Source: an uncultured Bifidobacterium sp.
GTDB lineage: Bacteria > Bacteroidota > Bacteroidia > AKYH767-A > OLB10
NCBI GenBank assembly: GCA_964534995.1
Contig: CAZHSC010000001.1
Coordinates: forward strand, 63,855 to 127,854
Direction: 5' to 3'
DNA length: 64,000 bases
Below, piece after piece: positions 1 through 64,000 of this stretch (positions are counted from its first letter, which is position 1; each line of letters begins with the position of its first letter). A program made the translations under genes and the position numbers. A model generated the notes under the pieces. It was not told the origin of the DNA and made no database searches. It was given only the letters and a program-made list of their open reading frames with translations.

Positions 1-602
1 AACTTAAGCACACCCGATCTTTTCCCTTTATCAAAAAGCGCCTGTGCCCCGATTTTGCTGAAACGGTCAATCTGATGGAGGTGATCTGAAATGCTGTTGT
101 AGGAATAGTGAAGGATATCCCCACTGATGTGCACAGGTGACAAGTTCTCATTGAGAAGAAAACGGTCGTGAGGGTTTATCCCCGTCCACTTTCCATACTG
201 CCTGTGATACAACCTTAGTTTGGTGTCAGGATACCATCCTCCGTGACGTACCCATTCCCCGCAGTAATTGGTAAGGCGGTTCATTGTGAAGCCCCTTATG
301 TCAGCGGGATGCTGTAGCGCCTTCTCAATGGAGGCTTTCAATTCCGGGCTCAGGGCTTCATCGGCATCCAGGCAAAGGATCCAGTCGTTTTTGGCTTTGG
401 AAGTGGCAAAGTTCTTTTGTTCAATATATCCCAGAAAGTCCTGGTGAATGACATGGGCGCCCAGCTCCCGGCTGACGGAAACGGTATTGTCGGTGGATCC
501 GGAATCCACCACCAGCATTTCATCTCCCAGCCCCTGTACGCTATGCAGGCAGCGGCGGATATTTAATTCTTCATTATAGGTAATGACAACTACAGACAGC
601 AT
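1..602 (-). CDS. glycosyltransferase family 2 (3' end cut by window edge)
   Basis: Not in the ORF track. My reverse-complement translation from the ATG at 602-600 reads MLSVVVITYNEELNIRRCLHSVQGLGDEMLVVDSGSTDNT...KNDWILCLDADEALS...RLYHRQ. This is a typical GT2 N-terminal domain and stays open to position 1. Confidence 0.85.
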   Translation of the reverse strand, partial: MLSVVVITYNEELNIRRCLHSVQGLGDEMLVVDSGSTDNTVSVSRELGAHVIHQDFLGYIEQKNFATSKAKNDWILCLDADEALSPELKASIEKALQHPADIRGFTMNRLTNYCGEWVRHGGWYPDTKLRLYHRQYGKWTGINPHDRFLLNENLSPVHISGDILHYSYNSISDHLHQIDRFSKIGAQALFDKGKRSGVLK

Positions 603-704
603 ACGTGACAGATGCTGCAAAGTAAAAGGTTTTTATCCTAATCAACGGCATTGCAGAAATAGGCTGCTTTAGAATGAGGGGTAGTAGCCTGTAAACGGCT
701 GGCA

Positions 705-735
705 CAAAAAAGCCGCCTCTGAAATCAGAGACGGC
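705..735 (-). terminator. intrinsic terminator downstream of the PKD-repeat gene
   Basis: On the minus strand, GCCGTCTCTGA-TTTC-TCAGAGGCGGC (10 bp stem, one mismatch) is followed by TTTTTTG. It starts 26 nt after the stop at 761. Confidence 0.7.
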
Positions 736-760
736 CTTCCGCTTTCCGGTCAACGTGGTT

Positions 761-3541
761 TTATGGCTGAACGAAGAATCGCGAATTGGTTTGGTGTTCA
801 GCAGTTCGAAGGCGGAGCATATACATCCCGGCATCCCTGTCAGAGAGGTCAAGGCGAATTTCGGATAGGCCTGAGGGATAGTCCTGTTCTGATTGGTAGA
901 TAATTTGCCCGTGGATGTTAAGTATTTCAATATGTAAGGGGGCGGCTTTCTCTAAACTGAAACGGATGGTAAGCGGTCCGGCAGAGGGATTCGGGAAAAC
1001 GCTGGACTGAATAGCCGGGTTTGTATCAAATATTCCGGTGCTTCCTGTACGGAAGGCGTAAACACTGTCGCACCAGGTAATGGCGTTGCCAAGGCTATCG
1101 TAAGCCGTAACACATACGATGTACCAGCCTGTTGCATTGTACTGGTGTATGAATGGCCCGCTGCCTGTTCCGCTGGTACTGTCTCCAAAGCTCCATACGT
1201 AGGTCCAGCCGGGGCATTGGTTAGAAACAAAGAACGTGACATTCCCGTTTCCGAAAACAGAATCCGGTACCGCGTAGAATTGAGGGATGCAATTGCTTCC
1301 TGACCCGATCACCACCGAGTCGCAATAGGATGACTGGCACCCGCTATTACCAAAGATGGTAAGGCAAACCAGGTAGGTGCCGGCCGTAGTATAGGTATGC
1401 GAAGGATTCATGGCGGCAGAGGAAGTGCCATCACCAAATGACCAGATTACGTTGGTAAAATTACCCTGGCTTAAATTTGTAAACGCGGTGGCATAGGTGG
1501 AGGTATCAACGGCAAACGAGAAATAGGCCTGACAGGAAGACCCGCCGCCAACGAAAATGGAGTCACACCAGGTATCGGAGCAGTTACTAAGGCTGTCATA
1601 TATGGTAAGGCAAACACTGTAAGCGCCGGGATTGCTGTAAATGTGGGTCGGATTGGCAGCATAACTGATAAAGCCATCACCGAATGTCCAGTAGTAGTTA
1701 TAATTCGGACTTCCGTTCGACATGAAATAATAGGTGCCGAGGCTGTCGAAGTATTGGAACTGAGCGTTACAATTTCCGATGATGTTTCCAATAATAACCG
1801 TATCACAATAGGTAGCGGTACATCCGAATGCAGAATCAATGATGGTCAGGCATACATAGTAAACCCCGTTTTGCGCATATTGGTGTACAGGATTTATAGC
1901 GGTTGAGGTGCCTCCATCTCCGAAATTCCAATAGTAATTAGTGGGGTTGCCTACCGATTGATCGCTGAATGTAACGGTGTTGTTGGCGCCTGGGGTATAG
2001 GTAAAATATGGCTGGCATGCGCTGATCGGCCCTGAAATATATACCTGTTGGCAGGTGGAGTCAGAACATCCGTTGCTGGTGGTAATATAGAGACATACCG
2101 TCCAGTAGCCGGAACCCGGAAATGTATGTACGGGATTTTGTCCGCTTGCCGTGGTTCCGTCGCCGAAGTACCATGCCCATGAAGTTATGCTGCCACCGCC
2201 GGTGGCCATGCCAAAGAAATTGGCGGTATTGTTACTGGATTGGTAATTGAAGCCGGCATTGCAGTTAGAAGTGGAGGTAATGGTAATGACATTACATACT
2301 GAATCCACGCAATTGCTGGTGGTTACGATGGTGAGGCATACGGTATAGGTGCCCGGTGCTGAATAGGTATGTACTGGAGCGGATCCTGTACCGCTTGTTC
2401 CGTCACCGAATGACCAAAACCAGGAAGCAACATTTCCTCCACCTGTGTTAGAGCCGCTGAAGAAGGCTGTGCCATTATTCTGCTGATAGCTAAAACCGGC
2501 ATTGCAGGAATTAGGCGAAATGTTAGTTACGGAGTCACAGTAGGTGTCGATGCAATTATTTGCTGAGTCGATTACGGCAAGGCAAACGAGAAAGGTGCCC
2601 GGGGTGTTGTATTGATGAACCGGAAAGGCCTGTGTTGATGAGGTACCATCGCCAAAATTCCAGGAGTAGTATAGGTTAGACTGGTACACCTGGGGAAAAA
2701 ACCAGGTCATGCCTGCACTGTCCACCGATGTGAAAGTGGCATTACAATTACCGGTACCTCCTACATAAAGAGAATCGCAGTAAGTTGACTGGCAGCCGTT
2801 CAGGCTATCCCAAATGGACAGGCAAATCATATAAACGCCGGGGCTGAAGGTATGGGTGGGATTAAAGGCTGTTGAAGTAGTACCGTCACCAAAATTCCAG
2901 TAAGTCTGGCTGAAATTACCTGTACTGGTATTGACAAATGCATAGGTATTTCCCTGCTGTTGATTGATGATAAAAGTGGCGTTACATCCCGAACCTGTCT
3001 GAACAAACACACCGCCGCAGTAGGTATTGGAACATCCCGACGAATCGGCAATAGTAAGACACACATTATAAGATCCGCCCTGTTGATAGGTATGAACAGG
3101 GTTGGACTGTGTGGAGGTAGTACCGTCACCAAAATCCCATAAATAAGTCAGGTTAACTCCTGCTGACATATTGTTAAAAGATACGGTGGCATTGTTAATG
3201 TAATTGGTACTGAAATAAGCCTGGCATCCCCCTGTGTTTGTTATCACCAGGGTGTCGCAGAAAAACGACTGGCAGCCCGACAGACTGTCCCATATACTCA
3301 GACAAACTCCATAAATTCCAGGGCTGTAAGTATGAACCGGGTTGTTTACTGACGAACTGGTTCCATCTCCAAAATACCAACTGATACCGGAATAGTTCCC
3401 TGTGCTGGTATTTGTAAATGCGATAGTAAGTGCTGATTGCTGTGTCAGGGTAAAAGAAGTGGCGCATTGTGAACTGGCGGTTTGCCACAGTCCTGATATC
3501 AGCATCAGTGCCGCTAACAGGGAAAGAAATTTCGGTTTCAT
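761..3541 (-). CDS. secreted protein with 10 tandem PKD domains and a T9SS type A C-terminal sorting domain
   Basis: There are ten repeats of the W.FGDGT...NP.H.Y ... Y.VCL signature. The signal peptide MKPKFLSLLAALMLISGLWQTASSQ begins at an internal ATG (3541), which I prefer over the track start 3607. The C-terminus reads VFPNPSAGPLTIRF...GMYMLRL. Confidence 0.9.
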   Translation of the reverse strand: MKPKFLSLLAALMLISGLWQTASSQCATSFTLTQQSALTIAFTNTSTGNYSGISWYFGDGTSSSVNNPVHTYSPGIYGVCLSIWDSLSGCQSFFCDTLVITNTGGCQAYFSTNYINNATVSFNNMSAGVNLTYLWDFGDGTTSTQSNPVHTYQQGGSYNVCLTIADSSGCSNTYCGGVFVQTGSGCNATFIINQQQGNTYAFVNTSTGNFSQTYWNFGDGTTSTAFNPTHTFSPGVYMICLSIWDSLNGCQSTYCDSLYVGGTGNCNATFTSVDSAGMTWFFPQVYQSNLYYSWNFGDGTSSTQAFPVHQYNTPGTFLVCLAVIDSANNCIDTYCDSVTNISPNSCNAGFSYQQNNGTAFFSGSNTGGGNVASWFWSFGDGTSGTGSAPVHTYSAPGTYTVCLTIVTTSNCVDSVCNVITITSTSNCNAGFNYQSSNNTANFFGMATGGGSITSWAWYFGDGTTASGQNPVHTFPGSGYWTVCLYITTSNGCSDSTCQQVYISGPISACQPYFTYTPGANNTVTFSDQSVGNPTNYYWNFGDGGTSTAINPVHQYAQNGVYYVCLTIIDSAFGCTATYCDTVIIGNIIGNCNAQFQYFDSLGTYYFMSNGSPNYNYYWTFGDGFISYAANPTHIYSNPGAYSVCLTIYDSLSNCSDTWCDSIFVGGGSSCQAYFSFAVDTSTYATAFTNLSQGNFTNVIWSFGDGTSSAAMNPSHTYTTAGTYLVCLTIFGNSGCQSSYCDSVVIGSGSNCIPQFYAVPDSVFGNGNVTFFVSNQCPGWTYVWSFGDSTSGTGSGPFIHQYNATGWYIVCVTAYDSLGNAITWCDSVYAFRTGSTGIFDTNPAIQSSVFPNPSAGPLTIRFSLEKAAPLHIEILNIHGQIIYQSEQDYPSGLSEIRLDLSDRDAGMYMLRLRTAEHQTNSRFFVQP

Positions 3542-3719
3542 AACAATAGATGTTTTGGTTTTCAATGAAGCAAAGGTATCCTGCCGGTCATGATTGTGAA
3601 AGATCAATTTAGTAAAATATTACGCGTCCAATATTTCATTTCATAAAAATCACCTGATAATTGCCAAAAACAGATATTCGGGGTTTGATCAGCATTGAGC
3701 TGCTTATATCTATTCAATG

Positions 3720-5198
3720 TCAATTTAATATATTTTTACGACCCAACTTTGACCGGACCCAGTTCCCGTAATCAATAATGACCCCATCTTCTTTAGGATT
3801 ATTACGTGTCCAATCAATAAAAGCATTCATTTTTTCTATAAGTTTTTTATCGTTTTTCAGATCGGGTACATTCAGCATTTTTTTCAGGATATCGAGAATT
3901 TCTCTTTCTTCTTCGTGGTGTTTTTGAGTAAGGAGATCTTTATATTCTTTTTTAATACGGGCCATTTTATATTCAATCACATCACCCTGTTGAAGTTCAT
4001 AGCGGTTAAGAAGTTCTCCGATGGATATTTTTAGACGCAGGGAAGGATCAGCATTCTTAAAGCCATCCAGCATTGAAAGTTTTCCGAAGTGCCGGATTGC
4101 CTCTTTAAATTGCTTCTGATCAAATTGCAAAACGGCCAGGTTCAGGTAAACAAACCAATGGTAATAGTCATTAGTTTTAATACGCGATTGCTCTTTCAGG
4201 TCCTCCAGAATGGCGATGGCTTTTGCTGGGTCAAGAACGGAGTAGTTTATTACCAGGGCATTATAATAGAAGAAGAAGTATTTATCAAAATGCAATTGGT
4301 GAAACTCGTCCATCGCCGTTTTGAGCTTACCGGCCCACTGCAGGCTTTGCCTGAGTTTATCTGTTTTAAACAAGGTATTGACAATATACGTGAGCATTTG
4401 CAATTTGGTATCATGATTACTTCTGTTAAATAGTTTGTCGCGCTCAAACTCCCTGTAGGTACGCAGCAGATATTGTTCAAGTGGTTTGTATTCATGACGC
4501 TGCAACAGCACCTGACTGACGGCTCTGTAAATGCGAAACCGGAGCAGGGGACTGTTTTTAAGATCTCTGTTTTTAATAAAGTCATCCGTTGATTTTTTAA
4601 GAAGGTCCAGCAGCGGATTGGTGTCCGGCGAAAAATTCTGGGTAGTTTTAAGGCGGAAGGTTACCACAGCCAGCAGGTCATCTATGGCACGCAGGTCTTC
4701 CAGCCTCTTCCGGTTGTCTTTTCGTTTTTCTATGTACACTTCCGGGTTAATTTGAAGCGATTCATGTGAAATACGGATATACTCCCCATAAATAATATCG
4801 AGTAGTTCATAGTTTTCAATGGCTTCTGCACTGCGTTCGGAGCGCCGCAGATAATACCGTGCAATATCCAGGAGGTTTCTGCCCATGAAATACCTGTACA
4901 GGGCCAGCATATGGCAGGCAAGAATGAATGCGTCATCTTCGTAATGCAGTACCGATAAACTTTTATTTATATCCGATACCACACGGTTTCTTAACCTGTA
5001 TATGGCATTTTTTGCGGAGGTGGGATATAATTTCTTCAGAAATTCTTCCTCTTTGGCTATGGGTTTACGTCGTCTCAGGAAATCAAAGAAACGCATGTCT
5101 TTCCTGTCAAAGGTATGTTGTGTTCTGGTGGCAAATAGCTTATAATAGCGTACCTGTTCCTTGGTGAGGGATTGAATCAGGCCGGATAAGTGATCCAT
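3720..5198 (-). CDS. hypothetical all-helical (TPR-like?) cytoplasmic protein
   Basis: Long 492-aa ORF with no signal peptide. It is K/E/L/Y-rich with a helical-repeat-like composition, and I recognise no catalytic motif. Confidence 0.7.
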   Translation of the reverse strand: MDHLSGLIQSLTKEQVRYYKLFATRTQHTFDRKDMRFFDFLRRRKPIAKEEEFLKKLYPTSAKNAIYRLRNRVVSDINKSLSVLHYEDDAFILACHMLALYRYFMGRNLLDIARYYLRRSERSAEAIENYELLDIIYGEYIRISHESLQINPEVYIEKRKDNRKRLEDLRAIDDLLAVVTFRLKTTQNFSPDTNPLLDLLKKSTDDFIKNRDLKNSPLLRFRIYRAVSQVLLQRHEYKPLEQYLLRTYREFERDKLFNRSNHDTKLQMLTYIVNTLFKTDKLRQSLQWAGKLKTAMDEFHQLHFDKYFFFYYNALVINYSVLDPAKAIAILEDLKEQSRIKTNDYYHWFVYLNLAVLQFDQKQFKEAIRHFGKLSMLDGFKNADPSLRLKISIGELLNRYELQQGDVIEYKMARIKKEYKDLLTQKHHEEEREILDILKKMLNVPDLKNDKKLIEKMNAFIDWTRNNPKEDGVIIDYGNWVRSKLGRKNILN

Positions 5199-5291
5199 AA
5201 AATATGGTTTTGAACGCGTAAGATATTAAAAAAATTTGTTTTCAGTTACAGGAACTTGTGCGTAGTTTTGAAATATCCTTTACTACGACCT

Positions 5292-5978
5292 ATGAAACGC
5301 CTGCTATTCCTGTCCGGTTTATGGCTGATAATACTGCAAAGTCCGGCCATTGCCCAAAGCCCGCACCTGCGTGTGAGTGCACTGTTAAACTGGCCGGATT
5401 CCGTATATAATGGCCAGAATCTGCCGGTGGGAGCGCTGGTAGAGAATATTGGTACCGTTTCCTACCAGGGACCCTTGCAGATTGTGTTGCAAAGTGACAG
5501 TGGAATATTTTCTTATTTATACTTCAATCAGACGCAATCCGTATTGATCCTGCCGGGCGATACCCTCACTTTTACCCCACCAAACGGATATATCTTCGAC
5601 AGTACCGTGTTTCGTCCCGGGAATAATGTGGTGGTGGTTTGGCCTCATAGTGCCCAGGCCATTACTGTGGATACATTTACCGTTGCTACGTATTTCATTC
5701 AGAATCTTTTACAGAACACAGATGAAGTGAAAGCCCTGGATGGTCTGAAAATTTATCCCAATCCCGCCAGCGACAAAGTCCACATAAGGATCCCTGAAAT
5801 TCAGCTTGAGAGCGTAAGAATTTTAGATCCTTTAGGTCGTCAGGTAAAAGAAATCAAAATGAAGGCTTCATCAGATATCGAAGTTCCTGTGGCAGACTTG
5901 CCGGCCGGTATTTATTTTCTTGAAATAATTGCTACCAACAAAGAGCGCTCCTGTTACAAATTGATAAAAAGAGAATAG
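5292..5978 (+). CDS. small secreted protein with T9SS type A C-terminal sorting domain
   Basis: The signal peptide MKRLLFLSGLWLIILQSPAIAQ starts at the internal ATG 5292. The C-terminus reads KIYPNPASDKVHIRIP...AGIYFLEII. Confidence 0.8.
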   Translation: MKRLLFLSGLWLIILQSPAIAQSPHLRVSALLNWPDSVYNGQNLPVGALVENIGTVSYQGPLQIVLQSDSGIFSYLYFNQTQSVLILPGDTLTFTPPNGYIFDSTVFRPGNNVVVVWPHSAQAITVDTFTVATYFIQNLLQNTDEVKALDGLKIYPNPASDKVHIRIPEIQLESVRILDPLGRQVKEIKMKASSDIEVPVADLPAGIYFLEIIATNKERSCYKLIKRE

Positions 5979-5999
5979 CCCTTTCCTGTTTTTTAAAGA

Positions 6000-6042
6000 G
6001 CCGCGATAATCGTACACAGGGATTTGTCGCGGCTTTTATTTT
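6000..6042 (+). terminator. intrinsic terminator after the 5292-5978 gene
   Basis: The stem GCCGCGA (6000-6006) pairs with TCGCGGC (6027-6033) and is followed by TTTTATTTT. Confidence 0.55.
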
Positions 6043-6577
6043 ACCCCTGAAATGCAATGGAATACTGTAATAATTCTTCTCCGGTTTTTTCATATATTAT
6101 CTTCTTTTCAAAATTGAATCCAAGCTTTTCGAGCAAACGGAGAGAAGACAGGTTTTCTTCCAGCACAATGGCAATGATCCGGCTTATGTGGTATTTTTTA
6201 TATCCTTCCTCCAGCACCACACGGGCAGCTTCACAGGCATAACCTTTGCCGGAGAATTGCGGCAGCAAGGCAAAGCCCAGATCGGTTTCTTCCCAATGGT
6301 CACGGCGTATTAAACCGCATATTCCTATCGGCACATGGCTCTCTTTTAATTCAACCAGATATAATCCGAAACCAAAGGGGGTATATCCTGTCCTGTGGAT
6401 ATGCTCAATGTATCCTTGCGCATCCTCTATGGTCCGGATATTCCGGTCGCCAATATACCGGAGCCAGCCCTCGCTGTTTAATAATTCCATGATAAAAGTG
6501 GCATCGTTACTATTCAGATACCGCAGTTGCAAACGCTTTGCAGAAAGGATGACTTGATTGTTTTCGCCCTGTTGCAT
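6041..6577 (-). CDS. GNAT family N-acetyltransferase (RimJ/RimL-like)
   Basis: 178 aa with a GNAT core pattern ...GICGLIRRD...LGFALLPQFSGKGYACEAARVVLEEGY...LEENLSSLRLLEKLGF. Its ATG overlaps the upstream stop as TAATG. Confidence 0.85.
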   Translation of the reverse strand: MQQGENNQVILSAKRLQLRYLNSNDATFIMELLNSEGWLRYIGDRNIRTIEDAQGYIEHIHRTGYTPFGFGLYLVELKESHVPIGICGLIRRDHWEETDLGFALLPQFSGKGYACEAARVVLEEGYKKYHISRIIAIVLEENLSSLRLLEKLGFNFEKKIIYEKTGEELLQYSIAFQG

Positions 6578-6942
6578 TAATAACCCGCTTTAAAAAATAA
6601 TTTAAATACTCCCTGACCTATAGGGGTCTTCGTCCAGTCATTGTTATGAACGCCTTCATAAATCATTGAATCAGCAGTTTGACCGACCACATATACACGA
6701 AAACTGCCGAAGAAATTTGTCGGGTAAATATGCCCGCCACTACCTTCTCTTGCCGTATAGATGTAAGCCGTATCAAAGGGAGCCACTGTATCGGTGAGGG
6801 CTATATCACTATGCAGCATTTCTGTATTGACAAGAACAACTTGCGCCCCGCTGTTTACAACAAAGTAATCGGCACTTGACGAATATTCCACAGGTTGGAT
6901 GCACGACGACATTAAACAAAGTATAAAAAAGCATGACCTCAT
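6577..6942 (-). CDS. small hypothetical lipoprotein
   Basis: The internal start gives MRSCFFILCLMSSC, a lipobox-like LMSSC. The stop overlaps the GNAT start codon. I found no recognisable domain. Confidence 0.55.
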   Translation of the reverse strand: MRSCFFILCLMSSCIQPVEYSSSADYFVVNSGAQVVLVNTEMLHSDIALTDTVAPFDTAYIYTAREGSGGHIYPTNFFGSFRVYVVGQTADSMIYEGVHNNDWTKTPIGQGVFKLFFKAGY

Positions 6943-7060
6943 ATCAACCTTATAACAGGATAAGCTCAAAAGAAATAAACGATGCTTGCATTGGGTAATA
7001 AATTAGTTTATACGATCTGTTTATCATATATTAATTTGTGTTTAAATGCCCTTGCTGAAA

Positions 7061-7492
7061 TCAGTGGCAGCCTATTTTGTCCACCCTGTTCTGATGCCTG
7101 CCACCTTCAAAGGAAGCGCTGAAAAATGCCGAAACGATTTCCCTGACAACTTCTTCGCTTACAAACCTTGCCGGTATGCACAGGATATTTGCATTATTAT
7201 GGCGGCGTGACAGGCTTGCAATTTCAGGCGTCCAGCATAAGGCAGCGCGTATTCCCGCATGTTTATTGGCTGTAATACACACCCCATTGGCGCTGCCGCA
7301 AAGTAAAATACCCATACCGCCTTCCTCTTTCTCTACCGCGGAGGCTACTGCATGGGCATAGTCAGGGTAGTCCGTACTTTCGGTACTGAATGTACCATGA
7401 TCACTAAAGGTGTGCCCCATGGTTAACAATTGTGATTTAACAATTTCTTTCATTTCGAAACCGGCATGGTCAGCACCTATATGAATAAGCAT
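7061..7492 (-). CDS. rpiB: ribose-5-phosphate isomerase B
   Basis: The 143-aa sequence IGADHAGFEMKE...GILLCGSANGVCITANKHAGIRAALC...ARFVSEE...FEGGRHQNRVDKI matches the RpiB/LacAB family layout. Confidence 0.92.
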   Translation of the reverse strand: MLIHIGADHAGFEMKEIVKSQLLTMGHTFSDHGTFSTESTDYPDYAHAVASAVEKEEGGMGILLCGSANGVCITANKHAGIRAALCWTPEIASLSRRHNNANILCIPARFVSEEVVREIVSAFFSASFEGGRHQNRVDKIGCH

Positions 7493-7748
7493 GATGGGTT
7501 AGTTTAGGTTGTTTACTGATAACGAAAATAGGCAGAAAATGAATCACAACCTCTCCTCACTTGCCGCTATTTTCTTAGGCGCTGGAAATGAAAGATGATG
7601 AAGTTATAAATTCCGTCGGCAAATTAAAATCATGTGTAAAATGAACACAGTCTCATATCCTGGTGATCCGAAAGGAGTACAGCTGATTCAGGTTTTTCGG
7701 TGTTAATGGTAGCCGGAAAGGAGATTTCCACACACCCGAATCATGCGT

Positions 7749-9179
7749 CTATTTCACAACAACTTTGACAGATGAAAACCTGGTACCGTTGCTAATTTCA
7801 AGAAAATAAAAGCCACCTGTAAGTCCTGATACATCCAGCGCATATGTGACAGGGGAATACCGGTCTATATGGTCGGCAAAAACAATTTTTCCGCTTATAT
7901 CCCGAAGTAAAATAGTAACGGCAGCCTTTTGATCCGGTTTAATTTCGGCAAACAGCATTTCATCTGCAGGGTTGGGATAAACGGAAGTGAGTAAACCGCT
8001 TATTTCCGGTTGGCTGATACCTAAAGTAGTACCGGTCTCAAAAGTATATTTTGCGGAATAATAACCTGCAATGGAACCCTGGTAGCTCCTCACTCTCCAG
8101 TAATATCTGGTATTCGGATCTAATGCCGGAATTTGCTGGATGGTGTTGGTTAAACCGCTTTGATTGAAAACCAGGCTGAAGCCGCTGAAGGTGGATGCAG
8201 TGGCCACCTGTAGCTGGTAATTATCGGCATTGGCAATAGGTAACCATTCGAAAACAGGGTTCAGGAGCACATTGCTGGATGAATCGGCCGGTGATACGAG
8301 GGTAACGGCTCCCGTTACCGTTGTAAATTTCCATACTTGTGAATAAACACTCTCATGCCCGCCGTTATTGGATTTCACCCTCCAGAAATAAGTGGCAGAC
8401 CCGGGTAATGTTCCGGCAGTGGTTTGATTGTTGCCTACGGATTTTATATAAACGATGTTCGTAAACAGGGAGTCCAATGCAAATTCAATAGTATATAAAA
8501 CAGCACCATTTACCGCTGTCCAGGTGAAAAGTTGAGAGGTATTAATATTGATGGCATTATCGGCAGGACTCAAAAGGCTCACCGGATTGGGTACGGTATC
8601 ATTTACTCCGGTATACGTAATGAACATGGAAATTTTTTGCAGGGGAACATCATTGGCATCACGCGGTGATAATACAATGGTGTCAACTACCGTCATACCG
8701 TTGGTTACTTTGCCATACACGGTGTAATTGCCGTCCAGGAAGGTAGCCGGTGAAACGCAGATGTAGAATTGCGAGTTGGCACTGTTGATATTTGTGTCAC
8801 GGGCCGCGCCGAGGATTCCACGCAGATGACGAACTGCGCTGAACTCGGCAGGTACGGTGGGCTGCCAGGGTTGGCCTTGCCCCCATGTACTCACCGGACC
8901 ATTTATTGAATTGGGATCTCCCCCCTGTATTACAAAATTGGGAACCACGCGATGGAAGGCGGTACTGTCGTAAAATTGCTGGGAAACAAGACTGTCGAAG
9001 TTACGTACATGTAAGGGGGCGATTAATGGAAAAAGTTCTATGTCGAAAGATCCAAGAAGCGAACTGTCACGGTAGGTGGTGATATGGTATATGGGTTTGT
9101 CAATTCCGCTTTGAGCTGGTAAGCGATGAACCTGTAGCGATAAAACAAAGAGGACAAGAAGGAAGTAAGTTTTTTTCAT
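7749..9179 (-). CDS. cyclophilin-type peptidyl-prolyl isomerase fused to Fn3-like domains and a T9SS type A sorting domain
   Basis: The signal peptide MKKTYFLLVLFVLSLQVHRLPAQ starts at ATG 9179. The cyclophilin core is FHRVVPNFVIQGGDP...NSQFYI. It is followed by repeated F.W..V..A..Y.I modules, and the C-terminus reads VYPNPADEML...GGFYFLEI. Confidence 0.88.
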   Translation of the reverse strand: MKKTYFLLVLFVLSLQVHRLPAQSGIDKPIYHITTYRDSSLLGSFDIELFPLIAPLHVRNFDSLVSQQFYDSTAFHRVVPNFVIQGGDPNSINGPVSTWGQGQPWQPTVPAEFSAVRHLRGILGAARDTNINSANSQFYICVSPATFLDGNYTVYGKVTNGMTVVDTIVLSPRDANDVPLQKISMFITYTGVNDTVPNPVSLLSPADNAININTSQLFTWTAVNGAVLYTIEFALDSLFTNIVYIKSVGNNQTTAGTLPGSATYFWRVKSNNGGHESVYSQVWKFTTVTGAVTLVSPADSSSNVLLNPVFEWLPIANADNYQLQVATASTFSGFSLVFNQSGLTNTIQQIPALDPNTRYYWRVRSYQGSIAGYYSAKYTFETGTTLGISQPEISGLLTSVYPNPADEMLFAEIKPDQKAAVTILLRDISGKIVFADHIDRYSPVTYALDVSGLTGGFYFLEISNGTRFSSVKVVVK

Positions 9180-9337
9180 GTGAGGGTGCGATGTATTCAA
9201 AAGTAATAAATTAAATGGATACTATACAATACCGGACGTCCCGACATGATGAAACAGTTATTATTTGTTTAACGGGTATTAAAGACACCTACGGTGGGTA
9301 TGACATAACCCGGGAGATGCATGGGTAGTATAATTCA

Positions 9338-10375
9338 TCATTTATTATTCATTTTGTTTTTTCTGTAATCGGCCCAGTTCATGCTTTTATAAAAATTGTT
9401 GCCATAATAATCGAGGATTTCGGCAAGTACGGATGGTCCCAGGTAAAATGGTATGGCATCTATCGGTTGCCCTTGCTCATCAAGTATGGCAACGGTAGGT
9501 AAAATGAAGTTCTTTTTTGTTAACTCAAGTGCGAGGGGATGAAATGGAAATTTATCATCCGGGAGTTTTTGATATAATTTATTATTCCAGAACAGGGGCT
9601 TGTTGTTTTCGGGATTAAAATCGATCAGGGTGAATTTCGTGAGAATTTCAGTCAAAGCGCTATCAGTAAAAACTCCGCGTTCCATCACCCGGCAGGAATT
9701 GCACCAGGGGGTATGAAGAAATACAAGTCTCTTCAAACTGTCATTGAAATTACCGTCAAAGACCTGCTCTGGCATCAGCCATTTAAGTTTCTGTATCCTC
9801 CCGCTAATGGTGGTATCGTAAAATGCAGTATTAAAAGTTTGTGTAAAATCTTCGAGTGCGGTACTCCTGAAAACATTTTCGAGGGTATAAACCAGAATGG
9901 GTTCTATTTTTTGTTTATCAAGATATCCGGGTACCAGCATTTTAACCTGAAATTCGTTTTTCACAGGGTCATAGGCATTCAGGAATAAAGTGGTGGGATA
10001 CATCAGTTTCCCTTGCAGTAATTTAACTGCCAGCGGATGTGCTGTTTTCGGGGCTAAGGATGCCGGCATAAAGGTTTCCCCTTCAAAAGTTACGGTGTCC
10101 TTGCCTTCAGCATTAAACTTGACCGGATAAAAATTTTGATTGATATAGTTGGCAAGTGCTTCATCGGCATACGTGGTTGACATCATCCGCTTACACCACC
10201 CGCACCAGTCTGTGTAAAAATCAAGAAGAATAGGTCTGGGTTGTTGTTTGACAGCGTCGTATGCTTCCGGTAAACTCATCCATTTTACACGACTACCGTC
10301 TTTATCCTGGCTAAGGATTTTAACAGGGATAAAGAGACAGGCTAAAATAATTATGGAGATGCGCAGTGATTTCAT
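9338..10375 (-). CDS. secreted protein with two thioredoxin-fold domains
   Basis: The signal peptide MKSLRISIIILACLFIPVKILSQ starts at ATG 10375. There are two CxxC motifs in thioredoxin-like context: DFYTDWCGWCKRM and LHTPWCNSCRVM. Confidence 0.8.
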   Translation of the reverse strand: MKSLRISIIILACLFIPVKILSQDKDGSRVKWMSLPEAYDAVKQQPRPILLDFYTDWCGWCKRMMSTTYADEALANYINQNFYPVKFNAEGKDTVTFEGETFMPASLAPKTAHPLAVKLLQGKLMYPTTLFLNAYDPVKNEFQVKMLVPGYLDKQKIEPILVYTLENVFRSTALEDFTQTFNTAFYDTTISGRIQKLKWLMPEQVFDGNFNDSLKRLVFLHTPWCNSCRVMERGVFTDSALTEILTKFTLIDFNPENNKPLFWNNKLYQKLPDDKFPFHPLALELTKKNFILPTVAILDEQGQPIDAIPFYLGPSVLAEILDYYGNNFYKSMNWADYRKNKMNNK

Positions 10376-10538
10376 CCGTTCATTTGTTTTCCGGACAAAG
10401 ATACAGCACCATCCCGGAAATTCATGCAGCGTACGTGGGCTGGTCCGGTGAAAATATTGCAGGAGTGCCCTCATTAGCGGTATTGAGTCCTTAATGAACC
10501 GGAACGGCACAACTGCAGTATCATTAAATGATATAACT

Positions 10539-10615
10539 ATTTATTATACGCCTTGTACCGTTATAAATTGTGAATTTATTGCAAGGGCGGAGCTGAATGG
10601 CCCCTTTGGATGGAA
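10539..10615 (+). repeat. solitary diverged copy of the 5' part of the 242-bp module found at 12781-13580
   Basis: The layout is ATTTATTATACG, then 32 nt, then AAGGG..hairpin..CCCTT, then TTTGGATGGAAT. Array unit 1 has ATTTATTATACG, then 30 nt, then AAGGGGTGGGGA..TCCCC, then ATTTTTAAGGAAT. This is a hand alignment only. Confidence 0.4.
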
Positions 10616-10948
10616 TCGTAAGCATAAATCCTGAATTTCAAAAGCATGAAATCTGTAGATGGATCCTTATAATTGTTCATTTTCCAATTGACCAATTTGC
10701 ACTATGTAAGTTTAAATGCGCACATCTGAAGGCATTATAGCGACTGGTTGAAAACCGTTTAAGAATCCGGAATTGACAGGATAAATTTGTAAAGCGGATT
10801 TATTATATCTTTATAGCTGGCTTTGTAGTAGTGGAATTACTAATCTCAGGTTTTTTAGAACCTGATAAGTACAGCATGGTACAGGAGCATATAACCTGAT
10901 AGTTTGCAACACGATATATTATTTGTTTAAATAGTAATGACCTGAACT

Positions 10949-12265
10949 GTGAATCGACCTGCCTTCAAAGAAGCCATAAAATTCTGGATTAAGCTGGGCT
11001 TTATAAGTTTTGGAGGTCCTGCTGGTCAAATTGCCATCATGCATGAGTTCCTGGTAGAAAAGAAGAAGTGGATCAGCGACAGTAAATTTCTACACGCTTT
11101 GAATTATTGTATGATACTGCCGGGACCCGAAGCACAGCAATTGGCTACTTATATTGGCTGGATGTTACATGGCATCCGGGGCGGCCTTGCGGCAGGAATT
11201 TTCTTTGTGCTTCCTTCTATGCTTGTACTTTTTGCCCTGAGCGTTTTATACGTTTCATTTGGAAATATTCCCTGGATTTATGCGATGTTCAGCGGGCTTA
11301 AACCCGCTGTCATTGCAATTGTAATACTTGCTCTTGTTAAAATAAGTAAAAAATCTCTGCAAAGTACTTTTCATTTCATCATTGCTATCATTGCTTTTAT
11401 TTGTATTTATTTCCTCGAAATTCCTTTTCCTTTAATTATCGTGGGATCGATAATCACTGCTATTATTGTAAGGAAATATTTTAGTAATATTTTGTCAAAG
11501 GGCCATTCTCATAAATCAGGATGGGGTGATAAAGATGAAAGTATTTATTATATAAACAGATTTACAGTTGTTGAAAATGCGGGATTCAATCTACACAGAT
11601 TTTGGAGGCCAATATCACTTGGGCTTTTACTCTGGACCATACCCATGATAGCCTTTTACTATTTCACAAGTGACTTTGTTTTTTGGAAGGAATTGTCCTT
11701 GTTCTTCACACAAGCGGCATTCGTAACTTTCGGGGGTGCTTATGCGGTCTTACCCTACGTGGCGCAGGTTAGTGTTGAGAAATTTAACTGGTTAACTTCT
11801 GCACAAATGATTGATGGACTGGCTTTGGGTGAAACAACACCGGGCCCGCTGATTATGGTACTGGTATACGTTGGTTTCATGGCAGGATACAATCACTTTG
11901 GGAGTTCTTTGGTAATGGGAACAGTAGGCCTGCTAACAACTACATTTTATACCTTTTTACCTTGTTTCCTCTTTATTTTTACAGGGGCCCCAATCATAGA
12001 AAGGACCCATGATAATGAAAAAATAAAAGAGATGCTGTCCGTTGTAACAGCAGCAGTAGTAGGTGTAATTCTCAATCTTACCCTTTATTTTTCTAAAGCA
12101 GTGATGTTTCCTTCAGTGGTTTCTTTTTCGGGCCTTGATTATGTTTCTTTGAGTTGGACTGTAGTATCATTCATGGCAATGTACCGTTTCAGGATAGGTA
12201 TGATAGCCTGGATTGGCATCAGTGCCCTTTTTGGAATTATTTCTTATTGGATGACACAGGTGTAA
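10949..12265 (+). CDS. chrA: chromate transporter (two CHR domains)
   Basis: 438-aa polytopic protein. The N-terminal half has FISFGGPAGQIAIMH and the C-terminal half has FVTFGGAYAVLPY, which is the duplicated CHR-family signature. It uses a GTG start. Confidence 0.88.
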   Translation: MNRPAFKEAIKFWIKLGFISFGGPAGQIAIMHEFLVEKKKWISDSKFLHALNYCMILPGPEAQQLATYIGWMLHGIRGGLAAGIFFVLPSMLVLFALSVLYVSFGNIPWIYAMFSGLKPAVIAIVILALVKISKKSLQSTFHFIIAIIAFICIYFLEIPFPLIIVGSIITAIIVRKYFSNILSKGHSHKSGWGDKDESIYYINRFTVVENAGFNLHRFWRPISLGLLLWTIPMIAFYYFTSDFVFWKELSLFFTQAAFVTFGGAYAVLPYVAQVSVEKFNWLTSAQMIDGLALGETTPGPLIMVLVYVGFMAGYNHFGSSLVMGTVGLLTTTFYTFLPCFLFIFTGAPIIERTHDNEKIKEMLSVVTAAVVGVILNLTLYFSKAVMFPSVVSFSGLDYVSLSWTVVSFMAMYRFRIGMIAWIGISALFGIISYWMTQV

Positions 12266-12366
12266 GAGATATAAAAGCAGTTTGTTTTTCGTATTCGATT
12301 TGATGTTTTTGCTGCCTTGCGTTATCTCATTTTTGCTGTTATCCCCGGAACGGGAATTTGGCAAGT

Positions 12367-12393
12367 AAACACTTTATAGAGTGTTTGATTTTT
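12367..12393 (+). terminator. weak AU-rich hairpin + T-tract downstream of chrA
   Basis: AAACACT-TTATAG-AGTGTTT is followed by GATTTTTG, about 100 nt after the chrA stop. Confidence 0.35.
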
Positions 12394-12845
12394 GCACTAC
12401 TTAAGTGAAATGATGGAAACTGATAATTTTTATATGTATAAATCAATATGTTAAAATGCAATTAATTTAATCAGCGAAATCAAATGTATGGATGGAGCTT
12501 TTCCATCCTTCTTAACGGCATCCATTCACTTAATAATGTAAAAAAGCAGGTAAAACGCCGGTAAAACGTTTGTTATTTTAATTTGCTGACTTATTATTGT
12601 TGTGAGAACGGAGAGGCAGGTTTATCATATGGAAAGCATCCCGGGGGGCAGAAATCATAGATTGCAGAAGTTCTCAACAACTTCCGTTTATAAGGTAATG
12701 GGTTACATTCCAGTTTAACAGGAATCCAGGGGCGAGAAACGGATAACCCTGCAAGCGTAACAAATGATAGCTAAGCTTGTGTAATTGTATAAAAGCATTT
12801 ATTATACGGTTAAATATTTTCTATGAAGTAATTTTGTGAAGGGGT

Positions 12846-12867
12846 GGGGATAGCCTTCCCCATTTTT
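12846..12867 (+). terminator. hairpin + T-tract inside repeat unit 1 (terminator-like)
   Basis: GGGGA-TAGCCT-TCCCC is followed by ATTTTTAA and immediately preceded by TAATTTTG. Confidence 0.35.
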
Positions 12868-13087
12868 AAGGAATTAGTAGAATTTATAATTGTTTGGAGA
12901 AGCTGCATAAAGTGCCTGCATGCAAATATTTTTTATGCAACTAACGATTATCTGTGTTATTTAATCTGGTTATGGGCTTTCCGGGATATCCCGGAAGGCG
13001 GGTTGGATGAGTCTGGTAATTGGTAAACGTATGTAAGCATTTATTATACGATTGCAAATTTTCTATGATGTAATTTTGAACAGGGGC

Positions 13088-13110
13088 GGGGATAGCATCC
13101 CCCATTTTAT
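13088..13110 (+). terminator. hairpin + T-tract inside repeat unit 2 (terminator-like)
   Basis: GGGGAT-AGC-ATCCCC is followed by CATTTTAT and preceded by TAATTTTG. Confidence 0.35.
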
Positions 13111-13330
13111 AGGAAATAGTAGAATTTATAAATGTTTGGAGAAGCTGCATAAAGTGCATACATGCAAATATTTTTTATGCAACTAACGATTATCTGTGTT
13201 ATTTAATCTGGTTATGGACTCTTCGGAGATATCCCGGAAGGCAGGTTGGATGGGCCTGGTAAATGGTAAACGTATATAAGCATTTAATATACGGTTAATT
13301 ATTTTCTTTGATTTAATTTTGAGCAGGGGC

Positions 13331-13353
13331 GGGGATAGCATCCCCCTTTTTTT
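13331..13353 (+). terminator. hairpin + T7 tract inside repeat unit 3 (best terminator-like copy)
   Basis: GGGGAT-AGC-ATCCCC is followed by CTTTTTTT and preceded by TAATTTTG. Confidence 0.45.
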
Positions 13354-13941
13354 ATGGAATTGGTTGAAGTAATATTTGTGTAGTGAATCTGCATAAAGTG
13401 TATGCATGCAAATATTTTTCATACAACTACTGATTATCCGTGATGTATGATAAGATTGAGGTCTTTCCGGAAAGCAAGTTGACAAATCCCGGTAGATGGT
13501 AAACGTATGTAAGCATTTATAATATGATTATTTTTCAATAATTTGATATCTTTAAAACAGGGGTGGGACCGGAGTTCCCCTGGAAATTCATCCCGATAAG
13601 TTCAGATATATGTAATCGAAAATAGTTGTTTATAAAGCGACTGTTACTTTTTTATAGATTCAAATTATTAAAGGGTGCCGACCTGTTGGGCACCATGAAA
13701 GATAGCACTATTGCATCATGATAAACTCCCAAAATTATAATCATGTTCCCGGTATTCATTGAAGTCATGCCTCTATCGGTTTTATGAAGAGTATATCTTT
13801 TTTCAGTTAATTGGGATTGATATTATTTTGGCTTTCTTTAAAGTAGTAAGGAGCGGATGAGAAACTGTTTTGAGAGTTGCAGCTATTCTGCTATTTCGTC
13901 GGACTGAAGCATTGCATTTATAAGCACAGCTATGGACATAA

Positions 13942-13957
13942 CTTTTATGCAACTAAC
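13942..13957 (+). repeat. isolated copy of the CTTTTATGCAACTAAC core motif of the array
   Basis: TTTTATGCAACTAAC is identical to 12931-12945 and 13173-13187, and the upstream context GCATTTATAAGCAC... is loosely similar to the unit core. Confidence 0.35.
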
Positions 13958-14300
13958 AAGGGCTGATGCATTGCTTTGAAACGGAAAATTTTAAAATAAT
14001 GAATCTTTTCGGCTAAATATACAGGAGGAAACACGAAGGCCCGCCGTAATGACCGACACAACTTTATGGATAACCTGTTACACCTGTTAGGCCGGCATGG
14101 CTGTATCGGTCCCCTTTACCCTCTAAACTACAGGGTACATTAATACGAATCACCGTTCACCCCACTTTCCATATTCGTAAGTCCTGGTTCCGTTCCTTAT
14201 TTCGGGAGTTATTACATTTTTTCTCAGTTGCTTGTTCGCTATTTAAAATTTGAGCGTAAGCTTTTTTATATTGTATAGCAGGGAATTTCACCTGACAACC

Positions 14301-17300
14301 TTATTTACCTTCAGGCACTCTTCCGGGTGTCCAGGGTGCTTTCAGCAGGTCTAACTGATGGTCGATTTCTTTGATTTCAGCGGCGATGGATTTCAGTTCA
14401 TCAATGGCTTCATGAAGCTGTTTTGCCGCGACATCAAATGATTTTTTAAAGGTACCTGTGGGTGCGCAGGTGGTGTTCCACATACCCGACTCAATAGTAC
14501 TCACACGGTCGCTGATAGAAGGAACAGTTTCAAACTCGCGTTTGGAAAGGGAGCCGTCGCCGAAAAGCTTTATACTAATGCTGTTTATCCTGCCCTGTGC
14601 CATTTCAACCCTTTGTATCAGTGTAGTGCTGGCGGCAGGCGTTTCGTTGAGTGCGGGCTTTATATATTTCAGTTTATTGGTCAGTTCATGCTGGAATTCA
14701 CCGGCTATACCGGTTTGCCGGCGGAGTTCGTTTACTTTTTGACAGAAATCATCGTACTCTTTTTTATCGGCAGGTGAAAGAGGATTCAGGTGCAGGGAAC
14801 GGATACGGAAGGATTGCGCAGGTGCCAGTGCTGTGGTGATGCCGTCCTCCACCTTACTTAAGGATACGGTATAAGTTCCCGGCATGGCAAGCGGTCCGGG
14901 GCTGAGCTGGTCCCAGGGATTGTTTGGGTCAGGAGTGTAAAAAGTAACCGGCCGTAAGGAAGCATGGCGCAGGTCCCAGGTAATTCGTTTGAGTCCTTTT
15001 TTTGCATCGGCTTTTATAGTTCGGACAGGCTTGCCGTTAGCATCTGAAATGGTAAAGAGGAGGTAAGGTTCGGGTTGTGTGTCTTCCAAACGCATGCTGT
15101 CGGCGGAAGGATAATAAACAGCTTCTCCTCTTTTTATTTTCTCTTTTTCAGCCTCCTGCCTTTTTGCTTTTAATGTTTTAATATCGTCTTTAAGGTAATA
15201 GGTAAATACCGCTCCGGTTTTTGGATTGGGAGTGGTGAAGAAGCTTTCACCCAGGAACCCTTTTAACGGATGTCCGTGCTGTTGATACTCTATAAATTGA
15301 AGCCCTTCCTTAACAGGGAAGAGGAGCGCCTGCTTTTCCAGGTCTTCTTCTTTCAGGTGGCGGAGGGGCGTATAGTCATCCAGGATATAAAATCCACGGC
15401 CGAAGGTAGCCAACACCAGGTCGTTTTCTCTTTCCTGTATGGCCAGATCTCTTACAGCAATGGTAGGCAATCCCCCTTTGAGCTGGACCCATTTCATACC
15501 TCCGTCAATGCTGAAAAACACTCCGAATTCAGTACCGGTAAACAGCAGGTTTTTGTTTACGGCGTCTTCCGCCACACAATAGGTACTTCCGCGTTGTGGC
15601 AGATTGCCGTTTATTGAGGTCCAGGTGTAACCACCATCGGTGCTCTTGTAAATATAGGGTTTGAAATCTCCATAACGGTGATGATTAAACGTAGCATAGA
15701 ACACGTTTCTTTCATGCCTTGAAGGGATGATTTGATTTACATAACTCCGGTCGGGAACACCGGGAAATTTATCCGTCTTTTTCCAGGTTTTACCGCCATC
15801 GGTAGTAATCTGTATCAATCCGTCATCACTACCCGTAACGAGGTGGTTTTCATCAAAGGGGGATTCGGCAATACTTACCAATTGTCCGTAAAAATCAGTT
15901 GACTGGTTTTTAGCTACCGCGTCCATACTCCATACTTTGCCCATCACAGGCAGTTTGTTACGGTCCATTTGCCGGGATAAATCGCCACTGATACAAGTCC
16001 AGTTTTCTCCCCGGTCATCGCTCCTGAATAACTTGTTGGCGCCGAAGTATAAACGTGTATTGCTGAATTTTGAAATGATAAGGGGGGCGTCCCAGTTCCA
16101 GCGCAGTGCAGGTTCATTTTCGCCTTCTACTGGTTTAATGTCAAGAATTTCCCCGCTTTTTTTATCATAGCGGACCAGGCCTCCGTATTGCCATTGAGAG
16201 TAAACGATGTCGGGATTTTTAGGGTCAACTACGGTTTCAAATCCATCGCCGCCAACCGTAAAGTACCAATCCATATTATGTATGCCATTGGCGCTTTTTG
16301 TCCTTGAGGGTCCGCCCAGCGTATTGTTATCCTGCGTACCTCCGTAAACGTTATAAAAAGGTTCAGCGTTGTCAACAGCAACTTTATAAAATTGTGTTAC
16401 CGGCAGGTTGGGTTTGAATTCCCAGTTGGCCCCATGATCAAAAGTTTCGTACAATCCGCCATCACAGCCACTGAGCATATGCCGGGTATCGGCGGGATTG
16501 ATCCACAGGGCATGATTGTCTACATGTTTGTATCGCTCCCCGATATTTTTAAAGGACTTGCCACCATCTGTAGATACATTGATCCAAAAATCCATGTAGA
16601 AGAGTTTGTTTTGATCTTTTGGATCCGCAAAAATTTCCTGGTAGTAATTTCCTGAAGTGCTTACATCGCTGCGCTTTTCCCAGCTCGCACCGCGGTCGGT
16701 CGAACGGAAGGTCCCGCCTTTTTTATCGCTGGCTTCAATCATGCAATACAACACGTCCGGATTGGCGGGTGATATAGCCATGCCGATCCTTCCCATGTCA
16801 ACATCAGGCAAGCCTTTGTGTATTTTATTCCAGGTAGTCCCTGCATCGTTGCTTTTATAAATTGCCGATTCAGGTCCGCCACTGATATAGGTAAAGACCT
16901 GCCGGCGACGTTGATGGGCAGTAGCATACAGTACCTTGTTGTTACGGGGGTCCATGTGTATTTCATTGAATCCGGTATTTTCACTCACGGTAAGTATAGC
17001 TTTCCAGCTCAGGCCACCATCGGTGGTTTTGTATATGCCCCTGTCGCCTCCGGCACTCCACAGGGGTCCATAGGCGGCCACGTAAACGACATCTGAATTC
17101 TCAGGATCAATCACGATCATCCCGATGTGTTCGGAATTCTTAAGGCCCATATTTTTCCAGGTTTTACCGCCGTCTTCTGATTTGTAAACACCATCGCCAT
17201 AAGCTACGCTGCGCTGGTTGTTATTTTCGCCGGTGCCCACCCAAACGATATTTGTATTCTTGGCATCAATCGTAACACATCCTATGGAATAGGATCCTTC

Positions 17301-17588
17301 CTTGTCGAAAACCGGCTGATAGGTTATTCCGGCGTTGATGGTTTTCCAAACACCTCCGGATGCCGCAGCCACGTAGTATTCATTTATATTATTTGGATTT
17401 ACTTCAATGTCGGCGATGCGGCCGGAAGTAAGTGCGGGACCTATGGACCGGAAGGTGAGTCCATCAAAAGTCTGGGTTTTAAAAGGGCCTTCTTTAACAG
17501 CCGCGGCTGTTTCTGTTTTTTTCTTTTGTGCAAGCGAAGGGGATACAATGGAAGTTGCCAGCAGGAGCAGGGTCAGTAATCGTAACAT
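14301..17588 (-). CDS. BNR/Asp-box repeat protein (sortilin/VPS10-like, GH74-like beta-propeller), secreted
   Basis: 1095 aa with the signal peptide MLRLLTLLLLATSIVSPSLAQ. Many S.DGG.TW Asp-box motifs are present: SEDGGKTW, TTDGGLSW, SNDAGTTW, STDRGASW, STDGGKSF, TTDGGKTW, STDGGYTW, SIDGGMKW. Confidence 0.85.
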   Translation of the reverse strand: MLRLLTLLLLATSIVSPSLAQKKKTETAAAVKEGPFKTQTFDGLTFRSIGPALTSGRIADIEVNPNNINEYYVAAASGGVWKTINAGITYQPVFDKEGSYSIGCVTIDAKNTNIVWVGTGENNNQRSVAYGDGVYKSEDGGKTWKNMGLKNSEHIGMIVIDPENSDVVYVAAYGPLWSAGGDRGIYKTTDGGLSWKAILTVSENTGFNEIHMDPRNNKVLYATAHQRRRQVFTYISGGPESAIYKSNDAGTTWNKIHKGLPDVDMGRIGMAISPANPDVLYCMIEASDKKGGTFRSTDRGASWEKRSDVSTSGNYYQEIFADPKDQNKLFYMDFWINVSTDGGKSFKNIGERYKHVDNHALWINPADTRHMLSGCDGGLYETFDHGANWEFKPNLPVTQFYKVAVDNAEPFYNVYGGTQDNNTLGGPSRTKSANGIHNMDWYFTVGGDGFETVVDPKNPDIVYSQWQYGGLVRYDKKSGEILDIKPVEGENEPALRWNWDAPLIISKFSNTRLYFGANKLFRSDDRGENWTCISGDLSRQMDRNKLPVMGKVWSMDAVAKNQSTDFYGQLVSIAESPFDENHLVTGSDDGLIQITTDGGKTWKKTDKFPGVPDRSYVNQIIPSRHERNVFYATFNHHRYGDFKPYIYKSTDGGYTWTSINGNLPQRGSTYCVAEDAVNKNLLFTGTEFGVFFSIDGGMKWVQLKGGLPTIAVRDLAIQERENDLVLATFGRGFYILDDYTPLRHLKEEDLEKQALLFPVKEGLQFIEYQQHGHPLKGFLGESFFTTPNPKTGAVFTYYLKDDIKTLKAKRQEAEKEKIKRGEAVYYPSADSMRLEDTQPEPYLLFTISDANGKPVRTIKADAKKGLKRITWDLRHASLRPVTFYTPDPNNPWDQLSPGPLAMPGTYTVSLSKVEDGITTALAPAQSFRIRSLHLNPLSPADKKEYDDFCQKVNELRRQTGIAGEFQHELTNKLKYIKPALNETPAASTTLIQRVEMAQGRINSISIKLFGDGSLSKREFETVPSISDRVSTIESGMWNTTCAPTGTFKKSFDVAAKQLHEAIDELKSIAAEIKEIDHQLDLLKAPWTPGRVPEGK

Positions 17589-17781
17589 TTGATAGCTAAT
17601 ATTATTTGGACAATAAAAATAGCGGATAACATCATTGGAAGAATGAAATTACGACCACTTTGATTAAAAAACCGACAAACCGCCGGTGGAATCATATATT
17701 GCATTGCAAATGGTAAGTATTTATTGATGCAGGAGTCCTCTTTGTAAAAGTGAAATGTATGTCAGGGCACAGTAAAGGTGA

Positions 17782-18402
17782 TTATTTCATTAAAAGAAAG
17801 GCATCCACGGTTTTAACAAGTTCCTGAAAGGTCTCGCTTTCATTTTCCCTCATCGGAAATCCTTCGGTTGTCATCAGTATTTCATTGTTGCCATTCACAA
17901 AGAAGGAGGTGGGATAGGCGGAAACGCCCATTAACCGGGATAGCGTGTAACATTGCGGAGTGTATCCATTCACATTATTTTCGGGGCACTCCGGAAGTAT
18001 CTCATATTGTATTTGCCGGGTTTTATACTTCGCCAGCAGTGCGCTGTGATCGGAGGTGTCGGCAGAGTTCAGAAAGCGGAGTTGCGAGGGAGCATGAGGG
18101 GCAACCGCAAGTATCTGAAAGGGCTTGTCTTTAAAGTGTTCCTGCAGTTTATTTAAAACCGGAATTTCTTTCATGCAGGGAGCGCACCCGATGTAGAAGA
18201 ACGTGATAAGTGTGAGTTTATCTTTAAAGTAAGTACTGTCTATCGTTTTTGATTGCAGCGTTTTTCCGCTCAGGGCCGGCAATTTAAAACCGGATTGTGC
18301 CATCAGGGGAGCCGGAGGTAGATGGCAAAGGAAAAACAGCAGCAGGCTTGCCGCAATATACCGGCAAGTGGAAGTATAGAGGACCATATCGTATCTGATC
18401 AT
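17782..18402 (-). CDS. TlpA/redoxin-like thiol-disulfide oxidoreductase
   Basis: It has an N-terminal hydrophobic signal and FFYIGCAPCMKEIP (CxxC) in a thioredoxin-fold context. The exact start is uncertain. Confidence 0.72.
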   Translation of the reverse strand: MIRYDMVLYTSTCRYIAASLLLFFLCHLPPAPLMAQSGFKLPALSGKTLQSKTIDSTYFKDKLTLITFFYIGCAPCMKEIPVLNKLQEHFKDKPFQILAVAPHAPSQLRFLNSADTSDHSALLAKYKTRQIQYEILPECPENNVNGYTPQCYTLSRLMGVSAYPTSFFVNGNNEILMTTEGFPMRENESETFQELVKTVDAFLLMK

Positions 18403-18431
18403 GGAGGAGATGGCAAATATCCGTATAAATT

Positions 18432-18459
18432 AAAAACCCGGCCTTGAAATCAGAGGCCG
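18432..18459 (-). terminator. intrinsic terminator-like hairpin downstream of the MFS gene
   Basis: On the minus strand, CGGCCT-CTGATTTCA-AGGCCG is followed by GGTTTTTAATTT. Confidence 0.45.
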
Positions 18460-18633
18460 TGCCGATGAAATAGATGTAACAGCTACTTCAATTTTATCAT
18501 TTTCTGATGCGATAGCACAGTTCCGTTTTTCAGGACAGCAAGCAGGTACTGACTGGTAAAGGCCCATCTTCGCGTTAGACATTAAATTTTCCGATGAGTT
18601 GTTGAAAGCTATCCTGCTTCAGCCGTAAGCAAG

Positions 18634-19851
18634 TTATTTTTTAAGCCTGCCGGAAAGGGTTTTCCACGCGAGAAGACCGCTGAGTGCAATCAGCATTGAC
18701 CCTGCGAAGAAGGCAGCTCCCGGAAAGTAAAAGGGTGCATTTTTTCCTGTGAAAAATGAAAAAAGTGAAGTCATTAACGGTGGACCAAAAATAGAGGTAA
18801 TACTGATCAGACTGGTGAGGGCTCCCTGTAACTCTCCCTGCTCATTGGGTGGCACCTGGTTGGAGATAATACCCTGTAACGATGGGCCGGCAATTCCTCC
18901 CAGGCAATAGGGAATCAGAAATGCAAACATCATCCACCCCTCCGTGCTGAAGGTGAACAACAGCAAGCCGATGGAATACAGCAACAAGCCGGTATATATC
19001 GACCTGTGGGCACCCAGCTTTGGGGTGATGATGCGTATCAGGCCCCCTTGTACAATGGCCACACATAAGCCCGCCATCCCTAATGAATATCCTACCATCT
19101 TTTCGTCCCAGCCAAAACGTTCAATGGTAAAATAAGTCCAGGTGCTTTGTACTGCATGGGCTGCAATGTAAATGAGTACAAGAGAAGAAATGAGACCCAT
19201 AATGACAGGATAGCGTTTAAGCCGCGCCAGGGAACCGAAGGGATTCGCACGCCGGATTTCAAATTTTCGCCGGTTTTCTTTTCGCAGCGATTCCGGGAGT
19301 ATCAGGAATCCATATATCCAGTTTAGTAAAGTTAATGCTGCGGAGAAGATAAACGGAACGCGTGAACCATATTGACCCAGTAATCCGCCAAGTACCGGAC
19401 CAATGATAAAGCCTATGCCGAATGCCATACCGATGATGCCGAAGTGCTGTGCCCTTTTCTCCGGAGGACTAACATCAGCAATATATGCGGAAGCCGTGGT
19501 GATGCTTGCGCCGGTAACTCCCGATAGCAATCGCCCGATAAACAACCATTCAATGGAGGGCGCGAAGGCCAGGAAAAGGTAATCGATGCCAAAGCCAAAC
19601 AATGAAAACAACAATACGGGACGGCGCCCGTAGCGGTCACTCAATCCTCCTAAAAGCGGTGAAAATAAAAACTGCATGCCGGCATAGGCAAACATAAGCC
19701 AGCCCCCAAAGTTGGCGGCCTGGCTGAGGCTGCATCCGGTCAATTCCCTGATCAGTGCAGGGGTAACCGGGATAATAATTCCTAAACCGATGATGTCGGT
19801 CAGCAGCGTAATAAAGATAAATACCAATGCGGGTTTATTTTTATTTTTCAT
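18634..19851 (-). CDS. MFS transporter, TCR/Tet family (TetA-like efflux pump)
   Basis: It is a 12-TM-like protein with MFS motif [16 protein letters not shown] prefer the ATG at 19851 ([13 protein letters not shown]...) over the TTG start at 19866 in the track. Confidence 0.87.
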
Positions 19852-19971
19852 CTGATGTGATTGCAAATATCAGTTAAAAGCGATCATCACCTGATTGTTG
19901 AAAAAAATTGTTGCTTTTAAAATTCTTTATGTTTAGTTTGCGCTTTATAACATTTTAAAAACACACTGATC

Positions 19972-21660
19972 ATGAAAAAGCTACTATTTACGCTACTGAC
20001 CGGAGGTTTGATGACATTTTCGTTTCAAACGAATGCTCAAAGCTGGTTGTTGAATGGAAATGCGGGTACCAATTCCGCGACAGATTTTATTGGTACTTCC
20101 GATAATAATCCGCTAAAAATTAAAACGAATAACCAGGTAAGGATGCTGATTAAATCAAATGGTTTTGTTGGCATTGGTACGCAAACTCCTGCGTCCCGAC
20201 TGCATGTTAACGGAGATATCACGGCCACAGGTGGAAATTCTACCAACTGGAATGCTGCTTACAGTTGGGGCAATCACGCGCTGGCAGGTTACCTGACTTC
20301 CTTTACGGAGCAGGATCCACAGGTGGGAACCATTCTTACCAATTATGTCCCTAAATGGGATGGTTCCGCATTAAACTCCAGTAATTTGTTTAACTCAGGA
20401 AATAATTTTGGATTTAATACAAGTTCAATGATTGGATCTTCCAACATGGTTGTTCAGAGTCCTAATGCAAGCGGTTATGGCGGGATGTATATTAATCAGG
20501 CAGGTGCTTCTCTTAAGCCATTTTACGGATACGCCGTAAACGGTATAGGATCCTGCTGGACTTATTATGACCAAACCAGTTCCAGCTGGAGAGTGTACAA
20601 CGGTGGTGACAGGATCACCGTAGACAACCTGGGTTATGTGGGTATCGGTACTACCACTCCCGCTTATTTCCTCGATATACAGGCAGGCTCCGCAACACGG
20701 GGATTAAACGTGGTGTCGAATGTAAGCGGCTCATCGGGGCATATTATCAATTTCGAGCGTACACAAGTTCCGTCTTCCGCCAACGATATTCTTCAGATTA
20801 CCGTACCTGCAGGTTCTCCCAACGATTTCCAGTTTATCGAAGCCGATGTAGCGGGGAGTAATCGATTTCAGGTAAATGGAGATGGAAGTGTGGGCATCGG
20901 AATCAGTACAGCTTCAAATACCCGGCTGAATGTGGATGGCACCAACGCTGCCAATAGAAAATTGTACGGTATTTACGCCAATGCGGATAGTGCAACCTCC
21001 AGTTCAAGGGCCATATTTGGTGAGTACCTGGGCGCTACCTCAGATGGTATGGGTGTTTATGGAAAATCCAATGTTACTCCCGGTAATGGCTATGGGGTTT
21101 ATGGTGAAGCGGGATATATTGGGGTAAGGGGAGTTGCTGCAGCAAGCACTTATACCGGTTCAGCTTATGGAGTGTATGGTTCTGCCAGCGGTACTGCCGG
21201 CACCAGAATCGGCGTATATGGTTCCGCATCGGGTGGTAGTGTAAATAACTGGGGAGGATATTTCGCGACGAAAGTGTATGCCACTGAATTAAGAGTGGGT
21301 GGCACCGGTGGTGCTACAGGCTATGCGCTGGCGGTGAATGGCAAAGCCATCGCCGAAGAAGTGAGGGTGGAGTTGAGTGCATCCTGGCCGGATTATGTAT
21401 TTGATGAGAATTACAGTCTGATGCCTATCGATCAACTGAAAGAGGAAATTGCAAGTAATAAACACCTGCCCGGCATTCCCAGCGCTGCCGTGATGGAAGC
21501 ACAGGGAGGAATTGACCTCGGAAGTATGCAGACTAAGATTGTGGAAAAAGTGGAAGAGTTGACGCTGTATATTATTCAACTGAAAGAGCAGAATGATAAG
21601 TTGCAGCAATCTAACACGGAACTGCTGCAACGTCTTGAGAAACTGGAAAACAATAAATAA
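19972..21660 (+). CDS. secreted repeat protein with phage tail-fibre-like architecture and a C-terminal coiled coil
   Basis: The signal peptide is MKKLLFTLLTGGLMTFSFQTNAQ. There are recurring ...GxVGIGTxTPxxxLxV.G modules and a G/Y-rich stretch (GVYGSASGTAGTRIGVYGSASGG). The C-terminus reads WPDYVFDENYSLMPIDQLKEEIASNKHLPGIPS...EELTLYIIQLKEQNDKLQ. There is no T9SS sorting domain. Confidence 0.75.
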   Translation: MKKLLFTLLTGGLMTFSFQTNAQSWLLNGNAGTNSATDFIGTSDNNPLKIKTNNQVRMLIKSNGFVGIGTQTPASRLHVNGDITATGGNSTNWNAAYSWGNHALAGYLTSFTEQDPQVGTILTNYVPKWDGSALNSSNLFNSGNNFGFNTSSMIGSSNMVVQSPNASGYGGMYINQAGASLKPFYGYAVNGIGSCWTYYDQTSSSWRVYNGGDRITVDNLGYVGIGTTTPAYFLDIQAGSATRGLNVVSNVSGSSGHIINFERTQVPSSANDILQITVPAGSPNDFQFIEADVAGSNRFQVNGDGSVGIGISTASNTRLNVDGTNAANRKLYGIYANADSATSSSRAIFGEYLGATSDGMGVYGKSNVTPGNGYGVYGEAGYIGVRGVAAASTYTGSAYGVYGSASGTAGTRIGVYGSASGGSVNNWGGYFATKVYATELRVGGTGGATGYALAVNGKAIAEEVRVELSASWPDYVFDENYSLMPIDQLKEEIASNKHLPGIPSAAVMEAQGGIDLGSMQTKIVEKVEELTLYIIQLKEQNDKLQQSNTELLQRLEKLENNK

Positions 21661-21688
21661 AACGGTTAAACCAAAAAATTCCTTTCAC

Positions 21689-23476
21689 ATGAAAAACAAT
21701 TCAAAAAAGGGGATGTTGGTTGTCAACGGATTTCCACTGCTGTTATTACTGTTGCTTACCGGCTTCAGTGCCAGCGCAGGGGAATTTATCCGTTACCTGA
21801 ACCGTCCCCCACTCAATGAAAAACAGCGGCATCACGCAGAGGTCCTGATTCACGATAAAACAACCGCCGCTTATTGGTACGTGGAAGCTGACGCGCAGAT
21901 GATAAAAGGGAAAACCGGGGAATTGTCATTCAGACTGCCCGACAATACCCTCATCGAAGTGCGTGAAATGGTGTATAATAACTCTTTCGCCTCCATGGTT
22001 TCAGGCTCCGGAAAATTCGAACCGGGCGGAGACTTCATCGTTACCGAACACAATGGCATGATTACATCCCGCATCGGGAATAATGAATTCAGCTATATGA
22101 TGTATCCCCTTTCAGGTGATGTACATATACTCTTGCTTCTTAACGTGAATGCCTTCCCTAAAGATGAATCCGATGAAGGATACCGGCATATGTTGAACGA
22201 GGGGCAAAAGGTGAAGGACAGACGTCATATAGATCCTGAAACCGGGGAGGAAGTACTGGATGGCTCTCCGGAGGCGGGAAACTGTAAAGTAAGATGCCTG
22301 GTGGCCTATACCGATGATGTAGGTGCTGCCCTGGCGGATCCCATTGGATTTGCCGAATCGTGTATTGCCGCCAATAATACCGCCTTCACCAACAGCAATG
22401 TTAACTTTCAGGTTGAACTGGCCTGTGCTTTCGAAACGGTTTATGCCGAAAGCGGAAATTCAGGTACCGATAAAACTAATTTTCGTAATAATGGCGACGG
22501 TGTGATGGATGATGTTTTTGACTGGCGTACCTATTATGATGCGGATCTGTGTCACTTGCTGGTGAACAGCCTTTCCAACGGTTGCGGCGAAGCATGGGCC
22601 GTTTCAGTTTCCGTATATGCCGATGCATTTTGTGTAACAGATCGTACCTGCGCCGTTGGTAATCTTACTTTTCCCCATGAGTATGGTCACTTGTATGGAT
22701 GCCGCCATGATGTGTTTGTGGATAATACAAATACTCCCTATGCCTATGGACATGGAAAAACGGTTACGGGCAATTACCGTACGGTGATGGCATATTCCGA
22801 TGCCTGTGGGGCTTCCGGCTGCCCACGGGTTGCTTATTTTTCCAATCCCTCTGTTACATACAATGGAGTATCAACAGGAACTTCCGGAGTGGCAGATAAC
22901 GAAAGCGCCAGCGAAGCTTCCCGTGTGGCCATCAGCGGCCTGGAGAGTTCCCAAACAAATAAATCATTTATAGCATGGACCCACAATGATGGTGAATTTG
23001 GTGATGTGCTGGCTTTGACCAGTGTAAGTAATTCAACCACCTATGTTATGCAGAGCGGTTCGGAAGTGGTTTGGCGTGCGGGTACCAGTCATACGCTGAA
23101 TCCGGGCTTCTGGGCAATGAGCGGCTCGAAGTTTATTACCATGTTCGACAATTGTACACCGCTGACCCTTGCCGGACCGGCAAATGAAAAGGTACAGCAA
23201 CAAGAGGGTAATGCTTCCACACAGGTGCGTGTTCAGCCCAATCCTTTCAGCCATCGCTTTGATGCCATCGCTGAATTAAAGGAAGAAGGCCAGCTCAGGA
23301 TGGACCTGCTGGATGCTACCGGAAAATTGTTGCAGGTGATTACCGATCAGAATGACATGGCAACAGGTCTTCACCGGTTTTCGGTGGACATGAACGATAA
23401 GGCAGATGGAATTTACTTCCTGCTGGTTCGTACCGGAAAGGAATCAAAAACACTAAGAATTATTAAATCGGAATAA
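21689..23476 (+). CDS. metzincin (reprolysin/M12B-like) zinc metalloprotease with T9SS type A sorting domain
   Basis: The zinc motif is HEYGHLYGCRHD (HExxHxxGxxHD). The start at ATG 21689 gives MKNNSKKGMLVVNGFPLLLLLLLTGFSASA; the track start 21593 overlaps the previous gene. The C-terminus reads VQPNPFSHRF...DGIYFLLV. Confidence 0.85.
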   Translation: MKNNSKKGMLVVNGFPLLLLLLLTGFSASAGEFIRYLNRPPLNEKQRHHAEVLIHDKTTAAYWYVEADAQMIKGKTGELSFRLPDNTLIEVREMVYNNSFASMVSGSGKFEPGGDFIVTEHNGMITSRIGNNEFSYMMYPLSGDVHILLLLNVNAFPKDESDEGYRHMLNEGQKVKDRRHIDPETGEEVLDGSPEAGNCKVRCLVAYTDDVGAALADPIGFAESCIAANNTAFTNSNVNFQVELACAFETVYAESGNSGTDKTNFRNNGDGVMDDVFDWRTYYDADLCHLLVNSLSNGCGEAWAVSVSVYADAFCVTDRTCAVGNLTFPHEYGHLYGCRHDVFVDNTNTPYAYGHGKTVTGNYRTVMAYSDACGASGCPRVAYFSNPSVTYNGVSTGTSGVADNESASEASRVAISGLESSQTNKSFIAWTHNDGEFGDVLALTSVSNSTTYVMQSGSEVVWRAGTSHTLNPGFWAMSGSKFITMFDNCTPLTLAGPANEKVQQQEGNASTQVRVQPNPFSHRFDAIAELKEEGQLRMDLLDATGKLLQVITDQNDMATGLHRFSVDMNDKADGIYFLLVRTGKESKTLRIIKSE

Positions 23477-23492
23477 GCGTACATATTGAAAC

Positions 23493-23526
23493 AAAAAAAG
23501 GCAACCATTAACGGGTTGCCTTTTTT
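23493..23526. terminator. bidirectional intrinsic terminator between convergent genes
   Basis: AAAAAAA-GGCAACC-ATTAACG-GGTTGCC-TTTTTT. The hairpin has an A-tract on one side and a T-tract on the other. Confidence 0.8.
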
Positions 23527-23548
23527 GTTTCTGAGCATTTCATTTACC

Positions 23549-24208
23549 TCACCGTGACATACGTATCTCCATGGATTTATATTCTTTACCACCGTGAGGG
23601 GTATTGTACATTTCTATATAATGCTCGTTTACATCTTTTACAAAATACAGCTCACGCACTTTCATCATTTTTCCGCTTACAGGGTCGGTTTGTTCACCAA
23701 TAAATTCAATCGCACCCAGTTTTGGATTATAAGTACCCGTACTCATGATAATCCCTGTACCCATATTATCAATCCACGTAGATACATATTTTTTTAATGT
23801 GTTGTCATATCCGGTAATGCTGATCCCCTGAAAGGGCATTCCATTGAAGTCTCCCTGCGTAACCGCTTCCTGGTAACGGCCGTCTAAAATCATACGGATG
23901 GCACAGGAAGCCATATTTACGCTGGGGCCGGCATCCGGCTGCATCCACATTTTAATTTCAGATTTCCATTCTCCTTCATAGCTTGCAAGCTTTGCATGCT
24001 CTTCGCCGGGCGTGGCGAATTCCGCCCATTTTTTATCAATTTCTGCCTGGTCCATCACCGGAGTCACTTCTTTTTTAGGCTCAGTTAATTTTTTAGGTTC
24101 GGCTACCTGTTTTGTTGCTGCCGGTTTGGCAGGAACCGTTTTCTTCGTTTGTGCAAATGAACCCGCACATACCAGGGATATGAGCAGGGTCAACATAAGT
24201 TTTTTCAT
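23549..24208 (-). CDS. DUF1579 family secreted protein
   Basis: The signal peptide MKKLMLTLLISLVCAGSFAQ starts at ATG 24208. The body ...MILDGRYQEAVTQGDFNGMPFQGISITGYDNTLKKYVSTWIDNMGTG... matches my recollection of DUF1579. Confidence 0.75.
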   Translation of the reverse strand: MKKLMLTLLISLVCAGSFAQTKKTVPAKPAATKQVAEPKKLTEPKKEVTPVMDQAEIDKKWAEFATPGEEHAKLASYEGEWKSEIKMWMQPDAGPSVNMASCAIRMILDGRYQEAVTQGDFNGMPFQGISITGYDNTLKKYVSTWIDNMGTGIIMSTGTYNPKLGAIEFIGEQTDPVSGKMMKVRELYFVKDVNEHYIEMYNTPHGGKEYKSMEIRMSR

Positions 24209-24303
24209 GGATGTGAATAATTGAGAGGACAAATATACCATAATCAGGGATCCTTGAAACCCCGTCGCTGACCGGTGCCTTTTCCGCGGGAGATATGAAT
24301 GTA

Positions 24304-24648
24304 TTATTCTTCCTGTATATAACCTTCAGCCAGTTTCTTCGGGGCAACGAAGCAGTAAGCACTGGTGATGGCGTCTTTAAACAGGTCTTTCCTTACCTTC
24401 CGGGTATTGATCAGCGTCCAACCGTATTTGCCCCAGGCATTGGGTACCGGGTAAATTATCTCTTTGTCAAAGGAGCAAAATACATCCTGGTCAACAGCCG
24501 ATAAGCGGACACAGGCCCGGTGGTGCTGTAGATTCACGGTAGCGAATATCTTCCCTTTTACTTTAAATGCTACTTTGTCGAAATGTGGTTCTTCTTTGGT
24601 TTCGGCAAATGATAAGGCCAGTTTTCGGATTACCTGAACGGAGATCAT
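24304..24648 (-). CDS. MmcQ/YjbR family DNA-binding protein
   Basis: The 114-aa sequence ...ALSFAETKEEPHFDKVAFKVKGKIFATV... is a YjbR-like pattern. Confidence 0.75.
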   Translation of the reverse strand: MISVQVIRKLALSFAETKEEPHFDKVAFKVKGKIFATVNLQHHRACVRLSAVDQDVFCSFDKEIIYPVPNAWGKYGWTLINTRKVRKDLFKDAITSAYCFVAPKKLAEGYIQEE

Positions 24649-24664
24649 TGGTCTTCACTGAATT

Positions 24665-25636
24665 TTATTGGATGCTTATGAGTACCGGACCCGGATTATT
24701 TTTTACCGGTGGCACTGTTTTCAGAAAGCGATAAATTGCCTTCAGGTCGTCATCTGCAAGCCGGCTGAAAGGTCCCCAGGGCATCATGCTTTCATGAATT
24801 ACTTTTCCTTTCCTGAATCGCTGAAGAAAATCTTCTTCTGTCCAGTTCGCGAGTTTTCCGGTAGCAGGATCAGAAGTGATATTAGGGGTTACAAGTTCCA
24901 TGGCCGGGTTTACCTCACAAGGAATATGGAAGCCGCCGGCATAGGGAATACCGGTATACTTGCCTGTTTTCAAATCGCGTTCGGTATGGCACCCTCTGCA
25001 GTTTGCCACCGATTCAGCAAGGTATTTACCATATTCAACTGTTGGACCGGGGGTGACGCTTTTTGGAATTTCAAGAGAAGGGCCAACAGGAACAATGACC
25101 AGCGCTTTCAGAATTTTTCCCAGCAGGTTCCATTCTGATTTTGGGACAGAATTCCGTACAGGCGCTACCGTACGGAGATAACTGATGATGGCGGTTAAGT
25201 CACCGTCACTCAGGTGCTGAAATGGCATAAAATCGGGGAGAGCACGGCCGTCATGTCCTACGCCATACCGTAAAGAACGAGCGAGCACGGAATCCGGCCA
25301 GGCGCCGATACCGGTTTCCCTGTCAGAAGTAATATTATGGGTATACAGCTTTCCGGGTGGTATGTCAAACAGGTGTCCGCCGGACAGCGGAACGATCTCT
25401 CCGCGTTCAATAGATGGAAGTTGCTCGACAGGCGCATGGCAATGCGCGCAATGAGCCGCGCCATATACCAACTCTTTTCCCCTGTTGATTACGGCTGAAT
25501 CCTTCACCGCGTGAATGTCGGGATAAGGAGCGTCGAAGGTGCGGTCCTTTCTTACAAAGACAACAGCCGCGATTAAAAGCAGGATCAGCATAACCGCCAA
25601 TCCTGTCTTTTTTACAATGTTTTTGAATGTTTTCAT
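24665..25636 (-). CDS. membrane-anchored di-haem c-type cytochrome
   Basis: It has an N-terminal TM helix and two CxxCH haem sites (CAHCH and CRGCH), each followed by a distal M/P-rich segment. Confidence 0.85.
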   Translation of the reverse strand: MKTFKNIVKKTGLAVMLILLLIAAVVFVRKDRTFDAPYPDIHAVKDSAVINRGKELVYGAAHCAHCHAPVEQLPSIERGEIVPLSGGHLFDIPPGKLYTHNITSDRETGIGAWPDSVLARSLRYGVGHDGRALPDFMPFQHLSDGDLTAIISYLRTVAPVRNSVPKSEWNLLGKILKALVIVPVGPSLEIPKSVTPGPTVEYGKYLAESVANCRGCHTERDLKTGKYTGIPYAGGFHIPCEVNPAMELVTPNITSDPATGKLANWTEEDFLQRFRKGKVIHESMMPWGPFSRLADDDLKAIYRFLKTVPPVKNNPGPVLISIQ

Positions 25637-25743
25637 GTGAATGAATTTGACACATGAAAAATAATTAATTTATTCAAATACCTGCGCTATCCGGTAAAAA
25701 CCGGGAAAAACACACCGTCTTTCGTTGGTTCATTTCCGGGAGA

Positions 25744-27006
25744 TTACCAGCGGGTACGGCTGCTTTTATTAGCAGCACTTGCCGTTTTGTGGGATCTGGG
25801 AGCCTGAGCAGCAGGTGCATTCCTTTTTATGCCCTGCCCGCGTTTAGGAATGAGTGCCGGGTCGGGCGCAATTAACACGCCGTCGGGAAGCAGGGCATGT
25901 GTGCGTATAATCTCGAGTTCGGGTCCGTACTTACGGATCAGTTCTTTTTCTACTTCGCCATCATCAAAGCCGCGGAAACTAACAGAAACACCTTCCCTGC
26001 CCGCGCGACCTGTACGACCGATACGGTGTACATAAGTTTCTCCATCTGCCGGCATGTCATAGTTAATAACGAGGTCAAGTTCCTTTACATCAATGCCGCG
26101 GGATGCCAGATCGGTAGCAACCAGCACTTTCATTTTACCGGCTTTGAAGGCCTGTAATGCCTTTTCCCGCTGACTTTGGGATTTGTCGCCATGAATGGCC
26201 GATGCCGGGTGACCTTCTCTGGATAACACCCTGGCCAGCCTGTCGGCACCCCTTTTGGTACGGGTGAAAATCAAGGCCTGCTCCGCGGGTTCCTTTTCAA
26301 TGACATCCATGAGCAGGGATTGTTTTTTGTCACGGTTGACGTAATACATACGCTGACGTATTTTAGGCAGGTTATTTACATCAGCGGCTACCTGAATTCT
26401 AACGGGATCGGACATGTGTTTTTCAGCCATTACCCTGATGTCATCGGGCATGGTGGCGCTGAATAGCAGGGTTTGCCTTTCACGGGGGATGAGTCCCAGA
26501 ATTTTGTTAAGATCGCGGGCAAATCCCATATCAAGCATCCGGTCACATTCATCCAGAACGAGTGTGTTTACCATGTTCAGCCGGATATGACCCTGGCTGT
26601 ACAGATCCAGCAAGCGGCCGGGAGTGGCAATAACGATGGCAGGATGTTTTTTTAAAGCCTGTTCCTGCGGTTGCTGGCCTACACCACCGTATAACAATGC
26701 CATTTTAAAAGGCAGTGTTTTACCATAGGCGCTGAAGTTGTCATGTATCTGGATGGCCAGCTCCCTGGTAGGCGCCAGAATTAATACACTGATGCCTTTT
26801 ACCGGTCCGGCACCTGCCAGTCGTTGCAATACGGGGAGCGCGAAGGCAGCGGTTTTTCCGGTGCCCGTTTGCGCGAGGGATAAAACATCACGCCCCTGCA
26901 ATACAGCGGGGATTGTCTGTTGCTGAACGGGTGTGGGTTCCCGGTAGCCTTTTTCATGCAATGCTTCCAGCAGTTGTGGCAGCAATTGTAAATCTTTAAA
27001 TGTCAT
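25744..27006 (-). CDS. rhlE: DEAD-box ATP-dependent RNA helicase
   Basis: It has a Q motif (F..L.L...L...GY..PTPVQ), AQTGTGKT, PTRELA, DECD (a DEAD variant), SAT, and HRIGRTGRAG. The C-terminal tail is basic. Confidence 0.92.
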   Translation of the reverse strand: MTFKDLQLLPQLLEALHEKGYREPTPVQQQTIPAVLQGRDVLSLAQTGTGKTAAFALPVLQRLAGAGPVKGISVLILAPTRELAIQIHDNFSAYGKTLPFKMALLYGGVGQQPQEQALKKHPAIVIATPGRLLDLYSQGHIRLNMVNTLVLDECDRMLDMGFARDLNKILGLIPRERQTLLFSATMPDDIRVMAEKHMSDPVRIQVAADVNNLPKIRQRMYYVNRDKKQSLLMDVIEKEPAEQALIFTRTKRGADRLARVLSREGHPASAIHGDKSQSQREKALQAFKAGKMKVLVATDLASRGIDVKELDLVINYDMPADGETYVHRIGRTGRAGREGVSVSFRGFDDGEVEKELIRKYGPELEIIRTHALLPDGVLIAPDPALIPKRGQGIKRNAPAAQAPRSHKTASAANKSSRTRW

Positions 27007-27333
27007 TTTTTATAATGCCGTATACGTTGTTAACCATTGACAACATGTCAATTTGCGTTACGGTGAACCCGTTGAAGTAATTTCTATTAAAACCGGGGTA
27101 TTGGCTTGCGTGTGATCCGGAAATATCTCAGATCAACGATAGAAACCACGCTTCGAGAATGCAAAGGTACGTGTTTATACTGCCCTAAGCAAATTAAGTT
27201 TCAGATACAGGATAATAATTCCGGTTGAAGTGAATTTCAAAGGTTTGCAAATCAATGGTGTAAATATTATGACAATTTAAACCTTTTATGGAATCCGGGC
27301 GTAGAAAGATCGTTAATTATAAACCTGTTTTCC

Positions 27334-29526
27334 GTGAAGAAAAACCTTTACCGCCAAAGAGTAGTTCAGAAGCAAAGTGCTAAATTAAGAAGGGTCACTG
27401 TCGCTTTTAGTATCGCTGCCGTCATGGGCGTTGCCGTATTTATGATGAATAACCTGGGTACACCGGAAGATGCCAGCGCGAACCCCGGTAAAAACGGCGC
27501 CCGCACCATCACTGCGGCCAATACTATCGTTAACGAATATACGCGTTTAACATCCAATGCCTCTGCAGGAGCTACCAGCCTCACCGTTGCTTCCAGCTCT
27601 CTCAATGCCAACAGCCGTTTCTCTTCCAACCTGAGTGCCGGCGACCTCGTGCTGATCATTCAGATGCAGGGAGCCAGCATCAGTACATCCGATGCAAGTT
27701 CATATGGAAGCATCAGCAATTATAACAATTGCGGTAAATATGAATTCGCAAAGGTGTCATCGGTGCCCAACAGCACCACCATATCACTCTCCAACGGTTT
27801 AAAAAACAGTTATACGAGTTCAGGTAAAGTTCAGGTAATCCGGGTGCCGCGTTATACAACTTTGACTGTAAATACAGGTGCCGGCATCACTACTCCCGAC
27901 TGGGATGGTACCACCGGTGGCATTGTTGCGGTGGAGGCCAGTGAGAGTGTTGTATTGAATGGAACTATCAATGTTTCCGGTAAAGGTTTCCGTGGCGGCG
28001 CCGTGGAACAGAACTCCAACCTGCCGGGGAATGCTTCTAAACGCCGTTCATCCGACTCGAATGAAGGGGCCGAAAAAGGAGAAAGCATCGCAGGACCTGC
28101 ATCTTCACTCAGCAATGGTGCGTACTGCCGGAATGCCCCTGCTAACGGCGGTGGAGGTGGGAATGCGCACAACTGCGCCGGCGGCGGTGGTGCCAATGCG
28201 GGAAATACCGCAGCCTGGACCGGTAACGGTAACCCTGATAATTCCTATTCCAACTGGACAACCGCCTGGAACCTGGAGTCAGCAGGATTCGCTACTACCA
28301 CCTCTTCGGGCGGCGGAAGAGGCGGATATTCTTATAGCGCCAATGACGCCAACGAACTTACGCGCGGCCCCGGCCATAGTGACTGGGGCGGAGATAACCG
28401 TACCAATGGTGGTGGCTATGGTGGCCGTCCCTTGAGTTACAGTACCGGCCGCGTATTTATGGGCGGTGGCGGCGGTGCCGGCGATTCTAATAATGATACA
28501 GGAATGCCCGGCGGTGACGGTGGTGGTATTGTCTTTATTCTGGTGAAGAATAACCTGAGCGGTACCGGTTCTATCATCGCTAACGGAAATACACCCCCTA
28601 CAACCACCGGTCCGACCGGACGTGATGGCTCGGGCGGTGGCGGCGGCGGCGGAGCCGTAGTCATTTATCACCACACGGGCGCTACCAGCGGCATTAGCAT
28701 AGAAGCGAAAGGTGGAAATGGAGGCAACCAGGATCTGACCACTTCCCCGGAAGCGGAAGGAGCCGGCGGCGGCGGCGGCGGCGGTTATGTGGCTATTACC
28801 AATCTTCCTGCTATCAGCATCAGCGTAGCGGGAGGTCTTTATGGAACATCCAACTCGTATTCGGTTTCGAATTTTACTCCGAATGGAGCCACCAGCGGCG
28901 GACCCGGAGAAACTGCCAGCCTGACCTCTACATTTAACCCGTACAGCGCCGGCAGCAGTCCCTTACCTGTCGTGCTTACTTCCTTTACAGTGACGCCACG
29001 GGGAACCGGTGCGTTTGCCGAATGGGAAACATCTTCCGAAATTAATAATGATTATTTTATACTGGAACGCAGCTGGGATGGATTGACATTTGAAGAAATG
29101 GGACGCATCCATGGTTCAGGAACTACCTCTGTCCCTCACCGTTATAACTTCAGCGATGATGCGCCATTTCCCGGAACAAGCTATTACCGCCTCACCCAGG
29201 TAGATTATGACGGCAAAAGTGAAACCTTTGCCACCAGATCCTTTAACTATACCAACGCGCCGGACGAAATGACACTGCTGCAGGTGGGCCCTAACCCATT
29301 TAAAGAGGAAATCAGCCTCCTGATGCAGTTCCCGGAGAATTCCATGCTGAAGGCGGAACTCTATACCAATGATGGAAAGAAGATGTGGGAAACCCTGCAA
29401 TCTGTTTCGCAGGGAAGACAGTCCTTTACTTTGAATCCCGATGTTCAGTTCAGCGGTGTATACCTGTTGCGGCTTACCGACAGCAAGGAAAAAACACTCG
29501 TGGTAAGACTGGTTAAAAAGAACTGA
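27334..29526 (+). CDS. glycine-rich secreted protein with poly-Gly runs and T9SS type A sorting domain
   Basis: It uses a GTG start and has an N-terminal signal anchor. The Gly runs are NGGGGGNAHNCAGGGGANAG, MGGGGGAGDS, GSGGGGGGGAVVIY and GAGGGGGGGYVAI. The C-terminus reads VGPNPFKEEISLL...GVYLLRL. Confidence 0.8.
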   Translation: MKKNLYRQRVVQKQSAKLRRVTVAFSIAAVMGVAVFMMNNLGTPEDASANPGKNGARTITAANTIVNEYTRLTSNASAGATSLTVASSSLNANSRFSSNLSAGDLVLIIQMQGASISTSDASSYGSISNYNNCGKYEFAKVSSVPNSTTISLSNGLKNSYTSSGKVQVIRVPRYTTLTVNTGAGITTPDWDGTTGGIVAVEASESVVLNGTINVSGKGFRGGAVEQNSNLPGNASKRRSSDSNEGAEKGESIAGPASSLSNGAYCRNAPANGGGGGNAHNCAGGGGANAGNTAAWTGNGNPDNSYSNWTTAWNLESAGFATTTSSGGGRGGYSYSANDANELTRGPGHSDWGGDNRTNGGGYGGRPLSYSTGRVFMGGGGGAGDSNNDTGMPGGDGGGIVFILVKNNLSGTGSIIANGNTPPTTTGPTGRDGSGGGGGGGAVVIYHHTGATSGISIEAKGGNGGNQDLTTSPEAEGAGGGGGGGYVAITNLPAISISVAGGLYGTSNSYSVSNFTPNGATSGGPGETASLTSTFNPYSAGSSPLPVVLTSFTVTPRGTGAFAEWETSSEINNDYFILERSWDGLTFEEMGRIHGSGTTSVPHRYNFSDDAPFPGTSYYRLTQVDYDGKSETFATRSFNYTNAPDEMTLLQVGPNPFKEEISLLMQFPENSMLKAELYTNDGKKMWETLQSVSQGRQSFTLNPDVQFSGVYLLRLTDSKEKTLVVRLVKKN

Positions 29527-29823
29527 CCCCTCCTTTTTGCCTTGCGGGAAGTATATCCTGTACCTGTCTTCAATTCCTTTTGGTGTACATAGAACATGCG
29601 TGTATGCATGTGATGCGTGTGTATTTACTCCTGCGATTAAGGTGACAGGTTCTGCCGTTGCATTAAATGCTATCATCCCTTGTAACCCGGGGTTAAACCG
29701 GCATGGTGAAATTGCAACCGTGGAACGTGAAACGCCCTTGACATGAATCTTGCGGCAATATTCATTATAGTAATAAACATGTGTAAAATCAGCCCGAATC
29801 CCTTTTCTTGTCCCTGCCCATTT

Positions 29824-29863
29824 ATAAAACAGGAATCCCGCCCCTGGGAAATCGGGACGGGAT
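29824..29863 (-). terminator. intrinsic terminator after the 733-aa T9SS cargo gene
   Basis: On the minus strand, ATCCCGTCCC-GATTTCCCA-GGGGCGGGAT (one mismatch) is followed by TCCTGTTTTAT, about 30 nt after the stop. Confidence 0.5.
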
Positions 29864-29894
29864 GAACCTGTAATCTAACCAAATGAAAAGCGCA

Positions 29895-32096
29895 TTAATG
29901 AAGCAGGCGTCCGCTCCAGCTATTTTTTTCCTGCGTTACAAGTAGGGTATAAACTCCGGGGGCAAGACCGCTTACATCTGTAATCAGCGTTCCCTGTCCG
30001 TTTACCTTCGCCGTTTCTTTCATTACCATTTGGCCTTGCAACGTATAGAGAGAAACTTCACAGGTACCGGAAATTTTACCGGGTAAACTGATCTCAACCC
30101 TGTCTTTTGCGGGATTCGGACGGATAGTAAGCATGGGCGTTGCTGCTCCCGGAATATCAGCAATGCCGGTAACGGAGTTGCCGATTATCACTTCCGCGGG
30201 CGGAGTCAGCACCGGAAGATTATTGTCGAAATAAATCCTCGCTTCATTGGTGATAACCGTTCCTACAGGCAGTGCCGGATCCGGTGTGGCACGCAGAATA
30301 ATGTAACCCTTGCTGTTTACGGGGTCAACGCCGGAAGGGGTAAGGTTGATATTGTTGAAGGAAAATTCCAGTTCGCGGGGGTAGAATATCCTGGTGGTAT
30401 AGCTATGGCTGGCTGCCAATACTTCCACACTGCTGAGCATCAGTTCAGCCGGTAAAACATCGGTAATGCGTACCGTTAAGGCGTTGGCGCTGCCGGTGTT
30501 TTCAAAATCTATACGGTAGGTGATGGGCTCCCCCGCAATCACAGATGTCTGAGGAATGGTTCCGGAAGGAAATGCGGACTTGATGTTCGGATCAAAGGAA
30601 TTGATGACACGTGACCAGCCGGCCGCGCTGTTATTCGAAAGGTTAATATCGGTACCCGGTGTTACACTGAGGCTTGTCTGGAAATATACGGAATCACCGA
30701 TGACGAGACCGCTGTCGGCCTTTACATAAACAATGATGTCGTACGATTGCAGTGGCGATAAAAGCGGAAGTGTCCATGTCAGGGTGTTGCCGCTGATGCC
30801 GGCAGGCGCAATGGAGGTACTATCAACGGCTACACTGTCGGGCATGATGAAAGTGACTGTACCGGAGGCCGCGTCACTACCATTGTTTTTTACATGTAGG
30901 TTTACCAGGGTCCGCAGGGTAGGGCGCACCGGCGCGGCATTCATGGTAATTTCCATTTCCGTGGTACCCGGCACCGGAACCAGTGCGAAGTCATTGGCAT
31001 TGGAAATATTTCCGGCTGAACTGAAGTTAAAGGTATAATTAGACGGATTTACCGTGAACCATGGAGGAATATTGGCTAAGTCCACCGTATGGGGGCCTGT
31101 ACCGATATACATGGAGTATAAACCAGTGGGGTCTGTAATATTGTAAGCATAAAAGGGGTTGGATTGTACAAATTCATTTGCCACACCATATTCATTCACA
31201 TCTTTACTGCCATTATTATTGGCATCTACGTACACGGTACCGGTTACAATGCTCGGGTTGTTGATGCCATCCACAATCATCACATTGATATCACGCATGG
31301 TGGTGCCTGTTAATACCCCATTCCGGTATTCGGAGGCCTGCACTACCAGCACGCCTTGCTGTAACAAAACAGGAGTAAAGGAGGCTACCCCGGTTGTTGC
31401 ATCAAAGAAAATCGGGGCGCTTGAAGCGATGAATTGCGTAGGGGAATAGGGAGGCAGATAACTTATATTAATAGGGCTGTATAATCCAGTCTGTAAATTA
31501 TCACGGGCCGGGATCAGGGTATATACAATGCTGTCGCCGTCGGGCTCCACCGCCGTATTCGGATATACCGCGGGTTGGTTCAGGCAGAAGATGGGCACGT
31601 TCAGTGTGTTGAAATCGGGTAAGCTGTTGGTAGGATAGTTCAGGTTGTCCAGCGTGGCTTCGCAAAATGCCCCTGAACTGTTGTTGATAGTGGTAATCGC
31701 CGCGCTTCGGCAGCATTCGGAGGTCCAGAATTTCCAGGTGGCGCTGGCATATGGCAAAACAAGGGTGTCGGCATATTCAGTGATTTCAATGCCAAAACCA
31801 TTGGTGCAAAGAAAGGGCACTAGCGGAGCACAGGTAAATACCGGCATGATCTGCTGGTTGACAATTGGGAGGCTATGCCAGAGCAGCGTACTTCCCGTAC
31901 CCGCCGAGTCGGAGTAATAAATCTGTAAACTGGTTGGGGAGGGGATGCCGGCACAATCGCGGTACATGTATCCTTTAAGGATATAGGTGTTTGGACTGCC
32001 TGCATACTGTAATGTGATGGATTGACATAAGATATGCGAAGCTGTTGCCTGCAGGCTCAGGATAAGCCCGAGAAATAGAAATAATGGTTTTTTCAT
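29895..32096 (-). CDS. cell-surface adhesin-like protein (SdrD-B-like + DUF11/CARDB-like repeats) with T9SS type A sorting domain
   Basis: The signal peptide is MKKPLFLFLGLILSLQATA. Domain-like segments include TGTVYVDANNNGSKDVNEYG and ITYRIDFENTGSANALTVRITDVLP. The C-terminus reads IRPNPAKDRVEISL...GVYTLLV. Confidence 0.8.
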   Translation of the reverse strand: MKKPLFLFLGLILSLQATASHILCQSITLQYAGSPNTYILKGYMYRDCAGIPSPTSLQIYYSDSAGTGSTLLWHSLPIVNQQIMPVFTCAPLVPFLCTNGFGIEITEYADTLVLPYASATWKFWTSECCRSAAITTINNSSGAFCEATLDNLNYPTNSLPDFNTLNVPIFCLNQPAVYPNTAVEPDGDSIVYTLIPARDNLQTGLYSPINISYLPPYSPTQFIASSAPIFFDATTGVASFTPVLLQQGVLVVQASEYRNGVLTGTTMRDINVMIVDGINNPSIVTGTVYVDANNNGSKDVNEYGVANEFVQSNPFYAYNITDPTGLYSMYIGTGPHTVDLANIPPWFTVNPSNYTFNFSSAGNISNANDFALVPVPGTTEMEITMNAAPVRPTLRTLVNLHVKNNGSDAASGTVTFIMPDSVAVDSTSIAPAGISGNTLTWTLPLLSPLQSYDIIVYVKADSGLVIGDSVYFQTSLSVTPGTDINLSNNSAAGWSRVINSFDPNIKSAFPSGTIPQTSVIAGEPITYRIDFENTGSANALTVRITDVLPAELMLSSVEVLAASHSYTTRIFYPRELEFSFNNINLTPSGVDPVNSKGYIILRATPDPALPVGTVITNEARIYFDNNLPVLTPPAEVIIGNSVTGIADIPGAATPMLTIRPNPAKDRVEISLPGKISGTCEVSLYTLQGQMVMKETAKVNGQGTLITDVSGLAPGVYTLLVTQEKNSWSGRLLH

Positions 32097-32332
32097 AGGA
32101 TTTGGATTTGGTCAACGTGTATCCGATAGATGAAAAATTCCGGTAAAGGGTTGCATGGAGTCAATAAAAATTTAATAAATGTTAAAAATTAAATGTATTT
32201 CGTTGAATAATCCAGCTTGCAGGGACCGCCTTTCAGTAGTACTTCCCGTCTGTTAATGGTTTCTTTAATATCAAAAGGAGCTTTGGCCATTGTTTATACC
32301 GGTTTGCAAATGTGCTGTTACTAGCTGGCCTT

Positions 32333-33178
32333 CTAGTTAAATCCTTTGAAAAAGTCTTGGTCAATTTCATACACAGTCACAGGTTTAAGTCCTAGTCTAT
32401 ATTTTTCAAAGAGTTCAATTAGTCTGTCTCCGTCTATTAATTCAATTGGGGTTACACCATCTCGATTAGCCTCGCCTTTTGCTTCTTTAGTAAATCGTCC
32501 TGTAGTGATTATTAAACCTTTTTCACCTCGACCCTGCATAGCACCGCGGAAGTCACGCACGTGATGAGGAGAAACGGTTTCCTTGTATCGCTTGCATTGA
32601 AAAACGATGTTCAAACTTACCACGTCATTAAGCTTTACTATTCCTTTACCATCTATTCCTTGGTCGCCTGAACCACCTGTAATAACTATTTCATTGATAC
32701 CAATCTCTGTCAATAGGCGTTTACAAAGTTTTTCAAAACCGGCTGGAGTAAGGTTCTGAATGATGTTGATTAAACCAATGGAATGCACTTGGTCCTCAGT
32801 TGGGATATTCTCAAAGACAGGCTCAGTTTTTTTCGGCTTTGATTTAGGAGTTTTCTTTACGCTGTCTTGTACACACTTAAAAAGATTATAAACACCTTCA
32901 TCATCAAGTTTTCTATCAAGGCCTTCATTTGTTAGTCGCCAAATGCCACGTTGAGCATTATCAATTAATCCGGCTTTGAATAAATAAAACCTTGCCCATT
33001 GAATTTGGTTTCGTATTCGAGATTGTCCATTGGAAGTAGTTTCTTCTAAATCATTTTCAGTAATTTCTAATTTGTCTATAACCTGTTCTATGATGTCAGA
33101 AGAGTCGCCGGCACCGCCATTCAATTGGAGCGCTGTCAAAACGGGGTTAACGTATTTTAAAAATTCTGGTCCTTTCAT
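32333..33178 (-). CDS. mrr: Mrr-family (type IV) restriction endonuclease
   Basis: The N-terminal Mrr_N-like winged helix is FLKYVNPVLTALQLNGGAGDSSDIIEQVIDKL...IRNQIQWARFYLFKAGLI. The C-terminal PD-(D/E)xK core is GGSGDQGIDGKG...IVFQCKRY...VRDFRGAM...GLIITTGRFT. Confidence 0.87.
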   Translation of the reverse strand: MKGPEFLKYVNPVLTALQLNGGAGDSSDIIEQVIDKLEITENDLEETTSNGQSRIRNQIQWARFYLFKAGLIDNAQRGIWRLTNEGLDRKLDDEGVYNLFKCVQDSVKKTPKSKPKKTEPVFENIPTEDQVHSIGLINIIQNLTPAGFEKLCKRLLTEIGINEIVITGGSGDQGIDGKGIVKLNDVVSLNIVFQCKRYKETVSPHHVRDFRGAMQGRGEKGLIITTGRFTKEAKGEANRDGVTPIELIDGDRLIELFEKYRLGLKPVTVYEIDQDFFKGFN

Positions 33179-33415
33179 ATTTTCTCTTCTGTTTGTTTGT
33201 TGTTGTGTTGACTTTTACGCTTGCACCTACCATTCCCAGACCATACTCCGGCGTGGCTTTCGAAGCACCACCTGTGTCTATACCCACAAAAGGTTATTTA
33301 AAGATAAATTTTTATTCGCGAAGCGACCGCTATTCCGCACCGATCGATGACCGATTCGGCCCGCTTACGTTTATTTGTTGTTATGCGATCGTGCTTTTAT
33401 CTCACTTGTCACGGT

Positions 33416-33877
33416 TTATTTTAGAAGGTCCCAACGTTCTAAATATTTACCTTCTTTGTCAATGAAATGTCGCATTGGTGTGTCTTTATGTGCTTGTCCT
33501 TTTTTGCCTGGTGTTTCAAGCCATTTTTTATGTCCGTCTTTAACTTGTTTAGCAACGGCTTTACTTGGTACTATAAAATATTCTGGTCGCTCATTTATTT
33601 TTTTTAACGCAACAAAAACGTAAAACATATTGTCAAAATATAAGTTTTCAGCATTTTGTCCGACTGGCCATTTGCGTCTCGAATATTGACTTGTTTTAAC
33701 TTGTATTGCAAATATTTTATTGTCTGTTAAATTGGAAGCGTGAATGTCAATGCTGTCGTTATTCCGTAAAGTAATAGATGCCATATAACCACGTCTTGAC
33801 AACTCGCCTGCGACAAAATATTCGCCAGCTATTCCAGTAATTTCTTTTGATAATTTGTCTGTTGTATTTTTTTTCAT
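33416..33877 (-). CDS. small PD-(D/E)xK-like (DUF4365-like?) putative nuclease
   Basis: The 153-aa protein has GIAGEYFVAGELSRRGY (E19), NNDSIDIHA (D41/D44) and AIQVKT (Q59-x-K61), in the order expected for a restriction-endonuclease-like fold. The family assignment is from memory only. Confidence 0.55.
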   Translation of the reverse strand: MKKNTTDKLSKEITGIAGEYFVAGELSRRGYMASITLRNNDSIDIHASNLTDNKIFAIQVKTSQYSRRKWPVGQNAENLYFDNMFYVFVALKKINERPEYFIVPSKAVAKQVKDGHKKWLETPGKKGQAHKDTPMRHFIDKEGKYLERWDLLK

Positions 33878-33998
33878 TCTTACTGTCTTGTCAGCATTCC
33901 CGCTACCTGCCTGATATCCGCAACCGTTCAGTTTACTTTATCCGGATGCGCTGCTTCAATGGATGGTTTGGTAAATACCAATATTAAATAATCAAAGG

Positions 33999-36275
33999 TT
34001 AATAGATAAATATCTCCGATACAAACATCCACCCGTCTTCCCCTGCGCCGGCATTGCCTTCCGGGTTTTTACCGATGCTGCGTAACTGCAAGGTCACTTT
34101 TTGCATTTCCCGGTTGATGTACCCGGTCACCCTGCTGATGGGCTGCTCCCTGCTTACCGTTTCAAAGAGGACCGATCCATCCTTTGTTTCCAGTTCTATC
34201 TGTCGCGGAGCATGGATCCAACTCACCGGGTCGTGCAGGCATATCACAACTATGCTGTCTATTTTTTGAATTTTTCTCAGGTCAATTTCAACAGTGGCGT
34301 CCTTGCCTATCCATCCTACCCATTGGCTGCCTGTCCAGGGATAAGTACCGGCGATACCATCGCACAAGGTAATAGCTGGATTGGTATAATTTCGATCGCC
34401 GGGAACTTTCAAAGAGACGCCGGCGCCGGTGGATTTGGAAAAGGAAAATCTAAAGGACTGGTCATGTATTTTTGCTTTGCTGTTGCTCCTGACCAGGAGT
34501 TCTCCGCTTTCCTTTATTTTAATGGGGCTTTTATAGTTTTTAAATTCCGGTGCTTCATCCCTGTAACGCCAGGCGGTTTTTATTTCCTGTGGAATCTTTG
34601 AAACAAGATGCGCTTCAAGTGATGGCACAGATTCACCTCCCTTCAGGATCAGGGAAGGTCGCATCCATGATGTGGAATAATTCACTGAAAATTTGTCCAG
34701 AAACGCCTGATGACCCAGCAGCCGCTGGTAAAAAGATGTTTTATCGTGCAGCAGAGTGTCCGTCCAGAGCACTTCTGATAAAGCGCAGAGCCTTGGCAGC
34801 AGCATATATTCAACCTGTCCGGTAGTGTACATGTATTCTGTCCACAGGTTCGCCTGCGCCCCTGTAATAAACGCGGCTTCTTCACGGTTCAGGGAATCGG
34901 GTACCGGCCGGTAAGCGTATACTTTTTCAAGGGGAGAATAGCCGCCAAAAGCAAGGGGTTCGCTCGTTTTTTCTCCCTGGTAATGGTCAAAGTAACAGTG
35001 TGAAACCGGTGTCATGATGGCCTTATGCCCCGACCGGGCTGCGAGGATCCCCCCTTCAATGCCCCTCCAACTCATCACGGTGGCGTTGGGTGCGAGGCCC
35101 CCTTCAATAATTTCATCCCAGCCAATGATATTCCTTCCTTTTCCGTTCAGAAATTTTTCATTCCTGCGGATGAAATAACTCTGCAACTCATGTTCATCAC
35201 GCAGGTTATTGGCATAGCGTGTTTCGATACAGGAAGGACAAACTTTCCATCGCGTTTTAGGGCATTCATCGCCGCCGATATGAATATATTTCGAAGGAAA
35301 CAAGGCGATTACTTCTGTTAATATATCCTCCAGAAAAGCGAAAGTGGAATCTTTCACGCAAAACACATCTTCAAATACACCCCATCCCCTGGCTACTTCT
35401 CTCACCTGACCCGTACAGGAATATTCAGGATAGGAGGCCAGTGCCGCTACCGCGTGCCCCGGCATTTCGATTTCGGGGATCACGGTAATCTTTCTTTGTT
35501 CTGCATAGGCTACTATTTCACGAATATCATCCTGCGTATAAAATCCGCCATGACGCAGCGTGTCATACTCCTGATTTCTGTAAGGTCCGGTCATGCTGCC
35601 CTTACGCCAGGCGCCGGTTTCGGTGAGCCTGGGATATTTTTTAATTTCAATACGCCATCCCTGATCATCGGTGAGGTGCCAGTGAAAGGTGTTCATTTTG
35701 TGCAGGGCGATTAAATCAATGTACCTTTTAACAAACTCCTTTGGCATAAAATGCCTGCATACATCCAGGTGCACTCCTCTGTATGCGAACTCCGGTTGAT
35801 CGGAGATAATCAGGCATGGTATTTTATTTTTAGAGGCACCGGCATGATAAAGTAGCTGCAACAGCGTAGAACTGCCCCGTATCAGCCCGGCCACTCCTCC
35901 TTCCAGCATTATGTTGTTTTTATTTACTGAGATCCGGTACTTTTCGGTGGTATCTTCCTTCAACAGCGAAATAGCGATAACGGAGGCTGTTCTTCCGGCG
36001 GTTTCAGTAAGTGGTAAGGCATATCCGGTACTTGTTTTCAGCCATTCATTTAGTACTTGCGCTATTTCTTTCGTTTCGGAACTGCCGGCTACCAGTTTCG
36101 TTTCCGGTGAAATCCTGAAATGACCTTTCTTATATACGATACTGTTGGGTAATGGGACTAGCTTTACCACATCCCTGGCATCACCTGAAAGCACTTCCGC
36201 AGGGGAAAAGAGGAAGAGAAGTAAGAACAGCGCGGGCAGAACGGATATACCGCTAATTACTTTATGAGTATTCAT
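33999..36275 (-). CDS. beta-N-acetylhexosaminidase (GH20) with C-terminal discoidin/F5-8-type-C-like domain
   Basis: It has a signal peptide. The GH20 catalytic region is YRGVHLDVCRHF...FHWHLTDDQGWRIE...HIGGDE...W. An extra ~150-aa beta-sandwich-like tail follows. Confidence 0.9.
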   Translation of the reverse strand: MNTHKVISGISVLPALFLLLFLFSPAEVLSGDARDVVKLVPLPNSIVYKKGHFRISPETKLVAGSSETKEIAQVLNEWLKTSTGYALPLTETAGRTASVIAISLLKEDTTEKYRISVNKNNIMLEGGVAGLIRGSSTLLQLLYHAGASKNKIPCLIISDQPEFAYRGVHLDVCRHFMPKEFVKRYIDLIALHKMNTFHWHLTDDQGWRIEIKKYPRLTETGAWRKGSMTGPYRNQEYDTLRHGGFYTQDDIREIVAYAEQRKITVIPEIEMPGHAVAALASYPEYSCTGQVREVARGWGVFEDVFCVKDSTFAFLEDILTEVIALFPSKYIHIGGDECPKTRWKVCPSCIETRYANNLRDEHELQSYFIRRNEKFLNGKGRNIIGWDEIIEGGLAPNATVMSWRGIEGGILAARSGHKAIMTPVSHCYFDHYQGEKTSEPLAFGGYSPLEKVYAYRPVPDSLNREEAAFITGAQANLWTEYMYTTGQVEYMLLPRLCALSEVLWTDTLLHDKTSFYQRLLGHQAFLDKFSVNYSTSWMRPSLILKGGESVPSLEAHLVSKIPQEIKTAWRYRDEAPEFKNYKSPIKIKESGELLVRSNSKAKIHDQSFRFSFSKSTGAGVSLKVPGDRNYTNPAITLCDGIAGTYPWTGSQWVGWIGKDATVEIDLRKIQKIDSIVVICLHDPVSWIHAPRQIELETKDGSVLFETVSREQPISRVTGYINREMQKVTLQLRSIGKNPEGNAGAGEDGWMFVSEIFIY

Positions 36276-36335
36276 TGCGATTTATTTATTCCTGGCGTGA
36301 CAGCTATAACTTAACCAATAGTCCAATCAAATACT

Positions 36336-37784
36336 TTAATGTGCAGCCCCTGCCTGGTCATAATGAATACCCCGGGTGGCAAGGAGTTGTTTCACTTTCC
36401 AGCCATAGAAGGCAAGATAGGTGAAGCAAAGCACACCGGTCAGGTAACTCCATTGTATTCCCAGGAGCTGATCAGAAGCCAGCCATCCCTGCAATAAACT
36501 TACAAAGCCGCCACCCATAATCATCATGATCAGAAAACTTGAGCCTTCGTTGGTATGTTTTCCGAGTCCCGCAATGGCAAGGGTGAAAATACAGGGCCAG
36601 AGCGTAGAACAAAAGAGACCCACACTGATGAATGCATATACGCTGGTGAGTCCGTCGCTGAACATGCCAATGAGCAATGCTGTGATACCACACAGTGAAA
36701 ATATGATGAGCTGCCTTGCAGGATTTCCTTTACTCAGCAGATCGGCAATAATGATAATCAGAATGACAAAGGCATACACATAAAAGGGCGTCAGGTCATT
36801 GTTCGCCATTCGGTTGGCAAAGAGGAATACGCCAAAGGCGGCGTAGGGAAGTATAAAATTAAGAAAGGTGCGCGTGCTTTTTTTGAGATCGAAGGCTCCG
36901 ACAGCGCCCGTCCAGCGGCCAATCATGAGGCTCGCCCAAAACAACGACACGTAGGGTGCGATTTCATGTGTGGGTGTTTGAAGGTGTATCCGCATAAACT
37001 CGGGGAGGTTGGAGGCTGTTGAAACTTCAACACCTACATAAAGGAAGATGGCGATCATTCCCATCCACAGTTGCGGGAATGAAAGTGCCGAGGATTTTCC
37101 CGCTGGTGTGGATTCTTCTTTTACGGGTACTGTATCTTCATGCTGTATTTGATTGGGAAGCGATGAAAAACGGAAGATCAACGCTACAATAATAAAAGCC
37201 AGTCCCAGCATGAGGTAAGGTGTTTTTACAGCGGAGAGCGACTCCAGTTTTTCACCGGCATTCAGTGAACCGAAAATGGCATAGCTCACGATGATAGGCC
37301 CTATGGTTGTACCGATGTTGTTGATGCCCCCGGCAAGGCTTAAACGTTGGGCTCCCTTCTTTGGGTCTCCAATGGTAATGGCAAGAGGATTGGCGGCGGT
37401 TTGCTGCAGGGAAAATCCAAGTCCTACAATGAAAAGTCCGGTAATCATTAACGGAAAGGAAGAAGAGTCGGCAGCAGGGAAAAACAGTAAAGTGCCCAAT
37501 GCGGAAATAATTAAACCCAGTGCGATGCCGTTTTTATAACCCATGCGGTTCAGGATATCGCCTCCGCTTGCCTTCGACAGGAAATAGTAAATCAGTGAAC
37601 CGACAGTATAAGCCACGTAAAAGGCGAATGAAATCATCTGACTTTGCCACTGTTCCAGGTTTAGTTTTTCTTTGAATACAGGAATAAGGATGTCATTACT
37701 GGCGGCTACAAATCCCCAGAAAAAGAAGACGGAGATAAGAATGGGAAGAGCAGCGGCGGAGGATCGGGTAGGGTTTGTCATCAT
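36336..37784 (-). CDS. sugar MFS permease (FucP/GluP/NagP family)
   Basis: It is a 12-TM protein, and its N-terminus ...ILISVFFFWGFVAASNDILIPVFKEKLNL is typical of the glucose/galactose-fucose permease family. It is adjacent to GH20 on the same strand. Confidence 0.85.
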   Translation of the reverse strand: MMTNPTRSSAAALPILISVFFFWGFVAASNDILIPVFKEKLNLEQWQSQMISFAFYVAYTVGSLIYYFLSKASGGDILNRMGYKNGIALGLIISALGTLLFFPAADSSSFPLMITGLFIVGLGFSLQQTAANPLAITIGDPKKGAQRLSLAGGINNIGTTIGPIIVSYAIFGSLNAGEKLESLSAVKTPYLMLGLAFIIVALIFRFSSLPNQIQHEDTVPVKEESTPAGKSSALSFPQLWMGMIAIFLYVGVEVSTASNLPEFMRIHLQTPTHEIAPYVSLFWASLMIGRWTGAVGAFDLKKSTRTFLNFILPYAAFGVFLFANRMANNDLTPFYVYAFVILIIIIADLLSKGNPARQLIIFSLCGITALLIGMFSDGLTSVYAFISVGLFCSTLWPCIFTLAIAGLGKHTNEGSSFLIMMIMGGGFVSLLQGWLASDQLLGIQWSYLTGVLCFTYLAFYGWKVKQLLATRGIHYDQAGAAH

Positions 37785-38069
37785 GGATTGGCGTGCTGAA
37801 AGTAATGAAAATTACGATTTTTTCTGCTCCACCCTCATTGCGCTACTGAACCCGGTGGATGTAAGGGATGTTTCCTTGAAATCTGTGATCAGGTTCAACA
37901 GCCATTTTGCGCTACCGTATTCATTACTCCTGTTTGTTCATACTTTGTATAACCTACTGTCCATTAATTTATTGAAAACAGCGCAAATGTTAACTTTTAA
38001 TCACAGGTGCTTTGGAAGTAAATCTTTATCCGTTATAACTTTGCACTCTCGTTTAAAATCTAAATAAAT

Positions 38070-38912
38070 ATGCTACGTGTAGTTACAGTATTTCTATTGA
38101 TGATAGTGGTGACTTCAGGCTGCGTCAGCCGGAAGAAGTATAATTCACAATTGGAGCAGTATTCAAAATTAAAGGCGGACTTCGACACCACTGAGTCGAA
38201 CCTGCAAAAATGTTTAGCTGATAAAAGCAGGCAGGTGGAAGATTTTCAAAAACTGCAGCAGGAATTGGAGAATGTGAAGGCAAACAGTACAAGTATGCTG
38301 AAGCAACTCAGCGATATGTCGGTAGTCAGCGCCTCTCAGGCCGAGAGTATCCGCAAATCGCTGGAGGCAATTCAGTCAAAGGATGCTTTCATCAAAGACC
38401 TTCAGTCGGCAATGGCCCGTAAAGATTCATTGAATATGGCACTGGTGCTTAACCTGAAAGGTGCACTGAAAGATGTGAACGATGAAGATGTAAATATTAA
38501 AGTGGAAGGCAGTGCGGTATTTATCAATATTTCGGATAAGATGCTGTTCCGCAGCGGCAGTTATCAGATTACCCCCCGCGCCAGGGAGGTGTTGGGCAAG
38601 GTCGCGCAGGTCATCAATCAACAGTCCGGATCCCAGTTTATGGTGGAGGGGCATACGGATAATAAGCCGATCGCCACCGCTTCTATTCGCGACAACTGGG
38701 ACCTCAGCGTGATGCGTTCCGCAGCCGTAGTGCGTGCTTTGCAAAAGGATTTTGGTATTGATCCGTCACGTATGATCGCGGCCGGTCGCAGCGAGTATAT
38801 TCCGGTGGACAGTAATACTACCGCGGAAGGCCGTTCTAAAAACCGCCGTACGCGCATTGTTTTTCTGCCCCAGCTCGATCAGTTTTTCAAGCTGATGGAG
38901 CCCAGGCCCTGA
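38070..38912 (+). CDS. OmpA/MotB-domain lipoprotein with N-terminal coiled coil
   Basis: The lipobox is LMIVVTSGC. The C-terminal OmpA-like motif is ...MVEGHTDNKPI...NWDLSVMRSAAVVRAL...GRSKNRRTRIV. Confidence 0.85.
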   Translation: MLRVVTVFLLMIVVTSGCVSRKKYNSQLEQYSKLKADFDTTESNLQKCLADKSRQVEDFQKLQQELENVKANSTSMLKQLSDMSVVSASQAESIRKSLEAIQSKDAFIKDLQSAMARKDSLNMALVLNLKGALKDVNDEDVNIKVEGSAVFINISDKMLFRSGSYQITPRAREVLGKVAQVINQQSGSQFMVEGHTDNKPIATASIRDNWDLSVMRSAAVVRALQKDFGIDPSRMIAAGRSEYIPVDSNTTAEGRSKNRRTRIVFLPQLDQFFKLMEPRP

Positions 38913-38954
38913 TGGTCATAGCGGTACTGCCGCTGTATGAAAGTTAACTGATAG

Positions 38955-39001
38955 TCCCGGTGTAATAAGGAGGTTTTTCCCGTATGCACCGGGATTTTTT
39001 T
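38955..39001 (+). terminator. intrinsic terminator after the OmpA-like gene
   Basis: TCCCGGTG (38955-38962) pairs with CACCGGGA (38987-38994) and is followed by TTTTTTT. The loop is long (24 nt). Confidence 0.55.
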
Positions 39002-39017
39002 CGTAGCAGGGTAAGCG

Positions 39018-40334
39018 TTATTTCAGCAGTTCACCCCGTAAACGGAGAATAGCTGTTTCGCTGACTTTAGCATTGTATTTCGCAGTAAAAAGTCTGGCAA
39101 TTACTTCGTTGTATGCCCGCTGTGCTTCCTGTATTTCGAGGGAGGTGGCCAGGCCACTGCGCAGGCGTTCTACGGCGATCTGTAAATTTTCTGCGGCCAG
39201 CAACCGGCTTTGTTCTTCCAGGGCAACCATCGCCATGCGGTCGTTGAATTCACGGGTCAGTTTTCTTTCGGCCTGCACACGGGATTGCAGTGCCTGCGCC
39301 TGCCTGCTCTCAGCCAATTGTACACCGATCCCGGCATTTTGTATCATACGGGATGCGCGAAAACCATTGAACAGGTTCCACTGCAGCCGGAGACCGGCGC
39401 CAGGGCCAAAATTACTGTTCTTAAGTATAAAGCCCGCTTCATTTTCGGCATTACTGCTGTTGTAATTGGCGAACAGTTGAAGGCTGGGCCATCGTGCGCC
39501 ACGGTATTCTTTCAGCAACTGAAAGGCGCTTTGCTGCTGCTGTCCGGCCAGCCGTAGCATCAGGTCGGAACCACGGGTGCTCTCCTCCGCTTTCACGGGC
39601 ATAATCATAATGCTGTCCGTAGTTGTAAAGTCAAGGGCCGGATCCCTGCCCAGGAGGACATTCAGGTTTTCTTTTTGCCCGGCCATGTCGGATAGCAATG
39701 CCATTTGCTGACTGAGGTGTTGATGTTGTTCCAGCTTAGCCTGCAACAAGGCCGGTTTGGCGCCATTGCCTGCCTCCAGTCGTGCCTGTGCCAGCTGTAT
39801 GCGGATGCTGTCAACTTTTAACAATTCCTGCAGGGCATTCAGTTGTTCCTGCACTACACGCACCGCGAAGTAGGCACCGATGACCTGTTGTACGGTAGCC
39901 TCCATCTGAAGGCCAAGCGCTAATCTTGATTCTTCCGCGAGGCTGCCAAGGCGGCTTTTTTTCGCAAACATGGTGAGGCCGTCAAAGAGCGTCCAGTTGA
40001 GCGTGGCAGCGCCGGAGTATAACGTGGAGGCAGCCCCGTCACGTTCTATCACACGGCCATCCGCCAGTTCCTGGTTCAGGCTGAGTTCAGTTCTGGAATA
40101 GGCCCCATCGAGGGTCAGGGATGGCAGCATGCCCGCCTCACCGGCGGTGGCATTGTTCAGTGCCTGCTCCGACTGCAGTCGGGCCTGTTGCACGTCGTAA
40201 TTTTTTTCCAGTGCAATGCTGATGGCATCTTTCAGTGACAAATTTTCCTGCGCGTAAAGGGTTGTACACGGAAGGAAAATCAGGAGCAGCACCATGCGCT
40301 TCCGGAGCTTGAACCGCAACATCAGTTTATCCAT
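39018..40334 (-). CDS. TolC-family outer-membrane efflux protein
   Basis: 438 aa with a signal peptide and two OEP-type repeat halves rich in L/Q/A coiled segments. It is the last gene of the MFP-RND-OMF operon, and its start overlaps the RND stop by 8 nt. Confidence 0.87.
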   Translation of the reverse strand: MDKLMLRFKLRKRMVLLLIFLPCTTLYAQENLSLKDAISIALEKNYDVQQARLQSEQALNNATAGEAGMLPSLTLDGAYSRTELSLNQELADGRVIERDGAASTLYSGAATLNWTLFDGLTMFAKKSRLGSLAEESRLALGLQMEATVQQVIGAYFAVRVVQEQLNALQELLKVDSIRIQLAQARLEAGNGAKPALLQAKLEQHQHLSQQMALLSDMAGQKENLNVLLGRDPALDFTTTDSIMIMPVKAEESTRGSDLMLRLAGQQQQSAFQLLKEYRGARWPSLQLFANYNSSNAENEAGFILKNSNFGPGAGLRLQWNLFNGFRASRMIQNAGIGVQLAESRQAQALQSRVQAERKLTREFNDRMAMVALEEQSRLLAAENLQIAVERLRSGLATSLEIQEAQRAYNEVIARLFTAKYNAKVSETAILRLRGELLK

Positions 40335-43300
40335 TTGTGGCCTCCTTTGCGATGGTATTGTCCTTTCTTCTGCTCAGGTAACTGTAGATCGCCGGGATGA
40401 CATATAAGGTAAGTACGAGGGCGAAAAGGAGTCCGCCTATGATTACCACTCCCATCGGAATCCTGCTTTGTGCTCCGGCGCCCAGTGCCAGCGCGATCGG
40501 CAGTGCTCCCAGCATGGTGGCAAGGCTTGTCATGAGGATGGGACGCAGGCGCAGGGCGCTGGCTTCAATGATGGCGTCCATTTTATTTTTTCCGCTTTGT
40601 CGCAGCTGATTGGCAAATTCCACTATTATAATGCCGTTTTTGGTAACCAAGCCTATCAGCATGATGATCCCGATCTGACTGAAGATGTTTATGGTCTGGT
40701 TAAAATACCAGAGTGAGAATACGGCGCCACCCAGTGCGAGCGGTACCGTGAGCATGATGATAAAGGGATCAATGAAACTTTCGAACTGTGCGGCGAGGAT
40801 GAGATATATAATTACCAGTGCGAGCAGGAAAGCATACAGCGCGTTGGAAGAACTTTCGGCATAGTCGCGGCTGGGTCCGGTGAGTGCAGTGCTGAAACTG
40901 TCATCCAGCAGGGACGTGGCGATTTCCTGCATGGCGTCTACGCCGTCACCCATGGCCTTGCCGGGAGCCAGGCCGGCGGAAACGGTAGCGGATTTAAAGC
41001 GGTTGTAGTGATAGAGCTGCGGCGGGCTGCTCTGCTCTTCCATCTTCACCAGGTTGTCGAGTTGTACGGGTTCACCCAGCTGATTGCGAACAGAGATCAT
41101 TAGCAGGTCCGCTGGTTCATCGCGGTGTTCCCGGTCAAACTGACCGATGACCTGGTATTGCTTACCGCCTTTCTGAAAGTAGGCGAAGCGCTGTCCGCTG
41201 AAGGCGAGCTGCAGGGTCTGGGCTACATCCTTCACCGATACGCCCATGATTTTGGCTTTTTCCCTGTCAATGCTTACCTGCAGTTCCGGTTTGTTGAATT
41301 TCAGGTTGACATCACTGCCCTGGAATACCGGGTGGCTGTTAACAGCTTTCATGAACTTGGGCAGCACCTCTTTCAATTTCTGAAAATCTGAAGTTTGAAT
41401 TACGAACTGTACCGGCAGGCTGCCGCGGGGGCCGCCGCCCATGGCGATGGTTTGTTCCTGCACAACGAAGGTGCGCGCCTCCGGCATCTGCCGGGTCGCC
41501 GCGCTGATCTGGTCTACAATCTGCTGCTGTGTCCTGTCACGATCCCCGGGTTCATTCAGCACAATGCGTCCGAAACCGGTGTTTACGGCGCCGGAGCCGG
41601 CAAATCCCGGGGCGGTAACGGTAAGGCATATCCGTTTTTCCGGCACTGAGTCCATCACCATGTCGGAGACACTGTTCATAAACCGGTCGGTATATTCGAA
41701 GGAGGCACCTTCCGGTGCGGAGACCAGCAGGCGGAACCAGCTGCGGTCTTCCAATGGTGCCAGTTCGCTCTGCAGCATACTCCCGAAAAAGAAAACCATG
41801 CCGCTCACGAGGCCGAGGATCAGCCATGCCGCCCTGCGCTTTTTCATGAATCCCTGCAGCGAGTGGCGGTAACTGTCATCGAGCCGCCGGAAAAAAGGCT
41901 CCGTGATTTCGTAGAAGCGGCTGTGCCCTTTATTCTTACGGATCAGTCGTGCGTTCAGCATGGGTGTCAGGGAGAGACTTACGAAGGCGCTGATCAGTAC
42001 GGCGGAAGACAGGACAATGCCAAACTCACGGAAGAGCCTGCCCACAAAGCCTTCCATAAAGATCACCGGGACAAATACCGCAGCGAGGGTAATGGAGGTA
42101 GAAATAACGACAAAGAAAATTTCTGAAGATCCTTTGTGTGCGGCTTCTACCGGACCCATACCCTTTTCGACTTTCCTGTATATATTTTCCGTTACTACGA
42201 TGCCGTCATCCACCACCAGGCCGGTAGCAAGTACAATGGCAAGCAGGGTGAGCACGTTGATGGAGAAGCCCATCAGGTACATCACGAAAAAGGCGCCGAT
42301 GAGCGCAACGGGTATGTCGATGAGCGGACGGAAGGCGATGAGCCAGTCGCGGAAAAAGAGATAGATGATCAGCACCACCAGCAGGATGGCGATCAGCAGG
42401 GTCTCTTCTACTTCTTTTACCGAATTGCGTACAAAGCGGGTATTGTCCATGGCGATGCCCAGTTTAAGGTCGCCCGGGATGTCCTTCCTGATCTGCTCCA
42501 GTCTCCTGTAAAATTCATCGGCAATATCAATATAATTGGCACCGGGCTGGGGAACAATGGCGCAGGCCACCATGGGAATACCGTTGTTCTTGAGTATGGT
42601 TTCTTCATTTTCGGGGCCCAGCGCAGCATAGCCCACATCACTCAACCGGATGATACGGTCGCCCTCCGATTTGATCATAAGCTGGTTAAACTCCTCTTCG
42701 CTGCTCAGCCTGCCATTGGTCTTCACGGTGAGTTCACTGGTGTTGCCTGCTATCTTCCCTCCCGGGATGTCGGCATTTTCCCGCTCCAGCGCCTGGCGTA
42801 TATCCAGTGACGTTAGCCGGTAAGCCGTGAGTTTAGCCGGGTCCAGCCACAGGCGCATGGCATAGCGCTTCTGTCCCCATATCTGTATGTTGCTGACACC
42901 GGGAATGGTTTGCAGGCGTTCGCCGATGACATTCTCGGCATAGTCGCTCAGCTCAAGCACATTACGTGTATCGCTCTGAACAGTAAGGGATAGTATGGCA
43001 TCCGAATTCGCGTCGCTCTTGGTAACGGTGGGCAATGCGTCAATGTCCTGGGGAAGATTTCGTACCGCTTGCGAAACTTTATCACGTACATCGTTGGCGG
43101 CCGCTTCCAGCTCCATGTCCAGGTCAAATTCAACGGTGATAACGCTGTTGCCCAGGTTACTCGAAGAGGAGATAGAGCGGATACCTGCAATGCCGTTGAT
43201 GGCTTTTTCCAGCGGCTCGGTAATCTGCGACTCCACCACATCGGCATTGGCGCCTGCATATCCGGTACGTACCGTGATGATGGGCGGATCAATGGAAGGG

Positions 43301-43410
43301 TATTCCCTGACACCAAGAAAATTAAAGCCTATGGCTCCGAAAAGTACAATCAGCAGCGACATGACGATGGCCAGTACCGGGCGGTTGATGCTGAGGGAGG
43401 GGAGGTTCAT
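40327..43410 (-). CDS. RND efflux transporter permease (AcrB/HAE1-like)
   Basis: 1027 aa with the N-terminus SINRPVLAIVMSLLIVLFG..F..LGVREYPSIDPP and a 12-TM/2-large-loop layout with duplicated halves. Confidence 0.93.
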   Translation of the reverse strand: MNLPSLSINRPVLAIVMSLLIVLFGAIGFNFLGVREYPSIDPPIITVRTGYAGANADVVESQITEPLEKAINGIAGIRSISSSSNLGNSVITVEFDLDMELEAAANDVRDKVSQAVRNLPQDIDALPTVTKSDANSDAILSLTVQSDTRNVLELSDYAENVIGERLQTIPGVSNIQIWGQKRYAMRLWLDPAKLTAYRLTSLDIRQALERENADIPGGKIAGNTSELTVKTNGRLSSEEEFNQLMIKSEGDRIIRLSDVGYAALGPENEETILKNNGIPMVACAIVPQPGANYIDIADEFYRRLEQIRKDIPGDLKLGIAMDNTRFVRNSVKEVEETLLIAILLVVLIIYLFFRDWLIAFRPLIDIPVALIGAFFVMYLMGFSINVLTLLAIVLATGLVVDDGIVVTENIYRKVEKGMGPVEAAHKGSSEIFFVVISTSITLAAVFVPVIFMEGFVGRLFREFGIVLSSAVLISAFVSLSLTPMLNARLIRKNKGHSRFYEITEPFFRRLDDSYRHSLQGFMKKRRAAWLILGLVSGMVFFFGSMLQSELAPLEDRSWFRLLVSAPEGASFEYTDRFMNSVSDMVMDSVPEKRICLTVTAPGFAGSGAVNTGFGRIVLNEPGDRDRTQQQIVDQISAATRQMPEARTFVVQEQTIAMGGGPRGSLPVQFVIQTSDFQKLKEVLPKFMKAVNSHPVFQGSDVNLKFNKPELQVSIDREKAKIMGVSVKDVAQTLQLAFSGQRFAYFQKGGKQYQVIGQFDREHRDEPADLLMISVRNQLGEPVQLDNLVKMEEQSSPPQLYHYNRFKSATVSAGLAPGKAMGDGVDAMQEIATSLLDDSFSTALTGPSRDYAESSSNALYAFLLALVIIYLILAAQFESFIDPFIIMLTVPLALGGAVFSLWYFNQTINIFSQIGIIMLIGLVTKNGIIIVEFANQLRQSGKNKMDAIIEASALRLRPILMTSLATMLGALPIALALGAGAQSRIPMGVVIIGGLLFALVLTLYVIPAIYSYLSRRKDNTIAKEATNG

Positions 43411-43461
43411 GTTATTCGCGAGGGAAGGATAACTGCAAAACGGATTTTACGGATGTGCTGG

Positions 43462-44514
43462 TTATTGTACAGATTTTAGATGAATGTCATTACCCGGCCG
43501 CAACTGCAGCAAGCCGGTAGTGATAACGGTATCCCCCGAGGTAAGGCCACTGATTACCTGAATGGCGGAGTCGCTGCGGACACCGGTAGTGATACTTACG
43601 GTATCGGCTTTGCCCCCATGCACCACAAAGAGCTGCTTACCTTTTAATACAGGTACAACTGCCTGCGTGGGAACGAGCAGCGCCTGACTGGTGTTCATCC
43701 GCACACTTACCCTGGCAAAGGCGCCCGGCATAACACTGCCACTCACCGGCTGACTGTAGGCGCGCACACGCACGCTGCGTGTACCGGCATCAGCCACAGG
43801 GTCGATGGCATATACCCGGCCGTTATAGGTTATACCGTTGGTTCCCGTGGTATAGGTTAAGGTATCACCCTTATGAATACGCCCCAGATAACCGGAAGGA
43901 ATAGTGAATTCCACTTTGAGGGGTTCCGTTTGCTGCAGGGTGGTAATCATCTGCTGGCTGCTCACCAGTGCGCCGGTGCTGACCTGCCTAAGACCAAGGA
44001 TGCCAGAGAAAGGTGCACGGATTTCGGTTTTTTCTATTTGTGCAAGCAAAACATCGAGTTCCGCCTTCAGTGTTTCAGTTTCTGTTTGCAGTACATCGAA
44101 CTCTTCCTTGCTGATACCTTCCATGGCAAGCAGCTTACGGTTGCGCTCCAGGCGCTGTCCGGCGAGCCGCAGTTGCAGCTTCACCTTCGCCGCTTGCGCC
44201 TGCAATTCGCTGTCATTGATCTTTACCAGGAGTTCGCCCTTCTGTACCGGAGCCCCTTCGTTGATATGAATAAAGGTGATCCGCCCAGATGTCTCCGCCT
44301 TCAGCGTAACTTCTTCGTTGGGGAGCAGGGTGCCGGTACATTGCAGTTCTTCCGTGAAAGCCACCGGACGAATGATCCTTGCATCTACGCTCACCACTGC
44401 ACCCTTACCTGCCTGACCGCCCGGAATATTTTTTTTAGAGGGGATAAAAATTATCTTGAGCAGAAAAAGTGCGGCGATGACGGATAGGGAGATCAGGAAG
44501 GTACGAACGCGCAT
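43462..44514 (-). CDS. efflux RND periplasmic adaptor (MFP, HlyD_D23-like)
   Basis: It has a membrane anchor, a biotinyl-lipoyl-like hairpin, a coiled coil (ELQAQAAKVKLQLRLAGQRLERNRKL) and beta-barrel domains. It lies directly upstream of the RND gene. Confidence 0.9.
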   Translation of the reverse strand: MRVRTFLISLSVIAALFLLKIIFIPSKKNIPGGQAGKGAVVSVDARIIRPVAFTEELQCTGTLLPNEEVTLKAETSGRITFIHINEGAPVQKGELLVKINDSELQAQAAKVKLQLRLAGQRLERNRKLLAMEGISKEEFDVLQTETETLKAELDVLLAQIEKTEIRAPFSGILGLRQVSTGALVSSQQMITTLQQTEPLKVEFTIPSGYLGRIHKGDTLTYTTGTNGITYNGRVYAIDPVADAGTRSVRVRAYSQPVSGSVMPGAFARVSVRMNTSQALLVPTQAVVPVLKGKQLFVVHGGKADTVSITTGVRSDSAIQVISGLTSGDTVITTGLLQLRPGNDIHLKSVQ

Positions 44515-44589
44515 AGTTTAATTTTTTTCGAAGATAAGAAATACAGTTTTTACCGGAATGTTGCTGTAAAAGCGGGTGCAACAGGGTAC

Positions 44590-45294
44590 TCAGCCCAGGC
44601 GTCCTGCCACCACATCCCAGTTCACTACATTCCACCAGGCATTGATATAATCCGCTCTCTTATTCTGATACTTCAGATAATAGGCATGTTCCCACACATC
44701 AATACCGAGCAGGGGTGTACCTTTGAATTCAGACAAATCCATCAGGGGGTTATCCTGATTCGCTGTGGAGCCAATGGCAAGTTTTCCATCATCGCTTTTT
44801 ACCAGCCATGCCCACCCGGAACCAAAGCGGCTTTTTGCGGCTTCATTGAACAGATTCCTGAAGGTATCAAAATTTCCAAAGGAAGCGTTGATGGCTTCCG
44901 CAATTCTTCCTGTAGGTTGTCCACCGCCGTTAGGCTTCATAATTGTCCAGAAAAACGAATGATTCCAGTGACCTCCTCCGTTGTTGCGTACCCCGGCAGG
45001 GAACCTGGAAATATTTTTGATGATTTTATCAATGGACGCTTCATGAATATGCAGGTCGCCACAAAGTTTGTTCAGGTTGTCAACATATGCTTTATGATGC
45101 TTTGAATGATGGATTTCCATCGTTAACGCGTCGATGTGTGGTTCGAGCGCCTTGTAATCATAGGGAATCATGGGCAATGAAAAGTTTGGGTCGCCATGCG
45201 GATGAGCCATCAGGCCGGTTTGCATAGCGATAGTACCCACCGCGGCGGCCGCGCTGATTTTAATGAAATCCCTTCGGTTGAAATTGTTTTCCAT
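44590..45294 (-). CDS. Fe/Mn superoxide dismutase with twin-arginine (Tat) signal peptide
   Basis: The Tat motif is [19 protein letters not shown]. The SOD motifs are HHSKHH...[13 protein letters not shown]...[13 protein letters not shown]. Confidence 0.92.
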
Positions 45295-45437
45295 ATTGAT
45301 GTGAGGATTATATATAGTAAGTAAGGACAGTGGAATGGAGGATGTTGCGGTTTACAGGGCATACGCTGCGCCGTACGATCGCCACCACAGGGTGTCAGGA
45401 AATGAATTTCAGACAGGCCACCAGGCAGGAGGATGAA

Positions 45438-45935
45438 TTATGTCAGGAAAATAAGTACTTCATTCTTTTCCACGGCCTGCCCTTTTTTCACGGCAATTTT
45501 TTTCACGGTTGCATCTGCCAATGCTTTCAGGGAGTTTTCCATCTTCATGGCTTCCAGTACCAGTAGCGTGTCGCCCTTGTGAATTACCTGGCCCTCTTCT
45601 ACGGGAATGTTTACTACCAGTCCGGGCATAGGCGCTTTAAGATCCCCTGCCCGGCTGGAGGAAGAAACATCCATTCCCAGTTCTTTCAGCAATTCATCAA
45701 ACCGGGTTTTCAGGTTCACCTGTACTTTACATCCGTTTACAGAGATCAGGAATTCCTTGTTGGCCGTATCTGTATGCAGGACTTCCAAAGCATAGGAAGT
45801 ACCATCCATAATGAGGTGATAAGAACCGGCATGCAAATGCTGGAGGTCAAAGTCCTGGGGCTCGCCGTTAATGAGGAGTTGAGGTCCTTTGTTTTCTATG
45901 TTCCATGCAGTCTTTCCGTTGATAATTGCTTTCAT
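45438..45935 (-). CDS. biotin/lipoyl-attachment (biotin carboxyl carrier-like) protein
   Basis: The C-terminus has the LEAMKMEN biotinylation motif in a PMPG...V..GD.L.VLEAMKME context. Confidence 0.8.
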   Translation of the reverse strand: MKAIINGKTAWNIENKGPQLLINGEPQDFDLQHLHAGSYHLIMDGTSYALEVLHTDTANKEFLISVNGCKVQVNLKTRFDELLKELGMDVSSSSRAGDLKAPMPGLVVNIPVEEGQVIHKGDTLLVLEAMKMENSLKALADATVKKIAVKKGQAVEKNEVLIFLT

Positions 45936-46047
45936 GATGTAACAAAGGTAAAATATCCTGTCGAATATACCAGCACAAACACTGTTTCGTTGATAAATTC
46001 AAGTGGAGGGTGAAAGAATCAGCTCCATGAGAGTTACTTTCGTTGCA

Positions 46048-49000
46048 ATGTCTTATAAACGCCGGCTGCTTATATTTATTTCGCTTGCTGTTGGTTTCCT
46101 GGTCACAGGAATGGCCTTGCAGTTTTGGCAGGAACGTAAAGTAGTTGCACAGGAAAAGCCGGCAGCAAATGCCGAAATCGTACTCAACAAACTGATCCGT
46201 GACCTGGATGACAGGCTTACTTTGCTGCTCCCTGAGTTAGAAGGCATTCGTTTTAATGAAAGATCCTTTTCAATGAAGGTGCAGGATATGGAGATCCCTG
46301 AATACTCCTTTTTCTTTGTTTTTGAAAACGACGTACTTAAATATTGGACTGACAACCGGGTGTTCCCTGATCCGGCGGCGATTAGCAGACTGGAAACCGG
46401 AAGGATTCATCTGATTGGTAACGGATGGTATTACCTGCAATCATATGCAAGGGGTCACAGGATCCTTACAGGGCTCTTGCTCATACAGCACCAGTATATA
46501 TTGCAGAACAAATACCTGCAAAACCGGTTCATCAAAGAACTGGGCTTGCCGTATAACACCCTGCTCGAAACAGCGGGCAACGCGAGAGGGTATGCCATTA
46601 AAAATGAAAAAGGAAAAGAGTTATTCCGCCTGAATTTTGACAATGAAGATCATCTGAACCAGTGCCCCCGTTTAATTTCGAATTTATATGGGATTGCATT
46701 GTTTTTTATCCTGCTACTGTCATTTGATGCGTTGAGGCGCTTCGCACGCAAAAGATCTGTATGGGGTATTATCCTCCTGGTTAGTATCCTCATCATCCGC
46801 TTTCTCATGGCCAGTTTTTACTGGCCGAAGGCTTTGTATGAGAGCGATCTCTTCAACAGCACCTATTATGCCAGTGGATTTATGCTCAATTCACTCGGCG
46901 ATTTGTTGATTACAGTGGCAGTAGCATTTCTGTTGATTATTTTCACCTATACCTGGCTGTTGCAGGGTAACAGGTTCAGGGAGGGGATGAAGAGCAGGGT
47001 GTTGATTCTTCTGGTGTTTTACAGCACTTTTATTTTTTCATCATTGATTAATTATCTGCTGAGCGGGTTGATTATTAACTCCCGGATTTCATTTGACATT
47101 CGTAATATTTTTCAATTGAGTGTATATACCGCCATAGGCATGCTCGTGATCGGGATGCTGTTGGGTACTTTTTACCTGCTGTGTGATGGCGGCGTGCAGT
47201 TTATCAGGAAAACAAAACTGAAATTTTCTCATGTCGCCATCCTGTTTCTGCTGTCTCAGGGATTATTCCTTGTCACACTACTGATATTCCGGAATCATGA
47301 TCTGTTTTCGGATTATGGAGTAAGCGCGTTCTTAATGGCGAATATCCTCATACTTTTTATCGGGTATATCCGGCGCGCCGACCTTCAGTTATATTCGCTT
47401 TCAAGAACCGCTCTGGTTATACTGGTGTTTTCATTGTACGCTTCGCAGATTATTTATTCCTTCAATGAAATCCGCGAACAGCAAAAAAGGCAATTGCTGG
47501 CGGCGCAACTGGAGAATGAACAGGATATTATTGCCGAGTTCCTGCTGCAAAATACCGAATCACGTTTACGCAATGACAAAACCCTGATTCGACTTTTTTC
47601 CATGTCACCGCAAATACTGATCAATTCGCCGGATGTGATCGATGACCTGGGCAGGCAACTGTCCCGGCAGTATTTCACTGGTTATCTTGGCCGGTATGAA
47701 GTGAAGTTTAAATATTTCAGTGCAAATGATTTGCCCATCAACAGGTCTGGCGACCCTTCCTGGAACCTGGATATCATCCGGGCAAGAAATGAAAAAGAAG
47801 GCAAGCCTGTTCCCGGCAGCAGTTTTAATTATTTCCGGGGTGAGAATGGCCGTGCGGAATATACCGGCCTCCTGCGTCCCGGTAGTTTGGATAATCCCCT
47901 GGGTACCCTGGTCGTTGAACTCATCGCACGTTCATCACTGGAGGAAAACGGTTTGCCCGAACTGCTGCTCAATGATAAAGTCGGGAATTCGCGCGACCTC
48001 AGTAATTATGCTTACGCCAAATACCAGCAGGGAAAGCTGGTAAACCAGTCAGGGAATTATAATTATTATTTAACGGAAGGCCCTTATTTGCAGCATATGC
48101 GCAACCTGGATGGAATGCGCTTTGTTTCTTTTGATGATCACCTGCACCTGTTTTATCGCTATGAACGCAACCTTATTATTATCAGTACGCCCAAACAGGG
48201 CATATGGGTCTGGGTTACGCTATTTTCCTACCTCTTCGCATTCTTTACATTTCTTTATATACTGCTTGATGTCTCCATTCGCTTTTTCAGAGCGGGTTTC
48301 AGACTGCGTCTGAGCTTTAACAGCAGGATACAGCTAACGATTGTCCTGATAGTAATAGGTACACTGGTATTTATTGGCGCCGCTACGGTCACCTATATCA
48401 TAGATAATTATGAAAAGGCGCAAACCAAAAGGATCAGGGAAAAACTGAATGACATCAGGGAGCTTGTAGAGAATCAACTGCGTATGCGTGGTGAACTTGG
48501 CAGCAGCATCAGCGATGACCTGCTCTATTCGTTCACCAATTTGTCGGGCACCCTGCGTACTGATTTTAATATTTATACACCCGATGGTCATTTGTATTTT
48601 TCATCGCAGCCCGGCATCTACGAGCAGGAAATCATCGCTCCCCTGATGAACCGTGTGGCCTACATGAGCCTTACTACCAACCAAAAAGCGCTTTATGTGC
48701 AAAGTGAAAATATTGGCATGCTCCGCTATATCGCGGCGTATGAACCTATCCGGAATGTAGCCAATAAAGGGATAGGCTTTTTGAGTTTACCTTATTTTGA
48801 CAGGGAAACCGAACTGAAACGTGATATCTCCGGATTCCTTGTGGCTTTGATAAATTTGTATGTGCTGCTGTTCAGTGTTTCTATCCTTGTTGCTTTCTTT
48901 ATTTCAAATCACATCACCCTGCCGCTGAGAATCATTCAGGAGAACTTACGGAGAACGAAACTCGGTGCCGTGAACCAGCCCATTGTTTGGAAGGCAAAGG

Positions 49001-49749
49001 ATGAAATTGGCGATCTGATTGAAGAATATAACCGGATGCTGGACCAGCTGCAGAAAAGCGCTGATTTACTTGCCAGGTCAGAGCGGGAAAGCGCCTGGAG
49101 GGAAATGGCGAAACAGGTAGCCCATGAAATAAAAAATCCTCTCACACCTATGAAGCTGGGCATCCAGCATCTTCAGCGGGCCATGGATGCGAAGCATCCG
49201 CAGATGGAGGAACTGGTGAAGAAGATAACGGCTACCCTGATTGAACAAATAGACACCCTGTCAAATATTGCAACCGAATTCAGTCATTTCGCCAAGATGC
49301 CCAAACCTGAGTATACACGGGTGGAACTTACCGGGGTGCTTCAGCACGCACTCGATTTATACAGTGAAGATGGCAATGCCCGCTTTGTCTTTGAAGATCA
49401 CCCGGAGGCGGCTTATGTGCAGGCGGATAAGGACCAGTTGATACGTGTATTTGGTAATCTGATAAAGAATGCCGTTCAGGCCATACCCGATGGCAGAGAG
49501 GGCCTCGTTGTCATCCGGGTGGAGGAAAGTAAGGACGAATTCCTGGTAAGTGTAAGTGATAACGGTATTGGGATACCGAATGATCAGTTACCGAAAATAT
49601 TTGTTCCCAATTTCACCACAAAGTCCGGTGGAACCGGCCTGGGCCTGGCGATGGTGAAAGCCATGGTGGAAGGCATGGGCGGGCAGGTTTGGTTTACCAC
49701 CAGAGAAAATGAGAGTACCAGTTTTTATGTGAAACTCCTGAAAAGATGA
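46048..49749 (+). CDS. large multi-TM sensor histidine kinase (no cognate regulator nearby)
   Basis: The start at ATG 46048 gives MSYKRRLLIFISLAV. It has many TM helices in two blocks and a HAMP-like segment. The HisKA H-box is MAKQVAHEIKNPLTPM. The HATPase N/G boxes are NLIKNAVQA and DNGIGIP...TTKSGGTGLGLAM. Confidence 0.85.
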   Translation: MSYKRRLLIFISLAVGFLVTGMALQFWQERKVVAQEKPAANAEIVLNKLIRDLDDRLTLLLPELEGIRFNERSFSMKVQDMEIPEYSFFFVFENDVLKYWTDNRVFPDPAAISRLETGRIHLIGNGWYYLQSYARGHRILTGLLLIQHQYILQNKYLQNRFIKELGLPYNTLLETAGNARGYAIKNEKGKELFRLNFDNEDHLNQCPRLISNLYGIALFFILLLSFDALRRFARKRSVWGIILLVSILIIRFLMASFYWPKALYESDLFNSTYYASGFMLNSLGDLLITVAVAFLLIIFTYTWLLQGNRFREGMKSRVLILLVFYSTFIFSSLINYLLSGLIINSRISFDIRNIFQLSVYTAIGMLVIGMLLGTFYLLCDGGVQFIRKTKLKFSHVAILFLLSQGLFLVTLLIFRNHDLFSDYGVSAFLMANILILFIGYIRRADLQLYSLSRTALVILVFSLYASQIIYSFNEIREQQKRQLLAAQLENEQDIIAEFLLQNTESRLRNDKTLIRLFSMSPQILINSPDVIDDLGRQLSRQYFTGYLGRYEVKFKYFSANDLPINRSGDPSWNLDIIRARNEKEGKPVPGSSFNYFRGENGRAEYTGLLRPGSLDNPLGTLVVELIARSSLEENGLPELLLNDKVGNSRDLSNYAYAKYQQGKLVNQSGNYNYYLTEGPYLQHMRNLDGMRFVSFDDHLHLFYRYERNLIIISTPKQGIWVWVTLFSYLFAFFTFLYILLDVSIRFFRAGFRLRLSFNSRIQLTIVLIVIGTLVFIGAATVTYIIDNYEKAQTKRIREKLNDIRELVENQLRMRGELGSSISDDLLYSFTNLSGTLRTDFNIYTPDGHLYFSSQPGIYEQEIIAPLMNRVAYMSLTTNQKALYVQSENIGMLRYIAAYEPIRNVANKGIGFLSLPYFDRETELKRDISGFLVALINLYVLLFSVSILVAFFISNHITLPLRIIQENLRRTKLGAVNQPIVWKAKDEIGDLIEEYNRMLDQLQKSADLLARSERESAWREMAKQVAHEIKNPLTPMKLGIQHLQRAMDAKHPQMEELVKKITATLIEQIDTLSNIATEFSHFAKMPKPEYTRVELTGVLQHALDLYSEDGNARFVFEDHPEAAYVQADKDQLIRVFGNLIKNAVQAIPDGREGLVVIRVEESKDEFLVSVSDNGIGIPNDQLPKIFVPNFTTKSGGTGLGLAMVKAMVEGMGGQVWFTTRENESTSFYVKLLKR

Positions 49750-49761
49750 TTTTAACTCAAA

Positions 49762-49789
49762 AGACGACGATCGCGTCTATCGTTTTTTC
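49762..49789. terminator. short hairpin with T-tracts on both strands between convergent HK and marR genes
   Basis: AGACG-ACGATCG-CGTCT is followed by ATCGTTTTTT on the plus strand. The same stem is followed by TTTGAG on the minus strand. Confidence 0.4.
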
Positions 49790-49800
49790 TACAGATGTTA

Positions 49801-50253
49801 TCATCCCCTCAAACGGTCCAGCAAATCATTTAACTGGGTAGTTTCGGCTTTGCTGATTCCATTCAGACGCTTCAGCCATTCATCCACATTGGCGTCAAGT
49901 TCAGCGAGTAATTCAAGGCCTTTTTGCGTAATCCAGATGTCTACCTGCCGCCTGTTGTGTTTACAGATTTCACGTTTCACCAGCGCTTTCTGTCTCAGTT
50001 TTTCAACCAGACGTGTGGCATTTGAATTTTTATCGATCATCCTTTCTGTGATATCTCCCAGGCGCAGCGCGTTCGGGAAGGAACCCCGTAGTATCCTCAA
50101 TACATTGTATTGCTGGGGGGAAATGCCATAGGGCTTCAGTCGCTGTATGTTCTGTCCTTCCAGCCAGCTGGCTGTAAATAAAATGTTCACCATCGCTTTT
50201 TCATAGTCATTGGTGAATTTGCGCTGATTGATAGCTTCTTCTATGGTTCCCAT
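49801..50253 (-). CDS. MarR family transcriptional regulator
   Basis: 150 aa with a winged-HTH pattern ...GISPQQYNVLRILRG....LRLGDITERMIDKNSNATRLVEKLRQKALVKRE...DRRQV. Confidence 0.87.
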   Translation of the reverse strand: MGTIEEAINQRKFTNDYEKAMVNILFTASWLEGQNIQRLKPYGISPQQYNVLRILRGSFPNALRLGDITERMIDKNSNATRLVEKLRQKALVKREICKHNRRQVDIWITQKGLELLAELDANVDEWLKRLNGISKAETTQLNDLLDRLRG

Positions 50254-50450
50254 CCCGCAAAGATACGATTACAATTGTTGTTGATACAAGTAAGCGCGTA
50301 TTTTATTTGACGCCCGGGTCCGTTATAAAAGAAGTATGGATGTTTTTTCCGCTGCAGACAGTCTTTTTCAATGATGAGGAAAGAGATGCAGGTGGCACAG
50401 CGCGTGTTGCTCTTGCACGCCTTACACCCATAAAGAATTATTTCCGTTTA

Positions 50451-51329
50451 TTAACCGGTATAATGCTTCAGAATGGCCCTTGTTTGCTGCAGGTAGCTGC
50501 CGCCAAAAAGATTTACATGTACCAGCAGCGGGTACAGGTTCCATAAAGCGCAACGCTCCTCCCAGCCCTTACAAAGCGGGTAGCTTTCGCAGTAAGATCT
50601 GTAAAAACCGGGGTCAAAACCGCCAAACAGAGTGGTCATGGCAATATCGGCTTCGCGGCAACTGAAGGACACGGCGGGATCTATCAGCCAGGCATTGCCG
50701 TCCTTTCCGGTGATGATATTACCTTTCCAGAGGTCGCCATGTATGAAGGAAGGTTTTTCATCCGGTATCAGCTGAGCGCTTATTTCAAAAAACTTGTCAA
50801 AAACCTTTTGATCAGCCGTGGTGATTTTGCCTTGCCGCAGAGCCAGGCGTACCTGCGGTTCCAGCCTTCGCCTGATGTAGAAGGCGGAAAGTGTTTCTTC
50901 CTGTTTGTTATCCTGCGGTAGCGAACCCATATAGTTGTTGAAGGCCAGTCCAAATTTCTCCGCCTGGTGCCGGTGCATGGATGCAAGGCTCTGTCCTAAG
51001 TTACTGAAGAAATTTTTATTTCTGGTTCCTGGTTCTACATATTCAAGGATCAATACCTGATGTTGTTTCAGTTCGGTTACGGCGACAACAGCCGGTACAG
51101 CCATGCTGTGGGTATCCATGATCATTTGCAGGCCGGCGGCCTCTGCTTTAAACATACCCGGGCAACGTGAGGATGCATGGATTTTCATGACAAAGCACCC
51201 TTCTGCGGTTTCTATTTTATAAACGGCGGAGATGCTGCCCCCGCCCAGTACATCCAGTGATATAATGTCCACAAAACGATGAAAGCTCTGTTGCCAGGAT
51301 AAACGAAAGGCGTCAGCGGGATTCATCAT
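50451..51329 (-). CDS. fructosamine/ketosamine-3-kinase family protein
   Basis: The matching segments are ...LGGGSISAVYKI...FVMKIH...MFKAEAAGL...SFIHGDLWKGNII...LIDPAVSFSCREADIAM..LFGGF. Confidence 0.87.
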   Translation of the reverse strand: MMNPADAFRLSWQQSFHRFVDIISLDVLGGGSISAVYKIETAEGCFVMKIHASSRCPGMFKAEAAGLQMIMDTHSMAVPAVVAVTELKQHQVLILEYVEPGTRNKNFFSNLGQSLASMHRHQAEKFGLAFNNYMGSLPQDNKQEETLSAFYIRRRLEPQVRLALRQGKITTADQKVFDKFFEISAQLIPDEKPSFIHGDLWKGNIITGKDGNAWLIDPAVSFSCREADIAMTTLFGGFDPGFYRSYCESYPLCKGWEERCALWNLYPLLVHVNLFGGSYLQQTRAILKHYTG

Positions 51330-51400
51330 TCTTTTTTTGGGTGAGGATCAATTGTATCCAAAGATAGGAATCTGCGCTATTGATGAAGTTGTAAATTCGT

Positions 51401-52567
51401 GTGGAGATGCCGGAATTTACAGGAAATATTCGCAGCAAGCTTCCCAAAGCGGGGACCACCATTTTCACCGTGATGTCGGGCCTCGCCAGTGAAACGGGAG
51501 CCATTAACCTGAGTCAGGGCTTTCCGGGATTTCCCGTGTCGCAGCAGTTGATAGCGTTGTATAATAACGCGATGAGAGAAGGACACAACCAGTACGCTCC
51601 CATGCAGGGCATCCGTTCATTACGGGAACGGATAGCCGAGAAAATGGAAGATCTCTATTCCTGTATCTATCACCCCGATACCGAAATTACCATTACCGCG
51701 GGTGGTACACAGGCGCTGTATACGGCCATCAGTGCTTTTGTTCATGAGGGCGATGAAGTGATAGTGCTGGAACCTGCCTATGACAGTTATGTTCCGGCCA
51801 TCACATTGGCAGGTGGCATCCCTGTGCATGTACATCTTAAACCACCTTCCTACTCCGTTCCCTGGGACGAAATCAGGAAACTGATCAACCAGCATACCAG
51901 GATGATCATCATCAATACGCCTCATAATCCAACAGGGACCATACTGTCGGCCGGCGACATGATGCAACTTGAGAAACTGACCCATGGTACCGATATCATT
52001 GTTTTAAGCGATGAGGTGTATGAGCATATCATCTTTGATGGCTACGAACACCAGAGCGTTGCCCGCTTCCCGAAACTGGCTTCACGCAGCCTTCTCGTCT
52101 TTTCTTTCGGTAAAACCTATCACGCTACCGGCTGGAAAACCGGCTATTGTCTGGGCCCCGCCAACCTGATGAAAGAATTCAGGAAAGTGCATCAGTTCAC
52201 TGTTTTCTCCGTGAATACTCCCCTGCAATACGCCCTGGCGGAATTTATGAAGGATAAGAGCAATTATAACGGTCTGCAGCAATTTTACGGGGAGAAAAGA
52301 GATTATTTCCAAAAACTGCTCGCCGGCTCGAAGTTTAAAATACTTCCCTGCAAGGGTTCCTATTTTCAGCTGCTGGATTACTCCGCCTTGTCGGATGAAA
52401 AAGATACTGACTATGCGATTCGTCTGACGAAAGAAAATGGAGTGGCTTCCATTCCTGTTTCCGTTTTCTATACGGTACCGCAGGATTATCATCTGCTGCG
52501 TTTTTGTTTCGCGAAGGAGAATGAAATGCTGGAAATGGCGGCCGATCGCCTCATCAAAATCCGTTAG
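51401..52567 (+). CDS. PLP-dependent aminotransferase, YbdL/glutamine-transaminase-K-like (methionine aminotransferase)
   Basis: The matching segments are SKLPKAGTTIFTVMSGLA...INLSQGFP...NQYAPMQG...INTPHNPTG...SFGKTYHATGWKTGY (PLP lysine). Confidence 0.88.
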   Translation: MEMPEFTGNIRSKLPKAGTTIFTVMSGLASETGAINLSQGFPGFPVSQQLIALYNNAMREGHNQYAPMQGIRSLRERIAEKMEDLYSCIYHPDTEITITAGGTQALYTAISAFVHEGDEVIVLEPAYDSYVPAITLAGGIPVHVHLKPPSYSVPWDEIRKLINQHTRMIIINTPHNPTGTILSAGDMMQLEKLTHGTDIIVLSDEVYEHIIFDGYEHQSVARFPKLASRSLLVFSFGKTYHATGWKTGYCLGPANLMKEFRKVHQFTVFSVNTPLQYALAEFMKDKSNYNGLQQFYGEKRDYFQKLLAGSKFKILPCKGSYFQLLDYSALSDEKDTDYAIRLTKENGVASIPVSVFYTVPQDYHLLRFCFAKENEMLEMAADRLIKIR

Positions 52568-52651
52568 GCTCTTCAGGCCGGGCTTTTTCGATATCCGTAA
52601 AACTTATTTTGCACTATCTTCGTGCTTACCTGAATAATCTTATGAGATAAT

Positions 52652-53461
52652 ATGCCAAAGAACCTTCATCTTACACTCGTTCAATCCCCATTGGTCTGGG
52701 AATCACCTATTGATAATTTCCGTGCTTTTAATAAGCTGTTGTCTAAATTGGGTAAGGGAGAAAGCGATGTGATCGTGTTACCGGAGATGTTCAGCACCGG
52801 ATTCAGTATGGATGCCCGGCGGCTGGCTGAGGAGATGGAAGGACCTTCTATGCAATGGATGTTTGAAACCGCACAGGGGCTGAAGGCGGCCATTTGCGGT
52901 TCGCTGATCATTAAGGAAGAGGGTAAATTTTTCAATCGTTTTATATGGATGGAACCTGACGGACATTATGATCACTACGACAAGCGACATTTGTTCCGGA
53001 TGGCTAAAGAAGAAAAGACTTTTACGGAAAGTACAGAAGGGCTGGTGATTGAATATAAGGGCTGGGGCTTTTGTCCGATGGTTTGTTACGACCTTCGCTT
53101 TCCGGTATGGAGCAGAAACAGGATCATCAGGAAAGGGAAGAAGATAAGTTATGATTATGATGTATTGCTCTATGTCGCTAACTGGCCGGCGGCAAGAAGC
53201 TATGCCTGGCAGCAACTGCTCATTGCCCGCGCCATCGAGAATCAATGTTACGTGGCAGGAGTTAACCGGATTGGTAAAGATGGGAAGGGGATTGAGTATA
53301 GCGGCGATTCCGCTTTGATTAATCCCCTTGGAGGAAAAATAAGTAATTTAAAATCCAACAAACAGGGGCTTGAAAGCATTGTGCTCAACTGGAAAGCCCT
53401 GCAGGATGTACGTAAAAGTTTCCCCGTGCTGATGGATGCTGACAGCTTTGGATTAATCTAA
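52652..53461 (+). CDS. carbon-nitrogen hydrolase, YafV/Nit2-like omega-amidase
   Basis: The matching segments are VLPEMFSTGF (catalytic E), YDKRHLFRM (K), CYDLRFPVWSRN (C) and YVANWPAARSYAWQQLLIARAIENQCYVAGVNRIG, closely following the YafV pattern I recall. Confidence 0.87.
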   Translation: MPKNLHLTLVQSPLVWESPIDNFRAFNKLLSKLGKGESDVIVLPEMFSTGFSMDARRLAEEMEGPSMQWMFETAQGLKAAICGSLIIKEEGKFFNRFIWMEPDGHYDHYDKRHLFRMAKEEKTFTESTEGLVIEYKGWGFCPMVCYDLRFPVWSRNRIIRKGKKISYDYDVLLYVANWPAARSYAWQQLLIARAIENQCYVAGVNRIGKDGKGIEYSGDSALINPLGGKISNLKSNKQGLESIVLNWKALQDVRKSFPVLMDADSFGLI

Positions 53462-53604
53462 GGTTTTCTTTTAGAATCCTGCAGCACCGGAATTAAACAC
53501 AGGGGCTGTAAGGAGTTCCACCCTTTCCTTATGTGGATGAATGCTGGTTTTAAAGTGGGAGCAACTTGTAAAAAAGTTCCCGTACAGAACTACCTGCTCC
53601 GCTA

Positions 53605-56600
53605 CTATCGCACTAGGGTAACCCTTCCGCTGTATTCCTGTGGTGCAGGTAAGCCATTGAATATTTTAAACAGGTATACATAAGTTCCTTCCGGGCACTC
53701 ATCACCGTTGTTCTGGTACCTGCCATTCCAGCCTTTCTCGAGGCTGTTTGACTGGAATACTAATTTCCCCCACCGGTCATAGATGAAGAAGTCGGCACGT
53801 TCAACACCAATGCCATACCCTGTAAAACTTTCATTGTCGCCGTCACCGTTGGGCGTAAAACCATTGGGCACATAAAATGTGGTTTCCCCCTTCACAATTA
53901 TTTCATTGTAGAAGGTGTCTACGCAGCCTTCGTTGCTGATAGCGATGAGCTCCACTTTATAACGTCCGGTATCTCCGAAGATATGTTCGGGAGACCAGTC
54001 ATATGTATTTGCAGTACCATCCCCGAAATCCCAGTGCGCGCTGATGGCGCCCGTGCTTCCGTTGATAAACTGTACTATCGGATGAAGTATGCTTACCTCC
54101 TGTGGGTCACTGTTGAAGAAGGCGACGGGCAGTGGATAAACGGTAACGACATTATTTTGGGTGAGTGCATTCTCGCATCCGTATTTATCTATAACATGCA
54201 GATATACATCATAGGAACCATCCTGCGTATAGGTGTGCGAAACGCTGCCTCCGGCAGCCTGGCTGTTATCCCCGAAATCCCAGCTGTACACAGATCCGGA
54301 TGTGGTTTGTGTAGTGGACACAAACTGCACGGTGACCGGATTACAGCCTTCGGCTTTGAGAGGCGTAAAGTTTACCAGGGGCAATGGATGTACCACCACA
54401 TACTGTTGGGCCTGGGGTTCTGTAACGGTGCAGGCATCACTCACGCTTACCATGTACAGGAAGCTGCTGTCGGGGGTGCTGGTAAAGGTGTTGCCGGGCA
54501 GGGGATTGGCATTCCAGGTATACGTATATGGTCCGCCGTTACCACCCCCTGCGTATGCGGTAAGTACGGTGCTTTCTCCTTCGCATATACTGTCTTCCGA
54601 TGCGCTAATGCTAAGCGATAAGGCAGGGTAAACCGGAACCGGGATGGTACTGATCACTCTGTCACATCCGTTGGCATCCGTAACCGTAAGTCCGTAATTT
54701 GAAGTAAAGGCCGGGTTTACGGATATGGAAGAGGAAGTGTCACTGGTACTCCACTGGTATGAATAAGAGGGGGTACCGCCGCTCACAGTCGCGCTCAGCT
54801 GAGCCGCCTGACCGATACAAATGGTATCAGGAAACACCACGCTTGCCTGAAGTGCCGTGGGTTGAGTGATGGTGTAAACCGTATCAAAGGTACAGTTGTG
54901 GGCATCGGTAATGGAAACAGAATATATGCCTGTGGGAAGCGAAGAAATACTGTTTGAAACTGAACCGGTGTTCCAGGCATACACATAAGGCGCCACACCG
55001 CCGGAGGTGATCACAGTGATGGCTGCCGTACTCATGCCGAAACAGGGGATAGGATTCACGGTGGATTGTATGCTGATGGCATCAGGCTGCGAAACAAGGA
55101 CGACCCTCGAATGGGTGCAGGCATTGGCATCGCTCACGGTGACGGTATAACTTCCGGCAACCAGGTTGTTAAGGCTGTTATTGGTACCTCCGTTTGACCA
55201 CTGGTAGGAATACGGCGCCACGCCCCCGTAATTACTGACCGAAATTTCTCCGTTGTTGCCGTTAAAGCACAACACATGTGTAACGACAGGAGTATTGAAA
55301 GCAAGAGCGGCAGGCTGTGTGATGGTTACCCCGGAAGAGGTGTTACATCCGTTGTTATCAGTAATGGTAAGCATATAACTTCCCGCACTGAGCCCGTTTA
55401 CCGCCGGTGTGGCAGATCCGTTAGACCAGTTATACTGATAGGGAGCAGTACCTCCTGTTACAGAAAATGCCGCGGCACCGTTGGTCCCTCCAAAGCAACT
55501 GACCATCGTCAGGGCCGCCTGTGTGGACACCAATGCCGGGGGTTCGCTGATGATGGTGCTCTGGAGAGAAGTGCACCCATTTAAATCAGTGATGGATACT
55601 GAATAACTACCTGCCGTAAGCCCGCCAACCTGAGCGCCGGTGGCACCATTTGACCAGGCATAGGTGTAGGGGGCAATCCCCCCGCTCACCACCGCTTCCG
55701 CATTGCCATTATTGCCGCCGTAACAGCTGACCATATTCAGTGCCGTGGCATTTAACACCAGCGGAGATGGCTCCTGAATGGCAAAAGCCCTGGCATCGCT
55801 GCAGCCAAAATTGTCCGTCACGGTAACGGTATAATTACCCGCGGATAGACCGTTGATGCTGTTGCCACTGCTTCCGTTGGACCAGGAGAGTATGTAGGGC
55901 GCTGCTCCGTTGTTGAATTGCACCTGCGCGCTGCCGTTTGCTTCCCCGTAACAATGGGCATCAGTAGTATTTACATTGCTGATGGCCGGTCCGGGAAGGC
56001 CACCAACGATCACCGGTGAAGAGGCGCTGCATCCGTTCCCGTCGCTGACCGTAACCGTATAGGTGCCGGAGTGCAGCCCGCCGGCAAGGCTTCCTGTTGC
56101 ACCCATATTCCACTGATAACTGTAGTTGCCCACACCACCACTCGCCTGCACCTGTGCACTGCCGTTAGCGGCGTTGCATTGCGTGGGGCTGCTGGAAAGC
56201 TGCAGGCTGAGCGCGGCAGGTTCCAGGATGATAATGGATTGTTGTCCCGTGCAGCCGTTTATATCCGTTACTGTTACTGTATAATTTCCGGCGCCGAGCC
56301 CTGCGGCATTCGCATTGCTTCCTCCGGCAGGATTCCATGAGTAGGAGAACGGTCCGTTGCCGCTGTTTACGGCGATACTGGCTGAACCGTCCGCAAATCC
56401 GTAACAACTGGCGGGGGTCACATTATTAACGGCAAGTTGCGGGCCTCCGGCATTGCTTACATTGGCACCCGTGGTGGCAGTGCACCCGTTGGCATCTGTA
56501 ACCACCAGGGAGTAATTCCCCGCCGGCAGTCCGGCGATGGAGGCACTTCCGGTGCTTCCGTTTGACCAGGCATACTGGTAATTACCGGTTCCTCCATTAG

Positions 56601-59600
56601 TGGTAGCGCTTATGCTGCCATTCGAATTTCCGCAGGTGGAAGAAACGGGATTCAGCAAAATGTTCAGAGGGTCGGGCTCACTGATAATAATATTTACGTT
56701 TCCGACGCAGCCATTGATATCGGTTATGACCACGGTATAGTTGCCGGCACTCAAGGCGTTTGCCAGGGTTCCGTTGCCTCCCGTGGGCTGCCATTGGTAG
56801 CTGAAGGGTCCATTGCCGCTGCTAACACTGATTTCCGCGCTTCCGTCATTCCCGCCGGAGCAGCCTGCATTGGTTTGATTTAACACTGTAGCCTGCGGAC
56901 CACCCAGGTTGGAAACATTGGCAACCGCGGTGGCGGTACAGCCGTTTGCGTCGGTAGCGGTAATGGTATAGGATCCTGATGAAAGTCCGTTGAGGGTGGC
57001 TGTTGTCTGACCGCCTGACCACAGGTAAGTCAAAACCCCGGTTCCGCCGTTAGCATTCACCTGCGCGCTGCCGTTAGATCCTCCGCAGGTAGCGTCAGTA
57101 GTTATGGTCTGCAGGTTGATGGCAGGTGCCTGGCTTACGTTCACCATGTCAATGAAGGAGCAACCGTTTAAATCGGTTACGGTGACCGTATAGGTTGCTG
57201 CAGCTACATTATTGATCTGGGCGGTGATTTCCCCGTTGCTCCATAAATAGGTGTAGGGTGCACTTCCGCCGTTTACGCTGACAGCAGCATCGCCGTCAGT
57301 GCCGTTAAAACAACTCGCTGCCGTGCTGCTGCTTTGCAGGGATAAAGAAGAAGGCTGTGTTACCGCGATGGAGGCCGTGGCGGTACACCCGTTGGCATCG
57401 CTTACCGTAACATCGTAATTCCCTGCAGGCACAGCGTTCGCCGTGGCGTTGATGTCCCCGTTTGACCAGGCATACTGATAAGCGCCACTGCCGCCGCTCA
57501 CGGAAACAGTCGCGCTTCCATTGGCATTTCCGCAGGTTGCCTGTACGGAGGAAAGCTGCAGCGTGAGTGCAGAAGGTTCTCCGATATTCACATTCATGCT
57601 GCTGACACAACCGTTCACGTCAGTCACATTGACACTGTATGCGCCGGCGTTCAGGCCTGTGGCCTGGGCGGCATTGCCACCGGCAGGCAACCACTGGTAA
57701 TTGAAGGGGCCGTTTCCGGAACTGATGCTTACCTCCGCTGTGCCATCCGAAGAACCGTTGCAGAGCGCGTCGCTCATGGAAAGAAGCCCGACCACCGGCC
57801 CGCCCATGTCAGCTACAGCGCTTGTTCCGGTTTGCGTACATCCGTTGGCGTCAGTGGCGACCACCGTATAAGCGCCGGCGGACAGGTTGCTGATGGCATT
57901 ACCCGATGCGCCGGTACTCCACTGGTAGCTGAGAATCCCGGTTCCTCCATTTCCATTCACCTGTGCGCTGCCGTTAGCATTGCCGCAGGTGGCGTCCGTA
58001 ACACTCAGCTGCAGGTTAATGGCAGGAGCCTCGCCCACAGCGATGCTTTCCACCTGAGTGCAACCGTTGTTGTCACTGATGGTGACGGTATAGGTTCCTG
58101 AAGCGAGGCTGGCAAGCTGTGAGCCGCTGCTGCCGCCGCTCCAGAGGAAGGTATAAGGAGCGGTACCTCCGTTGGCGATGATGCTGACACTGCCATCCGA
58201 TCCTCCGTAACAGGAGGCATCCACCGGATTCATGGTGCCGTTGAGCGCAGCGGGTTCCCCCACGATGGCGGTGGTAATGGCTGTACATCCTTTGTTATCT
58301 GTTACCGTAACATCGTAGTTTCCGGCCTGCAGGTTAATCCTGTTAGCAGGAAGTATGCCACCCGGATTCCAGTCAAAAGTATAAGGGGCGGTACCTCCCT
58401 GTGCATCAATATCGGCAGTTCCGGTGTTGCCGCCATTGCAGAAGGCGGGAGTGGTAAGGTTGTTCACCACCAGGGGGTCGGGTTCAGTAATGTCAAAATT
58501 TAATGCCGTACTGCAACCGTTGATATCGGTAACGCTCACTTTATAATTTCCCGGAGCCAGGCCGGTAGCTGTAGCCGTAGTGCCGCCATAGGGTAGCCAG
58601 TCAAAGGTAAAGGGCCCGTTGCCTGACACGACAATGACGGCTGCAGTACCATTGGCAAAGCCGTTACAGCTAACATCCGTAACCGGACCTGCTGCAAGCG
58701 CCGGCCCTCCGGCGCTGTTGATGATGGTATTTCCGGAAGCACTGCATCCCCCGGCATCTGTTACCGTGACGGTATAAATGCCGGCGCTGAGTCCGGAGGC
58801 CAGGCCGTTAACGATACCGTTACTCCACAAATAGGAGTAAGGGCTGCTGCCGCCTGCAGGTGTCACCTCCGCCGATCCGTTGGAGTTACCGCAGGTGGCG
58901 ATGGTGGTGCTGAAGGCCAGCTGAATGGCGGGGGGCTCGTTCACCGTAACCTGGAGGTCAGAAGTGCATCCTGAATTATCGGTTACCGTTACGGTGTAAG
59001 TTCCCGCTGCAAGATTGGGGTTAACGGCGGCAGTAGTACCGTTTGACCAGACATAGGAAAACGGAGCTGTGCCGTTCAGCGTGGAAACACCGATGCTGCC
59101 ATCCGCGCCTCCGGAGCAGCTGGCATCCGTCAGTGAAGCGATATTTAAAGAAGGACCGGCCGCATCCGCGATGGAAAGTACAGTCTGAGCGGTGCATCCG
59201 TTGGCGTCAGTCACCGTTACGGTATAACTACCGGCAGGCATAGCCGAAATGGTGGAATTAACCGAGGTGCCTGTCGACCATGAATAAGAATAGCCCGGAA
59301 TACCGCCATTTATGATTACCTCCGCGCTGCCGTCCGGCTGCCCGCAGTGGGCAGTGATGGTGTTACCAACCAGCACGAGTGCGGCCGGTTCATTGATAAC
59401 TGCAGTTACGGTGGAGGTACAGTTATTCGCGTCTGTCACCGTTACCGTATAGTTTCCGGTGCTGAGGTTGCTGCCTGTTGTGCCACTGCCGCCTGAAGAC
59501 CACTGATAATTATAGGGTGCCTGCCCTCCGTTCACAGCGATGGTGAGGTCGCCGTCACTGCCGCCATTACAGCTAACATCCGTTGACAGGAGTACGGCAA

Positions 59601-62600
59601 CGGAGGGGCCGTTGGAACTGGGCACAGTAACATTCGCCTGCTCTGTGCAACCTTCGTTATCAGTAACTACTACTGTATAGGCTCCCGCTGCAAGTCCGTT
59701 CGCGTTGGCACCCATGCCACCGGATGGGATCCAGGTGTACTGGTAATTTGGAGTGCCTCCGTTCACCACCACACCCGCGCTGCCGTTGGAAGATCCGCAA
59801 GTGGCGGAGGTGCTGCTGGTAGCCAGAACCAGGGGGGCAGGTTCATTGACGGTTGCCTGGAAGGTAGCGGTGCATCCGAAGTCATCGGTGACGGTGACGG
59901 TATAGGTACCCGCGGAAATATTGTTGTTAAAGTTGCCTGTCACACCGTTTGACCAGATATACGTGAAGGGCGGGGTTCCGCCGGCAATATTCACACGAAT
60001 CCTTCCGTCGGCGGCTCCCGCACAGGAAGCGTCCTGCAGATTATTCAGGCTTAATACCGGAGCAGGTTCATCAGCAATTGTTGCCTGCGTCGCGGAGGTG
60101 CATCCGTTGGCATCGGTTACCGTTACAGTATAACTTCCGGCAACTGCGGCGTTCAGCTGGTTGGTGACGGAGGCGCTTCCGGACCATTGCCAGGAATAAG
60201 GCGCAGTACCGCCGGTAACCTGTGCGGAGATACTGCCATCCGCCTGCCCGCAGTGGGCGTCAACAGGCGTCATGGTAAAGGAAAATGCAGCGGGTTGAGT
60301 GATATTTACCGATAGCGCTGCCGAACAGTTATTGTCATCCGTAACAGTAAGCGTATAAATTCCTGCCGCGAGGTTGCTGATCTGCGTTCCCGGGGCACCG
60401 TTGGACCAGGTATAGGTGTAGGGGAGCGTGCCTCCGTTTACGGAGATGTCGATGCTGCCATCTGTACCGCCGGGACAGGTAACCATCACACTGTTATCCA
60501 GTGTAAGTATGGGTCCGTCGGCGCTGGGTACGCTGGCATTGCCAATGGCAATACATCCGTTAGCGTCGGTTACCACAACAGAAAAGTTTCCGGAAGGAAG
60601 ATTCGTAGCTACGGAGGCGTTACCTCCGTTGGGATTCCAGTTATAGGTATAAGGTCCTGTGCCTCCGTTCACCACTACGCTGGCGGTGCCATTGGTGCTT
60701 CCGCAGGTGGTTCCAGTGGATGACATATTCAGCACGAGGGGTGAAGGTGCCGTGATGACTACATTCGTTACAGAAGTACAGCCGTTTGCATCGGTGGCGG
60801 TCACGGTGTAGGTTCCGGCAGCAAGTCCGGATGCAGCATTGCCTGCCGTGCCGTTCGACCATACATAAGTGTAAACGGGGGTGCCCCCGGCAGCCTGTAC
60901 GGTGGCGCTGCCGTCAGCTGTGCCATTGCAGGAAGCCGCAGCGGTATTGACAGGAGAGACCTGTAATACAGGGGGGGCTCCTACGGTGGCGGATGTTGTG
61001 GCGGTGCATCCGTTGGCATCCGTTACCGTTACGGTGTAGGTGCCCGGCAGCAGGTTGTGGTCAGTAGCGTTGACAGACCCGCCGCTCCACAAATAACTGT
61101 ACGGAGGTACACCTCCGTTAGCCTGGGCGGTGAGTGATCCGTCATTTTCGTTGCTGCAGGAAACAGGCGTATTGGCAGTGATGTTAATTACCAGCTGAAC
61201 AGGCTCAGTAATAATCACAGCTGCAGAAGAAGTACATCCGGAACCGTCGGTAACCGTTACCGTATAATTCCCCGCAGTCAGGTTCTGCGCATTCACGGTA
61301 TTTCCTCCGGCAGGGCTCCAGCTGTAGGAAAGGGGTGCTGTTCCTCCGGACACGCTTACTGTTGCGCTGCCGTCATTGCCGCCAAAACAGCTGACATCGC
61401 TGCTGGTGGTGATGCTGGCGGTTGGGCCTGAGCTGTTGGTGACGATGGCATTGCCAATGGCGGTACATCCGCGGCTATCGGTAACCGTTACATTGTATCC
61501 TCCGGCCACCAGGTTGCTTGCTGTGGCGGAACTTCCTCCCGATGGCGACCACTGGTAGGTGTATCCGGGAGTGCCGCCAATCGCGTTTACAGTAGCGGAC
61601 CCGTTGGCATTTCCGCAACTGGAAGGGGCAGATGAAAAACTCAGGACTATGGCGGTGGGCTCTGTTATCGCAACAGTCATAAAGCCGGTGCAACCATGGT
61701 TATCCGTAACCGTTACCGTATAGGCTCCTGCGCTGAGTCCGCTGATGGAGGCTCCTGCAGCCCCGTTCGACCATGAGTAGGAATAGGGAGCTGTACCACC
61801 TGTGGTGCTCACAGTAACAGCGCCATCCTGGCCACCGTTACAGGTAACATTGGTCTTCGAGGAAATATTGGCGTTGATGAGGGCAGGCTCTGCAATGGTT
61901 GCGGTAACGGTAGTGGTACAACCGCTGCCATCCGTTACGGTAACGGTATAGTTACCGGCGGCAAGGTTGGTGGGGTTACTGCCCGTACCCGCTGGAGACC
62001 ATGAATAAGTGTAACCGGGTGTACCTCCGTTCACGATTACCTGCGCCGCTCCGCTCATGTTGCCGTTACAGCTCAGGTCGGTGGTATTCATCACTGCGGA
62101 GAAGGAAGGCGGCGTAGCCACCACAAAAGCCGAGGTGGCCGTGCACCCGGTGTTATCAGTCACACTTACCGTATAAGTTCCGGGGGCCAGGTTGTTAATG
62201 GAGGATGACCCCGCTATGTTGTTTTGTGTGAGCAATACCGTTCCGGATGCATCGCTCCATACATAATCCCAGGGGCTGTCGCCCATACCCTGCGCGCTGG
62301 CGCTTCCGTTGGTGACGCCCTGACAAAGCGGACTTGTAACATTTACTGCCGGGGCTTCGCAGCAACTTAAAGTGGCAAAAAAGTTAGTGACAGGGTCCTG
62401 AGTACAGGCCAGTGAACCCCAGGATCCACTTTCTCCGTCACCCAGGGTATTGATGTTTATGTTCAGACTGGTACCCTGTACGCAGGCGCTGGGGGGAAGC
62501 GTGCTGATGGTCCAGCAAAAGGTCCAATCACAGTTATTGGTACTGTTATTATCTCCGAAGTTATTTCCCGGATTTCCATCGCTGATTCCAAATGGATTCC

Positions 62601-63804
62601 CCAGCGGAGATTCAAAATAAAATCCAGGACCGGTAACATTGCCGGTGGCAGAACTGGTGATATTTCCGGCATACCAGCTCCAGTTTCCCTGGCCGGAGCA
62701 GTCGGCAACCGGCGCCGGGTTAAAAGTACTCATGTCCCAGCCGGCTCCGAAATCAGGAACCACGCCGTGCAGCCAGTTGGCAGAAGTTTGATTATAATCG
62801 GAAATGGTATAACAAAAAGTAACCACTTGCCCGGCAGGATAACTTCCGTTAACAGGAGGCGGATTGGCTACCAGGGTGCTTTGAATGACGCATCCTTCAC
62901 AGTCATAATTGTTCTGAAGCGTTAATGTAAAATCACATTGGTCCGATAGATTGCCGCCGCTCACCTGCAGGTAATAGGTGCCTGCCGCCAGCCCTCCAAA
63001 GGTGGTATTCAATGAACCGTTACTACCTATGGCGCATCCACGCGGAATAAGTCCCGCACAGGAAAAACCCTCATAAAGCCCTATGTTGGGGGTGTTGATA
63101 CCTCCCGAAATGTTAATATTGATACTGGGGCCGGTGATGGAAAAGCGATACCAGACATCAGCGGCGGGAGAAGCCATATTTCCGGATGGCTGGCAACCCA
63201 ACAAGGAAGTATAGGGTGTTTCGGCAGTGGCGCAGAGATTGGTGCTGTTGGTAATGGTTAATGCGCCGATTCCTCCGGGGCAGGCCGATGGTGCCGGAAG
63301 CGGACCGAGGTTAGTGGCGCCCGTACAAGCGTCGTTAACGGGCGCGGGTCCGCCGTTACAGGTAGTGGCACAATTGGCGGTAGGACAATTTACGCAGGAA
63401 ATAGTGGCCGCCCAGCCGATATCGTTAAAGACCCCATCGGAAGTGAAAACAACCGTGAGGCATCCGCTGTTGGCGGTGATGAGTCCGGGACTTGTGTTGC
63501 CGGTATAGGTACCAATGACGGGCGACGCGGTATTGGGCCCGTCATAAAGCGTCATCTCGTCAAAATTCGTTTCAATATTAAAACTTGTGAACATGAGCCG
63601 GATGCAGTTGCCGGGAACTGATGAACAAAATGTCATAGTGTAATTCTGGTTGTTGCCGTAATTCCCGGCATTGCCACCACTGTCGTAAAAGGTTCCTCCG
63701 CAGGTATTCACCGTTGTATTTCCCATGGTATATACCTGCGCCCATGCCCCTGCAGTAATGAAGGAGCATAGTATCGTAATTAAAAGTATACGTTTTCTTA
63801 GCAT
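53605..63804 (-). CDS. giant (3399 aa) cell-surface adhesin: CUB-like domain + ~35 SprB-type repeats + 2 PKD domains + T9SS type B (gliding-motility-associated) C-terminal domain
   Basis: The signal peptide is MLRKRILLITILCSFITAGAWAQ. The CUB-like segment is CGGTFYDSGGNAGNYGNNQNY..TFC...IRLMFTSFNIE..FDEMTLYDG...FTSDG. About 35 copies of C.G..DG.A.V...GGT.PY.Y.WS.G.....L.AG.YTVTVTD.NGCT follow. The PKD signatures are WDFGDNS and WDFGDGT. The C-terminus reads YVPNGFTPNGDGDNESF...FIYDRWGKLVFQS...GWNG...GTYVY. Confidence 0.9.
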   Translation of the reverse strand: MLRKRILLITILCSFITAGAWAQVYTMGNTTVNTCGGTFYDSGGNAGNYGNNQNYTMTFCSSVPGNCIRLMFTSFNIETNFDEMTLYDGPNTASPVIGTYTGNTSPGLITANSGCLTVVFTSDGVFNDIGWAATISCVNCPTANCATTCNGGPAPVNDACTGATNLGPLPAPSACPGGIGALTITNSTNLCATAETPYTSLLGCQPSGNMASPAADVWYRFSITGPSININISGGINTPNIGLYEGFSCAGLIPRGCAIGSNGSLNTTFGGLAAGTYYLQVSGGNLSDQCDFTLTLQNNYDCEGCVIQSTLVANPPPVNGSYPAGQVVTFCYTISDYNQTSANWLHGVVPDFGAGWDMSTFNPAPVADCSGQGNWSWYAGNITSSATGNVTGPGFYFESPLGNPFGISDGNPGNNFGDNNSTNNCDWTFCWTISTLPPSACVQGTSLNININTLGDGESGSWGSLACTQDPVTNFFATLSCCEAPAVNVTSPLCQGVTNGSASAQGMGDSPWDYVWSDASGTVLLTQNNIAGSSSINNLAPGTYTVSVTDNTGCTATSAFVVATPPSFSAVMNTTDLSCNGNMSGAAQVIVNGGTPGYTYSWSPAGTGSNPTNLAAGNYTVTVTDGSGCTTTVTATIAEPALINANISSKTNVTCNGGQDGAVTVSTTGGTAPYSYSWSNGAAGASISGLSAGAYTVTVTDNHGCTGFMTVAITEPTAIVLSFSSAPSSCGNANGSATVNAIGGTPGYTYQWSPSGGSSATASNLVAGGYNVTVTDSRGCTAIGNAIVTNSSGPTASITTSSDVSCFGGNDGSATVSVSGGTAPLSYSWSPAGGNTVNAQNLTAGNYTVTVTDGSGCTSSAAVIITEPVQLVINITANTPVSCSNENDGSLTAQANGGVPPYSYLWSGGSVNATDHNLLPGTYTVTVTDANGCTATTSATVGAPPVLQVSPVNTAAASCNGTADGSATVQAAGGTPVYTYVWSNGTAGNAASGLAAGTYTVTATDANGCTSVTNVVITAPSPLVLNMSSTGTTCGSTNGTASVVVNGGTGPYTYNWNPNGGNASVATNLPSGNFSVVVTDANGCIAIGNASVPSADGPILTLDNSVMVTCPGGTDGSIDISVNGGTLPYTYTWSNGAPGTQISNLAAGIYTLTVTDDNNCSAALSVNITQPAAFSFTMTPVDAHCGQADGSISAQVTGGTAPYSWQWSGSASVTNQLNAAVAGSYTVTVTDANGCTSATQATIADEPAPVLSLNNLQDASCAGAADGRIRVNIAGGTPPFTYIWSNGVTGNFNNNISAGTYTVTVTDDFGCTATFQATVNEPAPLVLATSSTSATCGSSNGSAGVVVNGGTPNYQYTWIPSGGMGANANGLAAGAYTVVVTDNEGCTEQANVTVPSSNGPSVAVLLSTDVSCNGGSDGDLTIAVNGGQAPYNYQWSSGGSGTTGSNLSTGNYTVTVTDANNCTSTVTAVINEPAALVLVGNTITAHCGQPDGSAEVIINGGIPGYSYSWSTGTSVNSTISAMPAGSYTVTVTDANGCTAQTVLSIADAAGPSLNIASLTDASCSGGADGSIGVSTLNGTAPFSYVWSNGTTAAVNPNLAAGTYTVTVTDNSGCTSDLQVTVNEPPAIQLAFSTTIATCGNSNGSAEVTPAGGSSPYSYLWSNGIVNGLASGLSAGIYTVTVTDAGGCSASGNTIINSAGGPALAAGPVTDVSCNGFANGTAAVIVVSGNGPFTFDWLPYGGTTATATGLAPGNYKVSVTDINGCSTALNFDITEPDPLVVNNLTTPAFCNGGNTGTADIDAQGGTAPYTFDWNPGGILPANRINLQAGNYDVTVTDNKGCTAITTAIVGEPAALNGTMNPVDASCYGGSDGSVSIIANGGTAPYTFLWSGGSSGSQLASLASGTYTVTISDNNGCTQVESIAVGEAPAINLQLSVTDATCGNANGSAQVNGNGGTGILSYQWSTGASGNAISNLSAGAYTVVATDANGCTQTGTSAVADMGGPVVGLLSMSDALCNGSSDGTAEVSISSGNGPFNYQWLPAGGNAAQATGLNAGAYSVNVTDVNGCVSSMNVNIGEPSALTLQLSSVQATCGNANGSATVSVSGGSGAYQYAWSNGDINATANAVPAGNYDVTVSDANGCTATASIAVTQPSSLSLQSSSTAASCFNGTDGDAAVSVNGGSAPYTYLWSNGEITAQINNVAAATYTVTVTDLNGCSFIDMVNVSQAPAINLQTITTDATCGGSNGSAQVNANGGTGVLTYLWSGGQTTATLNGLSSGSYTITATDANGCTATAVANVSNLGGPQATVLNQTNAGCSGGNDGSAEISVSSGNGPFSYQWQPTGGNGTLANALSAGNYTVVITDINGCVGNVNIIISEPDPLNILLNPVSSTCGNSNGSISATTNGGTGNYQYAWSNGSTGSASIAGLPAGNYSLVVTDANGCTATTGANVSNAGGPQLAVNNVTPASCYGFADGSASIAVNSGNGPFSYSWNPAGGSNANAAGLGAGNYTVTVTDINGCTGQQSIIILEPAALSLQLSSSPTQCNAANGSAQVQASGGVGNYSYQWNMGATGSLAGGLHSGTYTVTVSDGNGCSASSPVIVGGLPGPAISNVNTTDAHCYGEANGSAQVQFNNGAAPYILSWSNGSSGNSINGLSAGNYTVTVTDNFGCSDARAFAIQEPSPLVLNATALNMVSCYGGNNGNAEAVVSGGIAPYTYAWSNGATGAQVGGLTAGSYSVSITDLNGCTSLQSTIISEPPALVSTQAALTMVSCFGGTNGAAAFSVTGGTAPYQYNWSNGSATPAVNGLSAGSYMLTITDNNGCNTSSGVTITQPAALAFNTPVVTHVLCFNGNNGEISVSNYGGVAPYSYQWSNGGTNNSLNNLVAGSYTVTVSDANACTHSRVVLVSQPDAISIQSTVNPIPCFGMSTAAITVITSGGVAPYVYAWNTGSVSNSISSLPTGIYSVSITDAHNCTFDTVYTITQPTALQASVVFPDTICIGQAAQLSATVSGGTPSYSYQWSTSDTSSSISVNPAFTSNYGLTVTDANGCDRVISTIPVPVYPALSLSISASEDSICEGESTVLTAYAGGGNGGPYTYTWNANPLPGNTFTSTPDSSFLYMVSVSDACTVTEPQAQQYVVVHPLPLVNFTPLKAEGCNPVTVQFVSTTQTTSGSVYSWDFGDNSQAAGGSVSHTYTQDGSYDVYLHVIDKYGCENALTQNNVVTVYPLPVAFFNSDPQEVSILHPIVQFINGSTGAISAHWDFGDGTANTYDWSPEHIFGDTGRYKVELIAISNEGCVDTFYNEIIVKGETTFYVPNGFTPNGDGDNESFTGYGIGVERADFFIYDRWGKLVFQSNSLEKGWNGRYQNNGDECPEGTYVYLFKIFNGLPAPQEYSGRVTLVR
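54630..62320 (-). repeat. in-frame tandem array of ~225-240-bp SprB-repeat coding units inside the giant gene
   Basis: The protein-level period is ~75-80 aa over roughly aa 495-3060. Recurring DNA blocks such as GCATCCGTTGGCATC(C/G)GTTACCGTTAC(G/A)GT(G/A)TA appear at ~59190, ~60100 and ~61010. The boundaries are approximate. Confidence 0.8.
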
Positions 63805-64000
63805 CGTAAACGTTAGTATGCCTGAATGGCAATGGCACCGTAATTAATTTTTTTATTACGGTGAAAGCCTGTTGGTTTTGGTTGGTTCTGTGTACCGGAC
63901 ATCCGGCAGGTAAATGTACCTAATTTCTTTGATTAACTATTAGGCCGGCGGCATGAATTTATAAGTGAACAGGCGTTATTTCCGGGCAGACGAAAAAGGA

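What the first reader, a model, noticed from the sequence alone, without database searches (positions are those of the whole stretch)
12781..13580. Tandem array of a ~242-bp noncoding module: candidate tandem sRNA or regulatory array of unknown family
Units start at 12781, 13023, 13266 and 13499 with periods of 242, 243 and 233 bp. Each full unit carries, in the same order: GTAAACGTAT-TAAGCATTTATTATACG; a perfect TAATTTTG (the TAnnTTTG shape of the Bacteroidota sigma-A -7 box); a GGGGAT-AGC-ATCCCC hairpin with a T-tract; a TGCATAAA...TTTATGCA inverted repeat around an ATGCAAAT core; TTTTATGCAACTAAC; and a CCGG-rich hairpin region. Two readings are possible. (a) Each unit is a ~160-nt RNA that starts near ATGCAACTAAC, downstream of a TA(tt)TTTT box, and ends at the next unit's hairpin plus T-tract. 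(b) Transcription starts at the TAATTTTG box and reads through the hairpin. The period is not a multiple of 3 and no reading frame is shared between units, so the module is not protein coding. The units are far too long and lack spacers, so it is not a CRISPR. I cannot match it to any RNA family I know (tmRNA, RNase P, SRP, 6S, common riboswitches).
Basis: partly seen in the sequence, partly recalled or inferred. Interest (0 to 1): 0.72.

Follow-up and report, generated by a model that had tools for sequence, protein, structure and literature searches.

The report
Orphan tandem noncoding repeat, possible sRNAs
A 242-bp noncoding DNA module repeated 3.3 times head to tail lies next to a horizontally acquired chromate-transporter gene in an uncultured Bacteroidota genome; each copy carries a promoter-like box and a terminator-like hairpin, so it may be a small array of regulatory RNA genes, but no relative exists anywhere we could search and it could equally be a decaying duplication.

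Summary
The repeat is real. There are three full units (12779-13020, 13021-13263, 13264-13496) and a fourth partial unit (13497-13590), 77-88% identical. It does not code for protein, is not a CRISPR, and matches no Rfam family.

Three new points:
- The array lies in a segment of about 3.8 kb (about 10.5-14.3 kb; chrA plus 2 kb of gene-free DNA). Three related lineages (flanking BNR protein 79-82% identical) lack this segment; in them the two flanking genes are adjacent.
- The unit splits into an 'A' part and a 'B' part. A holds an AT-rich hairpin with the invariant loop AAGCATTTA, a perfect Bacteroidota sigma-A box TAATTTTG, and a GC hairpin with a T tract. A occurs four times in the array and weakly a fifth time at 10531-10615, near the other edge of the segment.
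- Nothing similar turned up in species-representative genomes, JGI metagenomes, viral contigs, plasmids, phages or relatives' loci.

My best reading (0.4) is plus-strand promoter/terminator-punctuated ncRNA genes, an NsiR1-like sibling-sRNA array. Support is modest: the covariation is not significant, the fold energies are ordinary, and the identity pattern between units is mosaic. A neutral, decaying duplication (0.35) is nearly as likely. Interest is low to moderate.

The parts
12779..13020 (+). Unit 1 (A1 + B1)
   Evidence: nhmmer E=2.5e-79
13021..13263 (+). Unit 2 (A2 + B2)
   Evidence: 88% identical to unit 1. By segment: B 5' part 95%, A part 80%.
13264..13496 (+). Unit 3 (A3 + B3), with an 11-bp deletion in the CCGG hairpin
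   Evidence: A part 82-87%, B 5' part about 80%, B 3' part about 60% identical to units 1 and 2.
13497..13590 (+). Partial unit 4 (A4 only). The sigma-A box is degenerate and the GC hairpin is kept through two compensated pairs, but there is no T tract.
   Evidence: nhmmer E=1e-6 and 4e-19 with the A-only model; cmsearch 75 bits; pair table
13023..13055 (+). hpA: AT-rich imperfect hairpin (TAAACGTAT.. / ..ATACG.TTA) with the invariant 9-nt loop AAGCATTTA. Equivalents at 12781-12813, 13266-13298 and 13499-13531.
   Evidence: 83% of cells paired, 1 double change, 5 one-sided changes that all give G.U on the plus strand (a sixth is in the GC hairpin)
13071..13078 (+). Perfect Bacteroidota sigma-A -7 box TAATTTTG (also at 12829-12836 and 13314-13321). 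Predicted TSS at 13083 (12841, 13326).
   Evidence: box position -12..-5 taken from PMC9723704
13088..13108 (+). GC hairpin GGGGAT-AGC-ATCCCC plus T tract, terminator-like. Also at 12846-12867 and 13331-13353. The unit 4 version (13565-13579) lacks the T tract.
13162..13187 (+). B-box ATGCAAATATTTTTTATGCAACTAAC inside a TGCA-rich block. It contains the near-consensus box TATTTTTT (13169-13176; TSS would be about 13181). Equivalents at 12920-12945 and 13406-13431.
13932..13957 (+). Stray copy of the B-box (ATGGACATAACTTTTATGCAACTAAC), 350 bp beyond the array
   Evidence: 85% over 26 nt; 15-mer exact. The box is TAACTTTT and differs from the array copies only at the two 'n' positions.
10531..10615 (+). 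A': weak fifth copy of the A part, from the hpA loop onward, close to the other edge of the non-syntenic segment
   Evidence: nhmmer with the A-only model E=3.5e-4, but cmsearch with structure gives only E=4. Probable but not secure.
10511..14300 (.). Context: non-syntenic segment holding chrA (10949-12265, +) and about 2 kb of gene-free DNA including the array. It lies between the thioredoxin-like gene and the BNR/sortilin gene, which are adjacent in relatives.
   Evidence: The boundaries are approximate: the native trx promoter is at 10403.

Best explanation
The array is a short series of paralogous noncoding RNA genes on the plus strand. It was carried into, or grew within, a horizontally acquired chrA islet.

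**Anatomy of a repeat (shown).** Each repeat supplies:
- a sigma-A-type promoter box;
- a GC hairpin with a U tract;
- a hairpin (hpA) that presents the invariant loop AAGCAUUUA, followed by an AU-rich linker.

**Mechanism (inferred).**
- I favour RNAs of about 170 nt. They would start at the TAnnTTT(T/C) box in the B part (TSS about 12939, 13181, 13425), run through the variable CCGG region, hpA and the linker, and end at the next unit's hairpin/U tract.
- Transcription from the perfect TAATTTTG box (TSS about 12841, 13083, 13326) would add either very short products or read-through RNAs of about 265 nt.
- The RNAs would act in trans as sibling sRNAs, base-pairing through the conserved single-stranded stretches: the 5' CAACUAACGAUUAUC, the hpA loop and the linker.
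- The array grew by unequal crossing-over between A parts.

**Status.** The repeat, its anatomy, its strand asymmetry and its genomic context are shown. Transcription, RNA ends and targets are inferred.
For: 1. Three in-register plus-strand hairpin/T-tract sites are the only terminator-like sites in the 2.1-kb scan.
2. A perfect TAnnTTTG box is invariant in u1-u3. In this window 8 of the 10 perfect boxes in non-coding DNA outside the array lie correctly upstream of genes.
3. The stray B-box at 13932 keeps TA..TTTT plus ATGCAACTAAC exactly, and differs only at the two unconstrained box positions.
4. hpA and the GC hairpin are kept in all 4 copies. 86% of cells are paired against 37-56% when the partners are slid. 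There are 3 double changes, and all 6 one-sided changes that keep a pair do so as G.U on the plus strand, none as A.C.
5. The hpA loop AAGCATTTA is invariant in all four A copies.
6. There is no shared ORF and no protein-family signal.
7. The copies have diverged 12-23% without collapsing, in a phylum where intergenic sRNAs with a TSS plus an intrinsic terminator are the validated class (PMC7366714).
8. [quoted passage not shown]
Against: 1. No homologue was found in any collection, so there is no independent evidence of conservation.
2. Covariation is not significant: 37/500 and 73/500 shuffles reach the observed score, and RNAalifold covariation terms are positive.
3. Fold energies are ordinary.
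4. The G.U excess is partly expected from plus-strand G+T richness (G 183 vs C 102, T 287 vs A 240). With that bias allowed for, I estimate p at about 0.09.
5. Identity along the unit is mosaic and not concordant between comparisons. For u1-u2 the A part is 80% and the B part 90-95%. For u3 the A part is 82-87% and the B 3' part 60%. Spearman is -0.53. This points to duplication or conversion history, not uniform purifying selection.
6. The perfect box puts the TSS 5 nt before the unit's own terminator-like hairpin, and the alternative box is imperfect.
7. Unit 4 lacks both a good box and a T tract, and unit 3 has lost the strongest hairpin of the TGCA block.
8. No complementary target was found in the 64-kb window.
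Confidence: 0.4

Rival explanations
1. The array is a neutral relic. An intergenic stretch that happened to contain a terminator and a promoter-like box was duplicated in tandem by slippage or unequal crossing-over, inside a recently acquired and decaying chrA islet. The copies are drifting apart and have no function of their own.
For: - The array sits in a lineage-specific segment of about 3.8 kb that three related lineages lack. That segment has lower G+C than its flanks and holds about 2 kb without any gene or protein-family signal.
- It is an orphan in every collection searched.
- Decay runs from left to right: u3 has an 11-bp deletion and lost pairings, and u4 lacks the box and the T tract.
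- Identity is mosaic, which fits duplication or conversion history.
- No significant covariation and no fold-energy signal.
Against: - Bacterial genomes delete useless DNA, and tandem repeats collapse easily, yet 3.3 copies survived 12-23% divergence.
- Hairpins hpA and the GC stem stay paired in all copies, including two compensated pairs in u4.
- The hpA loop and the TAATTTTG box are invariant.
- A 15-mer of the B-box is kept exactly in a stray copy whose flanks have diverged beyond recognition.
Confidence: 0.35
2. The A parts work at the DNA level. They could be recombination or attachment-type sites (an imperfect palindrome around a 9-bp invariant centre) that bounded a mobile chrA cassette, with the array formed by repeated recombination at A. 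Alternatively, the TGCA-rich palindromes could be operator sites for a regulator.
For: - A-like sequence lies near both ends of the non-syntenic segment in direct orientation: A' at 10531-10615 and A4 at 13497-13590.
- The similarity of A' to A begins at the hpA loop and lacks the left arm, as a hybrid site would.
- The centre AAGCATTTA is invariant in A1-A4 while the arms vary.
- A 10-nt direct repeat GGAAATTCAT lies at 10416 and again abutting the last hairpin at 13582.
- chrA relatives occur in varied contexts, one of them next to an integrase.
- TGCATA-N14-TATGCA brackets the TATTTTTT box, and both halves change together in u3.
Against: - There is no recombinase, transposase or integrase in the segment, and no recognisable remnant of one.
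- A' is only about 60% identical and fails the structure-aware search (E=4).
- The 10-mer repeat is expected by chance about 0.2 times.
- No terminal inverted repeats were found.
- hpA does not fit the integron attC core motifs (RYYYAAC/GTTRRRY) or the 11+6+11 dif layout. This was judged by inspection against consensus sequences from my own knowledge.
- A 242-bp period is far larger than known iteron, parS or operator arrays.
Confidence: 0.12
3. Each unit encodes a micro-peptide (MQIFFMQLTIICVI in u1 and u2) and forms a tandem type I toxin-antitoxin-like or leader-peptide module.
For: A 14-15-codon ORF starts at the conserved ATGCAAAT in u1, u2 and u3 and in the stray copy at 13932. Type I toxin-antitoxin loci are often tandemly duplicated (my own knowledge: E. 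coli LDR and SIB/QUAD repeats). Candidate type I systems have been reported in Bacteroides (PMC7366714).
Against: - 14 residues is too short to span a membrane; the shortest known type I toxins have about 18-19 residues.
- The changes between u1 and u3 are almost all non-synonymous, and the 15-nt core is conserved at the nucleotide level, not at the codon level.
- There is no perfect TAnnTTTG box on the minus strand of the units for an antisense RNA.
- The upstream context is not typical of Bacteroidota start sites.
Confidence: 0.04

Closest known systems
NsiR1 tandem sRNA array of Nostoc sp. PCC 7120 (12 direct repeats upstream of hetF; PMC9045159, PMC4030482)
   Same: Head-to-tail noncoding repeats in an intergenic region. 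Each copy has its own promoter motif. Sequence divergence is concentrated in particular copies: the peripheral ones in NsiR1, the right-hand ones here. Both fit the concept of sibling sRNAs with partly redundant targets.
   Different: NsiR1 is about 60 nt, experimentally mapped and conserved across heterocystous cyanobacteria, and its promoter motif (DIF1) and targets are known. Here the unit is 242 bp with only 3.3 copies. There are no transcript data, no homologues and no target, and the promoter box lies awkwardly against the hairpin.
Canonical intergenic sRNAs of Bacteroides (e.g. GibS; PMC7366714)
   Same: Same phylum-level expression signals: a sigma-A TAnnTTTG -7 box, an intrinsic terminator, and a candidate single-stranded 5' seed.
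   Different: GibS is single-copy, conserved across Bacteroides species, validated by Northern blot, and has mapped targets. There is no sequence or Rfam similarity to it here.
Tandem type I toxin-antitoxin repeats of E. coli (LDR ldrA-C; SIB/QUAD ibs-sib). Recalled from my own knowledge, not checked in a paper here.
   Same: Repeats of a few hundred bp in intergenic DNA, each a self-contained expression module that includes a tiny hydrophobic ORF.
   Different: Those repeats encode peptides of 18-35 residues plus an overlapping antisense RNA with its own promoter. Here the ORF has 14 codons, is not conserved at the protein level, and no perfect sigma-A box lies on the opposite strand for an antisense RNA.
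Bacterial intergenic minisatellites / VNTR-type tandem duplications (my own knowledge)
   Same: Tandem copies produced by slippage or unequal crossing-over, mosaic identity between copies, and presence or absence that is specific to a lineage.
   Different: Typical units are 10-100 bp and nearly identical. These units are 242 bp, 12-23% diverged, and each carries expression-signal-like motifs.

Membership tests
Tandem sibling-sRNA gene array (NsiR1 type) | Each repeat carries its own promoter | tested here: inconclusive
   A perfect TAATTTTG box is present in u1-u3, and such boxes are predictive in this window. However, the predicted TSS lies 5 nt before the unit's own hairpin/T tract, and the alternative box is TAnnTTT(T/C). 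This rests on sequence only.
Tandem sibling-sRNA gene array (NsiR1 type) | Each repeat carries its own intrinsic terminator on the same strand | tested here: met
   Three in-register plus-strand hairpin/T-tract sites. The fourth hairpin has no T tract.
Tandem sibling-sRNA gene array (NsiR1 type) | Discrete small transcripts with defined 5' and 3' ends | not testable with these tools
   No expression data are available for this uncultured genome.
Tandem sibling-sRNA gene array (NsiR1 type) | Conserved secondary structure supported by covariation, and conservation in related genomes | tested here: inconclusive
   Only the paralogous copies can be compared. 86-90% of cells are paired and there are 3 double changes, but 37/500 and 73/500 shuffles do as well. 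RNAalifold covariation terms are positive. No homologues were found.
Any Rfam family (tmRNA, RNase P, SRP, 6S, riboswitches, ribozymes, known sRNAs) | Covariance-model score at or above the family's gathering threshold | tested here: not met
   0 hits at gathering threshold in the whole window. The best permissive hits have E of 0.6 or worse and lie far below threshold. No tRNA or tmRNA.
CRISPR array | Short (about 23-50 bp) near-identical repeats separated by unique spacers, usually with cas genes nearby | tested here: not met
   The units are 233-244 bp, contiguous without spacers, and 77-88% identical. No cas-like domains are found among the flanking genes scanned.
Protein-coding repeat | An open reading frame kept in register across units | tested here: not met
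   The ORFs differ in frame and length between units. There are no Pfam hits.
Type I toxin-antitoxin tandem repeats (LDR / SIB type) | A hydrophobic peptide of about 18 residues or more under purifying selection, plus an overlapping antisense RNA with its own promoter | tested here: not met
   The ORF has only 14-15 codons and its changes are mostly non-synonymous. No TAnnTTTG box lies on the minus strand of the units.
Type III toxin-antitoxin antitoxin repeats (ToxI type) | Repeats of about 34-45 nt immediately upstream of a toxin endoribonuclease gene | tested here: not met
   The unit is 242 bp. The neighbours are chrA and a BNR/sortilin-domain protein.
Site-specific recombination sites (integron attC, Xer/dif-type modules) | Consensus core motifs or arm-spacer geometry, and a cognate recombinase or cassette context | tested here: inconclusive
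   No recombinase lies in or next to the segment. By inspection, hpA does not fit RYYYAAC/GTTRRRY or the 11+6+11 geometry. A' at the other edge (E=3.5e-4) and the 10-nt flanking repeat are weak hints only.

The most novel reading that the evidence does not exclude
The A module, a hairpin with an invariant 9-nt centre followed by a GC hairpin, may be the boundary or recombination site of a recombinase-less mobile cassette that delivered chrA into this Bacteroidota chromosome. In that case the A-B array records repeated recombination at that site. This would be a cassette system comparable in logic to integron attC or Xer/dif modules, but unrelated in sequence.
Probability: 0.07. Interest if true: 0.65.

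Novelty: new member of a known kind. Interest (0 to 1): 0.3.

Why it matters
If the units are transcribed, this would be a new and apparently lineage-restricted family of multi-copy regulatory RNAs in Bacteroidota. Few trans-acting sRNAs are characterised in that phylum, and I know of no tandem sibling-sRNA array there. It would also have been acquired together with a metal-resistance gene, which would make it a case of regulatory RNA travelling with cargo. If it is a neutral relic, it is still a clean example of how acquired islets accrete and decay. In either case the practical value is limited until a relative or expression data exist.

Tried and rejected
**Motif scans of public collections**
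- GTAAACGTATNTAAGCATTTA in GTDB species-representative genomes: 0 hits.
- A degenerate version that matches all four A copies, in JGI metagenomes: 2 hits, both the start of murA (MQAFRIRGG), so chance. In IMG/VR: 0 hits.
- ATANNTTTTATGCAACTAAC in genomes: 27 hits, about the chance expectation. On inspection most lie in what read as coding sequences (K/N-FYATN motifs). None resembles the unit beyond the seed.

**Similarity searches**
- blastn (distant mode) of the whole 2-kb gene-free region against plasmids and phages: nothing relevant.
- nhmmer, blastn and a covariance model of the A part against relatives' syntenic loci and chrA-homologue loci (L123-L135): nothing.

**Pseudogene hypothesis for the gene-free DNA**
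- tblastn with the neighbours of chrA homologues, and Pfam on stop-to-stop ORFs: nothing.

**The trx-like gene as an antisense target of A**
- The RNAduplex signal arises because A' lies upstream of that gene.
- Rejected because the real trx promoter (10403) and start codon (about 10375) lie downstream of A', so A' is not in the mRNA.

**A covarying 'hpB' hairpin (TGCATA/TATGCA in u2 against TGTATG/CATACA in u3)**
- It shows two double changes.
- Downgraded because the TGCA-rich block has several mutually exclusive pairings, and the minimum-energy folds of u1/u2 and of u3 use other arms.

**Non-uniform conservation along the unit as evidence of selection** (permutation, 26/5000)
- Withdrawn because the u1-u2 and u3 comparisons are discordant, which indicates a mosaic duplication or conversion history.

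**Extension of the array into more degenerate units to the right (13.6-14.0 kb)**
- Not supported by nhmmer or self-blastn, apart from the 26-nt B-box.

**Look-up of the window's own proteins to extend the contig**
- Not on record.
Full report
**1. The observation**

The sequence at 12.78-13.59 kb is a genuine head-to-tail repeat. The repeat finder gives 204-nt copies at 12781, 13023 and 13267, with further families in register. An HMM built from the three full units scores them at E=1e-70 to 1e-80 and finds a fourth, partial copy at 13499-13581 (E=1e-6). Self-blastn shows it is the only long-period noncoding tandem repeat in the 64-kb window. Tandem Repeats Finder missed it.

Pairwise identities are 88% (u1-u2) and 77-78% (u3 against either). 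The periods are 242, 243-244 and 233 bp, and u3 has an 11-bp deletion in the CCGG palindrome.

- The TGCATAAA/TTTATGCA inverted repeat is broken in u3.
- The CCGG hairpin has a different shape in each unit.
- Unit 4 has neither a good TAnnTTTG box nor a T tract.
- TTTTATGCAACTAAC occurs once more, exactly, outside the array at 13943.

**2. What it is not**

- No ORF is shared in register by the units on either strand, and stop-to-stop translations hit no Pfam family.
- There is no tRNA or tmRNA.
- There is no Rfam match at gathering threshold in the window. A permissive scan of 12.2-14.35 kb gives nothing better than E=0.6, far below threshold.
- The geometry excludes a CRISPR array and ToxI-type antitoxin repeats.

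**3.

The flanking genes are a chromate transporter, chrA (10949-12265, +), and a 1095-aa BNR/sortilin-domain protein (14301-17588, -).

The closest relatives of the BNR protein are 79-82% identical. They lie on contigs in which BNR is followed directly, after 90-245 bp, by a thioredoxin-like gene and a PPIase with a T9SS sorting domain. In the window those two genes are 9338-10510(-) and 7749-9200(-). The coding regions align at about 70% nucleotide identity, but nothing between about 10.5 and 14.3 kb has a counterpart.

So chrA plus about 2 kb of gene-free DNA, including the array, forms a lineage-specific segment with lower G+C than its flanks. It is most simply an insertion.

The nearest chrA homologues are only 74% identical and occur in many Bacteroidota in unrelated contexts, one of them next to an integrase. 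None of those loci carries anything like the unit.

**4. Search for relatives**

Every search came back empty or with chance hits only:
- Exact-pattern scans with the best-conserved motifs found nothing in 185,579 species-representative genomes. They found only two chance hits at the murA start codon in JGI metagenomes and nothing in IMG/VR.
- A looser B-box pattern gave 27 genome hits, about the chance expectation. On inspection most lie in what read as coding sequence, and none resembles the unit beyond the seed.
- Distant blastn against plasmids and phages found nothing relevant.
- A covariance model of the A part, run on all held loci, found nothing.

The element is therefore an orphan. 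Only its own 3.3 copies can be compared.

**5. Anatomy**

The array begins and ends with the same 85-95 bp, so it reads A-B-A-B-A-B-A.

Part A contains three elements:
- **hpA**, an 11-12-bp AT-rich imperfect hairpin whose 9-nt loop AAGCATTTA is invariant in all four copies.
- **An AU-rich linker** of about 30 nt that contains TAATTTTG.
- **A 6-bp GC hairpin**, followed in u1-u3 by a T tract.

An A-only HMM also hits 10531-10615 (E=3.5e-4), about 100 bp inside the other edge of the non-syntenic segment. The match starts at the hpA loop. The structure-aware search does not confirm it (E=4), so I treat it as probable, not secure.

Part B contains a TGCA-rich block with the B-box ATGCAAATATTTTTTATGCAACTAAC, followed by a poorly conserved CCGG-palindrome region.

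**6. Expression signals**

TAnnTTTG is the sigma-A -7 box of Bacteroidota and occupies -12 to -5 (PMC9723704; PMC7366714). In this window 13 perfect boxes lie outside coding sequence once the trx start is corrected. Eight of the ten outside the array sit just upstream of a gene in the right orientation. The box is therefore informative here, and the three array boxes are invariant.

However, they predict TSSs at 12841, 13083 and 13326, which is 5 nt before the unit's own hairpin/T tract. A second, imperfect box (TATTTTTT/TATTTTTC at 12927, 13169 and 13413) would give TSSs at about 12939, 13181 and 13425, and RNAs of about 170 nt ending at the next unit's hairpin. The stray B-box copy at 13932 keeps this box and the following ATGCAACTAAC, and differs only at the two unconstrained box positions. 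That is what I would expect of a promoter plus initial transcribed sequence.

The terminator-like sites are specific to the plus strand. No perfect TAnnTTTG box lies on the minus strand of the units; only a 7/8 match, TACGTTTA, recurs there in units 2-4.

**7. Tests for a structured RNA**

- Folds of the three candidate RNAs of about 180 nt give z = -2.4, +1.2 and +0.6 against shuffles, and the predicted structures differ from one another.
- RNAalifold on either transcript phase gives a positive covariation term.
- Only hpA and the GC hairpin are consistently kept. On the four A copies 86% of cells are paired (37-56% when the partners are slid), with three double changes. Even so, 37 of 500 column shuffles do as well.
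- All six one-sided changes that keep a pair do so as G.U on the plus strand, and none would be G.U on the minus strand. That fits a plus-strand RNA. The plus strand is also G- and T-rich, and allowing for that I estimate p at about 0.09.
- A further hairpin in the TGCA block shows two double changes between u2 and u3. The block has several exclusive pairings and the minimum-energy folds use other arms, so I do not count it.

**8. Is the conservation pattern selection?**

Invariant columns are clustered (26/5000 permutations), but the two independent comparisons disagree.
- u1 and u2 differ most in the A part (80%) and hardly at all in the B part (90-95%).
- u3 is close in A (82-87%) and far in the 3' part of B (60%).
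- Spearman is -0.53.

This is the signature of a mosaic duplication or gene-conversion history, so I withdraw the clustering as evidence of purifying selection.

**9. Explanations**

- **Best (0.4): a small plus-strand array of sibling ncRNA genes.** Each would be punctuated by a sigma-A-type box and a hairpin/U tract, most likely giving RNAs of about 170 nt that present the hpA loop and AU-rich linker. The array would have grown by unequal crossing-over between A parts. In logic it is closest to the NsiR1 array (60-nt sRNA, 12 tandem copies with individual promoters, peripheral copies divergent; PMC9045159) and to canonical Bacteroides intergenic sRNAs (PMC7366714). Membership in such a class rests on transcripts that I cannot test.
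- **Nearly as likely (0.35): a neutral, decaying tandem duplication inside an acquired islet.**
- **Less likely (0.12): a DNA-level role for A as a recombination or boundary site, or of the TGCA palindromes as operators.** The hints are A' at the other edge, the invariant centre, and a 10-nt direct repeat at 10416 and 13582 (chance expectation about 0.2). There is no recombinase or remnant of one.
- **Least likely (0.04): a 14-codon hydrophobic micro-ORF in each B part.** It is too short, and its changes are mostly non-synonymous.

**10. Verdict**

It remains unproven that RNAs are made. The array is young, lineage-restricted and embedded in a horizontally acquired chrA segment. If real, it is a new family of a known kind, tandem sibling sRNAs. 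Interest is low to moderate until expression data or a relative become available.

Noticed in passing
window 10511-14300: chrA plus about 2 kb of gene-free DNA is absent from three related lineages, in which the BNR gene and the thioredoxin-like gene are adjacent. G+C is lower than in the flanks. This looks like a small horizontally acquired chromate-resistance islet without any mobility gene.
   Followed up: yes
window 13665-13737 (minus strand): An orphan perfect sigma-A box TAATTTTG at 13737->13730 is followed on the minus strand by the hairpin GGTGCC...GGCACC (13697-13675) and CTTTAATAATTT. This could be a minus-strand RNA of about 60 nt, or a bidirectional terminator.
   Followed up: partly
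window 12481-12512: A second orphan box, TACATTTG, lies on the minus strand at 12488. It sits immediately behind the chrA terminator-like hairpin GGATGGA-GCTTT-TCCATCC and would drive an RNA antisense to the chrA 3' end.
   Followed up: no
window 10375-10510: The mechanical ORF 9338-10510 over-calls the thioredoxin-like gene. The real promoter box TATCTTTG is at 10403 (minus strand), and the likely start is the ATG near 10375 (MKSLRISIIIL..., a signal peptide). This matches the 332-368-aa length of the relatives.
   Followed up: partly
window 10416-10425 and 13582-13591: A 10-nt direct repeat GGAAATTCAT. The second copy abuts the last GC hairpin of the array. Together the two copies would bracket A', chrA and the array as a 3.17-kb insert. 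About 0.2 such matches are expected by chance, so this is only a hint.
   Followed up: partly
window 12538-12682: An 11-nt mini-repeat GTAAAA(A/C)GC(A/C)G, 2.5 copies, at 12538-12568. A long-range stem GTTGTGAGAAC/GTTCTCAACAAC spans about 12600-12682. The fold is not better than shuffles (z=+1.1).
   Followed up: partly
window 53605-63804 (minus strand): A 3399-aa ORF with internal repeats of about 900 bp (65-71% identical at the DNA level). It was not examined further.
   Followed up: no
L133 4001-8315: A chrA homologue (73% identical) in an ENA metagenome scaffold lies downstream of a tyrosine integrase and an Fe-SOD. It is followed by about 1 kb of gene-free DNA with its own unrelated 79-bp direct repeat (7765 and 8213, 87% identical). 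So chrA travels in varied, partly mobile contexts.
   Followed up: partly
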